Origin: a virus
Taxonomy: Duplodnaviria > Heunggongvirae > Uroviricota > Caudoviricetes
Length of the DNA stretch: 64,000 bases
IMG/VR virus record: IMGVR_UViG_3300037471_001733
Coordinates: 22,201 to 86,200 of that record
Strand: one strand, 5' to 3'
The notes under the pieces were generated by a model, which was not told where the DNA came from, searched no databases, and saw only the letters and a program-made list of their open reading frames with translations. The position numbers and the translations under genes were made by a program. This document shows, one piece after another, positions 1-64,000 of the stretch. Positions within the stretch are counted from its first letter, which is position 1; every line of letters begins with the position of its first letter.

Positions 1-116
1 ACGCCGCCGGCAGGAACTGCCCACGACATGACAGGGAAAAGCACCTGCGCGGGGGCATCGCCGGCACCCTCAATGGATACAGGGCCGACAACAACGGCTT
101 GAAGGGTCATGGCTGC

Positions 117-650
117 TCAGCTAATTGATGCGACCGTGCCGTCGCTGTTGTAGGTCCACGTCTGCAGCGTCACGCTGCCGCTCGTGACGGTGGAGACTTT
201 CTTTTTGCCGTTAACGGTGGTGTAGTTGACCGTGTAGGTCACGCCGTTGACGGTGTACGTCGCAACGGATTTGTCCGAGTTGTACGTATAGGTTGCGCCG
301 CTATTGATGATCCCCAGCAGCTTCAAATCGGCGGCATTGGTCGTCACCGAGAACCGCTTGGTGCCAGCTGAGAAATTGACCGGCAGCGTGGCGCTGCTAC
401 CGGACTGAGGCGATGTGCGCTCAAACGTATCGCCGCCGAGATACGTTCCCTCGCCGGTCTCCCACTGTCCGGTCGGCTGGTAGTTGGCATCCACGGCCTC
501 ATAGCGGTACGGGATGCGCGCGTTTACCGCAGCAACCGATTGCAGCGTGCGACGGCCCGGGAAAGGCGTCGTGGGGGACAGCGTGACGTTGCCAGTGCCG
601 GTACTTGTGCTCGTCTGAGCCACCGCGTCATGGAATTCCTTGATCGGCAT
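117..650 (-). CDS. Hypothetical virion (neck/tail-proximal) protein
   Basis: 177-aa ORF directly downstream of the head-tail adaptor gene in the structural operon; T/S/G-rich; no motif recognised. Confidence 0.4.
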   Translation of the reverse strand: MPIKEFHDAVAQTSTSTGTGNVTLSPTTPFPGRRTLQSVAAVNARIPYRYEAVDANYQPTGQWETGEGTYLGGDTFERTSPQSGSSATLPVNFSAGTKRFSVTTNAADLKLLGIINSGATYTYNSDKSVATYTVNGVTYTVNYTTVNGKKKVSTVTSGSVTLQTWTYNSDGTVASIS

Positions 651-654
651 GTGT

Positions 655-1017
655 TCAGCTCTTCAGGTTCGTGTTCTCACAAGCCAGGTCGATGAACGCC
701 CTGTCGGAAGTCGGCATGACGGCGCGGATGTCGTAAGGCCTGCCGTCAATGAGCAATCGCATCCCGGCGTCAATACCGGTGCGATGTCGGATGCGCACGG
801 ACGCGCGCACCGTGGAGAGATCTGCGCCGCCCTTCACAGCCTCAAGGCCGTTGACGTGACGCACGTCAGCCCAAAGCCGCGCGATCTCGGTCCAATCGCC
901 GACGACCTCCTGGCCGAAGTCGTCCTTTCCGCTGGGACGCTGTTGCAACGTCACCCGGAAGTTGAAGGCGCCGGCACCCATTAGCCGTAGACCTTGAATG
1001 GTTCCAGCAGTCCGCAC
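655..1017 (-). CDS. Head-tail adaptor / head closure protein (SPP1 gp16-like family, tentative)
   Basis: 120-aa ORF overlapping the gp6-like gene; expected size, position and loose sequence resemblance to phage head-tail joining proteins. Confidence 0.45.
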   Translation of the reverse strand: MRTAGTIQGLRLMGAGAFNFRVTLQQRPSGKDDFGQEVVGDWTEIARLWADVRHVNGLEAVKGGADLSTVRASVRIRHRTGIDAGMRLLIDGRPYDIRAVMPTSDRAFIDLACENTNLKS

Positions 1018-1550
1018 AGATACGGCAGCGCCGTCATCTGCTTGCCTGCAACAGCCTCACGGTTCGCATAGAAGGCGCCGACGTGCAGCAAGATCCACTG
1101 TCGAATGGACTGCGGCACATCTGCGGGGCTGGACCCGAAACCGGCGACGTAGCGCACGCGCACCGTGTTGATTTCGGCGCGCGTCGTCGGCCATGCCTTC
1201 TCGAAGGCTGGCACTAGGTATGCCGGCGACACGTCGTTGCTGTTGTCTAGAACGTAGTCCGCAGGGTCCAGCGTGGCTAGCACGCCGTCCTCATCCACGT
1301 ACTGCAGCGACTCGACGCCCAGCACCCTGGGCCACTCCAGGCGCAGCGCCTCGCCGAATGCGTCCGTCGTCATCTGCCACGTTGTGCTGATGAGCGTGCG
1401 CTGCATCTGGCCTTCGGCAAGTTGCCGAGCGGCGGTTATGAGGCCGCCTATCAGCAAGTCCTCTTCGTCGTGATCGACTCGAAGGTGCAGCTTTGCCTCT
1501 GCGACGCTCACCGGTTCGGTGGTCGCATCCACGAGCTTTACGGTTGACAT
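981..1550 (-). CDS. gp6-like head-tail connector protein (Phage_connect_1-like)
   Basis: 189 aa; N-terminal VSVAEAKLHLRVDHDEEDLLIGGLITAARQ is characteristic of the phage gp6-like connector/DNA-packaging family. Confidence 0.55.
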   Translation of the reverse strand: MSTVKLVDATTEPVSVAEAKLHLRVDHDEEDLLIGGLITAARQLAEGQMQRTLISTTWQMTTDAFGEALRLEWPRVLGVESLQYVDEDGVLATLDPADYVLDNSNDVSPAYLVPAFEKAWPTTRAEINTVRVRYVAGFGSSPADVPQSIRQWILLHVGAFYANREAVAGKQMTALPYLCGLLEPFKVYG

Positions 1551-1553
1551 GCG

Positions 1554-3239
1554 CTACCTTCTTGGACGCTTCGTGTCGTTCAGACGTGGCGCGAAGCCGC
1601 TGCCGCTCGGAGCGCGGCGATATACCTGCGTCGTGTAGACATAAGCCGACAGTGCCGACTGCTGCGTCGCAGCACGCACTACCACTGCACTCAGAGGCGC
1701 CGAGGCAGAGGCTGCATTGACCACGACGGCCGTGACCGGAACGCTGGCGTTCTGAGCAACCTGCACGATCGTGCTCAGGTCTATCGACGTGCTCACGGGG
1801 TGGCTGGCGTCGATGTAGGCGCTCAGGCCAGAAACAGCCTCTGGCTGGCTCAGAACCCCGACACTGAGACCCGCGCTGCGGGTCATGGTGTCAAGCACCG
1901 CAGCACTGACATCAGCAGCCGCCGTGACGCTGACGGCCTCCATGACCATCAGCGACAAGCCGGCCTGCGTCGACTGTGCCGCCGCGATCACGACGTCAAG
2001 CGCCGTCTCCACCGCCTGCTCAACACTCAGTGCCGCACTCAGCGCGGCCTCGACGGCTTGGGTGACCGATACAGGAACTGACAGCTCTGCCTGGAGCAGC
2101 ATCGGCACGTTGATGCAGACATCCAGCGCTGCCGACGTGACCGGCTGATCAAGAACCGCTACCGAGACCTCGGCAAAAGCTTCAACGGGCGTTTCAATCG
2201 CCGCCGACATCTCCACCGTCAACTCGGGGATGGAGTGGATCTGCAGCGACAGATCGGCCGCTAGGGTGTTGCTGAAGAGCACACCGACGCTGAAGGGGAA
2301 ACTTACCTCCGCGTTGGACACCCGGCTGAAAACCGGCATGCCAACCTGCTCGTGCGCGTAAGTCGCCGCCCAGCCGATGTCGGCCGACCAGGCCAGCGGC
2401 AGCCCTTCGTCATAGAACGGGGTGCCAGGCGTCTGCGGCGGCACCGCACCGAGGCCGCCGAGTTCCAGCACTGCGAGACTGCGGAAGCCGGCGTCCTGTC
2501 GGATGTAGACGCTCAGCCCAGTGTTGGCTGAACGCGCCTCCAGCACTGCTGCGGACAACAGCACCTCTGCCGAGCGCGGCTCGTACACGCTGACCGACAG
2601 CGCTGCATCCAGCGAGGCGCTGCGCTGGTTGAACGCCGGCTGCACACCAAGGGGCTGGTATGCATAGATCGCCGACCAGCCGATGTCCGAGGCCCACGCT
2701 TGCGGAAGGCCCTCATCGTTGGCCGGAACCCGCGGCGTCTGCGGCGGCGCTGCTGAGATGCCGCCGGCTTCAAGTAGCGCCAGGCCGCGGAAACCGCTGG
2801 CCGTGGTGACGATCTGCGCGCTCAGTTCGGCGCTGTTCGTGCGCGCGGCCTGCACCGGCGCCGACAGCGGCGCCGACACAGAGCCGGCCTGCTGGACCGC
2901 TACGGACAGCGCCGCATCAGCCTTGGAGACCGGGACGCTGATTGCGCTAAGGCCGCCAGCCTCCAGCAACGCCAGGCCACGGAAACCGCCTTGCCGAATG
3001 TAGACGCTCAGCGGCGCGCTGAGGGTCACGCCCGTGCGCGGCGCGCTGATGCCGCCCAGCTCCAACAGCGCAACACTGCGCCAGCCGCCGTCCAGACGTA
3101 CCAGCGCGCTCAGCGGCGCGCTGGCCGTGGGCTTTGTGCTGACGGCTACCGAGAGCCCAGCCGAGGTGGTGCGCCCGGGGCCGAGCGCACTGACGCCACC
3201 CAGCTCTGGTAGCGCCAGCGAGCGAAAACCGCCCGCCAC
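1554..3239 (-). CDS. Repeat-rich virion protein: five GFRxLALLExGG repeats, then an A/V/S-rich C-terminal half
   Basis: 561-aa ORF in the structural operon. Interspersed imperfect DNA repeats (core GCCAGGCCACGGAAACCGCC) at about 2455, 2770, 2965, 3065, 3190. Confidence 0.5.
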   Translation of the reverse strand: MAGGFRSLALPELGGVSALGPGRTTSAGLSVAVSTKPTASAPLSALVRLDGGWRSVALLELGGISAPRTGVTLSAPLSVYIRQGGFRGLALLEAGGLSAISVPVSKADAALSVAVQQAGSVSAPLSAPVQAARTNSAELSAQIVTTASGFRGLALLEAGGISAAPPQTPRVPANDEGLPQAWASDIGWSAIYAYQPLGVQPAFNQRSASLDAALSVSVYEPRSAEVLLSAAVLEARSANTGLSVYIRQDAGFRSLAVLELGGLGAVPPQTPGTPFYDEGLPLAWSADIGWAATYAHEQVGMPVFSRVSNAEVSFPFSVGVLFSNTLAADLSLQIHSIPELTVEMSAAIETPVEAFAEVSVAVLDQPVTSAALDVCINVPMLLQAELSVPVSVTQAVEAALSAALSVEQAVETALDVVIAAAQSTQAGLSLMVMEAVSVTAAADVSAAVLDTMTRSAGLSVGVLSQPEAVSGLSAYIDASHPVSTSIDLSTIVQVAQNASVPVTAVVVNAASASAPLSAVVVRAATQQSALSAYVYTTQVYRRAPSGSGFAPRLNDTKRPRR

Positions 3240-3250
3240 AGTGGGCTACC

Positions 3251-3727
3251 TCAGGCGGCGCCGACGATGGGCACGGCCGCCGCGTCGGTGGTCAACGTCT
3301 GGGTGTACTGAGTCGTGGAGCCATCGGTCTTCTTGACCGTCAGCGTCGCGCCGGAAATGCTGAAGTCAGCGCGCAGGCCGGTGGTCTCAAGCCACTCGGT
3401 GCCTCCCACCAAGCTCTCGTACACGTTCGACGGAACGACCATGTAGTCATGCCACACGGGCAGCGCACCGGTTTCGTTCACTGCCACGCGCAAGCGGCCG
3501 AGAGTACCGGTGTCGGTGGCATTGATGGCCACGCTGTAGTAGCCGTTCTCCATGTGCGTTGCGGTAGTCGTTTCCGACTTTTGCGCGAAGGCTGCGGCGT
3601 TCTTGGACAGGCGGATCTTTGCTTGAGTCAGCGACAGAGCAGTCTCGGCCGTGAAACCATCGGTGCTGTCAACAAACGGACCGAGCACCAGCGTGGCGGC
3701 CGTGGATTGCTTGAGAAGAGTGCTCAT
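3251..3727 (-). CDS. Hypothetical structural protein
   Basis: 158-aa ORF, 12-bp gap to the next gene, co-oriented in the structural operon. Confidence 0.45.
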   Translation of the reverse strand: MSTLLKQSTAATLVLGPFVDSTDGFTAETALSLTQAKIRLSKNAAAFAQKSETTTATHMENGYYSVAINATDTGTLGRLRVAVNETGALPVWHDYMVVPSNVYESLVGGTEWLETTGLRADFSISGATLTVKKTDGSTTQYTQTLTTDAAAVPIVGAA

Positions 3728-4455
3728 TGCGCGGACCTCAGTCGGAATTGATGCATGGAACGAGGGGCCTGTGACTGGCTGCTGCCGGAGCCGAGAACTT
3801 CGATGGCGGCCAGCGTCCAGGTCTGTGAAGCGGGGGCCGTCATGCCAATCGCGTAGGTGCCAGTGGCGCCTGAATCGGCGTGGTAGCCGTGGTACACGCA
3901 GTACTCGTTGGCCAGTGTGTCGTTGTTCTGCGCAACGGCAGCAGTGCGCTGCGTGAACGTCCCGGCATTGCTGCGGTATGTCTGCGATGTCAACGCAGTG
4001 GCCGCACGGTCGCCGATGAACATCACCGCCGCCGAGTTGGCCCCGGTGGTCGTCAAGTTGACGGACGGAGCCGTGCCGGTACCGGAGCCAGAGACAACGG
4101 CACCGACGCCGCCAGCACTGCGGAACTGGTACGCCGTCGCGCCGAACACGATGCCATCGTCTCCTTCAGTGCCAGCGCCGCGCGAGACCGAGATCGTCAC
4201 GGACGCTGCCGTGGACGCAGTGGCGGTCCAGATGTAGAGCTCAGCGTGCGACGAGTCGACCGCGACGTCCGCGCGTTGCGTGTACGTGTTCGTCGCGCTG
4301 TCGCTAACGACTAGGCCGTCAATGTGCGATTTCAGGGTGCCAATGACGACGATCAGGTCGCCAACCTGCGTCGTGAGCGACATGGTCAGCGCGCTGCCGA
4401 AGGCCTGGGCCCATGTGCTCGTGTTTACGCTGGTGACAAAGGTTGGTGCTGCCAT
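3724..4455 (-). CDS. Hypothetical structural protein
   Basis: 243-aa ORF; ATGA overlap with the upstream gene; T/S/A-rich beta-like composition. Confidence 0.45.
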   Translation of the reverse strand: MAAPTFVTSVNTSTWAQAFGSALTMSLTTQVGDLIVVIGTLKSHIDGLVVSDSATNTYTQRADVAVDSSHAELYIWTATASTAASVTISVSRGAGTEGDDGIVFGATAYQFRSAGGVGAVVSGSGTGTAPSVNLTTTGANSAAVMFIGDRAATALTSQTYRSNAGTFTQRTAAVAQNNDTLANEYCVYHGYHADSGATGTYAIGMTAPASQTWTLAAIEVLGSGSSQSQAPRSMHQFRLRSAQ

Positions 4456-4457
4456 GG

Positions 4458-5933
4458 TCAGGTTCTCTGGTAAGCGCCGCGGGTCCAGTTGCCAGCCACG
4501 CGCGGGACGCCATCCATGTCGATGTCGTACGGCGCCGCCAAGTCGATGCCGGCCGCAAAGCTGGCGGTGCTGGCGATGTGGTAATCGGCGCCGGCGTAGT
4601 TCTTGAAGATGGACGTCGGCACGCTGAAAATTGCGTTCGTTCCGGAGCCGCTGTAACTCGTGTTCGAAAACGCGTTATGCGACACCACTGAACCGCTTCC
4701 GGCCGTGATGGAGCCGCCGCTACCGATCCAGAGGTTGTTGCGCACGGTGTTGCCGCTGCCGTCCGGGAACTGGATGCCGGCGTTTCCTTCGAGGCCGCGG
4801 ATGAACGTGTTGTTGACGATCACGCAGCCAGTGCCGTTGCCGCCGTTGGTCGGGTTGCCCAGGAAGCCGATGGCGGCATCGCCGACATAGAACGTGTCGA
4901 AGACATTGCCGTACACGAAGATCGCGGGCTTGCGGCTCTGCGAGCGGTTGACGGCCACGGCGATGAGCGCGGTGCCGCCGAGCCCAGACTGGTAGCTGTT
5001 GCGCCAGACGTTGTGCCGAATGACGGTGTCGAACACCGAGAAATACACGTTGACGATTTCGCCGTGGTGCGTGCCGTTGCTCCACGCGTTCTCGCAGGCG
5101 TTGTATTCGATCACGCAGCCATCGGTCTGACGGATGAAGAAGACGTTGCTGCTGCGGTTTATGTAGTTGCGACTGAAGACGATTCCCGTACCCTGAATGT
5201 CGTTCGAGTCTGTATCGAACGTGTACGGCCGGTAGTTGCTGTCGGTCTGCGGGCCAATGCCGTAGCAGTAGCAGCGCGTGATGGTGACGTTGTTGACGGC
5301 TGTGCCGCCGAAGCGGATGTTCTGGCCGCGGGCGTTGCCGCCGGGGCCGGTGGTCGTTCCGTTGCCGCCGGACGTCGAGTGGTCGATGCGGATGCCGTAG
5401 CTGTCGCCGTCGAACCAGTTCAACTCGTTGCGCGTGCCGCCGTCAATGATCCAGTTGCTCGTGTTGATGGTGATCGGTTCGAGCTGGCTGGTGAAGTACG
5501 CCTGGCCGGTGCCGAAGGAATCTGACCAGCCCTGGTTGGTGCCGTGATCCGAGATAGTGGCCTTCTTGATCGTGATGTAGAGCGATCCGTTCGTGGCCGT
5601 GCTCAGCGTGCGCGTGGTGTAGGTACCAGACTTCAGGTAGTACGTGAATCCGCGCTGAAAATTGACTGTGCTCCAGGGCGCCACGTTGTTCCAGTCATCC
5701 CCGGATTGGTCACCAGAGGGCAGCGGACCAACGTACTTGGCATTCGTCGGCGCCTGCGCCTGCTGATCGATCTGCATTGACAGGCCGGCAGATAGAAGCC
5801 GCTGGTACCGCAATGCGAGGGAAAGCGGGCCCGACGCAATGGCGGACGCCGGCTGCGCAAACGACTCCGATGGTCGCTTGCGCTGCGGTCGCCCCATGCC
5901 GGCGCGCACTGCAATGGGCCTGCTGTACGCCAT
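4458..5933 (-). CDS. Right-handed parallel beta-helix (pectate-lyase-like) protein; putative depolymerase or spike
   Basis: 491 aa; repeated NNxFxxG...GIxF...GNTVRNNxW-type coils (NNTFIRGLEGNAGIQFPDGSGNTVRNNLWIGSGG; RHNVWRNSYQSGLGG) typical of beta-helix glycosidase or tailspike domains. Confidence 0.6.
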   Translation of the reverse strand: MAYSRPIAVRAGMGRPQRKRPSESFAQPASAIASGPLSLALRYQRLLSAGLSMQIDQQAQAPTNAKYVGPLPSGDQSGDDWNNVAPWSTVNFQRGFTYYLKSGTYTTRTLSTATNGSLYITIKKATISDHGTNQGWSDSFGTGQAYFTSQLEPITINTSNWIIDGGTRNELNWFDGDSYGIRIDHSTSGGNGTTTGPGGNARGQNIRFGGTAVNNVTITRCYCYGIGPQTDSNYRPYTFDTDSNDIQGTGIVFSRNYINRSSNVFFIRQTDGCVIEYNACENAWSNGTHHGEIVNVYFSVFDTVIRHNVWRNSYQSGLGGTALIAVAVNRSQSRKPAIFVYGNVFDTFYVGDAAIGFLGNPTNGGNGTGCVIVNNTFIRGLEGNAGIQFPDGSGNTVRNNLWIGSGGSITAGSGSVVSHNAFSNTSYSGSGTNAIFSVPTSIFKNYAGADYHIASTASFAAGIDLAAPYDIDMDGVPRVAGNWTRGAYQRT

Positions 5934-5936
5934 GAC

Positions 5937-6380
5937 TCAGCCGTCGATCTCTTCGATCGCCAGGTTGATCGTCACGTTGCCCGTGCCGCTGGCACTGCGG
6001 ATGCTGACCTGGCCGCTGACAGGCACCGGGAACTCCCAGCCGGGCGCGGCGACGTACTTGTCGATGCCGCCGTTGGCGTTGGGGCCCATGCGCCACAGGA
6101 TTGCGCCGTCCAGCGTCGGGGCTGCGGCCCAGGTCGTATAGACGCTGAAGGACGCCGCTGCGCTGGACGGGTTCAGCTTGCTGGGCGTGATCGCGCCGCC
6201 GGGCGTCGTGCCTCCGGAACTGCGCTGCACCAGGATTTCGTTGACGGCCGATGCCGTGTCCATCCCTTTGATGTCGATGACGGTGATGCGCAACGGCTTG
6301 GTGGAACTGGCGACGATGGTGAGCAGGTCGGCCGTCGTGCTGAGCGTGGTGCGGGCACGCGAAACTGAGAAGAGAGGCAT
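5937..6380 (-). CDS. Hypothetical structural protein
   Basis: 147-aa ORF with a 3-bp gap to the beta-helix gene. Confidence 0.45.
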   Translation of the reverse strand: MPLFSVSRARTTLSTTADLLTIVASSTKPLRITVIDIKGMDTASAVNEILVQRSSGGTTPGGAITPSKLNPSSAAASFSVYTTWAAAPTLDGAILWRMGPNANGGIDKYVAAPGWEFPVPVSGQVSIRSASGTGNVTINLAIEEIDG

Positions 6381-6398
6381 TGCAGGTTCTCCAGAAGA

Positions 6399-6650
6399 TC
6401 AGGGCTGCAGGTCCTGGCGAGACACCACGACCGCCCCGCTTGCGCTATCCACGTAGACACGCACGCCGGCCAGTTCGACCACGACCCACTCGACGTTCGA
6501 CTGAGCCTCCGTCCCGACATCCCTGATGCCGCGGCGGCGGAAGATCGCGCCTTCGGTGTCATGGAGCGCGACACGGACGGAGCCGTTGGACGCTGCGCGC
6601 ATGCCGCTCTGTGCGTCTGCGTCGATTTCGAAGGGGATGGGCTGGGTCAT
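6399..6650 (-). CDS. Hypothetical protein
   Basis: 83-aa ORF in the structural operon, downstream of an intrinsic terminator. Confidence 0.4.
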   Translation of the reverse strand: MTQPIPFEIDADAQSGMRAASNGSVRVALHDTEGAIFRRRGIRDVGTEAQSNVEWVVVELAGVRVYVDSASGAVVVSRQDLQP

Positions 6651-6661
6651 GAGGTGTTGGC

Positions 6662-6690
6662 GCGAAAAAGCCGCCTCGTGGGCGGCTTGT
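6662..6690 (-). terminator. Rho-independent terminator after the 162-aa gene
   Basis: On the minus strand, GCCGCC-CACGA-GGCGGC hairpin followed by TTTTT. Confidence 0.55.
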
Positions 6691-6727
6691 TAGGTGATCC
6701 GTATCTGAGAGCGCTATTAGTTGCGCC

Positions 6728-7216
6728 TCAGACTTCATCCCAGGAAAAGTAGACGCTGTCACCTTGCGCGAGGCCGCCCGTCGCAGTCGACTGCACTTCG
6801 CACATCAGGACCAAGTGGTCGCCCTTTTCGCCAGTGCTCGTGTACGGGCCGGCGCCAAGACTCAGCGCGGAGCCGGACGTGTAGCCAAAGAAGTTGTTGT
6901 AGCCGGTGGTAGCCGTGGCCTCGGCCGGCGTGGCGTAGGTGGTCACGGCCTTTGCCCACAGCAGAACACCGGTGCCCAGGCTGTTGGTGCCGTCGGAGTA
7001 CGCCTTGATGCCGGTGATCTGCGAGTACGTGCCGCCGGTCACCTCCAGGCGCAACCACTTCTCATACGAGAAATCGCTGCCGCTGGTCGGCTTGACCATC
7101 GGGTTGTTCAGATCGACGGCGCTGTTGTCCGCATTTTTGAACCGGATGCCACTGGCCGCGTCCGTCGCGGTTGCACCGGCCCCATTTTTTTGCACGATGC
7201 GAGTCGTTGCGGCCAT
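6728..7216 (-). CDS. Hypothetical abundant virion protein (possible decoration or fibre)
   Basis: 162-aa ORF bracketed by intrinsic terminators. Confidence 0.5.
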   Translation of the reverse strand: MAATTRIVQKNGAGATATDAASGIRFKNADNSAVDLNNPMVKPTSGSDFSYEKWLRLEVTGGTYSQITGIKAYSDGTNSLGTGVLLWAKAVTTYATPAEATATTGYNNFFGYTSGSALSLGAGPYTSTGEKGDHLVLMCEVQSTATGGLAQGDSVYFSWDEV

Positions 7217-7225
7217 GTGGCCTCC

Positions 7226-7254
7226 TCAAAAAGAAAAGCCGCCCGAAGGCGGCT
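7226..7254 (-). terminator. Rho-independent terminator after the 145-aa gene
   Basis: On the minus strand, GCCGCC-TTCG-GGCGGC hairpin followed by TTTTCTTTTT. Confidence 0.55.
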
Positions 7255-7276
7255 TGATGGTTGCAAGTGAAGCGGC

Positions 7277-7714
7277 TTAGGCCGGCGTGCTAGCCGGGTG
7301 GCCCTTGATCACGTTCACGGCGATGGGCGTGCCAGCGCCGTGGGTGCCGCTGAAATCAGCGGTGACCTTCAGGTAACGGCGTTCGCCGATGTAGGCCACC
7401 TTGGCGACGGTGGCCGCAGCGTGAGCAGCGGTCAGCGAGCGCACGATGCCGCCGGTGCCCACGCTGGAGTCAGCGTTGGTCAGAAGGCGCACGTCATCAC
7501 TGGTCACGGCGGTGTACGTGGTGTCGTCCTTCGAGTGAGTCAGCAGGAACTCGATCTTGTTGGACGTGGTGAACGTGATGCCGCCGACGCCGACACCGAT
7601 GGAGACAACGGCGCTGTCGAAGCCCTTGAGATCAATGGCAGAGGAGGTCGTGTCGCTGGACAGCGTGGCGTTGAGCGCCGGCACGATGGAGATGTTGTTA
7701 GCGAGGTCTCGCAT
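7277..7714 (-). CDS. Hypothetical abundant virion protein (possible capsid decoration)
   Basis: 145-aa ORF immediately after the capsid gene, with a strong RBS and terminators on both sides. Confidence 0.5.
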   Translation of the reverse strand: MRDLANNISIVPALNATLSSDTTSSAIDLKGFDSAVVSIGVGVGGITFTTSNKIEFLLTHSKDDTTYTAVTSDDVRLLTNADSSVGTGGIVRSLTAAHAAATVAKVAYIGERRYLKVTADFSGTHGAGTPIAVNVIKGHPASTPA

Positions 7715-7741
7715 GACAATTCCTTTGGAAGCCTGGGTGAA

Positions 7742-7770
7742 GAAAGGCCTGTCAGTGCAGGCCTTTTTCA
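7742..7770. terminator. Bidirectional hairpin terminator between the capsid gene and the next gene
   Basis: GGCCTG-TCAGTG-CAGGCC hairpin with TTTTT on the plus strand and TTTCTTC on the minus strand. Confidence 0.5.
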
Positions 7771-7785
7771 GTGGTCAGTCGTGGA

Positions 7786-9033
7786 TCAGGACGCGGAAAT
7801 TTTGAGCTTCTTCATCGCGTCGCTCTGACGCACGCCGCCACCGACGCGCTTGCGGGCGCGGTACACCACGAGGCCGTTGTCGGCTTCGGTGATGTAATCG
7901 GCCTGGAAGCCCAGGCCGATGCGATCAACGATGGTGTATGCGCGCTTGAAGTCACCCCACAGCACCGGGTAGGCGCTGGCCGCGATGTCCGGAAGGTCAG
8001 GGAACTCAACGTACGGAGCGCCCAAGATCGTGTTCGCCACGGCGTTGGCGAAGCCAGGGGTCCAGAGGTAGTTGCCTTGGCCGTCCTTAAGCTTGCGGAT
8101 GTCACGGATGGTCTTGCGGTTCAGCGCGAACATCGCGTTGGCAGCGTAGGCCGTCTTCAGCTCGAACTGCAGGTTGATCAGGCCGTCAGACGTGATCTTG
8201 GTAGCGTCGCCGCTGACCACCTCACCGATGCCAGAGGCCACCAGCAGGCCCTCCATTTGCTGAGCGGCGGAGCCAACGCCGTTGATGGACTCGGCGCCTT
8301 CCTTCACGGCCATCTGCTCGGCGACTTCCATGCGCAGCTCGCCAAGGAGGTCGTAGTCCGAATCCTCCAACATCTGTTGCGACACGCGGTTGCGCGCGAA
8401 CATTTCCGGGGCCGTGATCTCGCCCATCCCATACTTGGGATCGGTCGTGTCCGTACGGGTCTCGATTTCACCGACGCGCTTGGCGCTGCCGGTGCCGACA
8501 CGCTTGGGCCACTTGTACGAGTGGCCGCCGATAATGCGCACGGTGGCGAGTCGACGGATGGGCGACTGCTCCACGATGTCCTTGAGGATCGCGCGCTCCA
8601 GATCCGGCGGGGCAAGCAGGTAGCCGGCGGACTGGTCGTCGCCCTTCACCAGAGACGCCATGTGCGTCTTGATGACCTGCATGTCCTCCAGCGAGCGGGC
8701 CTCATGGCGGGTGCGCATCACGCGGTTGAACGCGGCTTGCAGCTTGGCGTTCTCGGCGGCGGAGTCGGCAGCGGTGGAGCCGGGGCGCTGCAGCATGGTC
8801 TGGACTTGATCCAGTTGCTCCTGCATGGCCTTCGCAGCATTCTGCTGGGCCAGCAGTTGCTGGTTCATGTTCTCGTAGCGATCCAGCGTATCGCTGATCG
8901 CCTCGACCTTGGCAGTCAGGTCGCCAACGGCCTTGCCGTCAGCCTTGGCCGAGATGAGCTTGTCGTTGTGCTCACGCAGTTGCGTGACGGCTTCCATTAC
9001 TTCCTGGATGCCATCATTGGTGATGTTGGGCAT
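7786..9033 (-). CDS. Major capsid protein, HK97 family, with N-terminal delta (scaffold-like) coiled coil
   Basis: 415 aa; C-terminal LWTPGF...ILGAPYVEFPDL...GLGFQADYITEADNGLVVYRARKRVGGGV is typical of HK97-type capsid proteins. Confidence 0.85.
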   Translation of the reverse strand: MPNITNDGIQEVMEAVTQLREHNDKLISAKADGKAVGDLTAKVEAISDTLDRYENMNQQLLAQQNAAKAMQEQLDQVQTMLQRPGSTAADSAAENAKLQAAFNRVMRTRHEARSLEDMQVIKTHMASLVKGDDQSAGYLLAPPDLERAILKDIVEQSPIRRLATVRIIGGHSYKWPKRVGTGSAKRVGEIETRTDTTDPKYGMGEITAPEMFARNRVSQQMLEDSDYDLLGELRMEVAEQMAVKEGAESINGVGSAAQQMEGLLVASGIGEVVSGDATKITSDGLINLQFELKTAYAANAMFALNRKTIRDIRKLKDGQGNYLWTPGFANAVANTILGAPYVEFPDLPDIAASAYPVLWGDFKRAYTIVDRIGLGFQADYITEADNGLVVYRARKRVGGGVRQSDAMKKLKISAS

Positions 9034-9049
9034 TTGGATTCCTACAGAC

Positions 9050-9076
9050 GTAAAAAAGCCCGCTCGGGGCGGGCTT
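9050..9076 (-). terminator. Hairpin plus U-tract in the 66-bp gap between protease and capsid genes (attenuator or processing site)
   Basis: On the minus strand, GCCCGC-CCCGA-GCGGGC followed by TTTTTT, immediately upstream of the capsid RBS (TAGGAATCCAAATG). Confidence 0.45.
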
Positions 9077-9099
9077 CGTTGGGCTTGGGGACGGTTTGG

Positions 9100-10182
9100 C
9101 TACTTGCTGATGAGGCTCAGGATGTGGGCCTTCAGGTTCGCCAGCTCGGTTGCGCTTTGCTCGTCACGAGCAGGCGCGGCCGGAGCCGCAGGTGCGGCAG
9201 CGGCGGGTTCCCGAGACTCGTCGCGAGGCCCGGTGTGCAGCGCGGCCTTGGCCAGTGCGATGACGCACTTGGCCTCGGCCGCAGAAAGGCCAACCGCATC
9301 ACGCAGTTGGCGCTCAAGGATGCGGACCTCAGGCGTGCCGTCGTCGTCGCCGGCAGGCACGAGGTCTTGCGGGGTGTTCTTGAAGAAGGGCAGCATGGCC
9401 GAGCGCGCATGCGTCAGCGCGGCCTTCTTCTCCTTCTTCTTGGCCGGCACCATCGTGTCGGCGAATCCTTTGTCCACGGCGTCCTGGCCGCGGAACCACG
9501 TTTCGGCGTCAACCCACGAGGCGATTTCGGCGCGGTCGCCACCGGTGCGCGCGACGTAGATGTCGATGAGGCCGGCTTCCAGCGTGTCCAGCACGTCGGC
9601 TTCCTTGCGCAGGGCCTTGGCGTTGCCGGCGAGAATCGTCCACGGCGCGTGGATCATGAAGTTCGCGCCTTCAGCGATGCGGATCTCGTCGCCGGCCATC
9701 GCAATTACGGAAGCGATGCTGGCGGCAATGCCATCGACGTGCACGATGATCTTGGCCTTGTGCGTGGCCAGCGCGTTGTAGATGCTGACGCCGTCGAACA
9801 CGGACCCGCCTGGCGAGTTGATGTGTACGTGCAGCTCATCAGCATCCAGCGCGGCGAGTTCGCGCACTGTGTCCTCGGCATTAACGCCGCCGTCCCAGTA
9901 GCCGCCGATGTCGCCGTATACAAACAGCTTCGGCGCTTCGCCTTCGTCGGCGGCCAAGCGCAGGTGGCCAGGGCCCAGCGCGCGCGGCGCCAGATTCATT
10001 GCCCGCTCGGGCAGGCCGGCGAGATTGATGACGGGTTTGGTCATTGCGGCCGTCCCTTCCTCATTGCTTTCTTGTTCCTCGCCCAACTCGGAGAGGACTG
10101 CGGCCAGCGACACCTGAGCGTCGCGGATGCGAGATTCGTTGCGGGCGCTCAGCACGCGCCCGGCGTTCAGACGTTGGCCCAT
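9100..10182 (-). CDS. ClpP-like (S14) prohead protease with C-terminal extension
   Basis: 360 aa; INSPGGSVFDGVSIYNALATHKAKIIVHVDGIAASIASVIAMAGD matches the ClpP/prohead-protease catalytic core. Confidence 0.8.
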   Translation of the reverse strand: MGQRLNAGRVLSARNESRIRDAQVSLAAVLSELGEEQESNEEGTAAMTKPVINLAGLPERAMNLAPRALGPGHLRLAADEGEAPKLFVYGDIGGYWDGGVNAEDTVRELAALDADELHVHINSPGGSVFDGVSIYNALATHKAKIIVHVDGIAASIASVIAMAGDEIRIAEGANFMIHAPWTILAGNAKALRKEADVLDTLEAGLIDIYVARTGGDRAEIASWVDAETWFRGQDAVDKGFADTMVPAKKKEKKAALTHARSAMLPFFKNTPQDLVPAGDDDGTPEVRILERQLRDAVGLSAAEAKCVIALAKAALHTGPRDESREPAAAAPAAPAAPARDEQSATELANLKAHILSLISK

Positions 10183-10185
10183 GGG

Positions 10186-11481
10186 CTACCCTTGGTTGCG
10201 CGCTGAAAGCGCTTGACTGGATGCCGCCAAGTCGTTGTTGTCTTGCTGTGCCGGGGCCGCGCCAGCGGGGTTGCTTGGCATGCCTAATTCCGGATCAGAG
10301 GCGTCGCCCATGTTCACGGGCGCGCGGTAGATTTCGCCGCCCTCGTACGGGTTCTGCTCCTCGTAGGCGCGGATCTCGTTCGCGTTGAGCGCGCCCATCT
10401 GCCAGAGGCGGAAGTAGTACTCGGCGCGGTCACGCGCGGCGCCGCGCATCAAGGCATTGGCGTTGAACTTCGCGTAGATACCGTCGTCCAGGTCACGCTC
10501 GCTAAGCAGGTTGCAGTCGATGCTCTGCTCGATGCGTTCGTACCAAGGCGCCAGGCAGTGCACCACGTGCGCCAGGAACATCTGCTCCGCGCTGGCGTAA
10601 GTGGCCGTCTTGTCGCTGTAGCCGACCATCAGTGGCGCGCACCTAAAAATTCTGCACACCTCTTCGATCTGGTGACGTCTCGTTTCGAGATGCTGGCTAT
10701 CAACGCCCGTCATCGACGTCGGCACAAACTTGGCGCCGCGGTCAAGAATCATCGGGCGGAATCTCGCTTCGCCTGTCATGTTCTTCTCGACCCAGTTGCG
10801 CAGAGCAAGGAACTGGTCCGGAAGCAGCTTGTCGTCCACGCTGTAGATGCCAGTGGACTGCGCGCCATTGGCATGCATCAGCGCATGCGCCTCTTCGGTC
10901 GCCATCGCAAGGCCTATGGCCTCGCGAGCCAACTGCAACGGCTTTAGGCCGTCATAGCCGTTCCAACTCAGCCCTTTGACGTGCCAGATCGCCTCAGCCG
11001 GGAAGTCCTGCGACTGCCCAGTGATCTCGCTGCTTACGCGGTACACCGGCCGGCGGAACTGGTCCACATCCACGCACACCTCGTGCGGGAGAAACGGGAT
11101 CAACTCGCGGATCTTGCCGTTGACGACGTTCTTGAACGCCACGAAACGACCGGCCAAGCACACATGCGCGGCCAGCATCTCGCGGAACTCGAAGGACGTC
11201 TGCCAAGGGTTCGGCCGGCGGTACAGCACGCGATACAGCGGGTGGTCCTTCGCCGGATCGCTGCCGCCGTCGTCACGCTCCTTGTAGAGCTTCAAGGGCA
11301 CCTGCGCGATGCCCTCGGCAATCACGCGCACGCACGCCAGGACCGTCGTCACCTGCAGCGCGGTTTCCACCGTGACGTTCTGACCCGAACGCGACGCAGG
11401 AAACCAGCCGCTCCAGAAAGGCTCAGTGAACGCCTGCGCCCGGCGCTGCCGCGGCGCCATCATCTTCGACAGGAAACTCAC
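10186..11481 (-). CDS. Portal protein, HK97 family
   Basis: 431 aa, positioned between the large terminase and the protease; sequence typical of HK97-family portals. Confidence 0.8.
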   Translation of the reverse strand: MSFLSKMMAPRQRRAQAFTEPFWSGWFPASRSGQNVTVETALQVTTVLACVRVIAEGIAQVPLKLYKERDDGGSDPAKDHPLYRVLYRRPNPWQTSFEFREMLAAHVCLAGRFVAFKNVVNGKIRELIPFLPHEVCVDVDQFRRPVYRVSSEITGQSQDFPAEAIWHVKGLSWNGYDGLKPLQLAREAIGLAMATEEAHALMHANGAQSTGIYSVDDKLLPDQFLALRNWVEKNMTGEARFRPMILDRGAKFVPTSMTGVDSQHLETRRHQIEEVCRIFRCAPLMVGYSDKTATYASAEQMFLAHVVHCLAPWYERIEQSIDCNLLSERDLDDGIYAKFNANALMRGAARDRAEYYFRLWQMGALNANEIRAYEEQNPYEGGEIYRAPVNMGDASDPELGMPSNPAGAAPAQQDNNDLAASSQALSARNQG

Positions 11482-11756
11482 TCGGCAGCCTTCCCGTCAC
11501 CGGCACGCGCGCGGATGCCCATCAGGCCCAGGCCCAGCGCCAGCAAGCCGCCGACGATGAAGCCAGCCGGCAGGGAGTACAGGCCGGTGCCATAGGCAAC
11601 AGCCCCGGCGCCGCCCAGCGCCAGCATGTCCGGCATCAGAAAGGCCAACAGTTCGCCGCCGGCCGCAATCAGGCCCAGCATGGCGCGGCCAAGGGTCAAC
11701 ATTCGGCGGGCCAGAAATGTCCTGGCACCGGCGATCTTCGTTCGCAGGTTTTTCAC
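11478..11756 (-). CDS. Small hydrophobic protein between terminase and portal
   Basis: 92 aa, Gly/Ala/Leu-rich predicted membrane segments; overlaps the stop and start of both neighbours. Confidence 0.4.
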   Translation of the reverse strand: MKNLRTKIAGARTFLARRMLTLGRAMLGLIAAGGELLAFLMPDMLALGGAGAVAYGTGLYSLPAGFIVGGLLALGLGLMGIRARAGDGKAAE

Positions 11757-13513
11757 GGCGTCAGGACTTCCCAGAATGACTTTCCAGTGGACTCGGTGGT
11801 TCTGGACATCAAGCCCACGGCCATCACAGCCGCCACGATGAGGTCGATGCGGCCCGTGGCCTTTTCCTTGCTGAGCTTGCGGTTCTCGGCGTCATCCATC
11901 ACCGTCACCGCGTTGCTCGCACACCAGTTGAAAACTGGGTGGTCGTTGTGCGCCAACTCGTTGTTGAGCAGCATTCGCTCGAACTCTTCAACGGCTGGCG
12001 AAGCCTCTTTGTAACCTTGCCCGAACGCGACCATGGGCGGTAGGCTGATGCCTTCGTCGTCGGCAAGCGCCAGCAAGTCTTCGATGCGCCAGCGGTCGTA
12101 TGCGACGCCCTGGATCTCGAATGCCTCGGACAGCGCGGACAGCCGCTGCAGCACGTTGCGCTTGCTGATCGCGCGCCCCGGCGTGGTGTCCAAGTGCCCG
12201 GCAGCTTTCCACTGCACGTAGGGCACTCGATCGGTTTCGGCCTTCTTCTGCAGCCCCTCATCAGGCAGCCAGGCGAACGGCACTAGGTGCCACGGCTCGC
12301 CTTCCTCTTGCGGCTCAACCAGCAGCACCAGCCCCGTAAGGTCGGTGGTGGACGACAGGTCCAGCCCGGCCCAGGCTCGCCGGCCGCGCAGGTCTTGCCA
12401 GTTGAAGGTGCGAATCGCACTCTTCCAAACGTCGGCCGACAGCCACGGCGAATCGGCATCCGTCCACTGGCAGAAATTCAGCCGGCGGACGATCGCCTCC
12501 TTAGACGGCATGCCGCGCGCTTCGGTCACCTGCTCGCGCAGGTACTTCATGCCCGGCAGATCGGCGTCCTGCAGCGAAGGGTTGGCCTTCACCCAGCACG
12601 ACTCGTCCGAGAAAGGATCCTCGCCTTCATCTAGGGCGCACACGAAACTGAAGAACGCATCGTCCTCCAGCGTCCCCGCTGCGACCTTTGCGCCGTACTC
12701 GTGGTACGCCCAGCACGGCCCCCGTTTGTCGGAGCCGCTGTTGGTGATCATGAAGATCAGCGCCTGCCGCCGGCTCTTGGTGCCGGCGCGCATCATCTCC
12801 ACGACCGTGTTGGTCTTGTGCTCGTGCAGCTCGTCGATGAGCGCAATGTGCGGCCGCGGGCCGGACTGCCCATCGTCCGAGCTGATCGGGCGGAAGAAGC
12901 TGCCGGCCTGCAGGTAGGCCAGGTTCCACACCCGCTCGCCCGTGCCGCTCTTGGTCAGCCGCTTAGCGAGTTCCGGCGACTGGTCCACCATGGCCACCGC
13001 GTCGCGGAAGAGGATCATGGCCTGATCCTTCTTCGTCGCCGCAGCGTAGACCTCTGCGCGCGCCTCGCTGTCGGCGGTCAGGCCAAGAAGCCCAATGCCC
13101 GCCGAAAGGGGCGACTTCCCGGAGCCCTTGGCCGTCTCGACGTAGGCAACACGGAACCGCCGCCAGCCGTCAGAACCCTTCCAGCCGAACAGACTGCCGA
13201 TGACGAATTTCTGCCACGGCAGAAGCTCGAAGGGCTTTCCCTCAAAGTCGCCGCCGTTGAGCTTCAGGACGTTGCGGTAGTACCGCAGCGCCTTCAGGGC
13301 GGTCTCCAGGTCCCAATTCAGGCCGCGTGCCGGGCCTTTCTCCAGGTCGCGCAGGTGGCGCGCGCATGCCGCGCGCACATGCGGGCCGGCGATGCGTTTG
13401 CCGTCAACGACGGATTGGGCGTACTCGGTGACCGGATCGTCACCAGTCGGGACGTCAGCCGAAGAATTCCTGTAAGTGGTCTTCCTTTTGGTCGTCGTCG
13501 GCGTTTTGGACAT
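11753..13513 (-). CDS. Terminase large subunit
   Basis: 586 aa; Walker-A-like ETAKGSGKSPL plus a C-terminal nuclease-like region; Terminase_1-type. Confidence 0.85.
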   Translation of the reverse strand: MSKTPTTTKRKTTYRNSSADVPTGDDPVTEYAQSVVDGKRIAGPHVRAACARHLRDLEKGPARGLNWDLETALKALRYYRNVLKLNGGDFEGKPFELLPWQKFVIGSLFGWKGSDGWRRFRVAYVETAKGSGKSPLSAGIGLLGLTADSEARAEVYAAATKKDQAMILFRDAVAMVDQSPELAKRLTKSGTGERVWNLAYLQAGSFFRPISSDDGQSGPRPHIALIDELHEHKTNTVVEMMRAGTKSRRQALIFMITNSGSDKRGPCWAYHEYGAKVAAGTLEDDAFFSFVCALDEGEDPFSDESCWVKANPSLQDADLPGMKYLREQVTEARGMPSKEAIVRRLNFCQWTDADSPWLSADVWKSAIRTFNWQDLRGRRAWAGLDLSSTTDLTGLVLLVEPQEEGEPWHLVPFAWLPDEGLQKKAETDRVPYVQWKAAGHLDTTPGRAISKRNVLQRLSALSEAFEIQGVAYDRWRIEDLLALADDEGISLPPMVAFGQGYKEASPAVEEFERMLLNNELAHNDHPVFNWCASNAVTVMDDAENRKLSKEKATGRIDLIVAAVMAVGLMSRTTESTGKSFWEVLTP

Positions 13514-13955
13514 GAACCTTGGACCTCGCGGCCGGCGTCAGCCCGAACTCGACCAGCCACGCCTTGAAGCGCCGGTCGGCATCGGCCAGCATGGCCACCG
13601 CCGGGTTCGCTTTGATGCTGCGGTCGCCCTGCGTGTTCGTTGTTTCGTAGGTAGGGCCGTCCTGGTTCACCAGTTCCTGATACCGCAGGATCTCGGCGTA
13701 CACGGCGCAGCCTCTCTCAAGGGCGTAGGCATCGGCCTCGGTTAGCACGCCCATCCGATCCAGCAGCACAGACATGCGGCCCCAGGCAACCTTGGCCTCG
13801 TCGGACAAGTGGCTGGGGCAACTAGGTATCTCGCGGCGTGGTTTGGGCTCGCTCTTGTTGAGCGCGCGCCTTCCCGGGTTGCCTGTAACTATTTTTAAGT
13901 GGCTCGGTTTTGGCCTGCGCCCCGCCATATCTCTATTCCTTGACTGGCCAGCCAT
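13455..13955 (-). CDS. Terminase small subunit, P27 family
   Basis: 166 aa; KPSHLKIVTGNPGRRALNKSEPKP...FGLTPAARSKV is typical of P27-family small terminases. Confidence 0.7.
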   Translation of the reverse strand: MAGQSRNRDMAGRRPKPSHLKIVTGNPGRRALNKSEPKPRREIPSCPSHLSDEAKVAWGRMSVLLDRMGVLTEADAYALERGCAVYAEILRYQELVNQDGPTYETTNTQGDRSIKANPAVAMLADADRRFKAWLVEFGLTPAARSKVHVQNADDDQKEDHLQEFFG

Positions 13956-14214
13956 CCACCCCGATCACCGGCCGAACTCGATGACCTAGATCTCGCGCCG
14001 TTTTGTCACGGTGACAGGGGGTACATAGCCCCTGAGCCTGGCCCGGGTCTTCGTGGAAGTCCTTGCCGCCGTTGACTAGCGCGACTTTGTGGTCCAACTG
14101 AGTTGCGGCAGCAAGTCGGCCATGGCGTGAGCACTCAGCACAAAGCGGGTTCAGCCGCAAGTAGTAGTCGCGGAACCGCTGCAGCGGGCGGCCACGCAAG
14201 CGATCAGTGGCCAT
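13933..14214 (-). CDS. HNH endonuclease (terminase-associated)
   Basis: 93 aa; CAECSRHGRLAAATQLDHKVALVNGGKDFHEDPGQAQGLCTPCH is an HNH motif; overlaps the small terminase start, as in cos-packaging phages. Confidence 0.75.
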   Translation of the reverse strand: MATDRLRGRPLQRFRDYYLRLNPLCAECSRHGRLAAATQLDHKVALVNGGKDFHEDPGQAQGLCTPCHRDKTARDLGHRVRPVIGVDGWPVKE

Positions 14215-14271
14215 GCGCGCCTCGGGAAAGAAAAGGCCCGCCTGCCGGAGAGCCGGGGCGAGCAGAAACCT

Positions 14272-14358
14272 GTGGCGCGGACGGCTGGGCTCGAACCAGC
14301 GACCTGCAGCGCTGGTCTTTGCGAACCCGCTGCTTCTCTACCGGCTGAGATACGCCCG
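14272..14358 (-). tRNA. tRNA-like element with aberrant 16-18-nt anticodon loop (pseudo-tRNA or intron-containing)
   Basis: Minus-strand sequence GCGGGCG-TA-TCTC-AGCCGGTA-GAGA-A-GCAGCG[16 nt]CGCTGC-AGGTC-GCTGG-TTCGAGC-CCAGC-CGTCCGC-G-CCA. Acceptor, D and T arms are canonical; the anticodon arm is not. Confidence 0.45.
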
Positions 14359-14365
14359 CGTCGGA

Positions 14366-14392
14366 AACGAAAAAGCCCGCGCGAGGCGGGCT
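14366..14392. terminator. Bidirectional hairpin terminator
   Basis: GCCCGC-GCGAG-GCGGGC hairpin flanked by AAAAA and TTT. Confidence 0.5.
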
Positions 14393-14552
14393 TTGAGAAA
14401 TCTGCAGAGACACCTATCCCACGGACCTGTCGGAATTGGGATAGATTCACCGGGAGGCCGTAAGCGTAGCCGGCGTGGGCCAATTGTACGGCTTGTTGTC
14501 TTGCACACGCAACAGGGGCTGTCAAGGGCTCGCGAGCGACGCCCACATATCT

Positions 14553-15449
14553 CTATAACCCCAACTGCAGTTGACCAAGAGACTTGCTTCCCTTGGACCG
14601 GTTGCACCCAAAGCACTCGCACTGCGTGTTGCTATAGCTGTGTGGACCTCCATCGCGCAGGCTGACAACGTGACCAAGCTCCGGTGCGCCCTCAATCCTC
14701 TTGCCCATCTTCGACCTCGGCGTCTTAATGCCGCAAATCTTGCAGCGCCAGCCGTCGCGCTCAAAGACAGACAGCTTGTCCACCTTCTCGTACTCGCAGC
14801 CGAACTTTCTGGCGCGACGCCGATGCGTGGTGCCGCTAGTGGCTCTGTAACGGTAGCTCAGCTGACAGGCTATCGAGCAGTACTTTTGGCGCAGGTCGCC
14901 ATAGTCCGGCGTGAACGCAACTTCGCAGAAGCCGCACTTGCGAGGCGACCGGTCGCGGCTACGCTCTTGCTTCTTCCGATTGTAAACCTTGCTCCTGCAT
15001 TTGCTGCTACAGAAGTTCGCATCCGGCATCTTGGCCATGAAGTCGCGCCCGCAGGACGGGCTGGCGCAGACCCTGGCATAGCGCAGCTTATTCTGGCCGC
15101 GCTCCTTTTTCTCCGGCGCTGGAACGCACTCATAGCAGAACTTGCGCGGCTTGCCGTTCTTAAATAGTGGCTTTGGGTGGCGGCAGCCGTTTTCATTCCG
15201 GGTCCTGCACTCGTCGGAGCAATGACTGCGGCGCAGCTTCGTCGGCTTGAAGGGCATTCCACAGTAGGCGCATAACCGCGGCGGTTTCGGAGGCACGGGC
15301 GGATTCTTCCGTGGTCGTCCAGCGCCAGGACGGCGGCCGCCAGAGTTTGGACGCGGGCCACCGCGCTTTGAACGCGACGCCTCGACCAGTGCGCATAGCG
15401 CGCCTTTGCAGCCGCCAACAGACAGCCGCCTATACTCGCCTTCAACCAT
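14553..15449 (-). CDS. HNH endonuclease with N-terminal Arg/Pro-rich multi-zinc-finger region
   Basis: 298 aa; many CxxC pairs, then C-terminal GWRCKICG...ELGHVVSLRDGGPHSYSNTQCECFGCNRSKG (HNH); RBS AGGAAG. Confidence 0.7.
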   Translation of the reverse strand: MVEGEYRRLSVGGCKGALCALVEASRSKRGGPRPNSGGRRPGAGRPRKNPPVPPKPPRLCAYCGMPFKPTKLRRSHCSDECRTRNENGCRHPKPLFKNGKPRKFCYECVPAPEKKERGQNKLRYARVCASPSCGRDFMAKMPDANFCSSKCRSKVYNRKKQERSRDRSPRKCGFCEVAFTPDYGDLRQKYCSIACQLSYRYRATSGTTHRRRARKFGCEYEKVDKLSVFERDGWRCKICGIKTPRSKMGKRIEGAPELGHVVSLRDGGPHSYSNTQCECFGCNRSKGSKSLGQLQLGL

Positions 15450-16190
15450 GCTGACTTCCTATACAAGTTGGTATGGCCAGAGACCCGGTCGTGTTGCAAG
15501 CGCGACTGGGTTTCGCCATTTTGGCCTAGAACCAACAAATCTGCTGGACAAAACCACAGTTCCCAGGGCGCCAAGAATTTCCTCTCAAAACGCGCCTCTG
15601 AACAGCAAGGTCAACCGATGGTTTACAAGCCGAGGGCTGGGAAGAACTGATTGGGGTATTGGGGGGTGCGCCTCGACTCTCCCCACGCCCAGCCGCGCCA
15701 GCTGTCAGCGCACGAGCTGCCGCTCAGCACGAGCTGCGCCGCTCGATCCCTGCTGGTGCTGGTGCTGCGCGTTGTCACGAGGGGTGCGGCGCCGCCTGGC
15801 TGTCGAGTGCCTGCGGTTATGTGGCGAGGGTCTGCCGCTGCGCCAGTGCACCCGGGCCGCTGCGCGGCCGTGCTCCTGGTGGTGGCGTGCTGGAGCTCCG
15901 ACCGATCGGCGCAGGCAAGCGCCATGGTGCGAACGGTGCACGAGGGAATGCGGCGCAGTGCTGGTGCCTGCGGCTTAGTGGAGTGCTGCGGCTTTGTGGA
16001 GTGGCGCAACTAGTGGAGTGCGCCGTGCTGCAGGGCATGGCGCCATGGACAGGGGTGCAGCGCTGCTGCGCCGCTGGTGCTGTCTCACCCGTGCCGATCG
16101 GCTTCCGCTGCAGGGGCGCTGGTGCTGGAATGCAGGCACCAAAGCAAAAGGGCCGCACGAGGCGGCCCATGGCGTGGAGTGCTTTGGTCT
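15450..16190. repeat. Non-coding GC-rich repeat region (candidate cos/pac or replication origin)
   Basis: No credible ORF in any frame. GTGGAGTG at 15999, 16017, 16034 (17-18 bp spacing) and 16194; GCTGGTGCTG-type motifs at 15771, 15985, 16095, 16142, 16210. Confidence 0.5.
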
Positions 16191-16440
16191 AGGTGCTGGC
16201 GGCTTTCCGCTCCCGTCCTATACGGATGGCATGGGCAAGCGCGGCCATCTCCCGACCGTTGTCGTAAGGGCCGCGCGCCACCGGCTTTTTGCTGATGCCT
16301 GCGGCTGGCAGCAGGCCAACGAAGCCGGCTTCGTCCACGAAGTCTAGATATGTCATGGCGCCGATGGTCTTGACTGCGATGACACAAGCAACGCTGCCGC
16401 CGCCGATGGTGGGGCGCATGAAAAGGTCCCCGGCTTGCAT
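16189..16440 (-). CDS. Hypothetical protein (last gene of the small-gene operon)
   Basis: 83 aa; junction CTGAGGAGGGGACGCC-ATG with the upstream gene. Confidence 0.4.
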   Translation of the reverse strand: MQAGDLFMRPTIGGGSVACVIAVKTIGAMTYLDFVDEAGFVGLLPAAGISKKPVARGPYDNGREMAALAHAIRIGRERKAAST

Positions 16441-16452
16441 GGCGTCCCCTCC

Positions 16453-16746
16453 TCAGTGGGCCAGCAGATGCCGCACGCTGGCGCCATCCGGTATCCGCAG
16501 CATTGCCGCCACTGCATCCACGTATTCCGGTGCAGGCCGGCGCAATTTGTACTGCTGGTCTCCATACGAGTTGGGAATGGTGCGCGATTCAATCAAGCCG
16601 CGTTCCCTAAGCGCGCGGAATGCCCGGGTGTCATCTTCTGGCGCCACCTCAGCAGCGGCGGCAATGTCATGCCATGAGGGGAGACGGATAGTCCCGTCTG
16701 CATTGGTACGGGAAGCGAGCAGGGCATACAGACGATTGAGGTTCAT
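16453..16746 (-). CDS. Hypothetical protein, possible winged-helix DNA-binding
   Basis: Start chosen at MNLNRLYALLASR (97 aa) because of the CTGAGGGGCCGCGCC-ATG junction; the longer ORF (to 16911) overlaps the upstream gene. Confidence 0.4.
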   Translation of the reverse strand: MNLNRLYALLASRTNADGTIRLPSWHDIAAAAEVAPEDDTRAFRALRERGLIESRTIPNSYGDQQYKLRRPAPEYVDAVAAMLRIPDGASVRHLLAH

Positions 16747-16757
16747 GGCGCGGCCCC

Positions 16758-17132
16758 TCAGATGTCCCAGACGCCATCCACGGTCGCGCCGTGCGCCGCC
16801 TCGTGGGCGTGCGCCGCGATGGCCGCCACGAGGCGCCCGCCGGGCGTTGCTTCCAACGTATCGCCCTCGCTGCACTGGTACTGCAGGCACCGCGCCAGCG
16901 AATGGAACCATGCGGCGGTCTGATTTGGCATGGGGCGCGCCAGCAGTGCACGCAGGCCCTGCAGCGGCTGCCGATCCTCCGGGTAACGCCCCTCATAGCG
17001 GGTTGCGTGGGCGTAGTTGTTGGCTGCACGCAGCGAGATAGCCGCCTGCGCCGCATCGTCGGCGATGCCCTGGGAAACGGCCCATTGCGCCACGGTGGCC
17101 ACGTGCAGATCAGAGCAGATAAAGCAAGACAT
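16758..17132 (-). CDS. Hypothetical protein
   Basis: 124 aa; RBS AGGAGAT 7 nt before the ATG. Confidence 0.4.
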   Translation of the reverse strand: MSCFICSDLHVATVAQWAVSQGIADDAAQAAISLRAANNYAHATRYEGRYPEDRQPLQGLRALLARPMPNQTAAWFHSLARCLQYQCSEGDTLEATPGGRLVAAIAAHAHEAAHGATVDGVWDI

Positions 17133-17182
17133 GGTGTGATCTCCTATTGCCGCTCATGCTGGCGGCGCAGCGGGTTGAAGGG

Positions 17183-17453
17183 TTAGTCCTCGCGCGGTGT
17201 CTCAATTTGATGCGGCAGGGGTCGCCCCATGCCGTCGGCGCAGTAAAGGGACGTAGAAGCACCGCACGGCAGGTATGCCGGCGCGTCAATTGGCCCGCCT
17301 GCCGTCACATCCATACATGCCCCGTACCGAAATTGCCGCCGGTCTTGATGCAGATGGATCAATTCGACCGTCTGCCGTTGGACTTGCCCGCCGGTCACAT
17401 TGTGGAAAGCGCCAGCAGCAGCGCGGCGGATGGTTTCTGATTGCATGGACATG
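17183..17453 (-). CDS. Hypothetical protein
   Basis: 90 aa starting MSMQSE; preceded by the exact junction CTGAGGAGCGAACC-ATG. Confidence 0.45.
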
Positions 17454-17462
17454 GTTCGCTCC

Positions 17463-17691
17463 TCAGTTGAAGCCCTTGTCCGCCTCGATCTGGCGCAGGA
17501 TCTCGACTGCCTCAGCGATCGGCACGAAGTCAGACAGGGGGTCAACAATCGTTTTCTTGCCCACGGTCACCAGCACGACGCGAAACTTTCCGCGCGCCGC
17601 CTCAGTGCTGATTCCGGGCATGCCGGTGGCGGCGCGCGCGGCAAGGGTGGCGGCTCGCAATTGCTTGAGTTGCTCAAACATGGTTCGCTCC
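17463..17691 (-). CDS. Hypothetical protein
   Basis: 76 aa starting MFEQLK; preceded by CTGAGGAGCGAACC-ATG. Confidence 0.45.
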
Positions 17692-17931
17692 TCAGATACC
17701 GAAAACTTGATTGATCGCAGCGCGGCGCAGTGCCTCGCAGTGCATCTGCGCCACGGGTTGATTGATCTCGTCCACCACGTCAAGTGCATCGTTAACGGCA
17801 TCCATGAGATGCGCCATGGCGATATCTTCCGGGTTTGCTTCTACGTGATTGCGCAACTGCAGGCGGGCGCTCAGCAGGTTTTCGACGATCACGTCGAATT
17901 GCTTGACATGCATGGTCACAGGGGTGGGCAT
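17692..17931 (-). CDS. Hypothetical protein
   Basis: 79 aa starting MPTPVT; junction CTGAAAGGTCGAGCC-ATG. Confidence 0.4.
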   Translation of the reverse strand: MPTPVTMHVKQFDVIVENLLSARLQLRNHVEANPEDIAMAHLMDAVNDALDVVDEINQPVAQMHCEALRRAAINQVFGI

Positions 17932-17942
17932 GGCTCGACCTT

Positions 17943-18176
17943 TCAGCGCATGTTGATGTAACCCGGCATGCCGAGTGCGCGCGCCAGCACGTTTGCCGCG
18001 TGGCGGTCTGCAAGGTTGCATATCAGGTACTTGGCCTGCGCGACCGCTTCGAAGTGCGCGCTCTGCGCCTCTTCGTATTCCTGATGGGTTCGATTGCTGT
18101 CGCCGATCATGTGCACGTGGCCACCGATGGCGGGCCGCAATTCCTTGGCGATGCTGATGGCAGTTCGGATATTCAT
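17943..18176 (-). CDS. Hypothetical protein
   Basis: 77 aa starting MNIRTA; preceded by CTGAGGAGCGAACC-ATG. Confidence 0.45.
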   Translation of the reverse strand: MNIRTAISIAKELRPAIGGHVHMIGDSNRTHQEYEEAQSAHFEAVAQAKYLICNLADRHAANVLARALGMPGYINMR

Positions 18177-18186
18177 GGTTCGCTCC

Positions 18187-18318
18187 TCAGTGCGCCGCAC
18201 GAATGGCGGCAATGTCTGCATGGATCAGCGCGCGGACTTGCAGGCGGCGCACGAGGGATTGATCGTTGCGCATGGGTAGCAGAACCCGCAGCGCATACAT
18301 AAGAGAGAAACGAGACAT
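18187..18318 (-). CDS. Possible 43-aa leader ORF of the leftward operon
   Basis: MSRFSLMYALRVLLPMRNDQSLVRRLQVRALIHADIAAIRAAH; RBS AAGGGG; its TGA lies inside the CTGAGGAGCGAACC-ATG junction of the next gene. Confidence 0.3.
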   Translation of the reverse strand: MSRFSLMYALRVLLPMRNDQSLVRRLQVRALIHADIAAIRAAH

Positions 18319-18366
18319 CTCAACCCCTTGCCACTGATTACGCGCGGCGCCGTTTGGTATGTCTCT

Positions 18367-18395
18367 AATGTAGGCGATACGACTACATGATGCAA
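18367..18395 (-). promoter_or_regulatory. Leftward sigma70-like promoter with palindromic operator O1 in its spacer
   Basis: Minus strand TTGCAT-N17-TACATT; the spacer contains the palindrome ATGTAG-N9-CTACAT (18368-18388). Confidence 0.55.
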
Positions 18396-18660
18396 GCCCT
18401 TGCGCAAACTTTTTTCATGCGCCATGGCGGCGCGGCTGCACGTATATTGATAGTGCTGCGCCGCATAGGTGCGGCTTTGCTTTGCCTGCTCGCTTTTGCC
18501 TGCTGGTGCTGCAGCATGGGCACGAGTGCCTGCGCCATGGATGCGCCGCACTGGTCTGCGCGCCGTGCGCCGCCTCGTGCTGATCAGCTGCGCCGCCGGT
18601 CGAGCTGGTGCGCGACGTTGAGCGGCTGCCTCGTGCTGGCAATCGAGCGAGTGCGCGACC

Positions 18661-18770
18661 TGGCGCACCCCCTCTGATGGAAACACAGGCAACCCCCTGG
18701 AGTGGAAACACAGGCCAGGCGCACCCTCTCCACGGGAATTACGGAACCCCCTGAGATGGAAACAGGAATT
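18661..18770. repeat. Four tandem direct repeats of about 27 bp between the divergent promoters
   Basis: GCGCACCCCCTCTGATGGAAACACAGGC / CCCCCTGGAGTGGAAACACAGGCC / GCGCACCCTCTCCACGGGAATTACGG (degenerate) / CCCCCTGAGATGGAAACAGGAATT. Confidence 0.6.
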
Positions 18771-18784
18771 CACAAATAAACTAC

Positions 18785-18813
18785 TTGCGTTCTGTAGTCG
18801 TTGCGCCTACATT
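18785..18813 (+). promoter_or_regulatory. Rightward sigma70-like promoter with palindromic operator O2 in its spacer
   Basis: TTGCGT-N17-TACATT; the spacer contains CTGTAG-N9-CTACAT (18792-18812), about 60 bp upstream of the 18873 gene. Confidence 0.55.
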
Positions 18814-18872
18814 GGACACATCGCAGCACTGCTGCAGCGGCGCCACCCGCGACGAGTGGCACTGGAGTTGAT

Positions 18873-19547
18873 ATGTTTGGAAAATACGGCAAGCGGATTA
18901 CCGATCCTGCGGAACTGCGCGAGTATCGTTTGAGCTATGTCCCGGCCGCGCTGCGCGACCAGTGCCAGCACGTGAAGTGCAAAACCGGCGATGCTGAGGC
19001 GTGGATCTGGAGCGACAAGGGCCGCGCCTACGCGGTGGGTTTCTCCGGTCGCGGCAAACACCCGTGGTCGCGCAATGGTGGCCAGGGAGCGGCCTACTAC
19101 TTCAAAACCCCGGAAGCGCGCCGCTCCTGGGTTGCGGAACTGTTTGCAGACGCCATGGCCGACGCAAAGCGCGCCGAGGAGCGCAAGGCGCAAAAGGCCG
19201 CAGCGCGTGCAAAGCCGCACGCCTTGCAGGTGGGAGATGTGTTGCGCTCCTCCTGGGGGTACGACCAAACCAATATCGACTATTACGAGGTCACGAAGCT
19301 TGTCGGCTCACAGATGGTCGAGGTTCGGCGCATTGCCTGCCAGTCTGAGGAAACCGCGCACATGCAAGGCGTGAGCGTTCCCGCCCCTGGCCACTACATC
19401 GGCGAGCCGAAGCGTTGCAAGGTCTCCGACTACGGCAACCGCGACTCGGTCAAGGTGTCCGAGGTGGCGCACGCCTACAAGATGACCCCGCGCATCGTCG
19501 GCGGCGTCAAGGTTTTCAACTCGTCTAGCTGGACGGCCTACGCCTGA
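18873..19547 (+). CDS. Hypothetical protein (first gene of the rightward operon)
   Basis: Start moved to the internal ATG at 18873 (RBS GGAG 5 nt upstream); 224 aa; no family recognised. Confidence 0.5.
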   Translation: MFGKYGKRITDPAELREYRLSYVPAALRDQCQHVKCKTGDAEAWIWSDKGRAYAVGFSGRGKHPWSRNGGQGAAYYFKTPEARRSWVAELFADAMADAKRAEERKAQKAAARAKPHALQVGDVLRSSWGYDQTNIDYYEVTKLVGSQMVEVRRIACQSEETAHMQGVSVPAPGHYIGEPKRCKVSDYGNRDSVKVSEVAHAYKMTPRIVGGVKVFNSSSWTAYA

Positions 19548-19605
19548 TCAACCAGGGCCGCTCATGCGGCGGCCCCCTTACGTGAATTTCACAGGAGCAC
19601 CGACC

Positions 19606-19908
19606 ATGGGCACCACGACCGGCCGACTCTTCCGCACGATCCGCAGCACGGGACGTGGAAGCGACTACTTCGGCACCTGCGACCAGTGCGGCAAGCACAT
19701 GAGCGAATGCCACGTGAGCCAAGTTCAGCGCGAATATCGGCGCGACGATGGCACCACGTACACCGGGCCCGTGACCGGCGGCGCCTATGGGCATCGTGAG
19801 TGCTTGGTCAAGCACTTCGGCGAACCCGTCCCAGCGGTGACGCGCGAATCCGTGCGAGTTTCGCCCTTTACTGATCCGGCGCGCTTCCCCAAAACGCTGC
19901 GCGCCTGA
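19606..19908 (+). CDS. Hypothetical Cys/His zinc-binding protein
   Basis: 100 aa; CDQCGKH...CH...HREC; RBS AGGAG. Confidence 0.45.
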   Translation: MGTTTGRLFRTIRSTGRGSDYFGTCDQCGKHMSECHVSQVQREYRRDDGTTYTGPVTGGAYGHRECLVKHFGEPVPAVTRESVRVSPFTDPARFPKTLRA

Positions 19909-19944
19909 CCCCTTCCGTAGATTGCACAGCAGGAGCACCACACC

Positions 19945-20340
19945 ATGGGAGCAGCAGCAGAACACCGGGGCAATGCCCTGATCCGCAGGCAGGCCGGCGC
20001 AGCGCATGCCGCGCGCCAAGCCATCGAGGACGCAGCGCGCGCCGCGCAGGTGGCCGAGGACTGCAACGAGTTTGCCCGCCAAGCGTGGGCGTATCTGCTC
20101 GACCCTTCCGGCCTGCGGCAACCCGCAGTGGAGCGCGCAAAGACTCGGCGCGGCTGGGCTAAGCGCCATGCGGAACTCAGTGCCGCGCATTGCGCATGGG
20201 TTGATGCGGACCATCGCAACGCCATGGCCTACCTTAGCGCCTGCATCCGCCGCGCGAAAGCCGCGCATGCGCTACTCACATTTGCGCTGGGCGGCTGGAC
20301 GATCCCGGATCACATTGAAGTGCCGCGCGCTGCGGCTTGA
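19945..20340 (+). CDS. Hypothetical alpha-helical protein
   Basis: 131 aa; RBS AGGAG. Confidence 0.45.
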   Translation: MGAAAEHRGNALIRRQAGAAHAARQAIEDAARAAQVAEDCNEFARQAWAYLLDPSGLRQPAVERAKTRRGWAKRHAELSAAHCAWVDADHRNAMAYLSACIRRAKAAHALLTFALGGWTIPDHIEVPRAAA

Positions 20341-20453
20341 CCCCTTCCGGCGCACTCGCAAGGGTGCGCATTGCGATGCAGCCACGCGGAAGCATCGCAA
20401 TGCGCCAGCGCGCATAACGGCGCCGTCCCGGCTTGAGGCGGCAGGAGATTCAG

Positions 20454-22262
20454 ATGTCAGCACAAGACTTGATTGTTAGGATCAACGCAGCCGCCCAGGT
20501 GGCCCCGGAGCAACTGCCCAAAGGGGCGCAGCCGCGCGACCACATGATTGCCTTTGAGTACACCGACGCCCACGGCACGCGCGGCTGCATGCGCATCCTG
20601 AACACCCGGGCGCGGCTGCTGGCCTTCGCTGAGCAGGTGCGGAAGAACGCGGCAGCATTCGACGGCAAGCCGCGCAGCAAGCCCGCCGGGCCGCGCAAGA
20701 TTGCCGGCGCATCCCCGCTTTCCACGGCGCGCGCACTGCTCAAGGATGGCGCGCGGGTTGAAGCCCTCGCAGCGCTTGAGGCGCGCGGCGGGGAGGTGTT
20801 TTTCGGCGCCGCTGGCGTGCCTGTGCTGCATCAGGTTGCACAGCGCGTGGAGCACGAGGGCCGCCGCTGGGTTGTCACGCGCTGCGCCGTTGATGGTCTC
20901 ATCTACCTCATTCACGAGGCGTCCGGGCTGTCAGCAGGCGGCAAGGGCTTGCCTGAGATGCGCAGCATTGCGGATGCCCTGGCGCGGCTTGAGCTCGTGC
21001 ACCGGGACGAGGCGGAAAACGGCTACCGGCAGCGAATGATTGCTGCGATCGAGCAAGCGGCGGATTACGACCAGCAGGCGGCGCGCGCGGCTTTCGAGGC
21101 GTGCGATGGTCTCAAGAGCAAGGATGCCGCGCCGGTGGCTCAGGAAGCGTACCAGCAGGCGCGCGCGCTGTCGGCGGCGCAGGTGGCGCCCGATGTCGAG
21201 CCGGCAGTAGATGCAGACCCCTCCCCGGTGGAAAGCGAAGCCGAGGCGGCACCCCCTGTAGCGGAAACGCCTGCGGCAGCTGACACCCCTGCAGCGGAAA
21301 TCGAGTCCAGCGCGCCGGCGGTTGCGCCAGCATCCCCTCCGGCGGATTCACAGGCAGGCGCTGCACCCCCTGCGATGGAAAGCGCGCAGCCTGCGCCGCT
21401 TGCCACCGCGCCAGGCCGATCGGATGCGCTCATCGCGCGGGCCATCGCTTGGGTTGCCGTAGTCTGGGGAACCGCCAGCGTGCCGAGCGTTGCGGACTAC
21501 CGCGCCGGCCGGTGCGATGACACATTCCCGTGGGCGGGCGGCAGCCGCGCCGCCGGCTATCTGACATGGGCCGACCTCATTGGCGAGTGCATGGCCGCGC
21601 TGGAGCGCGACGACAGCGCCGACCAGGCGGCACGAGACGCCGCACTGCAACCACCGACCCCCATCCGTAGGAAAGGCCCGCGACAACATGAGCAGCACAC
21701 CCCATCCCGTGCAACCCGCAGTGCCAACCGGCCGCGAGTGGTGGACCCGCGGGCTGCTCGACTGGCACGCCGAGGCGCTGCACGCCGCCCAGGAGATCGC
21801 CGCGCTGCGCGAATCACTGGCTGCGGAGCGCGCAATGGTCCGCGAGCTGCAGGAGGCGCTCGCTGCCCGCCGGCAGGCCGCTTGACCCCTTCCCGGGGAA
21901 TCACGGCGCCACAAGCTTGCCGCCCCTGGCGCGACGCCAGCGAAACCCGAGACTGCACCCATAAAAACCTGGAGCACAGCATGACCTACACCGAAGCCAT
22001 CCAAGCCCTGCGCGACGCTATTGCGCAGGCCCCGAAGGGTGAAAAGCTGCAAGCCTTCCAAGCCAAGCGGGAGAAGATAATAGGGGCAATGCCCAAGGTG
22101 GAAATCTGTGGCGGCGAGCAGTGCATCCGCTATCCCAAGGGCTACCGCTTTGACTGCGGTCGCGAGGTCCACACGGACTGGATGTGGCAACCGTTTGCCA
22201 GCGAGGAAATCGCCATGCGGCCTGGCAACCTGCCGTACATCCTGCGCATGCCGGCTGCCTGA
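20454..22262 (+). CDS. Large ORF with acidic Pro/Ala-rich repeat linker; the 3' third is doubtful (possible frameshift or composite of two or three genes)
   Basis: No stop from 20454 to 22262, but 21650-21980 translates as Arg-rich low-complexity while another frame gives a coiled-coil ORF (21688-21885); a separate RBS plus ATG at 21981 starts a Cys-containing C-terminal domain. Confidence 0.35.
   Translation: MSAQDLIVRINAAAQVAPEQLPKGAQPRDHMIAFEYTDAHGTRGCMRILNTRARLLAFAEQVRKNAAAFDGKPRSKPAGPRKIAGASPLSTARALLKDGARVEALAALEARGGEVFFGAAGVPVLHQVAQRVEHEGRRWVVTRCAVDGLIYLIHEASGLSAGGKGLPEMRSIADALARLELVHRDEAENGYRQRMIAAIEQAADYDQQAARAAFEACDGLKSKDAAPVAQEAYQQARALSAAQVAPDVEPAVDADPSPVESEAEAAPPVAETPAAADTPAAEIESSAPAVAPASPPADSQAGAAPPAMESAQPAPLATAPGRSDALIARAIAWVAVVWGTASVPSVADYRAGRCDDTFPWAGGSRAAGYLTWADLIGECMAALERDDSADQAARDAALQPPTPIRRKGPRQHEQHTPSRATRSANRPRVVDPRAARLARRGAARRPGDRRAARITGCGARNGPRAAGGARCPPAGRLTPSRGITAPQACRPWRDASETRDCTHKNLEHSMTYTEAIQALRDAIAQAPKGEKLQAFQAKREKIIGAMPKVEICGGEQCIRYPKGYRFDCGREVHTDWMWQPFASEEIAMRPGNLPYILRMPAA
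21688..21885 (+). CDS. Alternative-frame 65-aa coiled-coil ORF inside the large ORF
   Basis: RBS AGGAAAGG; MSSTPHPVQPAVPTGREWWTRGLLDWHAEALHAAQEIAALRESLAAERAMVRELQEALAARRQAA. Confidence 0.3.
   Translation: MSSTPHPVQPAVPTGREWWTRGLLDWHAEALHAAQEIAALRESLAAERAMVRELQEALAARRQAA
21981..22262 (+). CDS. Possible independent 93-aa Cys-containing protein (same frame as the large ORF)
   Basis: RBS TGGAG 6 nt before the ATG; CGGEQC...DCGREVH. Confidence 0.35.
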   Translation: MTYTEAIQALRDAIAQAPKGEKLQAFQAKREKIIGAMPKVEICGGEQCIRYPKGYRFDCGREVHTDWMWQPFASEEIAMRPGNLPYILRMPAA

Positions 22263-22404
22263 CGCATTGTCCGGTGGCGCAGCCTTTGGCGTTCAGCGCT
22301 ATTTGAACAAGGTGCGCGGTTTAGTTCAGGCGTACTTGAATAGCGCCCCCCCATGTAGTGAAAACAGGGCATCAACCCCATCCAGCGGATACAGGAGTCA
22401 AACC

Positions 22405-22695
22405 ATGGGAAGTATCAACCTCGGCCGCCACCACGTCGCCATCAGCGATCAATGGACGATCTACACCCCTGGCCTACCTGGCTGGCAGATGCTGGGCGTG
22501 ATCACCCGCAGCAAGGGTGGCGAGCAGATCACGAAGGCGCTGGCCCGCAGCCCGAAGGGCGAGCTCTGCGCGGTGCGTGGGCTGTCAGCCGAGCCGCTTG
22601 TCCAGCGAAAGGCTGAAGCGGCGCTGGCGGCTGCGATGCGCGAGGCCCATCCGGTGGAAACAGATGGCACCCATTCCGAGGGAAACAGGGCTTGA
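22405..22695 (+). CDS. Hypothetical protein
   Basis: 96 aa from the internal ATG with RBS AGGAG; the upstream part of the track ORF is GC-rich junk. Confidence 0.45.
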   Translation: MGSINLGRHHVAISDQWTIYTPGLPGWQMLGVITRSKGGEQITKALARSPKGELCAVRGLSAEPLVQRKAEAALAAAMREAHPVETDGTHSEGNRA

Positions 22696-22719
22696 ATATG
22701 TAGGTTAAGCGCCTACACT
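22691..22719 (+). promoter_or_regulatory. Promoter of the XRE gene with palindromic operator O3 in its spacer
   Basis: TTGAAT-N17-TACACT; the spacer is ATGTAG-N9-CTACAC (22698-22718), 8 bp before the ATG. Confidence 0.5.
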
Positions 22720-22725
22720 GGCATC

Positions 22726-22956
22726 ATGAGCACCTTACCGCCGCGCACGCCAGAGAACATCAAAGCCTTCCGCCAGCGTGCCGGCTGGACGCAGGAGAAG
22801 GCATGCGAGATGGCGTGCATCCACGACCGCCAAACCTGGCGTAAGTACGAAAACGGCACGCTCAAGATGAGCGAAGAGCGCTGGCGGCTGGCGCACTTTA
22901 TGGCCAACCTGCACCCCGACTTCGACGTTCGGCCGCGTACCAAGGCTGCGGCCTAG
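22726..22956 (+). CDS. XRE-family HTH transcriptional regulator (candidate operator-binding autoregulator)
   Basis: 76 aa; IKAFRQRAGWTQEKACEMACIHDRQTWRKYENG matches the HTH_XRE pattern. Confidence 0.7.
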   Translation: MSTLPPRTPENIKAFRQRAGWTQEKACEMACIHDRQTWRKYENGTLKMSEERWRLAHFMANLHPDFDVRPRTKAAA

Positions 22957-22989
22957 CCTTCGCCCTCTGAGTACCGCCGGGAGGCGGCG

Positions 22990-23334
22990 TCAACCGTTTG
23001 GGTTCTGTGCCAGCCAAGCCCGGATCATCGCCTTGACCGCGGCGTGCAGGCCGTGTGGCGCGTAGACGCCACGCACTTCCTCGATACCTCTTTCCTTGAG
23101 CAGGGCCCTTCTTGCTCGATTCCTCTCTGTCGAGCTCTTCCCCGAAGGGGCTTTCGCGGTGGCGTTCATGAGCAGTTCCGTGCCATCGATTTTCTTCTCA
23201 GGCAAGGAGCAGGGGGCCAGTTCGCACTCTGCGGGAGCATTTGAGGGGGGCGGTTTGTTCTCGACCATTTGGCATTGACCCGTCGCGCGCGACGGTCCAT
23301 CATTCTTCGCTTTTCGACGATCAGAAGCCGCCAT
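22990..23334 (-). CDS. Hypothetical protein (weak)
   Basis: 114-aa ORF convergent with the XRE gene; no clear RBS. Confidence 0.3.
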   Translation of the reverse strand: MAASDRRKAKNDGPSRATGQCQMVENKPPPSNAPAECELAPCSLPEKKIDGTELLMNATAKAPSGKSSTERNRARRALLKERGIEEVRGVYAPHGLHAAVKAMIRAWLAQNPNG

Positions 23335-23568
23335 AAGTTGTGATGCGGCCGGAGTGCGCTAGTTGCAAGAACTATCAATTGGCATTCTCAAGGCGCAAGC
23401 GTGTCTTGCCAAGACTTTGTTGCACAGAGAGCGGCATGGATGCCGCTTTTGCGTTTGTGCAATCACCTCGAAAGGTTCCTGCCAGAGGATGCCGCCGATT
23501 GCCCACTATGGGGCAGGAACCAGTTCCACAATCGAAGCGCCACGCACTACGAAGAGTGGAGTTGCGCC

Positions 23569-24279
23569 ATGGACTGCGGCAAGAGAAGAACATGGGAGTG
23601 TGGCGTGACAACGAACTCTAAGAGGCTTTCTGGTAGACCATCTTTTAATTGGTCTATACCTGAGCCAGAAGAAGTTAAAGAAGTTAGATTGAAAGCCAAT
23701 TTGTCTCAGAGAGAAGCTTGTAATCTTTCTGGGATTAAAGAAGTAATGACTTGGAGTAATTGCGAAACTAGGAGAGCCGATGGCACTCCTAAGGCCCGCA
23801 TGGACCCAATTAGATGGGAATATTTCCTTCTAATAGTTGGACAACATTCCAAATTCGTTATTCTTCCGAGACTCGGGGTTGAACAGCCAAGAGAGGCGGC
23901 AGCTTTAACTAGGAAAGGTCCGTCTCTGCCTGGGGAGAACATTACTTTCGCAGTCGAGAGCCGAACTAGTGAAGACGAGTGGCGCTTGGTAGAAGGCGGA
24001 CAGTTCACAGCTCTGACTGCGGCATGTGTGGCCATAGACACGATGGTTGCCTGCAGGAACCTAAATGAACTAAGGGTGTCGCGTTACTCAGGTGGCGACT
24101 TCGTGATGGCAGTGCATGGGCCTGGTGTCTCTATGGACGAAGGCCCGAAGCGTTTTACCCATGCAAAGGCTGCGCCATCTCGAAGGACTGGGACTGACAG
24201 GAACGGAGCAGACCCAGGAGACCCAGATAATGATGGAAATGGAAGCAGAAATTCCAATGGTTTCGACCCTCAGGATTGA
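23569..24279 (+). CDS. HTH_XRE-domain protein with unknown C-terminal domain, in a low-GC island
   Basis: Start at the internal ATG (RBS GGAG); VRLKANLSQREACNLSGIKEVMTWSNCE is HTH-like; local GC about 45-50% against about 65% in the flanks. Confidence 0.5.
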   Translation: MDCGKRRTWECGVTTNSKRLSGRPSFNWSIPEPEEVKEVRLKANLSQREACNLSGIKEVMTWSNCETRRADGTPKARMDPIRWEYFLLIVGQHSKFVILPRLGVEQPREAAALTRKGPSLPGENITFAVESRTSEDEWRLVEGGQFTALTAACVAIDTMVACRNLNELRVSRYSGGDFVMAVHGPGVSMDEGPKRFTHAKAAPSRRTGTDRNGADPGDPDNDGNGSRNSNGFDPQD

Positions 24280-24306
24280 CATTCCCCGAAATAGGGAAGC
24301 CCAGGA

Positions 24307-25227
24307 TCAGCCACCTTGGGCATGCAGGAACCTTCGCATTTCTCGCTCCACCTCGCCGAGCATCTCGCTCATGCGGTCAAGCATGTGGCCCGCAAAGCGG
24401 CGCTGGACATCGGTCTCGCCAAGCGACTCACGAACCAGGCCGGTGCCTCGGCAGAAGCGGCACTTCATCTGCAGCGCAGAGCCGTAGGCACCCTGGGTAT
24501 CCTTCCCTCCTTTCTTGCCGACGCGCGGCTGCGATTGAAGTACCGATCCGACGCCGCAGCACGGACCACAACGGGGATTGAGCCAACTGCGCAGCACGCG
24601 GCCTGTGATCGCCGCCACAGCCTTGTCGGACAGGCTGCTTTGCTGGGCTGCCTTGGTGACCCGTCGATGCCATTCTTGATGCCGAGCTCGCAACTGCTCG
24701 TCGGTCTCGCCCTGCCGCCGTCTCGGTTCGGCCGGCAGCCGGAGTCCCTGCAGCGGGAACTTTGAGGCTTCGATGGTTGCCCAGCGGAACAGCGCGTCGC
24801 GCGCCGACTCCAGCGTCCTCAGCTTCGACAACATCAGCGCTTGCTCGGAGATCGCCTCGCGCTTAGCTTGGTCGCGCAGCGCTTCAAGGTCGGCGATCTT
24901 CTGCTCAAGCACCTCCTTGTCCTGCGCCGCCTGGCTCAGCATCAGCCGCGAAACCTCCTTCGCTGCCGACTTGATCGCCTCCTCCAGTTGGATCTGACGC
25001 CTCAAGGCCAGCGCGTGATCGCCTTTCACGCCGTCCCACTCGACGTGCAGTCTGAGCAGCAGTGGCGCAAGCGCACGCTCGGCATTGCCGCGATACCGGC
25101 TCTCGACGCAGCCGGCGGCGATGAGCAAGTCGACGTCCGTGATGCGTAGTCTGTTGACTTTCAAGCGCTTGGCAGTGATGGCCTGGCCGTACCGCTCTTC
25201 AATGGTGATAGGGGCGTCGGAAGTCAC
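24307..25227 (-). CDS. Coiled-coil protein with C-terminal DnaJ-type zinc finger (two CxxCxGxG motifs)
   Basis: 306 aa; CGPCCGVG and CRFCRGTG motifs; central heptad-rich region. Confidence 0.5.
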   Translation of the reverse strand: MTSDAPITIEERYGQAITAKRLKVNRLRITDVDLLIAAGCVESRYRGNAERALAPLLLRLHVEWDGVKGDHALALRRQIQLEEAIKSAAKEVSRLMLSQAAQDKEVLEQKIADLEALRDQAKREAISEQALMLSKLRTLESARDALFRWATIEASKFPLQGLRLPAEPRRRQGETDEQLRARHQEWHRRVTKAAQQSSLSDKAVAAITGRVLRSWLNPRCGPCCGVGSVLQSQPRVGKKGGKDTQGAYGSALQMKCRFCRGTGLVRESLGETDVQRRFAGHMLDRMSEMLGEVEREMRRFLHAQGG

Positions 25228-25278
25228 AGCGAATCCTCTCGGTCCTGCTTCAAATTTCCAGATTGACGGAGACGCCGG

Positions 25279-25749
25279 TCACGGCTTTTTGGCGGATTGC
25301 ACGGCTTCTTGGTAGATGGACTCGTAGATGCCGCGCAGCCAGGTGGTCACGATGGTCTTGGCCAGGAGCAGCACGTCACCAATGACGTTGCTGGCCATGC
25401 TGATGGGCCACACGATCATCCAGTGCACGATACGGCCAGCTTGGCGCGCGGGAGACAGGTGGGCGTAGCTTTCCCGTCCGGGGTTGTTGTCCACAGCATC
25501 GCGCACGAAGCGGCGGTAGCGCCAGATGCTCCAAACCACGCCGATCAGCACATAGCCTATGGCCCCGTAGAGCACGTGTTGCGGCGGCACCTGGAAGAAC
25601 AGATAGGCCACGAAGCCGGCGATCACCGCGAAGAAAAGCGCAAAGCCGGTGGACTCCATGGCCTCGCAGAAGATGGCCACGAGGACCAGCGCAGAGAGGG
25701 CGATCCAGTTGAGCAGGTAGCCTGTGACCAGGCCCATCACAAATTCCAT
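25279..25749 (-). CDS. Integral membrane protein (about four TM helices)
   Basis: 156 aa with four hydrophobic stretches. Confidence 0.5.
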   Translation of the reverse strand: MEFVMGLVTGYLLNWIALSALVLVAIFCEAMESTGFALFFAVIAGFVAYLFFQVPPQHVLYGAIGYVLIGVVWSIWRYRRFVRDAVDNNPGRESYAHLSPARQAGRIVHWMIVWPISMASNVIGDVLLLAKTIVTTWLRGIYESIYQEAVQSAKKP

Positions 25750-26070
25750 GTCGATTCCTTCCAGAGTTTTCGATCAGGGCATGGCCCTGCTGATATTCGG
25801 CACGATCAGGCGTATTCGCTTCCGATTTGGCCCGGAGCGTCCGAGGCTGAACATTGATTTTTGTGATTGCTAGCCGAGGGACATCTAGCGAACCCGCAGT
25901 GTCCGCAAAGGTTCCTGCGCAGCACCGTGATGCCAGGCGGCAGCCACGAGATCGGTCCCGGGCCGGCAAGCCTAGCTTTGAGCCGCCGCGCCTCGTCGAC
26001 ATCGCATTGGCGGCACCAGCACGCCCCGAACTGCTTGCGCATGGGGCTGCCTCGGCCTGAATTCGGGCGC

Positions 26071-26421
26071 TTACCGCGGGGCATCAGCCCTCCCTGCATC
26101 GAGGCGCAGCAGGTGATGGGCGCCGCGCGGCTCGCTTGATCTGGGCACGTCGTCTTGCCGCTGGAGATGGCGCACGATGCGCTCGGCCCAGGGCTCCATC
26201 AGGATGACGACCGTGCCGTAGAGCGTCTCGCGCAGCGGCTCCCGCGTCTTGAGGTCGACAACAAATCTGCCGGCGCTGTCAGCGACATAGCGCACCAACT
26301 CACGCCGCTCCTCGTCGGCCGTCAACACGTAGCTGCGTTCTATGCCGTCAAGCAGCACCCTCACCTTTCCTGGGCAGCCGCCGATGTATGCAGGGTCCGT
26401 GGGGTCTAGGCTCAGTCGCAC
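26071..26421 (-). CDS. Hypothetical protein
   Basis: 116-aa ORF; C-terminal end GC-junk-like. Confidence 0.35.
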   Translation of the reverse strand: MRLSLDPTDPAYIGGCPGKVRVLLDGIERSYVLTADEERRELVRYVADSAGRFVVDLKTREPLRETLYGTVVILMEPWAERIVRHLQRQDDVPRSSEPRGAHHLLRLDAGRADAPR

Positions 26422-27008
26422 GCGTCACCCTCTCCGTCGCTGTCCAGATTGCGCTGCCACTTGGCCAGCCGTGCTTCGAGCTCCAGCGTTCCGGACAGGT
26501 TGCTCCAGCCTGGGTGTGACAGCTCCAACTCGGGCCCGCCCTCACCCACTAGGCGCCAGCCTCCCTCGTGAACGCCTCCTCGCTCCCAAAGTGCCACGCT
26601 GGTTATGTCGTCTCCGCCTGCGCCGTCGATGCCGACCTTGTACGGGTACGGCTCGCCCAGGTGATGCCGCTGAAACGCCTTCATGTGGCCCACCTCGCCG
26701 GGCGCACCGGTGATAGCGGCGATGTAGGCATCCACCAGCTCCTGCACTCGCAGCGGTTCGCCCACCTTCAGCGTGCCTGCTGGGACCGTGCCCAGCACCA
26801 TCGTGCATGGCCCATCGGGCACCGGCACCCACTTCTTGACCACCTCCACAGGCTCGCCGTTGACCCGTACCGAGAAGATGGTCCGCTTGGCCGGCGCGCG
26901 TTCGGGTTCTGACTCAGGCGCCAGCATCGGCGCCGGGGGCAGCGGGTGGCGCAGCACGGTGGCCCTGAGGGTGTGCTGCCACAGCAGGCGCTTGATGGTC
27001 TTGCTCAT
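26412..27008 (-). CDS. Hypothetical protein
   Basis: 198 aa; 4-bp overlaps chain the six ORFs from 28414 down to 26412. Confidence 0.45.
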   Translation of the reverse strand: MSKTIKRLLWQHTLRATVLRHPLPPAPMLAPESEPERAPAKRTIFSVRVNGEPVEVVKKWVPVPDGPCTMVLGTVPAGTLKVGEPLRVQELVDAYIAAITGAPGEVGHMKAFQRHHLGEPYPYKVGIDGAGGDDITSVALWERGGVHEGGWRLVGEGGPELELSHPGWSNLSGTLELEARLAKWQRNLDSDGEGDACD

Positions 27009-27271
27009 GCTGCGACACCTTTCTGGACAAAAGGCTTCTGAGCCTGGACTTCCTCCACGTAGAAGCGTCTGAATTCCGTCTCATCCGGGGAGAGATAGCG
27101 GACTCGGACCGTCGCCGCAGCGTCTTGCTTGGCGATGTTCTCCCGATAGCGGTCCCACTCTTTGGCGATGGCAATGTTTTCGAGGAACTGCTTGTCAAAG
27201 CTCCAACTGAGCACATCAAAGGTGCCCCAGTTCTCGCCCACCTCGCACAACAGGTAAATCGTTTCCATCAC
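27005..27271 (-). CDS. Hypothetical protein
   Basis: 88 aa; ATGA overlap. Confidence 0.45.
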   Translation of the reverse strand: MMETIYLLCEVGENWGTFDVLSWSFDKQFLENIAIAKEWDRYRENIAKQDAAATVRVRYLSPDETEFRRFYVEEVQAQKPFVQKGVAA

Positions 27272-27564
27272 CAGTTTCCTTCCTCGCTGCCTCGCGCGTC
27301 CGCCTGGATCACCTGCAGCGACTCCCTATTGCTGAGAATCAGTGTGCGGATACCCGGCGGCAGGTGCTCTGCGAGCCACTTCTTTGCGCCGTTGTGCATG
27401 TCGGCGGACAGGGTGGGCGTGTTGATGCGCAGCACAAGCACGTCACCAGGCTTCAGCGTGAGCTTTGCTGCCTCGGTGATGAGTGGGAACGTCGGCTCTG
27501 GCTCGATACGGCGCCGCTCCCACAAAACTTCCGGGTTCTGGTTCAGGGTGGCCGGCATGGTCAA
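27268..27564 (-). CDS. Hypothetical protein
   Basis: 98 aa; ATGA overlap. Confidence 0.45.
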   Translation of the reverse strand: MTMPATLNQNPEVLWERRRIEPEPTFPLITEAAKLTLKPGDVLVLRINTPTLSADMHNGAKKWLAEHLPPGIRTLILSNRESLQVIQADARGSEEGNW

Positions 27565-28172
27565 GCCTCCACAGGACGGCGCTGCAGGCTTGGCAAAGCC
27601 AGCGCGCCACGGTTGCGCTTGATGATCCAGTACGTCAGCAGCACACCACCCAGCACGGACGCCAGTACCAGGCCGATGGCCAGCAAAGCAAGCGCCGCCT
27701 TCGGGTCGTCAATATCGAGGTCCAAGTCCTTGAACAAGCTGCCGGCGCCATCGAGCGCGCCGCCCATGTTCTGGAATGCGTCGTATGTGTTCTTGAGGTT
27801 GGCGAACGTGTTCCAAGACGTGATGGCGAGATTGGTCAAGGACCGCTCGCGCCACAACTCAATCCACGAATGGATCATGATCACCCAACCGCTCATGAGC
27901 GCCGGGATGATGACGAGGACGTACCAAAGCCCCGACATCTGCTTTGCGTACTCCTTGGGCAGACAGCCGGCGGCTATTGCTATGCCGGACAGCATCAGCA
28001 TGAGTACGGCCGAGAAGCCCACTGCAGACTGCACTGCGCCGCTCCAGACAACGAGGCGCATCCAGCCGCCGAGGGCTTTTACCTCATCCCAGACTTTGCC
28101 GCAGACGCGAGCGTTCCAGTACGAGATGCCTATGGTCAGCAGGATCAGGCCGACAAGAAGAAGTGTGTTCAA
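27561..28172 (-). CDS. Integral membrane protein (about five TM helices)
   Basis: 203 aa; multiple hydrophobic helices. Confidence 0.5.
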   Translation of the reverse strand: MNTLLLVGLILLTIGISYWNARVCGKVWDEVKALGGWMRLVVWSGAVQSAVGFSAVLMLMLSGIAIAAGCLPKEYAKQMSGLWYVLVIIPALMSGWVIMIHSWIELWRERSLTNLAITSWNTFANLKNTYDAFQNMGGALDGAGSLFKDLDLDIDDPKAALALLAIGLVLASVLGGVLLTYWIIKRNRGALALPSLQRRPVEA

Positions 28173-28414
28173 GCAAAGACTCCGAAAGTGAGACGAGACA
28201 GAAGGGACGCTTTGGGGCGGGCCGGCGGCGTCACCGCTTCCTTGATGAGCCGCGCAATCTCTTCAGGTGACTCGCGCACATGCACATACTTGCCATGCGT
28301 CAGGTAGACGGCGGTCAATGTGCTAGAGCTGCGATGGACGTGCGTTATGTGCTCGGCGATGAGCCATTCATCTAGGCCGCAGTCACTGGTGAACTTTATG
28401 GGGTGCATGTTCAA
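28169..28414 (-). CDS. Hypothetical protein
   Basis: 81 aa; first gene of the overlap-coupled six-gene set. Confidence 0.4.
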   Translation of the reverse strand: MNMHPIKFTSDCGLDEWLIAEHITHVHRSSSTLTAVYLTHGKYVHVRESPEEIARLIKEAVTPPARPKASLLSRLTFGVFA

Positions 28415-28461
28415 ACTCCTATTTGAGAAGGTCTACTCGGCCGGTGAGCACAAATTGCGCT

Positions 28462-28791
28462 TCATCCATACAGCTTCCTGATGGTTTCGTTGAGCACCGA
28501 CAGTTCGGTGGCCTTGTAGACGGCCCACATGCGCTTCTCCCCATGCCAGCCATTCCGACTACCTTGATGGCAGTCTTTGCACAGCGGCAGAACCAAAAAA
28601 TGTCGGCCTTGCTCGATGTGATGGGCGTCACTTGGGCCGGGATGACCGCACACGCCGCAGGACAACTCCTTCACGCGCGCGATGTGATCAGACTCAGAAG
28701 CCGTGATCGCCTTGGCGTTCTTGGTCCTCACCTCTGCTTTTCCTTCCACGCCATAAAGGGCTGCCGAAAGCGCTTGTTGAAGCACTCCCAA
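28462..28791 (-). CDS. Cys/His-rich protein, possible HNH-like (DUF968-like)
   Basis: 109 aa; SCGVCGHPGPSDAHHIEQGRH...PLCKDCH. Confidence 0.4.
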   Translation of the reverse strand: MGVLQQALSAALYGVEGKAEVRTKNAKAITASESDHIARVKELSCGVCGHPGPSDAHHIEQGRHFLVLPLCKDCHQGSRNGWHGEKRMWAVYKATELSVLNETIRKLYG

Positions 28792-29366
28792 GCGGTGGAG
28801 TCGACGTCAAGGTGCGATCTAGATTCGACCCCGCAGATTTCACGCACCACCATGGCGGACAGTTCCGCCCGACTCTTGGAACCCGGTCCGGATTGGTCTA
28901 ACGCCCAGAGCCAAACGGTCTCCGTGGTTGGCTCGCGTTGGAGCCACTGCTGGAACTGCTCGTCGTTGCACCACTGCGCCGCGAGCGCTGCCTTGCTGCC
29001 GCCGCGGGCCTCCATGCGCTGCTTGGCTTCGCGCTCGCGCATCGGCATGGTCTTGAGCGCAGCCAAGGCCAGTGCTGCGCCAGGTGTGCCGAACTGCTTG
29101 AAAGCCGCTCGGGCGAAGCGCGGGTCGATGTCGACACTGAGCCTCAACGCGCCTTTGGCCATGGTCTGCACCGGGCCGCTTGCGCCTTCGATGGCCTCGG
29201 CTTCGTCCTTGCTGCGGAGTGCGATCAACGCCATGGGCGTGCCCCTACTGCCGAACAGATCGAAGGCCGCCTGTGCGAGCTCTGCCGCGATATTCACGGG
29301 CAGTCGCAGAGTTCCGTCGCCCATCGTGCGCCCTGCTCCGCTGGTGGCCTCGATGATCCCTTCTTC
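28728..29366 (-). CDS. Hypothetical protein with internal tandem duplication
   Basis: GTG start with RBS GGAGG, overlapping the stop of the upstream small gene (GTGA); duplicated segments LRLPVNIAAELAQAAFDLFGSRGTPMALIAL and LRLSVDIDPRFARAAFKQFGTPGAALALAAL. Confidence 0.4.
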   Translation of the reverse strand, partial: EEGIIEATSGAGRTMGDGTLRLPVNIAAELAQAAFDLFGSRGTPMALIALRSKDEAEAIEGASGPVQTMAKGALRLSVDIDPRFARAAFKQFGTPGAALALAALKTMPMREREAKQRMEARGGSKAALAAQWCNDEQFQQWLQREPTTETVWLWALDQSGPGSKSRAELSAMVVREICGVESRSHLDVDSTAWECFNKRFRQPFMAWKEKQR

Positions 29367-29368
29367 GC

Positions 29369-29551
29369 TCACAGCACCTCCCCGAATGCGCCAGCCAGCG
29401 CCCAGCCCAGGCCGGCGCCGGACGCCGCCGCAAAGTCGCGCGTCAGTTGGCTCCACGCGGACGGGTCCAACTGCCAAGCGGAGAACGCTGCCACGAGATA
29501 GCTGATGCCGGCGCCAATAGCGAACCCGGCTGTGGCCTTGATCGCGGTTTT
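29369..29551 (-). CDS. Small membrane protein (61 aa)
   Basis: MKTAIKATAGFAIGAGISYLVAAFSAWQL... Confidence 0.35.
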   Translation of the reverse strand, partial: KTAIKATAGFAIGAGISYLVAAFSAWQLDPSAWSQLTRDFAAASGAGLGWALAGAFGEVL

Positions 29552-29796
29552 CATGCGGCACCCCTCGTCGCGCAGCTGCGCCCGGCATAGACCTGCTCCA
29601 GCGCGTCGTTGGGCTTGGCGTCGCGCCACTCGGTGCTCGTGCTGATCACGCGCGGCTCCCGGTCGGGCAGCAGCGAGACAAGGTCCATGCGCTCGCACAG
29701 CACTTCGACCTGGAGCACCACACGCCCGTACCAAGTGCGGCGCGGGCGGACGCGGCCGGTCAGCGAGCGGTGGTATATGGGAGGCAGCGCGGCCAT
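29551..29796 (-). CDS. Hypothetical protein
   Basis: 81-aa ORF. Confidence 0.3.
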   Translation of the reverse strand: MAALPPIYHRSLTGRVRPRRTWYGRVVLQVEVLCERMDLVSLLPDREPRVISTSTEWRDAKPNDALEQVYAGRSCATRGAA

Positions 29797-29798
29797 GG

Positions 29799-30161
29799 TC
29801 AGGCGCCCTCCTGCACGCCGTAGAAGGCTGCCAAGATCAGTCGATGGATGTAGGCGTCTGCTACCCCGATATCGACCTCCTCAACGCCACCATCCGCGTA
29901 CAACGTCCCGGGGATGAAGCCGGCCGCGATCAGTGGCTGGTAGAGGTCGTAGCACCAGTCGCTGTTGCCGAACGGGCGCTTGCCGCTGAACCCATCCTGC
30001 TCGTCCCACAGCGTCTGCAGCAACTTGCACAGGTAGTCGCGCACGCGCAAGTTTGCGCCCGCGTCAGAGTCGAAGCGCAGATCCAGCGCGGCCAACAGCC
30101 CCTTGTCGGCCTGCTGCTCCGGCATTGGCACGTACTGCACACCGTCGATCACAACCGTCAT
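29799..30161 (-). CDS. Hypothetical protein
   Basis: 120-aa ORF. Confidence 0.4.
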   Translation of the reverse strand: MTVVIDGVQYVPMPEQQADKGLLAALDLRFDSDAGANLRVRDYLCKLLQTLWDEQDGFSGKRPFGNSDWCYDLYQPLIAAGFIPGTLYADGGVEEVDIGVADAYIHRLILAAFYGVQEGA

Positions 30162-30361
30162 ACCTCCTCCACCTCATGCAGGAAAGACAGCGAATGGACA
30201 GCCACGTCCGCCACCCCGTACTGCTTCGCAATCTGCTGCTTCAGGTCGTCGAAGTGCTGCTGCGAGTCGATGCGCAGCCGGGCGACGAAGATGCCGTCCA
30301 GATCTATCGTGCGGCTGCGGCCCATGTCGGCCACGGCGTGGTAGTGATACGCATACGCCAT
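30158..30361 (-). CDS. Hypothetical protein
   Basis: 67 aa from the internal ATG with RBS AAGGGAG; TGATG overlap with the upstream gene. Confidence 0.35.
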   Translation of the reverse strand: MAYAYHYHAVADMGRSRTIDLDGIFVARLRIDSQQHFDDLKQQIAKQYGVADVAVHSLSFLHEVEEV

Positions 30362-30579
30362 CACTCGGCTCCCTTGTCGGCCTGCTTCGACTTGTCCAAG
30401 TAATCGGCCCACTGGATGAGTTGCAGGCCCAAGAATCTGGCGCATTCCGTGGTCATGAACACAGCGCTTTGGGATGTGCCGCCAGTACTCAGCAGCACCT
30501 TCTCGTCCTTGCCCTCGCAGACGCCAATGCCGACAGAGACGGCTCCCTTGTTTTGCGGCGGGTGGAAACCGTGGCTCAT
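30361..30579 (-). CDS. Hypothetical protein
   Basis: 72-aa ORF. Confidence 0.35.
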   Translation of the reverse strand: MSHGFHPPQNKGAVSVGIGVCEGKDEKVLLSTGGTSQSAVFMTTECARFLGLQLIQWADYLDKSKQADKGAE

Positions 30580-30761
30580 TCGTTAGCTCCTTTGTTGGCC
30601 TTCTGCGCCTCGTACTCCGCCCGCGTCACCGGCTCGGGCAGCCGCTTGCACACAGGCGCACCGCGCACGCGCTCGTGGGTGAGCTCGACGCCGTAGCGGA
30701 TGACCAGCTTGCCGCCGCAGTGACGGCAGACCTGGCCGTTGTTGTCGGGGCCGCTGCTCAC
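30576..30761 (-). CDS. Zinc-ribbon protein
   Basis: 61 aa; CRHCGG...C. Confidence 0.4.
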   Translation of the reverse strand: MSSGPDNNGQVCRHCGGKLVIRYGVELTHERVRGAPVCKRLPEPVTRAEYEAQKANKGANE

Positions 30762-31447
30762 TGGTTGGGCCCTTTGATGCTTGCCGGTAGGCTGTAGAGC
30801 TGCAGTTCCTGCGCGTTCTCAACCATGAGATCCAGTGCGGCCGACTGCGCTGGCGTCGGGCCGGGCGCCTCACCGTTGAGGATTTGGTCGATGGCCTCGC
30901 CGTAGTACGAGCCCTTGTATGGCTGGTTATCGCGCTGGCGCTGCGGGTTGCGCCGCGGCGGCACTTGGCCGCTGCGCCTTTGAGACAGCGCCTCGCGCAA
31001 CTGCGTCGGCGTCATCATGCTGGCGCTGAGCACAGGTTTGTCGCCGCACCGGCTGCCGTCGCACTCCCCGCAGCACTCGCCATTTGCATCGGCCGCCTCC
31101 TTGGCCCTCCGCTCCTGCAGCGCCTTGAACGCAGCCTCGCCCGCAATGACATATGGCGTGAACACTCCGTACCCATGACGCTCTTCGGCTGGCGGCACCT
31201 GCGCGGTATGCAGCGGTCGCTGCACTGGGTTGGACGATGCCGGCCACTGGCGAGGCGGGACCATGCCTTGCGGCCTTGGGATCGGATGCGGCGGCACATG
31301 GCCGCGGTAGTCCATCAAGGCCATTGAGTCCTGCAGATCGAGCCACGCGCGAAGCGCCAGGACGATGGCCGCGAAGGCCAGAGCAACCACCGCGACAAGG
31401 ATGTACGGCGCGGCCGGCGATGTAGCGAAGTCGATGAACCAGCCCAT
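30758..31447 (-). CDS. N-terminally membrane-anchored Pro-rich protein with Cys cluster
   Basis: 229 aa; TM segment ILVAVVALAFAAIVLAL; GECCGECDGSRCGD. Confidence 0.45.
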   Translation of the reverse strand: MGWFIDFATSPAAPYILVAVVALAFAAIVLALRAWLDLQDSMALMDYRGHVPPHPIPRPQGMVPPRQWPASSNPVQRPLHTAQVPPAEERHGYGVFTPYVIAGEAAFKALQERRAKEAADANGECCGECDGSRCGDKPVLSASMMTPTQLREALSQRRSGQVPPRRNPQRQRDNQPYKGSYYGEAIDQILNGEAPGPTPAQSAALDLMVENAQELQLYSLPASIKGPNQ

Positions 31448-31456
31448 GGCGCACCC

Positions 31457-32305
31457 TTACCTGACGGACACCAGAGGCTGCGCGCCGTACGGGACCATGA
31501 TCGTGGTGTTGCCGTCCTTCGCGGCAATCGCGCGCTGGGCCTCGATCTCACGCATCTTCAGCACCTGCGGCGTGATGCTGGCAGCAAGGATCTCGTTGGC
31601 TTTGGCAGTGGCCTGCGCGCGCAATACATCAGCCTTGGCGATGCGCTCCACTACCTCCATCTGCCGTGCCGTCTCAGCCTTCTCCAGCGCCAGTTCCTTC
31701 TGCTTGGCCTCGATTTCCTTGTCCTTGGCTGCGGCGTTGCGGATGGCCTGCTCAATGGCAGGGTCCGTCACCATGTTGCGCACGTTGATGTTGGTGATGA
31801 CGAAGGCCTCCTTGTCGGTGTCGTCCAGCGCCTTTTGCAGTGCCTTCTGGATCGCTTGGCCGACCTCGTTGCGCTTGGTGTGCATCGTGGTGGCATCGAA
31901 GTCCGCAAACGCCTTGTAGATGGCTTCGCGCCCCTCGCGGCTCACGCGGTTGAATCCGACGACCGAATCTCCGTTGTCAAGCTTGCGGACATCGCCCTGG
32001 TACTTGATGAACAGGGCCGCGACCTTGGCCGGGTTGACGCGGAAGTAGATGTCGAGGTCCACGTCCTGCATGGAGAGGTTGTCCTTCGACTTCGGCGCCA
32101 TGTTGTCGAACGACACGGCGATTTCCTTGGTCGTGAACTCGTCCACCGTCTTGAACATCGTGAAGTACACGCCCTGAGGAAGTGTCTCGGGGCTGACCTT
32201 GCCGATGGTCCGCTCGACGCCCACGTTGCCGGTGTCGATCTGCGTGCAGGCGCCCAGCAGCATGACGATGCCCATCAGGGCCAGGGAGAACAGTCGCTTG
32301 ATCAC
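31457..32305 (-). CDS. SPFH/band-7 (prohibitin/HflKC-like) lipoprotein
   Basis: GTG start giving signal peptide VIKRLFSLALMGIVMLLGAC (lipobox); band-7 core, then a coiled-coil EAKQKELALEKAETARQMEV. Confidence 0.7.
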   Translation of the reverse strand: MIKRLFSLALMGIVMLLGACTQIDTGNVGVERTIGKVSPETLPQGVYFTMFKTVDEFTTKEIAVSFDNMAPKSKDNLSMQDVDLDIYFRVNPAKVAALFIKYQGDVRKLDNGDSVVGFNRVSREGREAIYKAFADFDATTMHTKRNEVGQAIQKALQKALDDTDKEAFVITNINVRNMVTDPAIEQAIRNAAAKDKEIEAKQKELALEKAETARQMEVVERIAKADVLRAQATAKANEILAASITPQVLKMREIEAQRAIAAKDGNTTIMVPYGAQPLVSVR

Positions 32306-32316
32306 AGGTTCTTCTT

Positions 32317-32508
32317 TCAAAGCAGGTTGGTGGACGGGAGGTAATAGGCCGACGCAACGAGCGCCAGCAGGACGAGCACGAGCGCGCCGAGACGCAGACC
32401 GTGCCGGGTGACAAGGCGCGCGGCTTGGCTGCGCTCCTTGTGGTCGAAGAACTGCCAGGCGCCGTAGCCGAGCACCAGCAGCACGATGAGCAGGAGCAGG
32501 TGTTTCAC
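32317..32508 (-). CDS. Small two-TM membrane protein next to the SPFH gene
   Basis: 63 aa; MKHLLLLIVLLVLGYGAWQFF...LGALVLVLLALVASAYY. Confidence 0.45.
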   Translation of the reverse strand: MKHLLLLIVLLVLGYGAWQFFDHKERSQAARLVTRHGLRLGALVLVLLALVASAYYLPSTNLL

Positions 32509-32696
32509 TGGACCATCTCCGGTGCAAGGTGAAGGTTTGCGGTCAGTGCGGGCCGCATCTCGACCTCGTGTTCTGACTCAGTGGCGCATGCAGTGGCGCC
32601 GCCCACCGCGCGCAGCACGAGGCACGCGCCGACAGCGCCGCTGGCCACGCCGACAAGGGCGAACAGGCTGACAGCGAACAAGACGGGATGCTTCAT
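32505..32696 (-). CDS. Small secreted or lipoprotein-like ORF (weak)
   Basis: Internal start MKHPVLFAVSLFALVGVASGAVGAC. Confidence 0.3.
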   Translation of the reverse strand: MKHPVLFAVSLFALVGVASGAVGACLVLRAVGGATACATESEHEVEMRPALTANLHLAPEMVQ

Positions 32697-32931
32697 TGCT
32701 GCACCTGCACAAAGACCGAACAAACGGCCCGCAGTTGGTCCGAAACCACCCCCGCCGGATCTAGCTTTTCCTCCTGCCCAGCCGGCTGTTCCTTGGCTTG
32801 GACCCCCTTGCAAAACCTGTCACGCGCAGGCCGGCGGTCCAGTTGAATGAGGTCGCGGGGAAGGACGTAGAAGGGAGGGACGATTGGGAACTTCAACATC
32901 GGGGGGCCTCTTGGGAACGAATCGGACGCAG

Positions 32932-33255
32932 TTACTTCAGTTTCGAAGCGCCGGACAGATGCCGGAACTTGGCCGCGATCAGCAGGCACTGCTGCTCAAC
33001 CCAGCCCATGAATCGCCACATGCGCGACGGCGCGAAAAGCTTTGCCTCTGGACCGCAAGGTCCGTCGGATGCACGCATCTCGCCCACCCGCATGGCCCAC
33101 GCATTGCCCTGCTGGTACTTGCTGCGCGACTTCAGATGGAAAGTGCCTGTGTACTGGTCCATGACATGGTCAAAGCCGTCCCAGTGCTCCTGGCAGTACG
33201 CGGCGCCATTGCGGCGACTGATGTGCAGGTGCTTGCAGCCGGTGCAGGGCTTCAT
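32932..33255 (-). CDS. Cys-rich hypothetical protein
   Basis: 107 aa; CTGCKHLH...C. Confidence 0.4.
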   Translation of the reverse strand: MKPCTGCKHLHISRRNGAAYCQEHWDGFDHVMDQYTGTFHLKSRSKYQQGNAWAMRVGEMRASDGPCGPEAKLFAPSRMWRFMGWVEQQCLLIAAKFRHLSGASKLK

Positions 33256-33728
33256 CAGACGTCCTCCTCAATCCAGCCGCCACCATCCTTCTTGGGGCGC
33301 GGGAAGATCACCTTGAACACAAGCGGATAGGCGTCAGCCGCAACACGCATCTTCACTTTCGCGTCGTCCTGATAGACAGCCTTGGCGCCCTTCACGTCGC
33401 GGAGCTCAAGCCTCCCATCGGCAGCCAACACCGCGAAGTCGGGCGTGAGGAATGTGTTGTCCGCGAGACGCAGCTTCACACCCTCAAAGCGGAACCACAG
33501 CACGCGGCCGGCGACGCGCTCAGCCTCAAGGTACTTGGCGTACTTGGCCTCAAGCGGGTTCATCTCGCCGGTCTTGAGCCTGCCAAGCGCGTACAGCCCG
33601 GCCTTTGTGCTGGCCGGCTTGGCTGGCGCTGGCGGCGCCTTAGCGGCCGGCGTCGACACGGGCTTGCCCTGCTTGGCCTTGTGCTCAGCCAACTGCTCCT
33701 CTGACCAGCGAAGCATCGTGCCCATCAC
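33255..33728 (-). CDS. Hypothetical protein
   Basis: 157 aa. Confidence 0.45.
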   Translation of the reverse strand: MMGTMLRWSEEQLAEHKAKQGKPVSTPAAKAPPAPAKPASTKAGLYALGRLKTGEMNPLEAKYAKYLEAERVAGRVLWFRFEGVKLRLADNTFLTPDFAVLAADGRLELRDVKGAKAVYQDDAKVKMRVAADAYPLVFKVIFPRPKKDGGGWIEEDV

Positions 33729-33955
33729 GCACCGCCTTTCGGATCAGCGGCGAGACCACGCCAAGGGGCGTTCTGCCAGCCGCTGAGGGCCCGGCGGAAC
33801 TCGACGGCCTCGGCTTTGTCGGGCCCGGAGAAATTCCATTGGCGGCCGTCCCACCATCCCCAATACAAATCGCCCTCGATGTCGCGCTGGTACAGGCCAG
33901 GGCGCACCGGCTGGACGTCTGCCGAATACCACGGCGTGAGCTTCTGATTACTCAA
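33725..33955 (-). CDS. Hypothetical Trp-rich protein
   Basis: 76 aa. Confidence 0.4.
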   Translation of the reverse strand: MSNQKLTPWYSADVQPVRPGLYQRDIEGDLYWGWWDGRQWNFSGPDKAEAVEFRRALSGWQNAPWRGLAADPKGGA

Positions 33956-34149
33956 TCGCCCTCTCCTTCGCTTTCGTCGTCCGGTTCAAAACCAAGCGGC
34001 ATCACGCCCGCCTCAAGGCACATCACGACATCGCATTCGTCGCACCTGGCCGTGCCGTCAAACTCGTCGTTCGTATGCATCTCGATCAGCGTCAGAGGGC
34101 GACCGCATGACTTGCAGTTCGGCTCCATGTGCAGGGCTTCGGCGGTCAT
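33952..34149 (-). CDS. Zinc-ribbon protein
   Basis: 65 aa; CKSCGRP...CDECD. Confidence 0.4.
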   Translation of the reverse strand: MTAEALHMEPNCKSCGRPLTLIEMHTNDEFDGTARCDECDVVMCLEAGVMPLGFEPDDESEGEGD

Positions 34150-34451
34150 GCGTGACCGCCTTCCTTGTCGAGTTCCACGACCGCCGCGGCCACGTCATAG
34201 GCCCCGCCGTCCTGGTTCATTGCGCGCCGGCCGGTGGCCACATCAATCAGCGTCCAACCGCGCATGGTCGATGTGACCCGCAGCAGGCGCCCGTCGCGCA
34301 GCTTCACGCGCACGCCGTCTGCGATGTGGCCGCGCATCGGGTGGAATGCCGCGGACTCCACAAAGTCGCTCATGCCGGCGCCCTCCATTGCACCCAGGCA
34401 CCCCGGGCGTAGACCACCGAGTACGCCGTGGCCAACGGGATCAGGCCCCAT
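34146..34451 (-). CDS. Hypothetical protein (start probably internal, at MSDFVESAAF)
   Basis: 101-aa ORF. Confidence 0.35.
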   Translation of the reverse strand: MGPDPVGHGVLGGLRPGCLGAMEGAGMSDFVESAAFHPMRGHIADGVRVKLRDGRLLRVTSTMRGWTLIDVATGRRAMNQDGGAYDVAAAVVELDKEGGHA

Positions 34452-34735
34452 GCCTCAACCTGCCATGCGAAAACCATCCAGAAGGGCTGGCCTGCCAAGC
34501 CGATCAGCGGCGCCCACTTCCGGCCGCGTGCGCTGTGCCCCATCGAGAGCCACATCGCCGTAAGGCCGAACAGAGCCAGTGCGGACTGGATCAGCGCACT
34601 GCTCACGTCGCCGACCTCGCCGCCTGCAGGGCAACCATCAGCGCGTCCAGTTCTTCCCACCGCGCCGACACCGCGAAGCGCAAGGCCAGATCCTTGCCGG
34701 TCGCGATGACGTTGGCGCCTTCGAGGTTGCTCCAC
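34370..34735 (-). CDS. Small membrane protein (probable GTG start near 34613)
   Basis: Hydrophobic C-terminal 80 aa; the upstream part is GC junk. Confidence 0.3.
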   Translation of the reverse strand: MEQPRRRQRHRDRQGSGLALRGVGAVGRTGRADGCPAGGEVGDVSSALIQSALALFGLTAMWLSMGHSARGRKWAPLIGLAGQPFWMVFAWQVEAWGLIPLATAYSVVYARGAWVQWRAPA

Positions 34736-34815
34736 TGCATCACCGACACCGTGAAGCCGTCGCGGCCCTCAAGGAATACCTCGGTGGTCGGGTTCTTGAG
34801 CGTCTCCAGCTTCAT
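34603..34815 (-). CDS. Hypothetical protein
   Basis: 70 aa. Confidence 0.4.
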   Translation of the reverse strand: MKLETLKNPTTEVFLEGRDGFTVSVMQWSNLEGANVIATGKDLALRFAVSARWEELDALMVALQAARSAT

Positions 34816-35015
34816 GCGGCGGTCCTCACAGGCTCAGGCGCCAGGTCAGCTTCCGGGATGAGCCCTTCGCAGACCGTGCCGCCGATCACCACGACCCACC
34901 AAAAGCGCTGGGCGCCGTCCAATAGGTCGATGAGCCGGCAGCGCTTGCCGGCGTTGCCGAGCTCGCTGCGCAGAATGATTGCGGTGTCGCCCGGTTTCAC
35001 GCCGTCACCTCGCAA
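34812..35015 (-). CDS. Hypothetical protein
   Basis: 67 aa. Confidence 0.35.
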   Translation of the reverse strand: MRGDGVKPGDTAIILRSELGNAGKRCRLIDLLDGAQRFWWVVVIGGTVCEGLIPEADLAPEPVRTAA

Positions 35016-35323
35016 GGTTTGCTGGTGTCGCGCAGCACCTCGTCCTGGCCATCCGAGTCGCGCAGCGGGCGCAGCCAGTCATCTGGCACGGCGCCGATCT
35101 TCACTGTCCGCCCAGCCTCGTAGAGCTTGCCGTTCTGCTGAGCCGTCACCGGCAGCACGACCGGGATGTGTTCCTTGAGCCACCAGCAGGTCTTGCTGCG
35201 GTACTCCATGGTCCGGTCCACTTGGACGACCTTGCCGAGAAGCGCCGTCATGCCCGGGTCCGTCCGCACGATGATGGCAATGTCATTGGGCTTGCAGTTG
35301 AGCGCCACAGCTTCGCTCCTCAC
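34997..35323 (-). CDS. Hypothetical protein
   Basis: 108 aa. Confidence 0.4.
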   Translation of the reverse strand: MRSEAVALNCKPNDIAIIVRTDPGMTALLGKVVQVDRTMEYRSKTCWWLKEHIPVVLPVTAQQNGKLYEAGRTVKIGAVPDDWLRPLRDSDGQDEVLRDTSKPCEVTA

Positions 35324-35456
35324 GCACGCGCCAGCGCAGCCTTGCGCGCGTCAGCCCACTGTGTGGCGTCCCGGTGCATACCGAGACCCCAGCAGGTCAG
35401 CGACACCAATGCCCGCTCGATCAGGCCCCACAAGAAATCGAACAGCGGCCAGCGCA

Positions 35457-36125
35457 TCACGCGCCTCTCGTGGCGTCGATGCCGTGGGGCGGCGGGGCGC
35501 CTACACCGTCGCGTATCGCCGCATCAACAGCCGCATCGAACGCTGCACCCTCTGGGACATGCTGGCCGGGCCAGTACGCCGCCTCCATCTCGTCCAGATC
35601 AGCATGGCGCAGCCAGCGATACCGGGCTGCATCCAGGGCATCCTGTTGCGCCGGCTGCGCGGCGCTCAGAAGCAGCGGCTGCAGGCTGGCGAACTGATCC
35701 TCGTCCAGCAGTGCCGCCAGGCGCGCGCCCAGCTTGCGCAGCGGCTCCGGACTACTGGCGATCATGTGCTGAACCACGCACTCCGCCTGCTCGATCACCT
35801 GCGGTGAAGGCTCGCCGTCGTCGTTGGGCTCGCTGCGCTTTGCGGGCTGCCACGCCTGCGCGCCTGCTTGATCCGGCGCGACGCACACCAGCACAACCCG
35901 GGCAGCGCCGCCGCAGTGCGCGGCTTGGGCCTCTGCCTCCTCGTGCGTCAGCAGGTGCTGGCCGTAGGTATCTGGGCCGTAGGCCACGACATAGCCGATG
36001 GGCTTGCCCCACAGGCTGCGCCGCGGCGGGGCCGCAGGCACAGGCGGCCTCTGGCTGGGGGCGTCAGGATTCACGTTGGAGAACTTGCGGTGGTCCATAG
36101 CTATTAATCCAGGTTCGGTACTCAT
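35457..36125 (-). CDS. Hypothetical protein
   Basis: 222 aa. Confidence 0.4.
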   Translation of the reverse strand: MSTEPGLIAMDHRKFSNVNPDAPSQRPPVPAAPPRRSLWGKPIGYVVAYGPDTYGQHLLTHEEAEAQAAHCGGAARVVLVCVAPDQAGAQAWQPAKRSEPNDDGEPSPQVIEQAECVVQHMIASSPEPLRKLGARLAALLDEDQFASLQPLLLSAAQPAQQDALDAARYRWLRHADLDEMEAAYWPGQHVPEGAAFDAAVDAAIRDGVGAPPPHGIDATRGA

Positions 36126-36295
36126 TGCGTCAGCCCAATCTCGGCACGCGGATAGCGCAAGTTGTGCTTCTTGGCCGCATGAATCTCAGGTTCATCACAG
36201 CCCTCCCAGTACAGGCACGCCCAGCGTGACGAGCGTTATGGCCGCCAGCAGCGCAGAAGCGGCGACAACGGCCACGGCGTGGATTGCTGCGCGTG

Positions 36296-36583
36296 TCATT
36301 GATCGCTCCACGCAGCCGCCCGCAGATCGCGTATCGCAGCGTCCTTGGCTTTGTCCAGGCCGACGTAGCAGCGGTCGGTGGAGTCCACCACGTATAAGTC
36401 CGCATCGACGCCGGGCTCCCTCGCGTAGCCCTTGAAGCGCAGCGACAGCAGCACCAGCACCTCTCCGTCATCTGTGGCCACCAACGCATAGGAGCCAAAG
36501 CCGTAGTCGTGCCATGCGGCGTCATCTATGCGCGCCAGGCGCTCCTGCGTGGCGCAGGATTGATCCAGAACCGGGGTGTTCAA
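36296..36583 (-). CDS. Hypothetical protein
   Basis: 95 aa. Confidence 0.4.
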   Translation of the reverse strand: MNTPVLDQSCATQERLARIDDAAWHDYGFGSYALVATDDGEVLVLLSLRFKGYAREPGVDADLYVVDSTDRCYVGLDKAKDAAIRDLRAAAWSDQ

Positions 36584-37452
36584 GCAGGGACTCCTTCCGC
36601 TTCCGCCGCAGCCTTCGCGGCCTCGTTAGCAACCATCTCCGCGCACTCGCGCACGAGCTGCGCGGGGCTCTGCGACAAGACGGCTTCGGCAACAGAGCAG
36701 TACGTCTCCAGCGTCGCCACCACCAGATCCAGTTCGCTGTTGTCGTCGGGCTTGGTCAGGTCGCGCAGCCGGCGCAAAGTGGCGGCCACCATGCGGCCGA
36801 CGCCATGCATCTGCGCCTTGAGCACCGTCTTGCCACTCGCGTCCTTCACGCCATCCGGCTTCGGGCTCGCCGCAGTGACGACGTTCTTGTCCATGTAGAC
36901 CCGGCGCAGCACCTCCTGCTCTGCGCGCACCAGCACGCCGCGGGTGCAGTTCGGGTGCTCGCGCTGCGCGTCGTGCACGAGCAGTAGCCCGGCCACAGCT
37001 TCCAGGCCCAGGCGGTCCAGCGGGCACACACCGGGCTTGCCCAGCGGCGCCAGCGGATCAACCTGCTTGCCGGGCTTGGGCTTCGGGCAGAACCGCTTCA
37101 GTTCTTCGAGCACGCGCTGCGCGGTGACGACGGCGAATTCGTGTTCGGCGCCCAGCCCCCAGTTGCAGAGCACGACAGCGATGTTCGCGGCGCCAGCAAG
37201 GATCTGGGCATGGCGCACTTGGCCGTTGCCGGCAGCAATGGCAGACAGAGCACCGTGCTGGCGCAGCGACACCTCAACGAGCTTGCGCTGCTGCAGCGGC
37301 CAGTTCCCCATCTGCAGTCGGACGATGGGCTCGCGGCGCAGGCATCGGGCCCGCAGCGCCAGCGGCTGGCGCCACAGCACAGGCCGCGGCTTGGGCACGA
37401 GATGCAGTTGCGGAACAGGCCGGGCCTTCGGCTGCTCGGTGCGCTTGTTCAT
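36580..37452 (-). CDS. Hypothetical protein
   Basis: Internal start MNKRTEQ (about 290 aa). Confidence 0.4.
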   Translation of the reverse strand: MNKRTEQPKARPVPQLHLVPKPRPVLWRQPLALRARCLRREPIVRLQMGNWPLQQRKLVEVSLRQHGALSAIAAGNGQVRHAQILAGAANIAVVLCNWGLGAEHEFAVVTAQRVLEELKRFCPKPKPGKQVDPLAPLGKPGVCPLDRLGLEAVAGLLLVHDAQREHPNCTRGVLVRAEQEVLRRVYMDKNVVTAASPKPDGVKDASGKTVLKAQMHGVGRMVAATLRRLRDLTKPDDNSELDLVVATLETYCSVAEAVLSQSPAQLVRECAEMVANEAAKAAAEAEGVPA

Positions 37453-37463
37453 TGCGGCAGACC

Positions 37464-37940
37464 TCATTCCCCGCCCTCCACTCGGAACATCCAGCGCGAC
37501 GCATCGACACAGGCCATGTCGCCACACGTCCCATCCGACTGGCGCGCGCAGTTGCTGCACGACTTCTCATCCGCCGGCACATCCTCGGCGCGCATTTCCT
37601 GCCAGCGCTGCAGGGTGTCGATGGCCTCGGCTACGTCCTTGGCCTGATCCTTGGCGCCGCGTAGGCCAGCGCACAGCAGCTTCTTAATGCTGTGCTGCAG
37701 GCAAGGCGACGTGACGCCGAACAACTCCAAGACCCGGTACACATCGACCGTCTGGAGCTTCGAAACGTCCTTGAAGTAGTGCGGGTGCTTCCGCAGCGAG
37801 ATCGGCGCTCCTGCGGGCTCCTGAGCGGCCGCAGGGGTATCGGCGCGTGGCTCATGATCGTCGCACCACCAGATTTCAGGCCCGCGCATTTGGCAATTGG
37901 CCTTCTGGCACGTCGCGCAGTTGCGTTGCGTCGCGCTCAT
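37464..37940 (-). CDS. Phage protein, DUF3310-like
   Basis: Start MSATQRN (ATGA overlap with the HNH gene); HPHYFKDVSKLQTVDVYRVLELFG. Confidence 0.45.
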   Translation of the reverse strand: MSATQRNCATCQKANCQMRGPEIWWCDDHEPRADTPAAAQEPAGAPISLRKHPHYFKDVSKLQTVDVYRVLELFGVTSPCLQHSIKKLLCAGLRGAKDQAKDVAEAIDTLQRWQEMRAEDVPADEKSCSNCARQSDGTCGDMACVDASRWMFRVEGGE

Positions 37941-38482
37941 GCGGCGATACCTCCCCAGGAAAACACGGACGCGCCGTTCATGGCTTCTGCCCAGTTGTGC
38001 CCGCGGCAAATTTGCGTCACCGACGAATACGGCATGCCGGTCCGCTCAGCGATGCTCTTCAACGACATTCCGGCGCTCCTCAGTTCGCGCAGCTCTCGCG
38101 CCTTCTCCATGGAGTACCGCTTGGCTTTCGCGCGCACTCCTGCCGTCTTGGCAGCCCTTACGGCGGGAGTTCTGTACACACCGCGCTTCGCGTGCTCGGC
38201 GTTGCACTCGGCGCGCGTCGCCAGCTTCAGATGACACAGGCACCGCTGGTGGAAACAGCCCGGCATTACCAGAAAGCCATCAGGGATCGGTCCTTTGGTT
38301 TTCTGCCAGAGCCACCTGCGGACGTTCGTGCCACGCAAGCCCTGCACCGACGCTTGAGGGACCCCCATGCGCATTGATCCCTTCCAGAGGCGGCACTCAC
38401 CCTCTTCGACCGTGCGCGCGTCCAGCCACGCGCCAATCCACGCCTGAACGTGCGCGTCATGAGGTTTCTTTGGCTTGGTCAT
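37937..38482 (-). CDS. HNH_3-type homing-endonuclease-like protein with C-terminal HTH
   Basis: CRLWKGS...RRWLWQKTKGPIPDGFLVMPGCFHQRCLCHLKLATRAEC; C-terminal MSLKSIAERTGMPYSSVTQICRG. Confidence 0.6.
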   Translation of the reverse strand: MTKPKKPHDAHVQAWIGAWLDARTVEEGECRLWKGSMRMGVPQASVQGLRGTNVRRWLWQKTKGPIPDGFLVMPGCFHQRCLCHLKLATRAECNAEHAKRGVYRTPAVRAAKTAGVRAKAKRYSMEKARELRELRSAGMSLKSIAERTGMPYSSVTQICRGHNWAEAMNGASVFSWGGIAA

Positions 38483-38727
38483 GCCGCGACCACCGCGCGC
38501 ACCAGCGCCTTGAAATGCTTCACGTGCGCGTCGTGCTTGACCACCTTGGCGGCAGCAGTGCACTCCGGGCAGTGCAGGAGCACCCTGCGGTAGCGGCTGC
38601 AGCCTTCGATGCTGCTGAGCTGCTTGTGGCAGCCGTCGCAGCGCGCCGTGACAGCGTGACCGGGGCCGGCGGGCTTGTAGCGGACGTCCTGCGCGCCGCG
38701 CACGGACTCATAGCGGGTGGCGGTCAT
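38479..38727 (-). CDS. Zinc-finger protein
   Basis: 82 aa; CDGCHKQ...CPEC. Confidence 0.4.
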   Translation of the reverse strand: MTATRYESVRGAQDVRYKPAGPGHAVTARCDGCHKQLSSIEGCSRYRRVLLHCPECTAAAKVVKHDAHVKHFKALVRAVVAA

Positions 38728-39125
38728 GCGGCACCCCCAGTCGCCTTGGCAATGACGGCTCGGGCGTTCGCCTCAGCCTTGGAAGCCGCCAGCATGGCGC
38801 GCTCGTGTGCAACACGTTCCCGGCCAGCGTCGCCGAAGTTCTCGTGCGCCACCGTGTACGCCATGGCGGCCTTCGCCTCGGCGTTGCGCGTCGTCAGCAC
38901 GTCTTGGAGCGCCGCCAGCAACTCAGGCGCGGCAGCGAACAAGTCCGGCCCGTAGCTGCCGAAGTAGCCGGAGAAGTTGACGTAGAAGTCATTCCACGAC
39001 TGGCTGCCATCGGTGTTGGAGAAGCTGCTGGCGTTCTCGATTCGGAACTGGTCGCGGGTCTCGCCCTCTGGCGCGCAGGAGGTGACACGCAATGGCCCTG
39101 GCGTGAGTTTTGGTTTTGCGGTCAT
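38724..39125 (-). CDS. Hypothetical protein; paralog of 46401-46769
   Basis: 133 aa; C-terminal ARAVIAKATGGAA matches ARAAIAKATGGV in the other gene. Confidence 0.45.
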   Translation of the reverse strand: MTAKPKLTPGPLRVTSCAPEGETRDQFRIENASSFSNTDGSQSWNDFYVNFSGYFGSYGPDLFAAAPELLAALQDVLTTRNAEAKAAMAYTVAHENFGDAGRERVAHERAMLAASKAEANARAVIAKATGGAA

Positions 39126-39967
39126 GCAGAGGCTCCCTTGGCACCGGCCGCGCTCATGGCGGCGTCGATGGCCTCGCGCGAGAGTCCGTTGCCGGCAACG
39201 ATCCCCTCGCGCCGCAGCCCGGCCCAGTCGCCAACCCGACGGATCAGCCAGTCCAGGCGCGTGGCGTCGGGATGGGGCTGCACCAGCGGAGGTGCGAACT
39301 GCCGCTCCGCATAGAGGCGGATCACCTCGTTCTGCTGGTCGATCTCGTTGCGCAGGCGCTTGTTCTCGGCGATCACCTGAGCCAGCAGCCGCTGCTGGCA
39401 CTCCTCGACTCCGCTGCTGTCGCAGGTGTCGCAGTCATCGCACGGCTTGGCCGGCTCGGGCTGCGCCACCGAGGCGCCAGCCGGCTTCAGCAGCGCGTCA
39501 TCAAGCAGCACGAGGGCGTCGCCAATGGCCGGAACGTACTCCGCCGCAGGCACGACGAGCGTTTGCCGCGTGCGACGCAGAGCGACACGCAGCCGCTCAA
39601 GATCCGCCTCACGCTGATTCAGCGCAGCCCACAGCGCCCGCACCTCAGCGTTGTTGTGGTCCCGCTCGCAGTTGAGGCAGGCATCGCCAGGGATGCGCGT
39701 TTTCCAGCCGCAGACCTCGCATGCCTCCAGCGCCTGTTGGTCGTAGGTCTCAGCCTGCTGACCATCGTCAGCCGCACCGCGTGCCCGGATGGCAGCCTCA
39801 AGATCAACCGGCCCACCGTACATCGCCACCAGATCAATGCACGCCTCGCGCTCGGCTTCCGTCACCAGCGCAGCGAAGCGCTCCAGAACCGGCACGACAT
39901 CGGGACTAGGCTCCAGGCGCTCGGGATGAGCCTCGCGGGCCAGCTTCACAACCTCCTCGCGCGTCAT
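39122..39967 (-). CDS. Hypothetical coiled-coil protein
   Basis: 281 aa. Confidence 0.45.
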   Translation of the reverse strand: MTREEVVKLAREAHPERLEPSPDVVPVLERFAALVTEAEREACIDLVAMYGGPVDLEAAIRARGAADDGQQAETYDQQALEACEVCGWKTRIPGDACLNCERDHNNAEVRALWAALNQREADLERLRVALRRTRQTLVVPAAEYVPAIGDALVLLDDALLKPAGASVAQPEPAKPCDDCDTCDSSGVEECQQRLLAQVIAENKRLRNEIDQQNEVIRLYAERQFAPPLVQPHPDATRLDWLIRRVGDWAGLRREGIVAGNGLSREAIDAAMSAAGAKGASA

Positions 39968-40302
39968 GCCTTCGCTCCTTCGTCATCGCCACACATGCGC
40001 AGCCAGTCAGCCATGGCAATGAACCGCGGCCCCCAATCGTCAGCCGGCAGGTCAGGCTCATGCTCGTCGTCGTGCCAGTAGATCCAGCCGCCGATGGCCG
40101 CCGACAGTTCACGCAGCCGCTGCAGCGACTCCTCAGGCACCACGTCTTGGCCGTAGCTGCGATCCGGCGCGGTCTCCGTCGCCATGGCCCACAGCGAGAA
40201 CTCGTTGCCCATGATCCATCCAGCGCAATAGCAGTCCTCGCTGATGTCGCTCATCAGCTCGTAGAGCTCGTTCTGCTGAGGGGTCAGGTTTTGCTCGCTC
40301 AT
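39964..40302 (-). CDS. Hypothetical acidic protein
   Basis: 112 aa. Confidence 0.45.
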   Translation of the reverse strand: MSEQNLTPQQNELYELMSDISEDCYCAGWIMGNEFSLWAMATETAPDRSYGQDVVPEESLQRLRELSAAIGGWIYWHDDEHEPDLPADDWGPRFIAMADWLRMCGDDEGAKA

Positions 40303-40820
40303 GCCTTGGCTCCTTCAGCGGGCTCGTCTTTTCGGCGTTGGTCAGCTTCGCCAGCCAAGTGCAGGCCATGAATCGCTAGCGCCTCACGAATCCTGGCGAT
40401 GGATGTGGGTCCAATGCCGCCGAACCGGCGCCGAGTCAGGTCCGCAGGAGTGAGCCTCGTCAGGGCGCCAATCGTTCGCACGCCATTGCGGTCCAAGGAG
40501 CCGGTCACCCTGGGCGTGAGGCCATCAAGCGCGGCGGGCGAGAAGGCCAGGAAGCCGACGTCATCAGGGTGCGGGCCCTGCTCGTGGCGCGGCTCGATGA
40601 GCGGCGGACGGGCCGGAGACGGCGCAGGAGCGGGCTCGGGCGCCGGCACAGGGATCGTGAAGCTCACCGGCTTCAGGCGCACCTTCAGCATCTCGTCGGC
40701 CACCATGTACGACACGATGGCAACCTGCTCCGGGCTGATGTCGCCGCCGTAGGCGCCCAGCAGGGACTGCATGGCACCCTCAGCGAGCTTGTCGCGCAGC
40801 TTGGTCAATTGCTTGCTCAT
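40299..40820 (-). CDS. Helix-hairpin-helix protein (RNA polymerase alpha-CTD-like C-terminus)
   Basis: Start MSKQLTKL (ATGA overlap); C-terminal GVRTIGALTRLTPADLTRRRFGGIGPTSIARIREAL. Confidence 0.45.
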   Translation of the reverse strand: MSKQLTKLRDKLAEGAMQSLLGAYGGDISPEQVAIVSYMVADEMLKVRLKPVSFTIPVPAPEPAPAPSPARPPLIEPRHEQGPHPDDVGFLAFSPAALDGLTPRVTGSLDRNGVRTIGALTRLTPADLTRRRFGGIGPTSIARIREALAIHGLHLAGEADQRRKDEPAEGAKA

Positions 40821-41599
40821 GCTCCAGCCCTCCGCGCAGTCGGCCGGTAACTCTCCCAAGGAAACGGCACCCAGCGACACGTCTCGGCCAGTCGATCAAA
40901 GGTGCGCTCACCAACGAACTGCTTGAAGCCCGCCGAGTTCTGGTTCGTGAGCAGGATGGTCGGCTTGACATCGCGGTAACGGCCGTCCAGCACGTCGAAG
41001 ACGATGTTCTGCTCGCTATCGGTGCCGTACTGCACGCCAACCTCGTCGATGACCAGCAGGTCCAGGTCCGTCAGGTAGCGCAGCACCTGCGTCTCGCTCT
41101 TCTCGCTGTCGCGCCGCCACGTCTCGCGGATCATGCGGATCAGGTCCATGCAGGTCACGTAGCGCACATCCGGCGAAAGCAGCGACTGCAGGACAGCGCC
41201 AGCGAGGTGGCTTTTGCCGGTGCCCGGCTTGCCGGCCAAGATCAGCCCGGAGCCCTTGCGCGAGTGCTCGGCAAAGTTCTCCGCGAAATCGCGCGTCACC
41301 GTCAGCGCATGGCGCTTCTCGTCGGTGTCGGCCACGAAGTTGTCGAACGTGCGGCCGATGAAGCGCGTCGGGATCATGGCGCTGGCCAGCATCCGGCTAT
41401 GGCGCTCTTCAGCGTCGCGGCGCTTTTGCTCAGCCTCGGCCGCGCGGTCCTCCTTGGCCTTGGCCTCTTCGCAGGCAGGACAGCGCGACCAGATGCGGCC
41501 GAAGATGTTGCGGCTCGTGTAGTCCCCGTGCTCGAGGCAAGAGGCTGCGCGCTCTTCCACCTGGCGCCTCACGGTGTCAGACAAGCGATCCATCGTCAT
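40817..41599 (-). CDS. DnaC-like/IstB-like replicative helicase loader ATPase
   Basis: Walker A GKPGTGKSHLAG; Walker B LLVIDEVG; C-terminal TILLTNQN. Confidence 0.75.
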   Translation of the reverse strand: MTMDRLSDTVRRQVEERAASCLEHGDYTSRNIFGRIWSRCPACEEAKAKEDRAAEAEQKRRDAEERHSRMLASAMIPTRFIGRTFDNFVADTDEKRHALTVTRDFAENFAEHSRKGSGLILAGKPGTGKSHLAGAVLQSLLSPDVRYVTCMDLIRMIRETWRRDSEKSETQVLRYLTDLDLLVIDEVGVQYGTDSEQNIVFDVLDGRYRDVKPTILLTNQNSAGFKQFVGERTFDRLAETCRWVPFPWESYRPTARRAGA

Positions 41600-42656
41600 C
41601 CACGCCTTCGCGGTAGTCCTTGGAGTCAAAACCAGCGTGCTTGCTGGCACCTTGGCTGCCGGCGACCGGCAGTTCGTCCATCCAGCGCCCCTGGTTCAAC
41701 CAAGTAGACGGATGCGGGATGTACTTGCCGCCATCGCGCGTCCAGTCAGTGGACTGCTTCTGCACCTTGATGGCATTCAGCATCGTGGCCAGCAGCTCAA
41801 CTCCAACTTGGCGCTTTTCAAAGGCGCGACGTGCCGCGTCAATGCCGACCTTCCTCGGGTATGCGCTCCAGAAATCCTCGAATCGACCGTCACCCCCAGG
41901 GGGGTTAGGGGGGTATTGGTTCCCTTGACGGTTAATTGACGGTTCTCCGTACCGTTTTTGGGACTGCTTCTCGGGAAAAACGGTACCGCTTCCACGGAAA
42001 AACGGTACTGCTTCACCATCCTCCGAAGCTGTACCGTTTTTGGCATAGCTTCCCAGACGTCGAGTCCGCTCCGCGATTGTTGCCGCGCGCAACTTGCTGG
42101 GAGTGCCTTCGTTCTTGCACAGCGGGTCCAAGTCGTACTGGCGGAACAGCCTCATTTCTGCCGCGCTGGCCTCCTCCGGCGTTTCAAACACCTCCAACAC
42201 CTCGCGCACCAGCAGGCGGCCGGCAGCGATCTGCTCGCGCGGCCACTTGCCGCTTCCACGATAGGCGTCTGCCTCGGGGTCTCCGCAAAAAGAGCGCTTA
42301 CCCAGGTAGAAATTGCCCGTCTCCGGGTCTGTCACTCGGTACGTGTAGTGCGTGGCTGACGCCGTAGGCAGGCCAAGCAGCCGATAGACCGGGATGGAGC
42401 CGGTCACACCAACGCGCTTGCCCGTGTCCATAAGCAGACCGGCGTCTTGCAAGTTCTTGATGTTCTTGATGAGAGTCTTGCGGTCGCAGCAGGTGTCCTG
42501 CTCCAGCCGCAGGATGCTCGGGTAACAGAACCCGAACTCGTCGGCGTAGTTGGCAAGGCAGACCATCAAGAACTTTTCGCTGGACTTCGGCATGTCCAGC
42601 TTGAAGGCGTAGGCGAGGGCTGGGATGCTCACAGCGGACCTCCCCGCACGTTCCAT
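41577..42656 (-). CDS. Replication initiator/replisome organiser (lambda-O-like N-terminal HTH); contains a possible GIY-YIG-like segment
   Basis: Start MERAGR; N-terminal LMVCLANYADEFGFCYPSILRLEQDTCCDRKTLIKNIKNLQDAGLL; internal YTYRVTDPETGNFYLGKRS. Confidence 0.6.
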   Translation of the reverse strand: MERAGRSAVSIPALAYAFKLDMPKSSEKFLMVCLANYADEFGFCYPSILRLEQDTCCDRKTLIKNIKNLQDAGLLMDTGKRVGVTGSIPVYRLLGLPTASATHYTYRVTDPETGNFYLGKRSFCGDPEADAYRGSGKWPREQIAAGRLLVREVLEVFETPEEASAAEMRLFRQYDLDPLCKNEGTPSKLRAATIAERTRRLGSYAKNGTASEDGEAVPFFRGSGTVFPEKQSQKRYGEPSINRQGNQYPPNPPGGDGRFEDFWSAYPRKVGIDAARRAFEKRQVGVELLATMLNAIKVQKQSTDWTRDGGKYIPHPSTWLNQGRWMDELPVAGSQGASKHAGFDSKDYREGVDDDGSLV

Positions 42657-42895
42657 TGCCGCGCAGCCTCTACTGCAGCCTCCATGGCGTCTTCCAGCAC
42701 CACATCGGGCCCGTGCGACTCGCACTGCCAGCACTCGACCTTGGCGTTGAATGCCAGGTCGCCGTTGTTGTCCGTGGTCGGGCTGACCTCAGCGCATGCG
42801 TTGCCGTCGTTGCAGAACGGGCACGGCTTCAGGCCGGCGTTGATTTTTTCCAGCTCAGCGTTGAACCGTTTGCTGTTGAAACGGGGGTTGCTCAT
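42629..42895 (-). CDS. Lar-family-like zinc-finger protein
   Basis: 88 aa; CPFCNDGNACAEV...CWQCESHG. Confidence 0.45.
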   Translation of the reverse strand: MSNPRFNSKRFNAELEKINAGLKPCPFCNDGNACAEVSPTTDNNGDLAFNAKVECWQCESHGPDVVLEDAMEAAVEAARQWNVRGGPL

Positions 42896-43092
42896 GCGCG
42901 CCCCCTTTGCTCTACACTTCTCTCCACAGCTTCCTCTGCGTGATAGAGGTTGCGAAATGAGGCCTCGGCTGTTGGCGCAGTCGAGGCCTCGCCACTTGCA
43001 GCGCTGCTTTTGATGCAGCCGCCATCGGCACGGCGAGCGAAGTCGCCATGTCCGAGGTCAGCGTGAGCAGCGCGCAAAAACATGGAATTCCT

Positions 43093-43368
43093 TCAGCCGG
43101 CGCGGCGCCATCCAAGCGCCACAGCCAACTCGCGGAAGAAGGACGGGCGCTCAGGCTTGGCGCGGGGCGTTTGGGGCTCTTGCGGGGCCTGGCGCTTGGC
43201 TTCGCGGGCCTTCCTCTCGGCGTCTTGCTCGGCCCACTGCTTGCGCAGGTACTCGGCCTGCCAGTTGGCAAAAGCAACGTGTGCCTGCGCCGCGCGGAAC
43301 TCTTCGAGACGCTCCGCGCGCTGCGCGAGCCGGGCCTTGTAGGCGGGGACGGGGCGGCTGGGCTTCAT
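43093..43368 (-). CDS. Hypothetical protein
   Basis: 91 aa, Ala/Arg-rich helical. Confidence 0.4.
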   Translation of the reverse strand: MKPSRPVPAYKARLAQRAERLEEFRAAQAHVAFANWQAEYLRKQWAEQDAERKAREAKRQAPQEPQTPRAKPERPSFFRELAVALGWRRAG

Positions 43369-43970
43369 AGGAGGGGCTGACCAAAGTGACGGGCGAGGTA
43401 GTCATTCAGGGCCGCACTCCAGTAGTGCGCGTCCTTTACCTTGTCCTTTTCCTGCTCACACAACTCGCAGGGCACCGGCGGCGGCGCACCGTAGGCTTCA
43501 AACGGGTGCGGGAAGACTCCCGGGCCGCGCCGGAGATTGCAGGCACGGCAGACGGGCTGGACGAAGAGCAGATGGTTGTAGTCGCGGTGCTCGTAGTCCT
43601 GGGCCTGCTCACCACAGTCGACACACTTCAGGGTATGGACCCTCGGGAGCAGGCCCTTCCTCACCGCGCAGCTCACCGTGGCGTGGGCCCTGGTCAAGAT
43701 GGCTTGCTTGATGTTGAAGCGCAGGCTGCGGCACTTGTCACATCGCTGCGGTCGCAGCCAACCGCCCATGCCCTTCAGATAGCCGGGCGCAGCAACATCG
43801 GTCGACTGAAACGTTGCCAAGCAGTCTCTGCAGCACTGATGCTTGGGCTCGCTCGCGGCCACTCGCCTCTTCGGCGGCGGGCAGTTCCCGCAGAACTTGG
43901 CCGAGTAGTGCCGGTTGATGATCTTTCCGGAGCAGCGCGGACACAGGCGGTCGTTGGGGTCGAGCCTCAT
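43365..43970 (-). CDS. Multi-zinc-finger protein
   Basis: 201 aa with many CxxC pairs. Confidence 0.45.
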   Translation of the reverse strand: MRLDPNDRLCPRCSGKIINRHYSAKFCGNCPPPKRRVAASEPKHQCCRDCLATFQSTDVAAPGYLKGMGGWLRPQRCDKCRSLRFNIKQAILTRAHATVSCAVRKGLLPRVHTLKCVDCGEQAQDYEHRDYNHLLFVQPVCRACNLRRGPGVFPHPFEAYGAPPPVPCELCEQEKDKVKDAHYWSAALNDYLARHFGQPLL

Positions 43971-44286
43971 GACTGCCCCCTTTTGGTGGTGTTACCGCAG
44001 TGTTCAAAGACCTGAACGCGGCCTTCTACGGGGTGTGCTTTGCAAGAAACTGTTGCGGTGCAGCACGGTGCTGCTGGAGCGAAATGCTCCGTGCTTCGGT
44101 TGGTGCGGTGCGAGGGGAAATGCGCCCTCTGGATGACAGGCCCGGCGATCTTCGACCATTCGGTCGAGTCGTTGCAGATTTGTACACTTAATGGTTTAAG
44201 GACATTGGCCCATGTACATGACGCGGTGTACCTTTGCCCCATGGAAACGCAGCAATTCGTGACGCGCATCACAGGGAGCGGGTTCA

Positions 44287-44610
44287 TTACACCGGCTCCG
44301 TTGCATCTGCGGGCACAGCAGATGCGCCTTGGCCATCAGTCCAAATCTCTTTCCCGTCGTCAGGATGCAAATGGAATCGCGTGACCTTGCCGCCGGTATT
44401 CCGCTCAATCAGTACAGACAATTTCGGGTTGCTGGGACTCAGCCCGTACATGACGTTGCGGAGGCGACCGAGGGAGACACCACAGCTGGCAGCGAACTCT
44501 TTCCTAGCTTTCGCGTTGGGCAAAGCTTTGACGAAGTCGTACAGCGGGGTGATGTACAGACTGCGGTCGCGTCCATTGACCTTCGTAGCGGTGTAGGTTC
44601 CGGTGCACAT
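44287..44610 (-). CDS. Cro-like / YdaS-family HTH regulator (first gene of the leftward early operon)
   Basis: Start chosen at MCTGTY; ALPNAKARKEFAASCGVSLGRLRNVMYG is HTH-like; its start sits at the centre of a 34-bp palindrome. Confidence 0.5.
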   Translation of the reverse strand: MCTGTYTATKVNGRDRSLYITPLYDFVKALPNAKARKEFAASCGVSLGRLRNVMYGLSPSNPKLSVLIERNTGGKVTRFHLHPDDGKEIWTDGQGASAVPADATEPV

Positions 44611-44685
44611 AACACCGAATCCTACACTGATGAATGCATACCTAGCAAACACCGTTCGTGGCCTGCCGCGCAGTCCACTACTGGT

Positions 44686-45180
44686 GTGAGTGACGACCGC
44701 TTAATCCGTATCAGCAATCTGCGCAGGGTGTGCGCCGAGCGCAGGCTCAAGACCGCCGATCTACACCGGCTCCTGCCCTATGCCCGCTACACCTACTGGC
44801 GTGACGTACTGGAGGGCGACAAGCCCTTTGGAGAGAAGGCAGCGCGCAAGGTAGAAGCCAAGCTCGGCCTGCCCGACCGGTGGCTGGACACGCCGCGGGA
44901 CCCTGTTGAGTTCCGCGAGGTGTTACCCAGCGTGCCCGACGACGACGAAGACGAGCACCCAGATGAAGGGGGCCATGAATCGCACTGGCGCCACATCGCG
45001 GAGCTGTTTGCCGATATCTGCACGGAGCAGGACATCAAGATGCTGCCGTCCACCTTCTTGCTGATCGTTGATGCCGGCGTCCAGCGCGTGAATGAAGCGG
45101 CCGACAAGCGCAAGGCTTCCGAGGTTTTCAGCAAGCTTCTTCGCGTACTACAGCACGGCAAAGACCAAAATAGGGGCTAA
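44686..45180 (+). CDS. CI-like HTH repressor candidate (GTG start; no S24 peptidase domain)
   Basis: VSDDRLIRISNLRRVCAERRLKTADLHRLLPYARYTYWRDVLEGDKPFGEKAARKVEAKLGLP is HTH-like; divergent from the Cro-like gene; upstream part of the track ORF overlaps the Cro-like gene. Confidence 0.45.
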   Translation: MSDDRLIRISNLRRVCAERRLKTADLHRLLPYARYTYWRDVLEGDKPFGEKAARKVEAKLGLPDRWLDTPRDPVEFREVLPSVPDDDEDEHPDEGGHESHWRHIAELFADICTEQDIKMLPSTFLLIVDAGVQRVNEAADKRKASEVFSKLLRVLQHGKDQNRG

Positions 45181-45281
45181 TACCTCTTTTCGTAAAACCG
45201 CACCCCCGGGCTTTGCCTTGGCGTAACGAATTACGGAACCTGTAGTTCTTGCAGTAGTCTTCACCACTATGAACCGCACGG

Positions 45282-45596
45282 GTGTTGCGGTTTGGAGCAG
45301 TGGTGGGATCGGTCTGGAACGAAGAAAAGCACGGCAGCCGCCTTCTCGTGGCCGCTAACGAGGGACATGCCCCGGCGCCGACGGAACCCCCGTCGATCAC
45401 GGCGGGGCTGCTGCAGCAGAGATTGCGCAGCAACGCTCCAATCAAGGCCATGAGCAACGCCGCGGCTGATGCCCTGGTCGGGCTGCTCGCTGGCGACACC
45501 GACGCCGCTACGGTGCGCGCGTGGATCGCTGATCTTGACGCCATGGTGCGCAAGGAGATCGTCTTGCCCTCCCAGGGGCCCGTCGGGCTCGCCTAA
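45282..45596 (+). CDS. Hypothetical ORF following the CI-like gene (weak)
   Basis: 104-aa ORF ending 12 bp before a strong terminator. Confidence 0.3.
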   Translation: MLRFGAVVGSVWNEEKHGSRLLVAANEGHAPAPTEPPSITAGLLQQRLRSNAPIKAMSNAAADALVGLLAGDTDAATVRAWIADLDAMVRKEIVLPSQGPVGLA

Positions 45597-45607
45597 CCAA
45601 CCCCTTT

Positions 45608-45640
45608 AAGCAAGCAAGAAGCCGCCTTCGGGCGGTTTTC
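45608..45640 (+). terminator. Rho-independent terminator
   Basis: GCCGCC-TTCG-GGCGG followed by TTTTCTT. Confidence 0.6.
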
Positions 45641-45649
45641 TTGGCACAC

Positions 45650-45673
45650 CGTACTGTGTATTTTATCAGTACG
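45650..45673. promoter_or_regulatory. Palindromic site CGTACTG-N10-CAGTACG upstream of the rightward promoter
   Basis: Perfect 7-bp inverted repeat, 38 bp upstream of the -35 element. Confidence 0.35.
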
Positions 45674-45710
45674 TATTTACTTAGGTAATCGAAAAGCACA
45701 CCGTTTTGTG

Positions 45711-45740
45711 TTGACCGTCGCCGGGCTGCGGTGTTGTAAT
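45711..45740 (+). promoter_or_regulatory. Sigma70-like promoter of the rightward operon
   Basis: TTGACC-N18-TGTAAT, 30 bp upstream of the 45770 ATG. Confidence 0.4.
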
Positions 45741-45769
45741 GACTCCAACGCGCTACACCAAAAAGCGCA

Positions 45770-46111
45770 ATGGAGACGGCAATGAACACCAGTGGCAGCG
45801 GCTACTCCTTCCAGAGTTTTCTGGGGGCGATCCCGGTAACTGTCTTCTATTGGGTAGAAGACGGTTTCGTGACGCCGATGACCTGCGATGTCGGCGGGAA
45901 GGTTGCATCGCTGCTGGATGACGGAGACCACTTCTCTCCGGTGCAGCTTCGCGTTTGGCAGCGCGCCGCCGAAGCCGACTACAGCCGCCGCACTGGCGCC
46001 GACTTCGAGCCCGATCCCACCGACTTCTTCAGCGACCCCGCAGGATGCGCCACGCGCTCGCTGGCCAGCTACTTCGACCGCGTTGATGCGGCTGCTCGGT
46101 GGGGTGCGTGA
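45770..46111 (+). CDS. Hypothetical protein
   Basis: 113 aa. Confidence 0.45.
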   Translation: METAMNTSGSGYSFQSFLGAIPVTVFYWVEDGFVTPMTCDVGGKVASLLDDGDHFSPVQLRVWQRAAEADYSRRTGADFEPDPTDFFSDPAGCATRSLASYFDRVDAAARWGA

Positions 46112-46404
46112 TGACCACCCTCTACGCCGAATTCTCTGCCTTCGCCGCAGAGTTCAAAGCCGCCCGCCCCGAGCGCTTCGGCCGCCGTTCTGAACGCGCT
46201 AAACGCTCTGAAGCACCGTTCCGTGGCGTTCCTGCGCGCCTGGACGTTGATGCTGCGCGCGCTGAGCTGAGGGAACTGGTTGCGCGTCACGACGCGCGCT
46301 ATGAGTACAGCGACGACTACTCCGTCTGGGCTCGCGGTCAGGCTGAAGCCCAGCGGATCGCGGATCTGCGGTCGGCGATCGCCAAGGCTGGGGCAGCGGC
46401 ATGA
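46099..46404 (+). CDS. Hypothetical protein
   Basis: 101 aa. Confidence 0.45.
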   Translation: MGCVMTTLYAEFSAFAAEFKAARPERFGRRSERAKRSEAPFRGVPARLDVDAARAELRELVARHDARYEYSDDYSVWARGQAEAQRIADLRSAIAKAGAAA

Positions 46405-46769
46405 ACGGCGCACATCTGACTAGCCAGCGGGCCATCAATGGGCCGTCGAAGCCGACAGCCGATGCTCCTGAAGGCGGCGACTACGCCATCGTTGTTGACG
46501 GACAGATCATCGCTGAGGTGTTCTACCGGTCATCGCCCACGCACACGCATGACGCGTGCGCCACTGCCCGCCTGTTCTCTGCCGCGCAGGACCTTCTGGA
46601 CGCCCTGCAAGACCTCCTGCGCGCCAACACCGAGGCGGCGAACTTCTCGATGAGCATGGTCACCGACCGCGAGGAGTTCGATGGCTTCCTGCGCGAGTGC
46701 GAGGCCAAGGTGGATGCGGCTGAGACGAAGGCTCGGGCTGCGATTGCAAAAGCGACTGGAGGCGTGTGA
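46401..46769 (+). CDS. Hypothetical protein; paralog of 38724-39125
   Basis: 122 aa; C-terminal ARAAIAKATGGV. Confidence 0.45.
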   Translation: MNGAHLTSQRAINGPSKPTADAPEGGDYAIVVDGQIIAEVFYRSSPTHTHDACATARLFSAAQDLLDALQDLLRANTEAANFSMSMVTDREEFDGFLRECEAKVDAAETKARAAIAKATGGV

Positions 46770-47251
46770 TGCGCGGCGTGTTTGCCGACCTGCGTGACCG
46801 AGTGTTTGGCCGCCTGGTAGTTGTGGACATGCATGACAAGCTGCCCACCGGCCAAGTGCTGTGGCTGTGCCTGTGCGAGTGCGGTGAAACGAAGGCTGTT
46901 CAGAGCGGCCACTTGACAAGCGGCCGCATCAGTTCCTGCGGCTGCCTGAAGCGCGAGAGTCAGCCTGCGCACCTGTGGACCGCCGAGAACATCGCCAAGT
47001 CCAGTGCTGCCCGCCTGACCAAGCGCGCAGCACGCTTTGAGCAGGCCCGCCGCCGTGTATGGGGGCTTCTCACTCCTGTTGAGAGCATCGACCGCCAAGG
47101 TGAGGAGTTCTGGCGTTGCGCGTGTGTGTGTGGTGGAGAAAGAACTGCCTGGGCAGCCGACATACGCCGCGGCAAGACCATCTCTTGCGGCTGCAGTCGG
47201 CGTGGCTTGTCCTACGGCAAGGCTCATGACGGAGTCGCGACATGCGCGTGA
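46766..47251 (+). CDS. Zinc-binding protein with duplicated CxCxCG...SCGC motif
   Basis: CLCECGETKAVQSGHLTSGRISSCGC and CACVCGGERTAWAADIRRGKTISCGC. Confidence 0.45.
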   Translation: MMRGVFADLRDRVFGRLVVVDMHDKLPTGQVLWLCLCECGETKAVQSGHLTSGRISSCGCLKRESQPAHLWTAENIAKSSAARLTKRAARFEQARRRVWGLLTPVESIDRQGEEFWRCACVCGGERTAWAADIRRGKTISCGCSRRGLSYGKAHDGVATCA

Positions 47252-47649
47252 TGCTCATCGCCTGCTCGAAGGCCAAGCGCCCGCACGAAGCGGTTGCGGC
47301 CGAGCTCTACCAGGGCGACCTGTTCAAGAAGGCTCGCGCACTGGCCGAGAATCGCGGGGCCCGCTGGTTTGTGCTTTCGGCCAAGCATGGAGTGGTTTCG
47401 CCCGACCGCGTGCTGCACCCCTACGACGACACACTGGCGCATGCCACGCGGGACCGCCTCGCCGCCTGGAATGCGCTGGTGCTGTCTCAACTGGTCGAGG
47501 CCAAGCTGCTGGCTGAGCCGCTGGAGATCCTGGCTGGCCGCTGCTACCGCGGCTGGGCTTCATGCCTGGATGCGACTGTTCCGATGCGCGGTATGGGCAT
47601 CGGCAAGCAGAAGGCGTGGCTTGCCGAGCAACTGCGGAGGGCTGCGTGA
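47242..47649 (+). CDS. Hypothetical protein
   Basis: 135 aa; MRVMLIACSKAKR... Confidence 0.45.
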   Translation: MRVMLIACSKAKRPHEAVAAELYQGDLFKKARALAENRGARWFVLSAKHGVVSPDRVLHPYDDTLAHATRDRLAAWNALVLSQLVEAKLLAEPLEILAGRCYRGWASCLDATVPMRGMGIGKQKAWLAEQLRRAA

Positions 47650-47822
47650 TGGCCCGCCGAGACGGTTTAGCACGCGGCTCCAAGTGGCTACTGCCCAGCG
47701 GCCGCGTGGCAACGGTGGATGTCCTGAAGGGCTACCACGTCACGCTGCGGTACGCGGACGACACGGACGAGTCTGTGGAACTGCTGCTGTCGTTCCTGAC
47801 GCAACACGGCATCGAAGTATGA
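47649..47822 (+). CDS. Small hypothetical protein (57 aa)
   Basis: TGATG overlap with the upstream gene. Confidence 0.35.
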   Translation: MARRDGLARGSKWLLPSGRVATVDVLKGYHVTLRYADDTDESVELLLSFLTQHGIEV

Positions 47823-48043
47823 GCAGCCTCACCGAAGCCACGCTGGCCGAAGGCGACTTCACTGCCCGCGAGCGCGCACTGTTGCAGGCGCTCCAGCCGT
47901 TCGCTTACTACGGAAGCCTCGACGGCACCGTGCATCACTTTGCCGCGCTGTTCCCTGTGCACGAGCGCGAGCGGATCAAGGAAGAGTTTGCGCGGGCAAC
48001 CCGCGTGTACCGGAAGGCGACTTCCGCCAAGGAGGAATCGTGA
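47819..48043 (+). CDS. Hypothetical protein (74 aa)
   Basis: ATGA overlap. Confidence 0.4.
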   Translation: MSSLTEATLAEGDFTARERALLQALQPFAYYGSLDGTVHHFAALFPVHERERIKEEFARATRVYRKATSAKEES

Positions 48044-48456
48044 ATGCTGTCATCGAATCTTGGTTCCCATCGAGGGCGAAGAAGCCCGCGAAGCCACAGC
48101 AAACCCGCCTAGGCCGTCGCCGGATGCTAGACCTCAACACCATCGCGCCGGCTGCGGTCCCCGGCCCGTACATCAAGCGCGCTGGCGACCGCTGCCTGTA
48201 CGCCGAAGTCGGCGGTGAGATGGTGCTGCTGGGCATGGCGTTCCAAGGTCTGCACCCGACGATCACCCCGGCGATGAGCGAAGCGACTGCGCAGCAGTTC
48301 AAGGCGGCCCCGGACCTGTTTGCGGTGACGCTGGAGCTGGCGCGGCTGGCCGACCAGGCGCACGAGCTTGATGAGCAGGCGCTGCGCCAGCGCGTTGCTG
48401 CGCTGTTCGACCCGGCTGAGGTTGCGCTGGCCCGTGCGACTGGCCTGCTGGGGTGA
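48040..48456 (+). CDS. Hypothetical protein
   Basis: 138 aa. Confidence 0.45.
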   Translation: MNAVIESWFPSRAKKPAKPQQTRLGRRRMLDLNTIAPAAVPGPYIKRAGDRCLYAEVGGEMVLLGMAFQGLHPTITPAMSEATAQQFKAAPDLFAVTLELARLADQAHELDEQALRQRVAALFDPAEVALARATGLLG

Positions 48457-48459
48457 GTC

Positions 48460-48675
48460 ATGAGCGCGCAACTCCACCAATCTGCGATCCGCATCCTGTT
48501 TGCGGCCCGACAAGCTGACCCGCTGCAGGTTGATGCGCTGATCGCTCGGCACGAGCGTGAGTGCGTCGCCGAGATGGCCGAAGAGGCAGCGGCTGGCCAA
48601 CTGACGTGCCCGCCGTGCACGAGAAATTGCAGCCAGGGCCTCACCTGTCCTGCCCGTCAACAGAAAAATGGTTAA
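48460..48675 (+). CDS. Hypothetical protein
   Basis: 71 aa. Confidence 0.35.
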   Translation: MSAQLHQSAIRILFAARQADPLQVDALIARHERECVAEMAEEAAAGQLTCPPCTRNCSQGLTCPARQQKNG

Positions 48676-48943
48676 GGAGCCGACCATGGACCAGAACAGC
48701 GCCATCCTTTATCGCCGCGCCCGCGAAGAAGACTTTGTGGACACGGAGCCGGCAGCGTTCGACGGCCACATCCCGCTGTCCGAGTGCAGCGAGGAAACGC
48801 AGTCCCTCTGGGCCGAGCACCAGATAGCGGCCTGCGCGCGCTGCCGGTATGGCTGCAACCCGCCGCTGCCGAGTTGTACTGGCGGCATCGGCATCAAGGA
48901 GATCTTGGGATTTCTGTTCTATCCCCTGGCGCGGAGGGCTTGA
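48668..48943 (+). CDS. Cys-rich hypothetical protein
   Basis: 91 aa. Confidence 0.4.
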   Translation: MVKEPTMDQNSAILYRRAREEDFVDTEPAAFDGHIPLSECSEETQSLWAEHQIAACARCRYGCNPPLPSCTGGIGIKEILGFLFYPLARRA

Positions 48944-48944
48944 A

Positions 48945-49103
48945 ATGCTGGATCACTACTTCCTGGCCGGCGACGGCCCCAAGGAACTGATCGACCGTGA
49001 GTTTGTGCGCACGCGCAACGACCGGGCACGGTCGCTGGTGTGGGACGTGCTCGCCTTTGTCGGCGGCATCGGCCTGTTCGTGCTGTCTTACCTCAGCCGC
49101 TGA
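48945..49103 (+). CDS. Small membrane protein (52 aa)
   Basis: Internal ATG; C-terminal hydrophobic helix. Confidence 0.3.
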   Translation: MLDHYFLAGDGPKELIDREFVRTRNDRARSLVWDVLAFVGGIGLFVLSYLSR

Positions 49104-49112
49104 AAGCAAACC

Positions 49113-49604
49113 ATGACCGAAAAACAAACAATCACCGAAGAGTCCGGTATCCACAATGAGTGGTACGAAGAGGCCAAGAAAGTCACGCTGGAAACTCTGC
49201 CGGCCTTCGTCACCAAGCTGTGCAACGACTACTCGCACGACTACGGGACCATCTGCCACGCCATGGCTGCCGCGATGACGGCGGCCATGAACGCAGTGGA
49301 CAGTTCGCCTACCGGTGGCATCACCGGATTCCAGGCCGGCTGCGTCATGTGGATGGTGCTGAAGCACGCATTCCACAAGGATGGGCCGATGTCTCTCGTG
49401 GACTGGACGAACCTGCTTTATCCGCAGTACGCCGATCGCTTCACCACGATTCCCAAGCAATCCTGGGAACGAGTTCGCGAGATAGCGCAGAAGAAACTCA
49501 GTGAAGACGACAAGCGTTACTGGTCGCTAGGCGTGCTGTCTCACATGCAGTCCATCGCTGAACACGGTATCCCGCCCTTCGGGCTGAAGGTTGCCGCCAA
49601 CTGA
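49113..49604 (+). CDS. Hypothetical protein
   Basis: 163 aa; GC slightly lower than its surroundings. Confidence 0.5.
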   Translation: MTEKQTITEESGIHNEWYEEAKKVTLETLPAFVTKLCNDYSHDYGTICHAMAAAMTAAMNAVDSSPTGGITGFQAGCVMWMVLKHAFHKDGPMSLVDWTNLLYPQYADRFTTIPKQSWERVREIAQKKLSEDDKRYWSLGVLSHMQSIAEHGIPPFGLKVAAN

Positions 49605-49658
49605 GCTACGGGCGCACCGGCTGCCCTGACGCCGGCATCCAACCTCTCGGAGACCGCC

Positions 49659-50366
49659 ATGACGTATCGTGCAGTTGACCCTTTGACCGGCAAGTCCATA
49701 GGCCTCGGCAACTACAAGCCGCGGCCTGAACTGGAGAAGCGCTTGGCCGAGCAGGTGCAGCGCAAGACCAGCGAAGGCACGTTCAAGACCGGCGCCGATG
49801 GGCGCACAACGTTCGTGCCCAAGTTCATTGAGGAGGCAGCTGCGCATGCGGTCACCGCCGCACCGTTGACGCAGTTCAAGCCGGGCGACCGCGCGCGAGT
49901 CATCGCCTCTGCTGCTGAGCTGCACGAGGCCGGCTTCAGCGCGGGCTTCTCCGCATTTCTTGCTGGGCGCGAAGTTGTGATTGAGGAAGAGGCCCGGTGC
50001 GGGTTTGGTCAGGCCCGTCACCTCGTGAGCTTTACCTACACAGATAGTTGGGGCGACTCGGCCAGCGTCAGGGCGGTGTTCCTGAGTCGCATCCATGAAG
50101 CCGAGGGCGACGACGAGCGAGAAGCCATGGGCCTGACCTCGGCTGAGGCTGGCGTGCTGTCGCCTAGCGAGGCCGCTCGGGAATTTGATCCGTTCGCGGA
50201 GCCGTTGGGCATTGGCGACTACGTGGAATGCGTACGCGAAGACAGCATGCTCTTTGGCTGTCGCGGAGAGGTTGACCAAATCGACGGCACATGGGTGCAC
50301 GTGCTTGGGCTTGGCGGGTGGGATGCCGACCATCGCCACTTCCTGAAGCTCATCGCCAAGGCCTGA
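49659..50366 (+). CDS. Hypothetical protein
   Basis: 235 aa. Confidence 0.5.
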   Translation: MTYRAVDPLTGKSIGLGNYKPRPELEKRLAEQVQRKTSEGTFKTGADGRTTFVPKFIEEAAAHAVTAAPLTQFKPGDRARVIASAAELHEAGFSAGFSAFLAGREVVIEEEARCGFGQARHLVSFTYTDSWGDSASVRAVFLSRIHEAEGDDEREAMGLTSAEAGVLSPSEAAREFDPFAEPLGIGDYVECVREDSMLFGCRGEVDQIDGTWVHVLGLGGWDADHRHFLKLIAKA

Positions 50367-50432
50367 CCATCTAACTGATCCATGCCCGGCGCGGGCTGCG
50401 CGCCAATTCCACAGAAGACGGAGACGGAAACC

Positions 50433-51374
50433 ATGACTACTGCACTCGCTCTCATGAGCAACCGCCTGGCGCAACGCTTCGGCATGGTCGAAGACGCCGA
50501 GTTGATTCCTGTGCTCAAGGCAACTGCGTTCAAAGGTCAGGTCAGTGACGCGCAGATGACGGCGCTGCTGATCGTTGCCGATCAATACGGCCTGAATCCG
50601 TGGACCAAGGAAATCTACGCTTTCCCAGACCCGCAGAACGGCATCGTGCCGGTGGTCAGCGTTGACGGCTGGAGCCGCATCATCAATGAGCACCCCGCCT
50701 TCGACGGCATTGAGTTCGAGTTGTCCGGCAAGGGCGATGACATGGAGATGCTGTGCCGCATCTTCCGCAAGGACCGCAGCCGCCCGATCGCAGTGACGGA
50801 GTACTTGACCGAGTGCAAGCGTGAAACGAAGCCTTGGAAGTCTCACCCGCGACGCATGCTGCGTCACAAGGCTGAGATCCAATGCGCCCGATTGGCCTTC
50901 GGCTTCGCTGGGCTCCACGACCACGACGAGGCGGAGCGCATTGTGGAAGCATCGTCTGGCGCACCGAAGAACATGGGGGCAGCCCAGGTGGTCGAGGCCG
51001 CCGCAGCTGCGGAAATGCCGCTCGGCCTGCTGGAGTCAGCCGAGAGCGCTGCGACCGAAGGGGTGGCCATCTATCAGGAATTCTGGAAGTCAACCGGCCC
51101 GGAAAACCGCAAGGCGCTGGCTGGCCACCATGCGCGGCTGAAGCAAGCAGCCATTGACGCCGACGCGGCGCGCACGGTGGAGATGCCCACGACCGGCGGC
51201 CAAGCCGAGCAGCCCACGCTGGACCTGGTGGCGCTGGAGCGGCGCATCGGCAGCTGCAACGACGCTCAGGTGTTGCTGCTCATTGCCGACGACGTGGCCA
51301 CGCTGCCCGAGGGTGAGGATCGCGCGCGGCTGGAGAAGTTGATCGCGGTGCGCGGCGAAGCGCTGGAGGGCTGA
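50433..51374 (+). CDS. recT: RecT-family single-strand annealing protein
   Basis: LNPWTKEIYAFPDPQNGIVPVVSVDGWSRIINEHPAFDGIEFE...MLRHKAEIQCARLAFGF; RBS GGAGACGG. Confidence 0.8.
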   Translation: MTTALALMSNRLAQRFGMVEDAELIPVLKATAFKGQVSDAQMTALLIVADQYGLNPWTKEIYAFPDPQNGIVPVVSVDGWSRIINEHPAFDGIEFELSGKGDDMEMLCRIFRKDRSRPIAVTEYLTECKRETKPWKSHPRRMLRHKAEIQCARLAFGFAGLHDHDEAERIVEASSGAPKNMGAAQVVEAAAAAEMPLGLLESAESAATEGVAIYQEFWKSTGPENRKALAGHHARLKQAAIDADAARTVEMPTTGGQAEQPTLDLVALERRIGSCNDAQVLLLIADDVATLPEGEDRARLEKLIAVRGEALEG

Positions 51375-51377
51375 TCT

Positions 51378-52064
51378 ATGGCGCTAATCGTCCACACCGA
51401 CCCGCAGGGTAGTGAGGCGTGGCTCGCGGCACGCCGCGGCATCCCGACCGGCAGCCGTTTCAAGGATTGCCGTGACTACCTAAAGCCCACGGCAGCCGAG
51501 GTCAAGGCCGGCGCCACGCGCGGCAAGCCCTCCGCGAAGCTGCTGGGCTATGCGATGGATCTGGCGCGCGAGCGGGTCGGTGGCCATGTGCCTCCCGTGT
51601 TCCAGACCGCCGCGATGCGTACCGGCCATATCGAGGAGCCAAAAGCACGACTCGCCTACGAGGAAGAGACCGGCAACATCGTGATCGAAGCCGGCTTCAT
51701 CACGACGGAAGACCGGCGCTGGGGCGTGTCGGTGGACGGCCTCGTGAAGCCCAAGGGTGGAATCGAGGTGAAGACTATGGTGAGCAGCGCCACGCTGTTC
51801 AAGGCCGTGGTCGAAGGCGACATCAGTGAGTACATCGACCAGATCAACGGCGCGATCCTGCTGCTTGAACTGGACTGGCTCGACCTTGTGCTCTGGGCGC
51901 CCGACCTGGCGCACCTGGGGCGCGGGCTCACCATCCGCCGCATCTGGCGTGACGAAGCTGCGATCCGAGCACTGGAAGCGGACCTGCTGACCTTCGTGGC
52001 GCTGGTCAATGACTTCGAGGCCGCGCTGCGTGCGCCGGCAGTGGAAACCGAAGGAGCCTTCTGA
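51378..52064 (+). CDS. YqaJ-like PD-(D/E)XK exonuclease (RecE/lambda-exo partner of RecT)
   Basis: HTDPQGSEAWLAARRGIPTGSRFKD N-terminal motif; immediately downstream of recT. Confidence 0.75.
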   Translation: MALIVHTDPQGSEAWLAARRGIPTGSRFKDCRDYLKPTAAEVKAGATRGKPSAKLLGYAMDLARERVGGHVPPVFQTAAMRTGHIEEPKARLAYEEETGNIVIEAGFITTEDRRWGVSVDGLVKPKGGIEVKTMVSSATLFKAVVEGDISEYIDQINGAILLLELDWLDLVLWAPDLAHLGRGLTIRRIWRDEAAIRALEADLLTFVALVNDFEAALRAPAVETEGAF

Positions 52065-52321
52065 TGGCAATCGACAAGTCCCTGCGCGGCGGCCAGTTCG
52101 AGACCGTCTACAGGAAGGACACGATTTCGCTCGAATGGGTGCAGCCGGGTCCAGACAGGAAGTCGCTAGTGCTCGCAACCGTCGATACGCAATTGTGCGA
52201 CGAAGATTTTGCGCTTGAGCAGGCGTTTGCGGAGTTTCAGCGGCACCTGATGTCTTCGTTCCTCAAGCACAGGCTGGGCTTTGTCTCGGTTAGGCCGGGA
52301 GACGGGCCGGACACGCACTAG
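52064..52321 (+). CDS. Hypothetical protein
   Basis: 85 aa; ATGA overlap. Confidence 0.4.
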   Translation: MAIDKSLRGGQFETVYRKDTISLEWVQPGPDRKSLVLATVDTQLCDEDFALEQAFAEFQRHLMSSFLKHRLGFVSVRPGDGPDTH

Positions 52322-52341
52322 ACACTTTTCGGGCGATCCCA

Positions 52342-52397
52342 GCGTGATGAGCTTTTTCCAATCTTCGTCTCCTCCCTAGCGGGCTTGCTCATCACGC
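52342..52397 (+). promoter_or_regulatory. Perfect 11-bp inverted repeat (stable RNA hairpin) upstream of the 7-deazaguanine genes
   Basis: GCGTGATGAGC-N34-GCTCATCACGC. Confidence 0.35.
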
Positions 52398-52607
52398 GCA
52401 GCTTCGGCTGCCGCCTTTCTTCTTTCTGCGGCGAACAACAGCACGACGGGGTCTGCTTCCTCCCTGTACTCCTCCTTACCCGTCGTGCGGCGGCGTGTGC
52501 TGCCAGCCGCTCTTTCTTTTGATGGCAACTGCGAAAACCCCGGGGCTACGAGCGCGGCCAGCAGAGCCGCGCCGCCAGCCCCACCAACCAACTACAGCGA
52601 GATTCAC

Positions 52608-53357
52608 GTGATCCACTACCACGGACTGCCGATTACGCCGGACACGGCAGCAGAGCGTGCTATTGCTGGCGGCCATGCGTTTGTGTCATTCGCGCACCCT
52701 GAGCAATTGGGTCTCGCTGCGGCTGTGGCGCAATCATTCGCCATTGATAACGGCGCGTTCTCGGCTTGGCGGGCCGGCCGTCCGGTAACGGACTGGACGC
52801 CTTTCTACGAATGGGCTGCCGCAGCCAAGCGCATCCCTGGCTGCGACTTCGCCGTCATACCTGATGTCATTGACGGCACTGAGGCTGACAACGATGCGTT
52901 GCTTGCCGAGTGGCCGCTGCCCAACTGGTTCGGGGCGCCCGTGTGGCACATGAACGAGGGCCTGGATCGCCTGGAGCGCTTGGCCACCGTCTTCCCTCGC
53001 GTGTGCATCGGCAGTTCTGGCGAGTTCGCAATGGTGGGAACGCCGACGTGGTGGGGCCAGATCGCCCGCGCCATGCGTGTTGTGTGCGACGACGATGGGC
53101 GCCCGATGTGCAGGCTCCATGGCCTGCGCATGCTGGACCCGGAAGTGTTCAAGCATCTCCCGTTTTCCAGCGCAGACAGCACGAATATCGGCCGCAACAT
53201 TGGCATCGATCAAGCTTGGCGCGGCACCTATACGCCGCCGACGAAAGAGGCGCGGGCAGCTGTCATGCGCTCGCGCATTGAGGCTGAGAACGCGCCAGCA
53301 CGCTGGGCGTTTCGCATCCCCGAGTTCCATCCTGAAGACCAAGGGAGCCTGCTGTGA
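52608..53357 (+). CDS. Candidate DpdA-family (TGT-like) DNA-guanine transglycosylase; start uncertain (GTG 52608; track ORF from 52485)
   Basis: Call rests on context: directly precedes and overlaps queC-queE-queD. N-terminal HYHGLPITP is reminiscent of the TGT HGxxxTP motif. No family-level motif verified. Confidence 0.4.
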   Translation: MIHYHGLPITPDTAAERAIAGGHAFVSFAHPEQLGLAAAVAQSFAIDNGAFSAWRAGRPVTDWTPFYEWAAAAKRIPGCDFAVIPDVIDGTEADNDALLAEWPLPNWFGAPVWHMNEGLDRLERLATVFPRVCIGSSGEFAMVGTPTWWGQIARAMRVVCDDDGRPMCRLHGLRMLDPEVFKHLPFSSADSTNIGRNIGIDQAWRGTYTPPTKEARAAVMRSRIEAENAPARWAFRIPEFHPEDQGSLL

Positions 53358-53890
53358 GCAAAGTTATCCTGTTGTCCGGCGGCCTGGATTCCGCCCTGTG
53401 CTTGGCTCGCTACGGCGCCGACTTGGCCATTGGCTTCAATTACGGACAGCCGCATGCGATTGAGTTGGCCCATGCCGAGCGCATTGCAAGGCAGCACGGC
53501 GTGCCTTTCGAGATCCATGCGCTGCCGACCATGCCGCGCGTCAACGACGTCGTCTTCGCCGGCCGCAATGCGGTGATGCTGACGGCAGCCGCAGCCATTG
53601 CTCAGGCGCGCGGCCACGACGCGGTGTTGATCGGCTGCAACTTCTCGGATGCCACCCGGTTTCCTGACTGCCGGCCGGAATTCATTCGCAACATCAGCAA
53701 GGCGCTTGAGTCGGCATATGGCGTAAGCGTCTGCGCGCCGCTGCTGTTGTCCACCAAGACGCAGATAGTGGCAGAGGCCAAGCAACGCGGCATCACGGAC
53801 ACCTGGACCTGTTACGCGCCCACAACTGATGGTCAGCAGTGCGGCCAGTGCTACTCCTGCCAGGGCATCGCCTCAGCGAGCGCGTCATGA
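53354..53890 (+). CDS. queC: 7-cyano-7-deazaguanine synthase QueC
   Basis: PP-loop VILLSGGLDSALCL; C-terminal CGQCYSCQ zinc site; GTG start overlapping the upstream stop. Confidence 0.85.
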   Translation: MSKVILLSGGLDSALCLARYGADLAIGFNYGQPHAIELAHAERIARQHGVPFEIHALPTMPRVNDVVFAGRNAVMLTAAAAIAQARGHDAVLIGCNFSDATRFPDCRPEFIRNISKALESAYGVSVCAPLLLSTKTQIVAEAKQRGITDTWTCYAPTTDGQQCGQCYSCQGIASASAS

Positions 53891-54507
53891 CCTATACCGT
53901 CAAGGAGATCTTCTACACGCTGCAGGGCGAGGGCTTGCACGCCGGGCGCCCAGCGGTGTTCTGCCGCTTCGCCGGGTGCAACCTGTGGAGCGGGCGTGAG
54001 CAGGACAGGAGCAAGGCGGCATGCCGTTTCTGCGACACCGAGTTCCGCGGCGGCACGAAGTACCGCACGCCCGAGGATTTGGCTGATGCCATTGAGCAGG
54101 CGTGGGCGCCGCAGGTGGTGGCCCGACGCATGGTGGTGCTCACCGGCGGCGAGCCGGCGCTGCAGGTGGATCAGGCGCTTGTGCACTTGCTGCAGGCCCG
54201 CGGGTTCTATGTCGCCATCGAGACGAACGGCACCAAGGAACTGCCGCAGGGTCTGGATTGGGTGTGCGTGAGCCCCAAGGGCGATGAGCCGCTGCGTGTG
54301 GTGCATGGCAACGAGCTGAAGCTGGTGTACCCGCAGATGCTGGCACTGCCGCAGCGGTTTGAGGAGTTGGCCTTCGACCACTTCCTTCTGCAGCCCATGG
54401 ACGGCCCGTTCCTTGAGGCCAACACCCAGGCTGCCATCGAGTTCTGCATGGGCAACCCAAAGTGGCGGCTCTCGGTGCAGACCCACAAGTACATCGGAGT
54501 GCGCTGA
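53887..54507 (+). CDS. queE: 7-carboxy-7-deazaguanine synthase QueE (radical SAM)
   Basis: FCRFAGCNLWSGREQDRSKAACRFCDT cluster; ATGA overlap with queC. Confidence 0.85.
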   Translation: MTYTVKEIFYTLQGEGLHAGRPAVFCRFAGCNLWSGREQDRSKAACRFCDTEFRGGTKYRTPEDLADAIEQAWAPQVVARRMVVLTGGEPALQVDQALVHLLQARGFYVAIETNGTKELPQGLDWVCVSPKGDEPLRVVHGNELKLVYPQMLALPQRFEELAFDHFLLQPMDGPFLEANTQAAIEFCMGNPKWRLSVQTHKYIGVR

Positions 54508-54509
54508 CC

Positions 54510-54965
54510 ATGCCCACCACCATCATGAAACGCCTGGAGTTCGACGCCGGGCACCGCATCCCCAACCACGCCAGCAAGTGCCGCAACCTGCACGGCCACA
54601 GGTACGCGCTGGAAATCACGCTGGTGGGCGAGCCCATCGACGCCCCCGGCACCAGCAGCCACGGGATGCTGGAGGACTTCAGCGACGTGAAGCGCTTGGC
54701 GATGGAGCACCTCGTGGAGCCCTGGGACCACGCTTTCCTGGTGTACGAGGGCGACACGCAGGTGCTGGCGCTGCTGGCCGCGCTGCCCGGCCACAAGACC
54801 GTGGTGCTGCCGCGCGTGCCCACGGCCGAGAACCTCGTGGCGCTGGCCTTTGAAACGCTGGCGCCGATCTACACCGACCGCTTCGGCAACGGGCTGCGCC
54901 TGGAGCGCGTGCGCCTGTGGGAAACGCCGACGTGCTGGGCGGACTTCAGTTCCACAACCAACTGA
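54510..54965 (+). CDS. queD: 6-carboxy-5,6,7,8-tetrahydropterin synthase QueD
   Basis: RLEFDAGHRIPNHASKCRNLHGHRY is typical of the QueD/PTPS family. Confidence 0.8.
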   Translation: MPTTIMKRLEFDAGHRIPNHASKCRNLHGHRYALEITLVGEPIDAPGTSSHGMLEDFSDVKRLAMEHLVEPWDHAFLVYEGDTQVLALLAALPGHKTVVLPRVPTAENLVALAFETLAPIYTDRFGNGLRLERVRLWETPTCWADFSSTTN

Positions 54966-54973
54966 CGAGCACC

Positions 54974-56038
54974 ATGTTCAAAAACTTGACCTTGTTGCGC
55001 ATCAGCAGCGACTGGCTGCCCGATGCCATCGCTGCCGAGGACCAGCTGGCGCGCGAGCCCTTCACCGCCTGCGGTGCGACACAACCCGCGAGTGCTGGCT
55101 GGGTGCCGCCGCGAGGTGTGCCGCATGCGCCGCTGCTGGAGGTCATCGGCGGCCATTGGATTCTGTCGTTGATGTCAGAGCGCCGGCTGCTGCCCGGATC
55201 TGTCATCAAGGACCGCGTTGCCGAGATGACTGCCGAGTTCGAGAAGGCCAACGGCTACAAGGTCGGCAAGCGCCAGCGCAAGGAACTGGTGGCGCAGGCC
55301 GAGCAGGAGTTGCTGCCGAAGGCATTCACGAAACGCTCGCTGACCAAGGTGTGGCTCGACCCCCGCGCCCGCCTCCTAGCGGTCGACACCGGCAGCGCCA
55401 GCGCGGCCGAGTCTGTGGTTTCGATGCTGGTCAAGAGCCTGGACGGCTTTGGTGTGCAGCCTGTGACGACTTGGCTGGCGCCGGCCGGCGCGATGGCGGC
55501 TTGGATCAGCGAAGGCTGCGCGCCAAGCGGCTTCAGCCTGGACCGCGAGTGCGAGCTCAAGTCCACGGACGAGATGAAGAGCGTCGTCCGCTACGCCCGC
55601 CACTCGCTGGACAACGATGACGTGCGCCGCCACATCGCATCCGGCAAGCGCCCGACGCGCCTGGCGCTGTCCTGGGGCGACCGCGTGGCGTTCACCTTGA
55701 CCGATGGGCTTGTGCTCAAGCGCATCGAGTTTCTTGACGTCGCCATGGAAGGCCGCTCCGAAGTGGACGCGGCAGAGGCCTTTGACGCTGATGCTGCTAT
55801 CGCCTGCGGCGAGCTCAGCCGCCTGATACCGGATCTGCTGGCGGCGCTTGGTAACGAGGCTGAGCAGTCGCGCATCCACGAGGAAGAATCCAGCCCCAAG
55901 GCTGCGCTACAGGACCCCGCAGTGCCGAATTTGGACCACATCAGTACATCAGCGCTCTACTTGGCAGCGCAGGTGGAGCAGCAGATGGCTCCGATACGCG
56001 CGGCCCTGTCCGAGACTGCAGGAGCCGCCAAGGCATGA
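54974..56038 (+). CDS. rdgC: Recombination-associated protein RdgC
   Basis: MFKNLTLLRISSDWLPDAIAAEDQLAREPFTACGATQPASAGWVPP parallels the RdgC N-terminus. Confidence 0.7.
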   Translation: MFKNLTLLRISSDWLPDAIAAEDQLAREPFTACGATQPASAGWVPPRGVPHAPLLEVIGGHWILSLMSERRLLPGSVIKDRVAEMTAEFEKANGYKVGKRQRKELVAQAEQELLPKAFTKRSLTKVWLDPRARLLAVDTGSASAAESVVSMLVKSLDGFGVQPVTTWLAPAGAMAAWISEGCAPSGFSLDRECELKSTDEMKSVVRYARHSLDNDDVRRHIASGKRPTRLALSWGDRVAFTLTDGLVLKRIEFLDVAMEGRSEVDAAEAFDADAAIACGELSRLIPDLLAALGNEAEQSRIHEEESSPKAALQDPAVPNLDHISTSALYLAAQVEQQMAPIRAALSETAGAAKA

Positions 56039-56616
56039 GCCTGCACATCGTCCCGATCACGCTTGAGCAGGCCAAGAGGTTCGTGCGCCGGCACCACCGC
56101 CACAACAAGCCGCCCACGGGCTGGAAGTTCGGCGTGGGCCTGTGCCACAGCGCCGGGCCGCTAGTGGGAGTGGCGACCGCTGGGCGCCCGGTGTCGCGCG
56201 AGATCCAGGAGCGCGAGCCGCTGACGCTGGAGGTCAACCGCACGTGCACGGACGGCACGCGCAACGCCAACTCGATGCTCTACGGCGCGATCTGGCGCGC
56301 GGCCAAGGCCCTGGGCTACACGCGCGCCATCACCTACATCCAAGGCAACGAGACGGGCGCCTCGCTCAAGGCTGCGGGCTGGGTGAAGGTGCGCGACCTA
56401 GATGCGCGCGGCTCCTGGAAGGAGTCGAGCAAGAAGTTGGCGCACCTGCGCGACGACGAGGGCACGGGCGGCGTGGCGCGGCAGCTGTGGGAAATCCGCG
56501 CTGCGACCGCCGGCCCAGTGGTGCTGCCCGACCTGGGCGCCGACGACGATCTGACAGACGACACAGAAGACCCCACGGGCGACTTGTTCGCCGAAGCTGA
56601 AGGAGAGCCCGCATGA
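56035..56616 (+). CDS. Hypothetical protein with acidic C-terminal tail
   Basis: 193 aa; no family recognised. Confidence 0.45.
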   Translation: MSLHIVPITLEQAKRFVRRHHRHNKPPTGWKFGVGLCHSAGPLVGVATAGRPVSREIQEREPLTLEVNRTCTDGTRNANSMLYGAIWRAAKALGYTRAITYIQGNETGASLKAAGWVKVRDLDARGSWKESSKKLAHLRDDEGTGGVARQLWEIRAATAGPVVLPDLGADDDLTDDTEDPTGDLFAEAEGEPA

Positions 56617-56774
56617 CCATCGTCGCCCGCCAACCCATCCGCCAAGCCTTCAAGGCCGCCCTCAAGATCGACCCGCACAAGACGCTGGAGCAGTGCATCG
56701 AGGACGCCATCCAGACCGTCGCCAAGGAGCGACGCCTGCCGGCCGAGTTGGTGCGGCAGGCCATTGAGGACTGA
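56613..56774 (+). CDS. Small hypothetical protein (53 aa)
   Basis: ATGA overlap; not in the ORF track (under 60 aa). Confidence 0.3.
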   Translation: MTIVARQPIRQAFKAALKIDPHKTLEQCIEDAIQTVAKERRLPAELVRQAIED

Positions 56775-56778
56775 CACC

Positions 56779-57249
56779 ATGAGCACGAATCCCATTGCCT
56801 CCATCACCGAGTGGATGGATGGAGCAGGCCACGGACCCGAGAGCCTGCCGCTGTACTTCGCTCTGACGCTGGAAGAAGGCGGGCAGGAGATGCTGGACCC
56901 GGTGTCGCTGCTGCACCCCAACGACAGGGTTGAGCCCACCGAAAGGCTTGGACTGATGCTGAAGAACCTGAGCCGAATGATCCGCAACGGCGATGTGCGC
57001 TTGGATGTGGCCAACCGCGCGGAGCTACTGGATGCAGCGCTGGACACCGCCTGGGTTGCCCTGTGCCTGGCGCGCACGCTCACCGGCGACAGGCTGGGAG
57101 AGGCTTGGGCGGAACTGCATCGCAGCAACGTGACGGACAAGCAGCAGGACGGCGTGTTCGTCAAGGACGCATCAGGCAAGGTCTGCAAGCCGAATGGCTA
57201 CAGAGGCCCGAACTTCGCGCAGTTCCTATTAGCGGCAAAGACTAGTTGA
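56779..57249 (+). CDS. Possible MazG-like all-alpha NTP pyrophosphohydrolase
   Basis: RBS GAGGA; EEGGQEML...ELLDAALDTAWVALCLARTLTGDRLGEAWAELHRSN resembles the MazG helical core. Confidence 0.4.
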   Translation: MSTNPIASITEWMDGAGHGPESLPLYFALTLEEGGQEMLDPVSLLHPNDRVEPTERLGLMLKNLSRMIRNGDVRLDVANRAELLDAALDTAWVALCLARTLTGDRLGEAWAELHRSNVTDKQQDGVFVKDASGKVCKPNGYRGPNFAQFLLAAKTS

Positions 57250-57335
57250 TTTGTGTGACTATGCGTCGAGAAATGCCTTATCCACAGGCTTTTTAATACA
57301 CTCAGTCAGTGCCGCGTTGACCCAGGAGCCTGCCC

Positions 57336-57665
57336 TTGAACCAAGACGACAAGCCAATCCGAGAAGCCCGTGCGGCGCTTCTGGAACTGCGCGGCCTCGG
57401 CATCGAAAAGCCTGCGCGTGCACAGCAACTGTTCGCGCGCATCGGGCTGGCGCTGGATGCCGTTGCTGCGGACCAGCACATGAGCCTGTTCCTCGCCGCC
57501 TATGCCGTGCTTCAGCAGCGCCAGCACGGAGGCGTCACGCCGCACGGATGGGAGCAGTTGTGGAATGCGGCTGACGCGCTGCTGGGGCACTACGGGATCA
57601 CCGGACCGGCAGACGTGGATGCGCTGCAGGAGCAACTTGACGAACGAATGGAGCAGCCGGCTTGA
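57336..57665 (+). CDS. Hypothetical protein (TTG start)
   Basis: 109 aa; RBS GGAG 9 nt upstream. Confidence 0.4.
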   Translation: MNQDDKPIREARAALLELRGLGIEKPARAQQLFARIGLALDAVAADQHMSLFLAAYAVLQQRQHGGVTPHGWEQLWNAADALLGHYGITGPADVDALQEQLDERMEQPA

Positions 57666-58108
57666 ACTACATGATCGACCAGCCCTCTTGGGCGGATGCG
57701 CCAGCGTGGGCCACGCATCTGCTGCGCCATGACACCAATTTTCCGCACGAGGTCTACGCCTGGGCATGCGATGGCGGTGACAGACGCCTTTATGCCGGCC
57801 CGGCTGGGCATGTCAATGCGCGACTGCAGCTTGTTGTTGGCGAGCACGACGACCTGTGGAAGATGATCGAAACGCGGCCGGCAGCGCCAGCCGCCGACAT
57901 AGGGCACTGCGGCCAGTGCCACTTCGCCGGCCCCGTGGAGATGAGGATGTGCCTATGCCGGCGCCACGCCCCAACAGGCGTGCGCAATCCGCCGCATGTA
58001 GTTGACATTCGGAGCGGCTGCCTGTCGTCGGCGGCGCCAGCGTTTCCGCTCATGGCCGCAGAGCGCGACTGGTGCGGCGACTTTCGGCGCCGGGAGGCTG
58101 GAGCATGA
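57662..58108 (+). CDS. Hypothetical Cys/His-rich protein
   Basis: 148 aa. Confidence 0.4.
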   Translation: MNYMIDQPSWADAPAWATHLLRHDTNFPHEVYAWACDGGDRRLYAGPAGHVNARLQLVVGEHDDLWKMIETRPAAPAADIGHCGQCHFAGPVEMRMCLCRRHAPTGVRNPPHVVDIRSGCLSSAAPAFPLMAAERDWCGDFRRREAGA

Positions 58109-58461
58109 GCAACGACACCTATCTGACCATCGTGTACCGCGGCATCCAGGCCGGCGACGAAGCCCGCGCACTGACCGAGCACCCGAAAGCCTCGGTGCTC
58201 GCATGGGGGCATCAACTGCTCAAGCGCGACATCCTGCAGGAGACGGTGGACTGCCAAGCCGCCGAGATCGCGTCGCTCAAAGCCGCGCTGGAGCACTCGC
58301 AGCGTGCCGGCGGAACGCAGCAGCAACCTGGCGATCAGATGGCAAGGCTGCGCGAACTGTCAGCACTGGATGATCGGATCAACGCGCTGCGCGACAAGCG
58401 CGACACGCTGCTGCGCTTGATTGCGGAAAGCCACGCGGGCACCACCGGGAGCGCGGCATGA
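58105..58461 (+). CDS. Hypothetical coiled-coil protein
   Basis: 118 aa; RBS GGAGG. Confidence 0.45.
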   Translation: MSNDTYLTIVYRGIQAGDEARALTEHPKASVLAWGHQLLKRDILQETVDCQAAEIASLKAALEHSQRAGGTQQQPGDQMARLRELSALDDRINALRDKRDTLLRLIAESHAGTTGSAA

Positions 58462-59000
58462 GAAACGAGAACGCTAATCCCGCGCCGGCCATCCAAGTCG
58501 CCGAAATCGTGGAGATACTGCCCACACGCATCTGGATCGAGTCCGATTTTTTGGGCGGGCGCCATGTCGTGCTGCAGCACCAGGACTGCGAGCAGTTCAC
58601 CTACGCGAGCTTTGGCTACGACTGGCGCTACACCAGCAACGCCGGCACGTATGAAGCCGCGCGGCAGATTGCGCTGGCGCTCGGAGCGCAAGAACCGATT
58701 GAGGAGCGCACGCGCGGCCTGGAGCCGCCTGACTCGACGGCGATGCAGTACCTGGCGCTCACGGACGCCATGCACTACGAGGCCGGCCCGCAACTGCTGT
58801 CGCCGGAGGAATACGCCGCCGCGCTGTACGCCGATGCCGCACGCTACCGCTGGCTCATGGGCGACTGCGACGGCGACGCGCAGGACGACGTGATTCAGTG
58901 GCTCGCCAAGACGGTAGCCAGCAAGGGCTGCATTGATGCGCTCATCGACAACGCCAGGATGGACCCGGCCACAGGCGCCATTGAGGGAGCGCAGCCATGA
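58458..59000 (+). CDS. Hypothetical protein
   Basis: 180 aa. Confidence 0.45.
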   Translation: MRNENANPAPAIQVAEIVEILPTRIWIESDFLGGRHVVLQHQDCEQFTYASFGYDWRYTSNAGTYEAARQIALALGAQEPIEERTRGLEPPDSTAMQYLALTDAMHYEAGPQLLSPEEYAAALYADAARYRWLMGDCDGDAQDDVIQWLAKTVASKGCIDALIDNARMDPATGAIEGAQP

Positions 59001-59668
59001 GCACCGTCACCATCAGCCGCGCCACGCTAGAGCGCTGGGAGGGTTTGCTGTTCGCTGCCCACCAAGGCATTGCGCACAAGTCGGTAGTGCGTGATGTGCG
59101 CGGCGAGATGCAGACCACGTTGGCGGACGCGGACACCATCGCACACAGCGAGTGGAAGTGCGGCAACGAGTTCCTGCCATACCACCCGCAGGCATCACAC
59201 GCACCGCCCGACTACAGGGATGGCTGGAATGCCTGCTTTAAGGCGGCAATGGCGCTGCGCCAGCCCATCCCCGAATCCATGCTCACCGGTCCAGCGCTTG
59301 GCGAGGCCATCGAGGCAGCGCGCGCCAAGAAAGGCGTCACCAAGAAGGCCATGGCCGACCACTTCGGCGTTGAGCCGCCGTCGATTCAGGGCTGGGTCAA
59401 CTGCGGCACCATCAGCAAGGAAAAGCTGCCGAAGCTTTGGGCGTACTTCAGCGACGTGGTCGGCCCGGAGCATTGGGGGCTTAGCGCCTACGCGGCGCCG
59501 GTCTCGCGATTCAGCGACGCGGATGTCAAGCAAATCATGGCGCTGGTCCACGACGCCAAGAACGCCTCCGTGATGATTGGCAAGGGCTGCGACTACGCCG
59601 CCTGGTATCGCAAGGCAGAGAAAGCTACCGATGAAATTGAGGCGCTGCTGCGCGCTGCTGGAGGTTGA
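58997..59668 (+). CDS. Hypothetical protein with internal HTH-like segment
   Basis: KKGVTKKAMADHFGVEPPSIQGWVNCGTISKEKL. Confidence 0.45.
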   Translation: MSTVTISRATLERWEGLLFAAHQGIAHKSVVRDVRGEMQTTLADADTIAHSEWKCGNEFLPYHPQASHAPPDYRDGWNACFKAAMALRQPIPESMLTGPALGEAIEAARAKKGVTKKAMADHFGVEPPSIQGWVNCGTISKEKLPKLWAYFSDVVGPEHWGLSAYAAPVSRFSDADVKQIMALVHDAKNASVMIGKGCDYAAWYRKAEKATDEIEALLRAAGG

Positions 59669-59782
59669 CATGGACGAGACCCTGCACACCGGCCTGACGC
59701 TCGCTGCCCTCATCGGAGCCATCCTGTTTCTGGCGTGGGCCTGGACCCGCGAGGACCGGCGCGACGAGCGCGGGGACTGACG

Positions 59783-60076
59783 ATGCCCGATGCCCTGCTT
59801 TTCCTCGCAGACGTGCTCCTGCTGGCGCTGGTGATCGTCGGCATGTGCCTACTGCACAGCCAGCAGAAGAACCGCGAGAAGGTCGATGCTGCCGTGCGCG
59901 AACTCAACACAGCCGTGCAACGGGTGTTGGACGCGCGCGACAAGATCATTGAACTCGGCTACGAGCAGGACCGCAAGGCCGCCGAGCTGCGCCAGTACCT
60001 CAACGGCTTCGCGGGCTGGCTGTCGCTGCAGCGGGCCATTCACGATGCGGCCGAAGCCGCCACCAAGAAGGACTGA
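59783..60076 (+). CDS. Membrane-anchored coiled-coil protein
   Basis: 98 aa; N-terminal TM segment LLFLADVLLLALVIVGMCLL. Confidence 0.4.
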   Translation: MPDALLFLADVLLLALVIVGMCLLHSQQKNREKVDAAVRELNTAVQRVLDARDKIIELGYEQDRKAAELRQYLNGFAGWLSLQRAIHDAAEAATKKD

Positions 60077-60078
60077 GC

Positions 60079-60519
60079 ATGGCCGTATCCGCGATTCAAC
60101 CGAAGCGCCCCAAAACCTCTGGCTGGGTTCCGGTGCCAGCATGGCAACAGCAGAAGCGGCACATTGAGCTGGTGTGCGACTTCCCTTCTGAGGCGTGGCT
60201 GCACCGCAGCAGCGGCATCTACGTGATCAGTTCTGTGGAAGTGGCTCACGACCCAGGGCAGCCCGACCTTGGGCCGGAATACCACCTGAGTATGAGCCGC
60301 AATGGTGGGCGCTGCACCAGCGGCGATGCGCTGTGGGTGCTGTCCTGCTTCGACGTGTCCGACGCGAAGGAAGACAACCATGTGCCCAACGGCATCGCCA
60401 GGAATTGGTGGCGCCCGGTGGCCGACAACCTCAGCGGCTACGAGTGCCCGTGCCAGGATGAAGAGCCGGCGATGCGAGAGGACAAGGGCGACTATGTTTG
60501 GCGCGGAGTGACGCGGTGA
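60079..60519 (+). CDS. Hypothetical protein
   Basis: 146 aa. Confidence 0.45.
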   Translation: MAVSAIQPKRPKTSGWVPVPAWQQQKRHIELVCDFPSEAWLHRSSGIYVISSVEVAHDPGQPDLGPEYHLSMSRNGGRCTSGDALWVLSCFDVSDAKEDNHVPNGIARNWWRPVADNLSGYECPCQDEEPAMREDKGDYVWRGVTR

Positions 60520-60758
60520 GCCTGTTCACCGTTCTGACGCCCGCTGAGGCTGAGTTGATGCAGACCGAAATCCGCCTGCTGCGCGAAACCGTGAAAGGCC
60601 TATCCACCGTGCTCAACATCGCCCGCACGCATAAATGCGGCAGCGTGGGCGACTACATCCCGACAAATGCAGGCAGCCAAGTACGGTGTGCAGATGCGCT
60701 GGCCATGGCGCATACAGCGCTGCTACTTGGGACCAGGAAACCGCTGGAGAAAAACTGA
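60516..60758 (+). CDS. Hypothetical protein (GTG start)
   Basis: 80 aa; GTGA overlap. Confidence 0.35.
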   Translation: MSLFTVLTPAEAELMQTEIRLLRETVKGLSTVLNIARTHKCGSVGDYIPTNAGSQVRCADALAMAHTALLLGTRKPLEKN

Positions 60759-61036
60759 TGACCACCACCCAGACACCCGAGATGCTGGACGAGCTGCTGC
60801 GCGTCACGACCCCGGCGCAACCTCGGATCGACTACGACACGCTGCGTGCGCGGTACGAGTGGCTGTGCAGCAACCTGGGCAAGCTCTACAGGGTTGAAGC
60901 CCTTCGACGCGCTGGTGCCGCAGACGGCGACCCCGTGGACGCCACGAGATTCGAGTTCAGGAAGTGGGATGGCTGCGTGTTTGACCCGGCCAGCGTGGAT
61001 GCATTGGTGGCGAAGGCTATGAAGGGGGAAGGCTGA
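60758..61036 (+). CDS. Hypothetical protein
   Basis: 92 aa; TGATG overlap. Confidence 0.4.
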   Translation: MTTTQTPEMLDELLRVTTPAQPRIDYDTLRARYEWLCSNLGKLYRVEALRRAGAADGDPVDATRFEFRKWDGCVFDPASVDALVAKAMKGEG

Positions 61037-61227
61037 TGGCGAGCCCATACGCCAGATGCACCTGCCCCCTGGGAAGCACCTGCTCCTGTGGTGCCCTGAC
61101 CTACGGCGACCTACAGAACCACGAGGTCAAGATGCTGCGCGAGGCCGTGACGAAGCTGCGCAATAAGGCAAAGGCCGCGGCGCCGGCAGACACGCAGGCG
61201 GCGCTGGGGCTGGAGGGCAAGCCTTGA
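61036..61227 (+). CDS. Small Cys-containing protein
   Basis: 63 aa. Confidence 0.35.
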   Translation: MASPYARCTCPLGSTCSCGALTYGDLQNHEVKMLREAVTKLRNKAKAAAPADTQAALGLEGKP

Positions 61228-61424
61228 ACAGCCGCAGCACCCGCTGGCACGCTCGCGTCGGCATGGCATGGCTTGCCGCCTCATTCCTCTGCGACTTCGG
61301 CCGCTTGGCCGTTGACAGGCTCAGCACTGTGGACAGCGTGCTCTTTGGCGCGCAATTGGTCTGCATCGCGGTATCGGCCGCTCATGCCGTCGCGTCGATC
61401 GCTACATGGAGGTCGCAACCTTGA
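61224..61424 (+). CDS. Small membrane protein
   Basis: 66 aa. Confidence 0.35.
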   Translation: MNSRSTRWHARVGMAWLAASFLCDFGRLAVDRLSTVDSVLFGAQLVCIAVSAAHAVASIATWRSQP

Positions 61425-61738
61425 AGCTGCGTCAACTCAAGCGGAAGCACGTCGGGCGCCTGCGCCTGCGCATCGTCATGGCGCGCATGGCCGCGCTGAG
61501 GATCGAGTGGGACCGCGCCTTAGACGACATGGCCGGCGCGATGGCAAAGGCCATCCTTGGCTATGGCGAGGCGATCAAGCAGCGCCTGCTACTGGTCTTC
61601 AACAAGACCGGCGATCTCGTGGCCCACAGCGATACCGCTTGCCAACCGGACACGCCGATGACCATGGGCCTGATCCCCGCCAACACGCAAATCAAAGGCC
61701 ACATCGCCAGTGCGCCGCTGGAAATGCATGACCGATAG
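61406..61738 (+). CDS. Hypothetical protein
   Basis: 110 aa. Confidence 0.35.
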   Translation: MEVATLKLRQLKRKHVGRLRLRIVMARMAALRIEWDRALDDMAGAMAKAILGYGEAIKQRLLLVFNKTGDLVAHSDTACQPDTPMTMGLIPANTQIKGHIASAPLEMHDR

Positions 61739-62237
61739 CAACTTCCCCGACACCCCTACCCTGCGCGACGAGTTCGCTCTGCACGCCCCCATTGATTTCA
61801 ACGCGGCGCTGCGCCTATGGGGCGATGCGGACGCTGACTTGGTCAACGACGCGAACCGGGTCACGTTCATGATGCTCTGGGCGATGCACCGGTACGACTA
61901 CGCCGACGCCATGCTGGCTCAGCGCGACGAGCCACAGCGTGAGCCCGGGCAGCCGTTGCCATCCGGTGAGGACCGGCGCCTGGACCGCAAGCTGGTGACG
62001 CTCGACTTCTGGGACTACCGCGTCACGAAGCCTCTGGCCACCGCCGGCATCGAGACCCTGCGACAGCTGCTGGCGCTGGACATCTACCAGCTCGACGCCA
62101 TCAAGGGCATCGGGCCGGACGGGCTGCGCGACATCATCGACCGGCTCAACCGCGAGGGGCTGCGCCTGGCGCCAAAGGCAGCGCCAGCATTCGTGGACGA
62201 TGCGCCTGGGATCGGCGAAGAGACGATTGGGGGCTGA
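61728..62237 (+). CDS. Helix-hairpin-helix protein (alpha-CTD-like); domain paralog of 40299-40820
   Basis: LDIYQLDAIKGIGPDGLRDIIDRLNREGL. Confidence 0.45.
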   Translation: MTDSNFPDTPTLRDEFALHAPIDFNAALRLWGDADADLVNDANRVTFMMLWAMHRYDYADAMLAQRDEPQREPGQPLPSGEDRRLDRKLVTLDFWDYRVTKPLATAGIETLRQLLALDIYQLDAIKGIGPDGLRDIIDRLNREGLRLAPKAAPAFVDDAPGIGEETIGG

Positions 62238-62239
62238 TC

Positions 62240-62425
62240 ATGTTCTGGAATGCACTTCTGCTAGTAGTGTTCTGCGTCGCGCTGCCGATTTTCGCTGGCA
62301 TGCTGAGAGAGGGAGCATCCCCGAAAGAGCTTGGCCAATTCGTGACCTCGCAATGGGGCATGACCATCTTCTTCCCGATTGGGATGGTCCTGTTCGTGAT
62401 TTGGCTGCTTGAGTACAGGCCTTGA
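62240..62425 (+). CDS. Small two-TM membrane protein
   Basis: 61 aa. Confidence 0.4.
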   Translation: MFWNALLLVVFCVALPIFAGMLREGASPKELGQFVTSQWGMTIFFPIGMVLFVIWLLEYRP

Positions 62426-62555
62426 GTGCACCGACCACCGGCTGGCCGCCGCCCGCGCTGGCGCAGGACGACTGCTTTGAGCTTTTCCGGTGGTTCGCGT
62501 CCAAGCCTGACGCGCGGCGGCTGGTGCGCGAGCACTGCGCGCGCATCGCTGCGAA

Positions 62556-62957
62556 TCAGGGGCGCGCCTTGCGCTCAATGTCCTCAGCCGTTTCCGGCCG
62601 GCGCGCGATCCAGCCCTGCGGCTCGTCGTGCTCGCTGACAGTGGGTTTCGCGGGCAGGGATTCGCCCGGGGCGGTTGGGGCCGGCATCCAGTGCGTGACG
62701 TTGAACATTTCATAGCCGCAGCTCATCCACTGGCCGTCGATGTAGAGGCCCAGCAGCTTGCGCGTCGGGTTGCGCAGGTCGGGCGAATAGAAGATCACGT
62801 CCTCGCGGTCCACCGGCAGCCGCTCGCTGACCGGAATCCAAGGTTCCGGCTGCGTCTGCGGGGCGGCGGCCAGCACGCTTTCCGCCCAATCCAGCAGCTT
62901 CAGTTCGTCCGCGTAGAACAGTTCGACGGACAGCTTCGGAAGCGTCGGTGTAGTCAT
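62556..62957 (-). CDS. DUF551-like phage protein
   Basis: GLYIDGQWMSCGYEMFNVTHWMPAPTAP. Confidence 0.5.
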   Translation of the reverse strand: MTTPTLPKLSVELFYADELKLLDWAESVLAAAPQTQPEPWIPVSERLPVDREDVIFYSPDLRNPTRKLLGLYIDGQWMSCGYEMFNVTHWMPAPTAPGESLPAKPTVSEHDEPQGWIARRPETAEDIERKARP

Positions 62958-62986
62958 TGGTACTCCAGAAAATCAGATTCGTGGGC

Positions 62987-63484
62987 TTATCTGATGGTTA
63001 TTTCCGCGCTTTTCAGCATGGCGCGCAGTTCTTCAACCTCGATCCGGCAGGTTTGCTCCGGCGGTCGGCCTTGCCCGGTTTCTCTGAAGTGAATGGCGCT
63101 CTCCATAGCGGTGAGGCACCGTTGAGCAAGGTCGTGCCAGCCTTGCGGCTCCGGCTGCGCCTGCGGGGCGGCGGCCAGGATTGCGATGGCGGCCTCCACC
63201 CGGTCGTCGGGGTACTGGGTGGTGTCACGCAGCTTGGCCTCCGCTTCCAGCGCACGGCGCTTCCAGTCCAGCAAATCCTCCCGGGCGCCTTCGTAGGCGT
63301 CGCGGAAGTCGTTGGGCTGCGCCTGCGGGGCGGCGTCCTCCAGTTCCCGTAGCGCCGAAATCATCGCGGCGCGGGCCTCGTTGGTGGCGGCGTCGGACCA
63401 CGCGCCGGCATTGCCTGCCCGCCACTTGGCTTCAGCGTAGGTGTCCAGCAGGGCAATCAGCTTGTTGGTGGTGGGTCGGTTCAT
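62987..63484 (-). CDS. Hypothetical protein sharing a LAAAPQAQPEP repeat with 62556-62957
   Basis: 165 aa; the DNA 27-mer GGCTGCGCCTGCGGGGCGGCGGCCAG occurs three times across the two genes. Confidence 0.45.
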   Translation of the reverse strand: MNRPTTNKLIALLDTYAEAKWRAGNAGAWSDAATNEARAAMISALRELEDAAPQAQPNDFRDAYEGAREDLLDWKRRALEAEAKLRDTTQYPDDRVEAAIAILAAAPQAQPEPQGWHDLAQRCLTAMESAIHFRETGQGRPPEQTCRIEVEELRAMLKSAEITIR

Positions 63485-63559
63485 GGTTCGTAATCCAGAT
63501 AATTTGACGTAGGGCTAGGGTAGTTAAGGACCTCTTATCTCAAATAAGAAAAATCGTGT

Positions 63560-64000
63560 TCAAGTCGGGAAGGCGGTGTGCTCCACGCCATCCAGCAGGC
63601 GGCCGGCGGCCTTCTTGCCAACGTGGATTGCCGTGTCGCCGTCAGGCAGCGAGCGGCAGCGCACGGTCGGCCCGTAGACCTGGGCCAGCCGCTGCACTTC
63701 GCTCGCATCGCTGCCAGCACCCAGCCATTCTCCCCACTGCTTGAACAGGAACGGCACGCCGGCAGCTGCGCATTGGTCGCGCAGATCTCGGGCCCACTGC
63801 AGGTGCATCGGCCGCGCCTTCGGGCCGCTCTCGCCGCCGACGATGACCCAGCTGATGAGCGACAGCATCGCGGCGCTGGCACCGCTCTCCCCCCAGGGGC
63901 GCACTGTCCGCCGCAGGTCTACCGGTCCCAGCAGAGGCTCCATGGACAGGAACCGCACGCGCGCTGGCGTGGCCAGCAGCTTCGGCGCGTCGCGGTCGGC
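63560..64000 (-). CDS. Phage Gp37/Gp68-family protein (partial; N-terminus beyond the window)
   Basis: EPLLGPVDL...WVIVGGESGPKARPMHLQWARDLRDQCAAAGVPFLFKQWG. Confidence 0.6.
   Translation of the reverse strand, partial: ADRDAPKLLATPARVRFLSMEPLLGPVDLRRTVRPWGESGASAAMLSLISWVIVGGESGPKARPMHLQWARDLRDQCAAAGVPFLFKQWGEWLGAGSDASEVQRLAQVYGPTVRCRSLPDGDTAIHVGKKAAGRLLDGVEHTAFPT

Follow-up and report, generated by a model that had tools for sequence, protein, structure and literature searches.

A mosaic seven-gene cassette with a beta-helix protein, next to a capsid-linked gene, between the capsid and connector genes of a siphovirus relative

Eight genes separate the major capsid protein (MCP) gene of this phage from its head-tail connector genes, which raises the question of what they encode and whether they belong together. 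In the window, that is the whole analysed stretch of 64,000 nucleotides, they fill the interval 1554-7714 as eight co-oriented ORFs (g145, g162, g83, g147, g491, g243, g158 and g561), just as the preliminary description had reported. These ORFs and all other features given below lie on the minus strand. The upstream flank is an HK97-family MCP of 415 aa (7786-9033; PF05065, 1.4e-60), with genes for a ClpP-type protease, portal, TerL and TerS on its 5' side. The downstream flank is a gp6-like head-tail adaptor of 189 aa (981-1550; PF05135, 1.8e-7; phrog_442, 5.8e-27), and next to it lies a head closure or head completion protein, a gp7-like connector (655-1017; PF05521, 2.6e-23; phrog_25, 1.3e-20). 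The phage, which has tube and tape-measure genes, is related to siphoviruses. The preliminary description had contrasted this layout with HK97-like modules in which the connector follows the capsid gene directly. In relatives the same interval holds one gene in Pseudomonas phage VW-6S and a few genes, two of them homing endonucleases, in Rhizobium phage RHph_X2_25. A Pfam search matched none of the eight proteins, and the sole PHROG match was that of g145 (phrog_5707, function unknown, 1e-13). The interval consists of two separate things: g145, which goes with the head module, and a seven-gene mosaic cassette running from g162 to g561.

This division follows from comparisons with other phages. 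Against L069 the protein identities on the head side were 86% for TerL and 30% for the portal, and tblastn found no match for the MCP. Across the cassette we observed 94% for g162, 77% for g83, 93% for g147, 91% for g491, 95% for g243, 91% for g158 and 67% for g561; the adaptor also had 67%. From g162 to g158 the identity is thus 77-95%, while the MCP before them finds no tblastn match and the post-MCP protein differs. DNA homology to L069 begins at 7259 and homology to L071 stops at 7216. Judged from these sequence comparisons, the cassette is horizontally exchanged and mosaic, with its left joint at the terminator of g145 (7216-7259), which consists of a hairpin found by a terminator scan (stem 7236-7255), a U-tract and an RBS. 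Both the stem GCCGCCTTCGGGCGGC and the GGAGGCC after it are kept behind the post-MCP gene in four head backgrounds. An acquired cassette had been suggested as an alternative earlier; this holds for g162 to g158, which travel together among phages whose head modules differ, but not for g145, which stays with the capsid gene. The GC3 of all eight ORFs (0.78-0.88) is like that of the flanking structural genes, and the GC and GC3 of the cassette genes are indistinguishable from those of their neighbours.

Gene g145 (7277-7714) lies directly 3' of the MCP gene in ∼50 IMG/VR loci and in 2 GenBank records. Its family profile gave a weak match in the PDB to 8cjz_B, 'Capsid Decoration Protein' (E 0.0049), and three family members match Pfam Bbp16 weakly. 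In the comparison with L071 it is inherited together with the MCP, and in L065 the two are replaced together. Because of the constant MCP adjacency, the 8cjz_B match and the co-inheritance, g145 is a probable capsid decoration or cement protein and part of the head module rather than of the cassette. It resembles the jellyroll cement proteins of HK97-fold capsids (BPP-1 Bbp16; 8cjz chain B) in being small and encoded right after the MCP, although the sequence matches to both are weak. The earlier view of the block as capsid-associated decoration therefore survives for g145 alone; none of the other seven genes is tied to the capsid gene, and the eight do not form a single capsid-associated group.

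The block is punctuated by hairpins that were read directly from the sequence. One with U6 lies in the protease/capsid gap just 5' of the capsid RBS (9052-9076; the 66-nt gap folds at -18.4 kcal/mol) and another with U5 lies 3' of g162 (6665-6688; -23.5 kcal/mol). The latter is also present in L065, and an HNH gene occupies that spot in L185. Together with the g145 terminator these are the three sites claimed before; a fourth, absent from the earlier list, has a U-rich tail and lies 18 nt 3' of the MCP stop (7739-7768; -19.0 kcal/mol). A generic terminator scan of the whole region showed no enrichment (12 found, 10.5 expected). Every intergenic gap of at least 60 nt has a hairpin-plus-U site on the coding strand (four long gaps, four sites), the junctions from g147 onward range from -4 to +18 nt, and a scan of the block for sigma-70-like promoters found none. 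The pattern fits graded expression, as the differential expression proposed for the block would require: g145 would be made in near-capsid amounts, transcription would be lowered by the terminators 3' of the capsid gene and 3' of g145, and the cassette would be reached by read-through of the late structural operon.

The first three cassette genes encode small proteins that are well conserved in sibling cassettes. The product of g162 (6728-7216), which has a terminator on both sides, is 88-94% identical in L065, L078 and L185 despite their differing MCPs, and had no match in Pfam, PHROG, the PDB or GenBank phages. In L071 the g162 position is taken by a 215-aa protein that weakly matches a 'head decoration' PHROG (8e-5). 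For g83 (6399-6650) the identity in L065, L078 and L185 was 72-80%, with no family match in Pfam or PHROG. The beta-rich g147 (5937-6380) is 77-93% identical in sibling cassettes, has a 65% homologue between the portal and scaffold genes of the unrelated phage L079, and had no PDB or GenBank-phage match. All three may be structural or assembly partners.

The enzyme candidate is g491 (4458-5933, 491 aa). Its right-handed parallel beta-helix (4458-5738, from the predicted fold) is real and pectate-lyase-like, as noted earlier, and makes it a putative polysaccharide lyase or hydrolase. In structure g491 resembles tailspikes and is a neighbour of RbmB, a matrix-dispersal lyase; at the sequence level none of the solved lyases matched it. 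Cellular homologues are 38-48% identical, carry Sec signal peptides and sit in EPS clusters with Wzx/Wzy, glycosyltransferase and Asn-synthase genes. Phage copies have a conserved N-terminus of ∼65 aa in place of the signal peptide (5739-5933, ∼residues 1-65; pLDDT <55), and in L073 this module is kept but joined to another enzyme body, 28% identical. The module contains two g561-type repeats of 14 aa, with PSSM scores of 14.8 (residue 48) and 8.8 (residue 34) against at most 9.7 in control proteins of the window. We suggest that g491 is a polysaccharide-degrading enzyme recruited from a bacterial exopolysaccharide locus, whose signal peptide may have been swapped for a docking segment built of the 14-aa repeat of g561. 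It differs from EPS-locus lyases and hydrolases (Vibrio RbmB, Salmonella VexL, PL6, PL9) in the lack of a signal peptide and of sequence-level matches. Its plan, a conserved N-terminus with exchangeable beta-helix bodies, recalls that of tailspike and depolymerase receptor-binding proteins (Det7 gp208, HK620, the CBA120 TSPs, Klebsiella and Acinetobacter capsule depolymerases), whose conserved N-terminal domain binds the particle. However, its gene lies between capsid and adaptor genes and not in a tail-fibre module, its N-terminus is short, predicted at low confidence, repeat-containing and without a known anchor domain, and in sequence it is closest to bacterial proteins from EPS loci. The MCP-to-connector interval of L012 holds a GDSL esterase gene, an analogy for an enzyme at this place.

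A conserved anchor with a swapped body is also seen in g243 (3724-4455). L073 and L185 have a different body but retain the C-terminal peptide SSQSQAPRSMHQFRLRSAQ (∼3727-3786); this peptide also occurs in L074, is constant and always abuts g158. The window copy had no Pfam match; its positional counterpart in L190 has a weak match to Laminin_G_3, from which g243 is possibly a sugar-binding or lectin-type protein. Gene g158 (3251-3727; N-domain residues 1-114, 3386-3727) overlaps the g243 stop with its start (ATGA), and g243 might be a swappable protein that docks via its C-terminal peptide onto g158. The latter is the most conserved cassette component. It has 1087 metagenomic homologues, the best 120 of which are all 156-158 aa long and 59-91% identical, and homologues occur in 362 IMG/VR loci. 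Proteins with the g158 N-domain as their N-terminus range from 157 to 1224 aa, and g158 itself is 60-67% identical in SU10-like podoviruses. We placed the homologues with a marker panel that finds head genes better than tail genes: the trio of enzyme, 229-243-aa protein and g158 lies between MCP and connector/adaptor genes in three HK97 head types, and likewise in the Mu-F/Portal_3 siphovirus L189 (which has further genes beyond its tape-measure gene) and the SU10-like podovirus L188. In L186 the trio lies between portal and MCP, and g158 homologues occupy the portal-to-MCP gap of L196, L199 and L203. Parts of the module are common in uncultured phages and almost absent from deposited phage genomes. 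The label 'novel' in the preliminary description holds for cultured phages only, given the number of g158 homologues.

The last gene, g561 (1554-3239), encodes the repeat protein of the preliminary description, and its repeats are confirmed. Five copies of a 15-aa motif, G[FW]RxLALLExGGxSA, are visible as 38-nt DNA repeats (2454-2491, 2760-2797, 2952-2989, 3051-3088 and 3195-3232). There are also two ∼50-aa units (PPQTP...DEGLP.AW..DIGW) and ∼25 degenerate repeats of 14 aa, closely packed over 1605-2294, with a periodicity of z = 9.2 at an offset of 14; the C-terminus is basic. The AF2 model places one strand on each 14-mer at a pLDDT of 33.7, which is too low to be reliable, so that the reading as a fibre shaft rests on periodicity and analogy. 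We found 33 relatives among 1.84 billion representatives, and in L071, L073 and L188 a positional analogue lies before the adaptor gene. The protein might form a repetitive beta-rich shaft or scaffold.

Several known appendages invite comparison. The head fibres (gp8.5) and neck appendages (gp12*) of phi29, a podovirus, have no sequence relation to any cassette protein, and phi29 has no multi-gene cassette with parts of the g158 or g561 type. In T4 the fibritin gene wac adjoins the neck genes 13 and 14. In Anabaena myophage A-1(L) a pentadecamer of the neck is described as the anchor of five neck fibres (PMC10966104). Both systems are accessory fibres on a neck; however, they are coiled-coil or bead-chain structures of myoviruses, without enzymes and without sequence relation to the cassette. 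The long tail fibres of the podoviruses T7, KP32 and SU10 attach to the adaptor ring just under the portal (PMC9509320). In SU10-like podoviruses the g158 trio adjoins SU10-type portal, MCP and adaptor genes, but in SU10 itself the genes for the fibres come after that of the adaptor, the phage studied here is related to siphoviruses, and its adaptor had no detectable similarity to SU10-type adaptors. The gene transfer agent RcGTA has head spikes with a jellyroll base pentamer, Rcc01079, and a single head fibre, Rcc01080, which binds capsule polysaccharide (PMC7296036). This capsid-mounted fibre serves the first capsule attachment and docks by the N-terminal hydrophobic repeat IALGLGLGL (PMC7296036). 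Proteins of the g561 type in L071 and L073 begin with MSLGLGPLGTHALGL and MSLSLGALSLQAAGL, respectively, and g561 has five LALLELGG-type motifs; the resemblance is visual only. No RcGTA chain was among the results of PDB sequence searches with g561, g147 and g162 and with the profiles of g145 and g158. Moreover, Rcc01079 and Rcc01080 are reported separately from the main cluster and its numbered g-genes, and no enzyme is involved.

The reading that we prefer, and to which we give an even chance, is that g162 to g561 encode a virion-borne accessory fibre complex that binds and depolymerises glycans at the neck or head, with g145 as a separate decoration protein. Its most likely site on the particle would be the head-neck region rather than the tail tip. 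The seven products could also be tail-tip side fibres or tailspikes whose genes, but not the proteins themselves, have shifted to the head-connector interval, which we regard as unlikely. In L074 the N-domain of g158 forms the start of a fibre-like protein of 880 aa. The gene of this protein follows that of a 237-aa protein with a C-terminus of the g243 type, and the pair comes directly after a lambda-J-like tail-tip/central tail fibre gene. Proteins with a g158 domain also lie near J-like genes in L235 and L240, and one ends the podovirus structural module of Microcystis phage Mvi-Yong1342-1. The same parts can thus belong to tail fibres, and the earlier wording 'rather than tail genes' was too strong. 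The tailspike-like structure of g491 fits as well, and relatives have just two genes (300 aa and 616-640 aa) between the tape measure and the holin/lysis genes, which leaves room for tail-tip parts encoded elsewhere. However, the trio recurs in the head-gene clusters of at least five unrelated lineages, including L189 with its several post-tape-measure genes, and the cassette is upstream of the adaptor, with connector genes and a further gene block before the tail genes. Relatives also have a tailspike-like gene after the tape measure already (phrog_4636, 9.5e-110), so that the cassette is probably not the sole receptor-binding equipment.

Somewhat less probable still are soluble late proteins freed at lysis to dissolve biofilm or capsule, or a prophage-expressed remodelling of the host surface. 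A mobile, terminator-bounded cassette with an enzyme derived from host EPS loci, a matrix-dispersal lyase as its structural neighbour and no member that matches a structural-protein family in Pfam or PHROG would suit this. The absence of promoter-like sites, the late-operon strand, junctions that overlap or span 2-18 nt and a composition indistinguishable from that of the neighbours speak against it. The signal peptide is lost, the N-terminal module outlives swaps of the enzyme body, as is typical of particle-anchored receptor-binding proteins, and the 561-aa repeat protein and the g158 domain, in proteins of up to 1224 aa, are hard to fit with a soluble enzyme. That all eight products decorate or stabilise the HK97 lattice seems very improbable. 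The position directly 3' of the capsid gene, the terminator pattern with its suggestion of high g145 and g162 expression, the decoration-protein match of g145 and that of the L071 protein at the g162 position point in this direction. Against it, the identity of g162 to g158 behind an unmatched MCP argues against specific binding to a capsid lattice, g147 and g158 have homologues in podoviruses with unrelated SU10-type capsid proteins, and an enzyme with swappable catalytic bodies is unlike a stabilising cement protein.

If the accessory complex is carried on the virion, as we infer, it would bind and cut host capsule or biofilm polysaccharide and may in this way let the phage attach reversibly at first and reach the cell surface.

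A late operon on the minus strand occupies the leftmost 14 kb of the window. It runs from the small terminase gene (TerS, 13455-13955) through TerL (11753-13513), a 92-aa ORF between TerL and portal, the portal gene (10186-11481) and a ClpP-type protease gene (9100-10182) to the gene for the HK97-family major capsid protein (MCP, 7786-9033). Eight ORFs follow at 1554-7714, named here by the length of their products in amino acids, in the order g145, g162, g83, g147, g491, g243, g158 and g561. The gp6-like adaptor gene (981-1550), the head-closure gene (655-1017) and a 177-aa ORF (g177) come after them, all on the minus strand. The preliminary description had pointed to an eight-gene block between the capsid and connector genes, and both the ORFs and the short MCP-to-connector interval in known relatives bear this out. 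GC3 is 0.78-0.88 in all eight ORFs (GC 0.63-0.66) and the neighbouring genes are alike; from g147 onward the intergenic distances are only -4 to +18 nt. With this composition and such tight coupling to the structural genes the block does not look like a moron or a lysogenic-conversion region. The remainder of the window carries phage early genes (e.g. HNH, RecT, RdgC and an HTH protein) and we found no tRNA in the 64 kb. An HNH endonuclease gene lies at 14553-15449 just upstream of TerS; this pairing of HNH and terminase genes is common in HK97-like phages of the cos type.

Every intergenic gap of at least 60 nt holds a coding-strand hairpin followed by a U-tract. Three of these sites, before the MCP gene, after g145 and after g162, had been described beforehand and are all present; one more was found after the MCP gene. 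From the MCP side to the g162 side the four lie at 9052-9076, 7739-7768, 7226-7255 and 6665-6688. A generic terminator scan against shuffled sequences gave no enrichment for the region as a whole, so the weight of the sites comes from their position and conservation and not from their number. The series would fit expression that is attenuated step by step, from the level of the capsid to that of the connector. We found no promoter-like site, though terminators are present.

The first of the eight genes is probably a decoration gene that belongs to the head, because a weak homology is combined with strong linkage to the MCP gene. In a tblastn synteny survey a g145 homologue was located directly after the MCP gene in every locus (52 IMG/VR and 2 GenBank records), with MCP identities of 28-68% across these loci. 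The profile of 31 g145 sequences matched a single PDB chain, 8cjz_B ('Capsid Decoration Protein'), and this match is weak (E 0.0049, 90 of 133 positions); we found no literature on PDB 8cjz. Pfam Bbp16, the cement protein of BPP-1, was matched by 3 of the 31 family members at E 0.0076, weaker than the usual cut-offs. DNA homology between the window and the related locus L071 extends from portal through g145 and ends at 7216. The relative L065 has another MCP, which is accompanied by a 149-aa protein at the g145 position; we rejected this protein as a g145 homologue, the sequences being unrelated. In both comparisons g145 is inherited together with the MCP gene.

Many of the surveyed loci (L037-L052, IMG/VR contigs of 15-17 kb, several from isolate genomes) show the order portal, MCP, g145-like, connector, TerL, a layout similar to that of capsid-forming phage satellites (cf-PICI-like). 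In the uncultured phage L012 (GenBank MW202897, 8992-12969) the MCP and g145-like genes are followed by genes for 113, 47 and 276 aa, a 709-aa GDSL-like esterase and the connector, an analogous cassette with another enzyme class. Rhizobium phage RHph_X2_25 (L001, 10386-12582) carries two homing endonucleases between MCP and connector together with a g145 homologue.

Judged from the sequence comparisons, the seven genes from g162 to g561 are a mobile cassette. Against the relative L069/L065 TerL is 86% identical, portal is 30% identical and the MCP has no match. The identity then rises to 94% for g162, 77% for g83, 93% for g147, 91% for g491, 95% for g243 and 91% for g158, followed by 67% for g561, 67% for the adaptor and 51% for the head-closure protein. 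DNA homology to L069 restarts within the g145 terminator, at precisely 7259, and extends to 2080 at 85%. The terminator stem GCCGCCTTCGGGCGGC and the RBS GGAGGCC are nearly identical across four head backgrounds and mark the boundary from head to cassette (window 7216-7259, L065 5970-6031, L073 6695-6755, L071 7417-7491). As they coincide with the ends of DNA homology, the g145 terminator and RBS are likely a recombination joint or linker. The eight genes had initially been regarded as one capsid-associated set or as an acquired cassette; g145 is linked to the head and the other seven are mobile, and it is the single set that has to be given up.

Two more variants of the cassette, L071/L013 and L073/L078 (L078 is a prophage in an isolate genome), keep the frame and swap the contents. 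Their beta-helix bodies are 39% and 28% identical to the window, respectively, the ~243-aa protein has another body, genes for 168, 292 and 170 aa are added and the g561-type protein is divergent. PHROG scans of the additional cassette proteins of L071 and L079 were essentially empty. A nucleotide search of window positions 1-14000 against GenBank phages returned no match, nor did tblastn of g491, g561, g147, g162 and g243 against the same set, and g147 and g162 gave nothing meaningful against the PDB. In L185 an HNH gene (6382-7041) sits between g162 and g83, exactly at the spot of the window's terminator. The longest MCP ORF of L078 (6073-7605, 510 aa) opens with the signal-peptide-like MKKSILLAACAALAAVASAAVAG; its start is perhaps mis-called, or this is an unusual N-terminal extension.

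The putative enzyme of the cassette is g491. The preliminary description took it for a right-handed beta-helix protein, and the AlphaFold2 (AF2) model (57-sequence alignment, pLDDT 85.7, pTM 0.85, residues 1-60 unstructured) shows a right-handed parallel beta-helix, the fold of carbohydrate-active enzymes of the pectate lyase superfamily, with which Foldseek searches against the PDB and BFVD agree. PF13229 (Beta_helix) was matched by 9 of the 57 aligned homologues (best 3e-9) and NosD by 2; g491 itself had no Pfam match, its exact look-up returned no record and its family profile found nothing among PDB sequences. R94, K124, H130, N343, N400 and D472 are invariant in the family. Homologues with 38-48% identity occur in bacterial polysaccharide clusters with Wzx/Wzy, glycosyltransferase and Asn-synthase genes, and these begin with Sec signal peptides. 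In place of the signal peptide, the phage-encoded proteins begin with MAYSRPIAVRAGMGRPxRxRPSES...GPLSLALRYQRLLSAGLSMQID. The N-terminal ~55-65 aa are common to the window, the homologues P0002 and P0019 and the variant L073, where the body is only 28% identical. Such a pairing of a constant terminus and a catalytic body that can be exchanged is typical of receptor-binding enzymes anchored to the particle, and g491 may be one of them. With a PSSM built from the 14-aa repeats of g561 the g491 N-terminus received the top score among the non-g561 proteins of the window (14.8 at residue 48 and 8.8 at residue 34, 14 apart; window control proteins at most 9.7). Some cellular homologues of g491 (P0004, P0014, P0028, P0032, P0043 and P0045) are fused to Ig-like, fn3, PKD, LamG or DUF4082 domains.

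The proteins at the g243 position are variable and share the basic ending (S)QAPRSMHQxRQR, which always abuts the start of g158. One positional counterpart of g243 gave a weak Laminin_G_3 match; g243 itself gave none in Pfam. For g158 we detected 1087 metagenomic homologues, the best 120 of which are all 156-158 aa long with 59-91% identity, and 362 IMG/VR loci; among ~50,000 deposited phage genomes in GenBank there is a single relative. Its N-domain (residues 1-114) is also N-terminal in proteins of up to 1224 aa, and the g158 profile gave nothing meaningful against the PDB.

The last gene, g561, encodes five copies of a motif A, two units of ~50 aa and about 25 repeats of 14 aa (LSVxVxxxxxxxAx), with periodicity z-scores of 9.2, 6.7 and 4.7 at offsets 14, 28 and 42. 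Tandem Repeats Finder reported trivial 12-nt matches only, as the repeats are too degenerate at the DNA level. The AF2 model from a three-sequence alignment has one strand per repeat and is unreliable (pLDDT 33.7) and of no use for a fold search. A summed PDB match to the designed Pizza6 beta-propellers was discarded as repeat or composition noise (i-Evalue ~0.6 for each stretch). Among 1.84 billion representative proteins just 33 matched g561; several of these relatives have motif A or long arrays of 14-mers in common with it, and one has a LamG domain. The distant relatives P0184, P0186, P0187 and P0190 (450-1675 aa) have globular N-terminal domains (LamG in P0187) and long arrays of a cleaner repeat, e.g. 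TASLSAAIQxAxxA, which may form beta structure or a two-heptad coiled coil. P0184 and P0190 were considered as fusions of g243 and g561, an idea that we dropped as g243 has no similarity to their N-terminal domains. In L071, L073 and the podovirus L188 the gene immediately ahead of the adaptor encodes a positional analogue of g561, and these analogues share LALL..GG motifs, beta-type repeats and a C-terminus of SGF plus basic residues.

An enzyme (436-619 aa), a protein of 229-243 aa and g158 recur as a trio. It was found between MCP and connector or adaptor genes with three HK97 head types, in the Mu-F/Portal_3 siphovirus L189, whose tape measure is followed by further genes, and in the SU10-like podovirus L188, where the enzyme is an apiosidase-like glycoside hydrolase. 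The trio lies between portal and MCP in L186, and g158 homologues occupy that gap in L196, L199 and L203; in L079 homologues of g147 and of the 168-aa protein lie in the portal-to-scaffold gap. Longer proteins with the g158 domain follow the head-closure gene in L087, L258, L261 and L267 and also stand beside J-like tail-tip genes in L074, L235 and L240. Because the marker panel used for placing the loci is biased towards head genes, the numbers should not be read as frequencies.

The reading with the best support combines a decoration gene with a mobile cassette of the late operon, which would encode an accessory fibre that binds and depolymerises glycans. The products of the cassette might alternatively be a displaced tail fibre, for which the domain homologues that follow the gene of the central tail fibre (J) in L074 and L235 speak; in the window and four sibling loci the cassette is not downstream of J, and g491 is encoded between MCP and adaptor, outside any tail-fibre or baseplate module. 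The tail genes lie beyond the left edge of the window and were read from relatives, where TTP-TAC-TMP are followed by genes for 300 aa and 616-640 aa, then holin and endolysin, and the 616-640-aa product is tailspike-like in L082. A soluble enzyme set released at lysis would fit the relationship of g491 to enzymes of host exopolysaccharide loci and has to be set against the N-terminal segment that the phage copies carry in place of the signal peptide. Pure decoration, the third rival, would suit g145 and the position after the capsid gene; the cassette brings an enzyme with it. For the cassette products a mounting on the head or neck seems the likelier one, given their recurrent position in the head cluster, the tail end with a tailspike-like gene of its own and the parallels among known systems.

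Two features of the relatives may be added. In L082 (15687-18510) and L083 (15711-18588) only two genes, for a 300-aa phrog_6278 protein and a variable 616-640-aa protein, separate the tape measure (1383-1391 aa) from holin and endolysin, so that the tail tip has unusually few genes for a siphovirus. A second inserted block is located between the head-closure gene and the gp10-like/gp17-like tail-joining genes (window 117-650 and past the left edge, L065 12615-16536, L071 14936-18992, L073 14329-18233). It contains g177, whose N-domain is widespread in diverse MAGs, and in relatives then proteins of ~120, ~180 and 815-833 aa, the last with SWM_repeat/Big_13 Ig-like domains.

The analogues weighed were the RcGTA head spike, the adaptor-docked fibres of SU10, the head fibres and collar appendages of phi29, the T4 whiskers and the neck fibres of A-1(L). 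The RcGTA fibre docks via an N-terminal IALGLGLGL peptide, and the cassette has Leu/Gly-rich N-termini and LALLxxGG motifs that bear a visual resemblance to it; none of the PDB searches, run with g561, g147, g162 and the profiles of g145 and g158, retrieved a chain of RcGTA (base Rcc01079, fibre Rcc01080). A 'fibre dock' shared with SU10 cannot be claimed, as the window's adaptor has no similarity to SU10-type adaptors. The types of element are all known (anchored depolymerase, decoration protein, accessory fibres, mosaic joints); for the g158, g561 and g243-peptide parts, which are almost absent from deposited phage genomes, and for their placement in the head cluster across lineages we could find no described counterpart. 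A broader proposal, which we regard as rather unlikely and put forward tentatively, is that of a widespread class of phage organelle, a branched multi-subunit fibre mounted on the head or neck. Swappable glycan-degrading enzymes and binding proteins would each end in a short conserved peptide and dock with it on an invariant g158 adaptor and a shaft of 14-aa repeats, the shaft perhaps being attached by RcGTA-like hydrophobic repeat peptides. Recombination at the conserved terminator joint amid the head genes would carry the complete set from phage to phage, also across unrelated siphoviruses and podoviruses.

The search for depolymerases of the virion and for host-range modules usually concentrates on the tail end of a phage genome. 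In this phage the enzyme and fibre genes form a complete module among the head genes. If its products are on the particle, g491 would be a clear example of how a phage builds an enzyme, taking it from a host exopolysaccharide locus and exchanging the signal peptide for a docking segment. Annotation pipelines and host-range prediction would then miss a common class of receptor-binding equipment, and the conserved ends for docking (the N-terminus of g491, the C-terminus of g243, and g158) would offer a natural plug-and-play scaffold for engineering depolymerase specificity.

Follow-up and report, generated by a model that had tools for sequence, protein, structure and literature searches.

A 14-residue repeat protein encoded by a mobile cassette in phage head-gene clusters, tentatively read as a subunit of an accessory capsid or neck fibre

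Capsid fibres, such as gp8.5 of phi29 and those of the flagellotropic phages 7-7-1 and phiCbK, are accessory and non-essential-looking structures that are encoded near head genes and are thought to aid host contact. A reference cited in PMC12796354 describes gp8.5 as a helix-turn-helix supercoil, and the capsid fibre proteins of phage 7-7-1 are still unidentified (PMC12796354), so the gene families for such fibres remain open. T4 Hoc, T5 pb10, and phage L Dec are capsid decoration proteins with binding domains (review PMC7602432). Decoration proteins are likewise accessory, are encoded beside the capsid gene, and can mediate adhesion, each being a single small protein of the Ig-like or OB fold that serves one capsid lattice.

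Modular or branched receptor-binding systems are borne on the tails of other phages, including G7C (gp63.1/gp66), CBA120 (TSP1-4), and the multi-depolymerase Klebsiella phages. In these systems, conserved docking peptides or domains are combined with exchangeable modules, either enzymatic or binding, whose genes lie side by side, and modules are swapped between close relatives with the anchors left intact. The YadA head, built from Hep_Hag repeats, and the ryegrass ice-binding protein are 14-residue beta-rolls; together with curli CsgA, they represent short-coil beta-solenoids, in which short repeats with a high content of small residues (A/S/V/T/G) follow one another in tandem.

The window analyzed here is a stretch of 64,000 nucleotides from a Caudoviricetes virus (IMG/VR record IMGVR_UViG_3300037471_001733, positions 22,201 to 86,200). 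It carries, on the minus strand, a cassette in the order p162-p83-p147-p491-p243-p158-target, of which the last gene is the target of this study. The cassette opens with the highly conserved marker protein p162 (6728..7216), followed by the conserved proteins p83 (6399..6650) and p147 (5937..6380), the swappable partners p491 (4458..5933) and p243 (3724..4455), and the conserved partner p158 (3251..3727), just upstream of the target (1554..3239). The flanks, on the same strand, encode an HK97-type major capsid protein (7786..9033; phrog_10, E 6.7e-67) and a gp6-like head-tail adaptor, Ad1 (981..1550; PF05135, phrog_442). The cassette is like the capsid fibres in being accessory, non-essential-looking, and near head genes, with a possible role in host contact; it differs in that its capsid attachment is putative and in that the target has no sequence relation to deposited phages and is built of a 14-residue, predicted beta repeat rather than a helix-turn-helix supercoil. 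Its place beside a capsid gene and its potentially adhesive character are shared with decoration proteins, but it comprises at least seven genes, and its marker p162 stays nearly the same across unrelated capsids. Like the branched receptor-binding systems, it combines conserved peptides with exchangeable modules in adjacent genes, and the modules are swapped between close relatives; however, those systems are encoded in tail modules, whereas the cassette is always in head clusters, and searches of Pfam and PHROGs gave no homology of the cassette to their anchor domains.

The target ORF was recovered at the coordinates and the length (561 aa) first annotated. It lies on the minus strand, with a GTG start and a TAG stop, and a Shine-Dalgarno-like GAGG motif lies 9 nt 5' of the start. 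Only 11 nt separate the ORF from its upstream neighbor and 3 nt from the adaptor gene downstream, in agreement with the tight packing reported in the initial annotation, but the placement between two structural genes given there holds on one side only: the adaptor (PF05135) is recognized, and the 158-aa upstream gene has no assigned function. The codon-position GC pattern of the target (GC3 0.78, GC2 0.54) is that of the adjoining genes. Homologs in common synteny were 58-74% identical, and dN/dS was 0.21-0.52 among four distinct homologs (the window and loci L001, L002, and L003). The target ORF is a real, conserved phage gene under purifying selection. The Ala/Val/Ser-rich composition noted previously was also observed: the four most frequent residues, A, S, V, and L, account for 293 of 561.

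The protein had been described as five GFR-type repeats spaced by about 55 aa and mirrored by DNA repeats, followed by a low-complexity A/V/S half. A pattern scan for G[FW]R[GS][LV]A[LV][LP]E[AL]GG found exactly the five repeats (aa 4, 52, 85, 149, and 251), but the distances between successive motifs were 48, 33, 64, and 102 aa. The DNA core GCCAGGCC(A/G)CGGAAACCGCC, thought to be spread through the gene, occurred once exactly, twice at up to 2 mismatches, and three times at up to 4. The five 36-mers coding for the motifs were only 61-83% identical, hence it is the protein repeat that is kept, and not a repeat in the DNA; Tandem Repeats Finder returned nothing relevant to the target repeats. 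The proposed building plan was wrong, as the block is a 14-residue repeat. Autocorrelation at lag 14 (z = 8.7) revealed a strict 14-residue periodicity in the C-terminal half, so that this half is an array and not mere low complexity, and a PSSM parse identified 22 units in the target, whereas 200 shuffles gave 0.4 on average and 3 at most. Sixteen of the 22 units are contiguous and form the main array (1611..2294, aa 316-543, minus strand), the variable part of the protein and a predicted beta-solenoid. The unit consensus is (L/V)S(V/A)x(V/I)...SAx, in which the alternation L-x-(V/A)-x-(V/I) would face inward.

The GFR strands punctuate short 14-mer arrays, and an aromatic W module of about 47 aa, distinct from the arrays, follows each of two GFR strands (all features on the minus strand). 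Motif 1 (GFRSLALPELGG; 3195..3230, aa 4-15) lies at the extreme N-terminus, where VAGGFRSLALPELGG is identical in L001, L002, and L003. Motif 2 (GWRSVALLELGG; 3051..3086, aa 52-63) is invariant in alignment A1, and motif 3 (GFRGLALLEAGG; 2952..2987, aa 85-96) has an LSVYIRQ strand just before it and a short array after it (2796..2951, aa 97-148), with units at aa 111, 125, and 139 and a weaker one at aa 97. Motif 4 (2760..2795, aa 149-160) opens duplicated unit A, which continues with W module 1 (2619..2759, aa 161-207; PPQTP..DEGLPQAW..DIGW..YAYQPLGVQP..R in alignment A3) and a second short array (2490..2618, aa 208-250; units at aa 214, 228, and 242) with an LSVYIRQ end. Similarly, motif 5 (2454..2489, aa 251-262) opens unit B and precedes W module 2 (2313..2453, aa 263-309). 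This internal duplication of 102 aa (aa 149-250 versus 251-352; 39 of 102 residues identical, lag-102 z = 7.6) had been overlooked in the initial annotation. The protein ends in a conserved basic tail (APSGSGFAPRLNDTKRPRR; 1557..1610, aa 544-561), whose last two Arg codons, AGA AGG, double as the Shine-Dalgarno sequence of the adaptor gene.

The N-terminal half of the target, with the five GFR motifs (beta-strand motifs of the LLExGG type) and the two W modules, is strongly conserved, the 16-unit array is fast-diverging, and the last ~20 residues are again conserved. Specifically, aa 1-312 were 45-91% identical across homologs (69-91% versus L001 and L003) with an omega of 0.06-0.26, except for segment 208-262 versus L002 (0.52), and the W modules had the lowest omega in the gene (0.06-0.13). 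The main array had 32-70% identity to homologs and an omega of 0.14-0.65. The tail was 100% identical in L001 and the A. lata prophage, with the remainder of the A. lata protein at 31-44%. Basic terminal tails recur across the array-protein family; being Arg-rich, they could equally point to DNA contact inside the head, which counts against a fibre on the particle surface.

The array probably folds as a beta-solenoid, as judged from its predicted structure. AlphaFold with a 12-sequence alignment gave an all-beta, monomeric model of medium confidence (pLDDT 69, pTM 0.61) with breaks every ~14 or 28 residues, while the full-length model from a 3-sequence alignment was unusable (pLDDT 33.7). Foldseek found nothing significant for the full-length model in the PDB, and no significant match in the PDB and BFVD; curli CsgA was the best fold match, on a fold that rests on the pLDDT-69 model. 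A coiled coil with a 14-residue period was rejected because Pro and Val are frequent, the hydrophobic pattern is i/i+2/i+4, and the model is all-beta. The ~42-aa blades of an NHL/Pizza beta-propeller gave no significant match; the sole PDB-sequence match was the designed protein Pizza6 over aa 46-121, with per-domain i-E-values of 1.3-25. The target resembles the short-coil beta-solenoids in its short, small-residue-rich tandem repeats and in the alternation L-x-(V/A)-x-(V/I), predicted to face inward, and it has the same period as the YadA head repeat. However, it has neither a Hep_Hag profile nor the NSVAIG-S consensus, and it lies in a phage head cluster with no autotransporter anchor. Compared to CsgA, it lacks the Curlin repeat (Q/N ladder), an obvious Sec signal, and csg genes, its neighbors being phage genes; neither Hep_Hag nor Curlin_rpt was matched in Pfam.

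Searches of Pfam, PHROGs, NCBIfam, PADLOC, PDB sequences, and deposited phage genomes bore out the earlier view that the target belongs to no recognizable family. No family was found in Pfam (even at E up to 10), PHROGs, or NCBIfam, and the tail-fibre, tailspike, and repeat profiles of Pfam and PHROGs had no significant match to the target. Searches by tblastn returned no match for the target among 50,697 deposited phage records, nor for P0009, P0012, p491, and p162 among deposited phages, and no cultured phage with any cassette gene was found in the deposited-phage searches. No match was obtained by megablast of the first 12 kb of the window, by PDB profile searches with the array, the module, p243-like domains, and p162, or by PADLOC for nine proteins (target, p158, p243, p491, p147, p83, p162, p145, and p177). 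A related-locus search with P0005 as the query and a genome-contig scan with the target as the query also returned nothing. In a word-indexed homology search, the array and module alignments each gave two proteins only, because low-complexity words saturated the candidate list. Two related array proteins had weak matches to an Hdf-like PHROG (E ~0.003-0.007), located on compositionally biased arrays. Neither the 14-residue repeat nor the cassette was found described in the literature.

IMG/VR yielded at least 109 loci with the marker p162, and 14 bacterial genomes carry it as well, Azohydromonas prophages among them; p83 adjoins it in 75 of 80 loci. The prophages include those of Azohydromonas lata NBRC 102462 (contig NZ_BCTC01000054.1, with the cassette at about 8.2-14.9 kb of locus L093) and A. 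aeria CFCC 13393. The gene order of the cassette was the same in L001-L006, L013, and L014. Of the 37 loci that extend 6 kb or more downstream of p162, 35 were matched by an array HMM, in each case on the p162 strand, and in a control of 156 kb (1038 six-frame ORFs) the target was the sole match. The target itself matched at E 1e-71, with p162 located 3.5 kb upstream on the same strand. A p162-linked 14-mer array class was defined as a 14-residue array of (L/V)S(A/V)x(V/I) within ~5 kb of the p162/p83 pair on the same strand, and it includes the target and 35 of the 37 long loci. Linkage to the p162/p83 gene pair is thus nearly universal among 14-mer array proteins.

All loci examined had the cassette within the head-gene cluster, where it either follows the portal or separates the capsid gene from the adaptor. 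Among sampled loci, the gene directly upstream of p162 was a portal in 7 of 10, representing four PHROG families, and the gene directly after the array protein was a head-tail adaptor or joining gene in 4 of 10 and a tail fibre PHROG in 1 of 10. In L003, which was covered as far as the tape-measure region, the cassette is upstream of neck and tail-tube genes. A comparison of the window with L003 gave 90-95% identity for the cassette genes (77% for p83), against 30% for the portal and no match for the capsid protein, which indicates that the cassette moves horizontally between unrelated phage head-gene clusters. The marker p162 was 57-94% identical across phages with capsid proteins that are not detectably related, and Rhizobium phage RHph_X2_25, the closest cultured relative by capsid protein (38% identity), is without the cassette.

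The enzyme-like parts of the cassette and the array of the target are divergent or swapped between relatives; p491 and p243 were exchanged, with short terminal peptides retained. The p491 protein has a basic N-terminus, two 14-mer-like units (aa ~35-60), and no family match, and looks like a parallel beta-helix protein by its sequence; its identity was 28-32% in L002, L013, and L014 versus 91% in L003. The p243 protein, which has a conserved C-terminal peptide, kept only its last ~34-39 aa in L002 and L014, the remainder being replaced. Its domain is found fused to 14-mer arrays in other phages, pointing to a Rosetta-stone link; the similarity to these N-domains was significant by profile-profile comparison only (hhalign probability 93.5%, E 2.2e-7) and not by BLASTP. 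In contrast to these swappable partners, p147 was 59-93% identical among loci, and p158 shared 90% identity with its counterparts in L001-L003 and 72% with that of the A. lata prophage. The sole deposited-phage homolog of p158 (PP496355) follows an 849-aa protein that, read by eye, appears to be beta-helix plus ConA-like, and lies just upstream of a lysin gene, late in the phage-like gene block. This relative is beside tail-fibre-like genes and not head genes, which counts against a head fibre. Additionally, a Laminin_G_3 domain was found in the relative P0009, and the stand-alone GFR/W-module proteins P0037 and P0038 have neighbors with Laminin_G_3 and SASA.

We tentatively read the target, at a confidence a little short of even, as a non-enzymatic, repeat-built shaft or hub subunit of an accessory capsid or neck surface fibre, encoded by the mobile head-cluster cassette. 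A virion location is suggested by the head-cluster gene position and by carbohydrate-binding or beta-helix-type partners. The array would fold into a beta-solenoid, shaped as a rod or slab, at the particle surface, and the conserved N-terminal half and terminal peptides may be assembly interfaces, tying what varies, the array itself and its lectin-like or beta-helix partners, to a core of p162, p83, p147, and p158. Such an assembly could act in reversible adsorption or in the binding of glycans, a role it would share with head fibres and branched receptor-binding systems. The conservation of p162 across unrelated capsids would be odd for a binder of a specific capsid lattice and counts against a fibre.

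A more far-reaching proposal, possible but doubtful, is that the whole cassette from p162 and p83 to the array is a self-contained, portable plug-in appendage, which presents exchangeable glycan-binding or -cutting modules on heads or necks with unrelated capsids. The 14-residue repeat and the LLExGG strands would then constitute a universal beta-strand docking code between subunits, with the short conserved terminal peptides as connectors and the target as a branching hub with five docking strands.

A rather unlikely alternative is that the target belongs to the tail tip or baseplate, as an ordinary tail fibre or a receptor-binding protein, with its gene in the head-neck region by chance. A conserved N-terminus and a variable C-terminus are typical of tail fibres, the p158 homolog in PP496355 and the Laminin_G_3 and SASA genes around P0037 and P0038 fit such a role, and a tail fibre PHROG does follow the array protein in one of the ten sampled loci. 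However, a chance location is at odds with a cassette that lies within the head cluster in all loci examined, across at least four unrelated portal families, and upstream of the neck and tail-tube genes in L003; no tail-fibre family of Pfam or PHROGs was matched.

Still more improbable is that the target acts inside the head, as an internal protein or as a polyprotein that the prohead protease cleaves at LLE|xGG into fragments packaged with the DNA and possibly ejected. Internal proteins of the MuF or SPP1 gp7 type are encoded in the head cluster near the portal, and the cassette often directly follows the portal. The L-x-E motif in the target also resembles T4-type prohead protease sites, the recurrent Arg-rich tails would contact DNA, and the Hdf-like PHROG was matched by two array proteins. 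Yet the motif is not conserved across homologs, as the A. lata homolog (GLRSLALPGLGG and GIRSPLLLALGG) has other residues in place of the Glu and the stand-alone modules P0037 and P0038 (LPSLGLLGGLG) lack it, and the Hdf matches are marginal and compositionally biased. Furthermore, a stable beta-solenoid would be ill-suited to passage through the tail channel, and lectin-like or beta-helix-like domains in partners and relatives make little sense inside a capsid. Of the three options named in the initial annotation (fibre shaft, internal protein, or adhesin), the internal protein is the least supported. Cleavage of the LLExGG motif as a double-glycine leader or a ubiquitin-like LxGG site was dropped because the hydrophobic and Glu positions misfit and the Glu is not conserved.

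Equally improbable is that the target is not a virion protein at all and that the cassette is a moron or accessory system expressed with late genes, encoding a cell-surface or amyloid-like product, an exclusion function, or an anti-defence function. The extreme conservation of p162 irrespective of capsid type, the mobility of the cassette, and CsgA as the best fold match would all be consistent with this. The N-terminus of the target (MAGGFRSL), however, starts with a GFR motif and by eye has no obvious signal peptide or membrane segment, PADLOC matched no cassette protein, and the gene is in tight translational coupling with same-strand morphogenesis genes, always in head clusters and not at typical moron sites. 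Lastly, although high-GC DNA yields numerous long spurious ORFs and the composition is Ala/Ser/Val-rich, an artefactual ORF is already refuted by the codon-position GC pattern shared with its neighbors, the syntenic homologs at 58-74% identity with dN/dS <0.55, and the motifs kept despite synonymous change.

Accessory head and neck fibres affect adsorption, host range, and environmental adherence, yet for many such fibres no gene has been named. Current annotation resources miss the target family and its cassette, and cultured phages lack both; their recurrence in at least 109 viral contigs and in prophages of culturable Azohydromonas strains nevertheless makes them experimentally reachable. 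The 14-residue repeat would be a new sequence family among short-coil beta-solenoids. If the cassette is indeed a plug-in appendage, it would represent a previously unrecognized and widespread class of virion appendages and a candidate source of those capsid fibres that EM has shown on some phages and that have no assigned protein, and its docking across unrelated capsids would be useful for phage display and host-range engineering.

The 561-aa ORF at positions 1554-3239 (minus strand) of the window, hereafter the target, is a real gene. It begins with a GTG codon preceded 9 nt upstream by a GAGG motif, and 3 nt separate its stop codon from the ATG of the next gene, which encodes a gp6-like head-tail adaptor (PF05135, phrog_442). 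The target ends in two rare Arg codons, AGA AGG (window 1557-1562, minus strand), that double as the Shine-Dalgarno sequence of the adaptor gene, 6 nt upstream of it, so conservation of the C-terminal RR may partly reflect translational coupling instead of protein function. The codon-position GC of the target agreed with that of neighboring genes. A search of 5.8 billion proteins identified two homologs (74% and 58% identity); a single JGI metagenome was the source of both, and they had the same neighbors as the target. The deposited gene call of the homolog P0002, in locus L002, was too short by 46 codons (4017-4154), and its true GTG start yields the N-terminus VAGGFRSLALPELGG, as in the target. 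Four more loci in IMG/VR all carried one further variant, about 67% identical. Pairwise dN/dS between the target and its homologs ranged from 0.21 to 0.52. The N-terminal half was 69-91% identical to those of the related loci L001 and L003 (omega 0.06-0.26) and diverged more in L002 (45-86% identity), the array of 14-residue units was 32-70% identical to those of the homologs (omega 0.14-0.65), and the C-terminal tail in L001 was identical to that of the target.

The five GFR-type motifs reported in the initial annotation were recovered at residues 4, 52, 85, 149, and 251. Their measured spacings of 48, 33, 64, and 102 residues departed from the period of about 55 residues that had been proposed, and the DNA repeats said to underlie them were weak: the proposed core had a single exact occurrence and two when up to two mismatches were allowed, and the five motif-coding 36-mers shared only 61-83% identity. 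The motif is thus kept by selection on the protein and not by recent DNA duplication. The regular period of the protein was 14 residues (autocorrelation z of 7.5 overall and 8.7 in residues 340-545), with a clear register when the sequence was written in rows of 14. A PSSM parse found 22 units of the consensus (L/V)-S-(V/A)-x-(V/I)-x-x-x-x-x-x-S-A-x, whereas shuffled sequences averaged 0.4 units and never exceeded three. The main array comprised 16 consecutive units at residues 316-543, interrupted solely by two 2-residue insertions. Shorter arrays of two to four units were found in the N-terminal half, each closing with a Tyr/Ile-rich strand (e.g., LSVYIRQ) followed by GG and then a GFR motif. 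An aromatic module of about 47 residues, PPQTP..(Y)D(D/E)G(L/V)P..W..D(I/L)GW..YA..Q..G, began at motif 4 and again at motif 5. Together with the three-unit array behind it, this module formed a 102-residue duplication (autocorrelation z of 7.6), the copies of which were identical at 39 of 102 positions. The protein ended in an 18-residue basic tail, APSGSGFAPRLNDTKRPRR.

An AlphaFold model of the full-length target was unusable (pLDDT 33.7). For residues 313-545 aligned with eleven remote arrays, an all-beta model was obtained (pLDDT 69, pTM 0.61), in which the strands break at intervals of ~14 or ~28 residues, and a beta-solenoid is the likely predicted fold. A coiled coil was also considered for the array, but the frequency of Pro and Val and the spacing of hydrophobic residues (i/i+2/i+4) fit beta strands better.

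The target had no match in Pfam, even at E-values up to 10, in PHROGs, NCBIfam, or PADLOC, or among 50,697 deposited phage genomes; against PDB sequences, only residues 46-121 matched a designed NHL-type propeller, marginally (per-domain i-E ≥ 1.3). When 1.84 billion cluster representatives were scanned exhaustively with HMMER, 33 proteins were returned at E ≤ 1e-3, only four of them at E ≤ 1e-10, and these matches divided the target into two separable modules. The GFR strand with its aromatic module was found in eight other proteins, and a word-indexed search identified two proteins, P0037 and P0038 (108-132 aa), in which it stands alone, neighbored by Laminin_G_3 and SASA genes on podovirus-like contigs. 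On a 65-kb contig (L009 10001-18363), a 2350-aa polyvalent protein (LPD1, ART-PolyVal) is encoded two genes downstream of P0038 (108 aa). The 14-mer array was found in about twenty other proteins, there behind globular N-terminal domains, one of which has the Laminin_G_3 lectin fold. These relatives likewise had no assigned family. Phage accessory proteins that are fibrous or solenoid and built from repeats are a familiar kind; no resource queried describes this repeat family, the GFR/aromatic module, or the p162-linked cassette.

The head module of the window is of the HK97 type, with small and large terminases, a portal, a ClpP-like protease, and a capsid protein. About 600 nt separate the small-terminase gene from an upstream, same-strand HNH endonuclease gene (14553-15449, minus strand), an arrangement known from HNH-assisted cos packaging. 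After the capsid gene, eight genes without annotation precede the adaptor and the head-closure protein. The first, a 145-aa gene (7277-7714, minus strand) directly after the capsid gene, matches phrog_5707 (unknown function, E 1e-13); because it had no match in L003 and was only 37-40% identical in the Azohydromonas prophages L013 and L014, it lies outside the mobile cassette. The order p162-p83-p147-p491-p243-p158-target-adaptor, where numbers are protein lengths, was common to the window, loci L001-L006, a diverged prophage of Azohydromonas aeria (L013/L018), and a prophage of A. lata NBRC 102462 (L014/L093). Between the window (3251-7216) and L003 (6032-9992), the proteins from p162 to p158 were 90-95% identical, except p83 (77%), while the portals were 30% and the adaptors 67% identical and the capsid protein had no match in L003. 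These sequence comparisons indicate that the cassette as a whole was recently transferred horizontally from one head module to another, unrelated one.

Exchange was also observed within the cassette. In L002 and L014, p491 and p243 were replaced (28-30% identity, or no match to the window), while p162, p147, and p158 were still 72-90% identical and p243 kept 54-68% identity over its last 34-39 residues. Similarly, the A. lata homolog of the target was only 31-44% identical, yet its last 23 residues were exactly the same. Units resembling the 14-mer also occurred at the N-terminus of p491 and, in L013, at that of an additional 147-aa protein. In p491 (4458-5933, minus strand), a basic N-terminus, GMGRPQRKRP, is followed by two such units, PLSLALRYQRLLSAGLSMQIDQQ, beyond which the repeats look like a parallel beta-helix; no family was found for it in Pfam, PHROGs, NCBIfam, or a PDB sequence search. 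Additionally, p243 was homologous to a globular domain fused ahead of arrays elsewhere (hhalign probability 93.5%, E 2.2e-7, 186 columns), which ties it functionally to the target.

The marker p162 was found, at 57-94% identity, in at least 109 IMG/VR loci, and also in 14 species-representative genomes, including Azohydromonas isolates, and was not found in deposited phages. Metagenome-assembled genomes carrying it were labeled Rhodoferax, Accumulibacter, Nitrosomonadales, Rickettsiales, Rhodospirillales, Kiloniellales, and Acidobacteria. The p83 gene directly followed p162 in 75 of 80 loci, and among 37 loci with at least 6 kb downstream of p162, the array HMM matched a same-strand ORF -2 to +4.7 kb from it in 35. 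On 156 kb of control sequence, which took in all six frames of the entire GC-rich window, the target alone matched. GC content peaks at 20-22 kb of the window (69% versus ~63% elsewhere), where a 609-aa ORF (20433-22262, plus strand) has no PHROG match. The p162-linked array proteins ranged from 239 to 878 aa or more, started with short LLLxxG-type strands or large globular domains, and in many cases carried Arg-rich C-terminal tails (e.g., RRPRA, KRPRR, IKPRR).

The position of the cassette varied, within the head-gene cluster in all loci with annotatable flanks. It lay between the capsid gene and the adaptor in the window, L003, L013, L014, L064, and L072, and directly after the portal, ahead of a protease-capsid fusion, in L085 and L029. 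Among ten diverse loci, the gene immediately upstream of p162 was a portal in seven (four PHROG families), a large terminase in one, and an endolysin in one; the array protein was immediately followed by an adaptor/joining protein in four of ten sampled loci, a head protein in one, and a tail fibre protein in one. A second unannotated insertion occurs after the head-closure gene (window 117-650, minus strand; L003 12615-16536), opening with a 177/180-aa protein with the N-terminus TGTGN.TL. In L003, it continues with proteins of 123, 181, and 815 aa, the last with SWM_repeat and Big_13 Ig-like domains, before the tail-completion genes; this insertion may encode a second set of appendage proteins. 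The window is non-structural at its far end, where a 132-aa ORF (63560-63958, minus strand) resembles, by eye, the phage Gp37/Gp68 (DUF5131) family, so the tail genes must be located past coordinate 1, and the window does not represent a complete permuted genome.

Tentatively, and at somewhat below even odds, the target may be a shaft or hub subunit of a head- or neck-borne virion appendage. Its N-terminal half is conserved and would be the anchor, the array is a fast-evolving distal half, partner proteins are exchanged while short terminal peptides persist, some partners are lectin-like or beta-helix-like, and the predicted repeat fold is stable; together, these features are the signature of modular virion adhesion systems. 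Phages such as 7-7-1 bear capsid fibres of still unknown protein identity (PMC12796354). Steady placement in head clusters, beside unrelated head genes, argues for such an appendage rather than a tail fibre, which is unlikely. Against the appendage, if p162 binds the capsid lattice, its near-identity among phages with unrelated capsids is puzzling, and the basic tails might contact DNA instead. An internal or processed head protein is improbable, as the Glu of a putative LxE site is not conserved, and a non-virion moron product, for which PADLOC gave no match, is equally so. That the ORF is an artefact is scarcely credible. For the candidate appendage, experimental access is feasible, since the cassette is present in culturable Azohydromonas lysogens.
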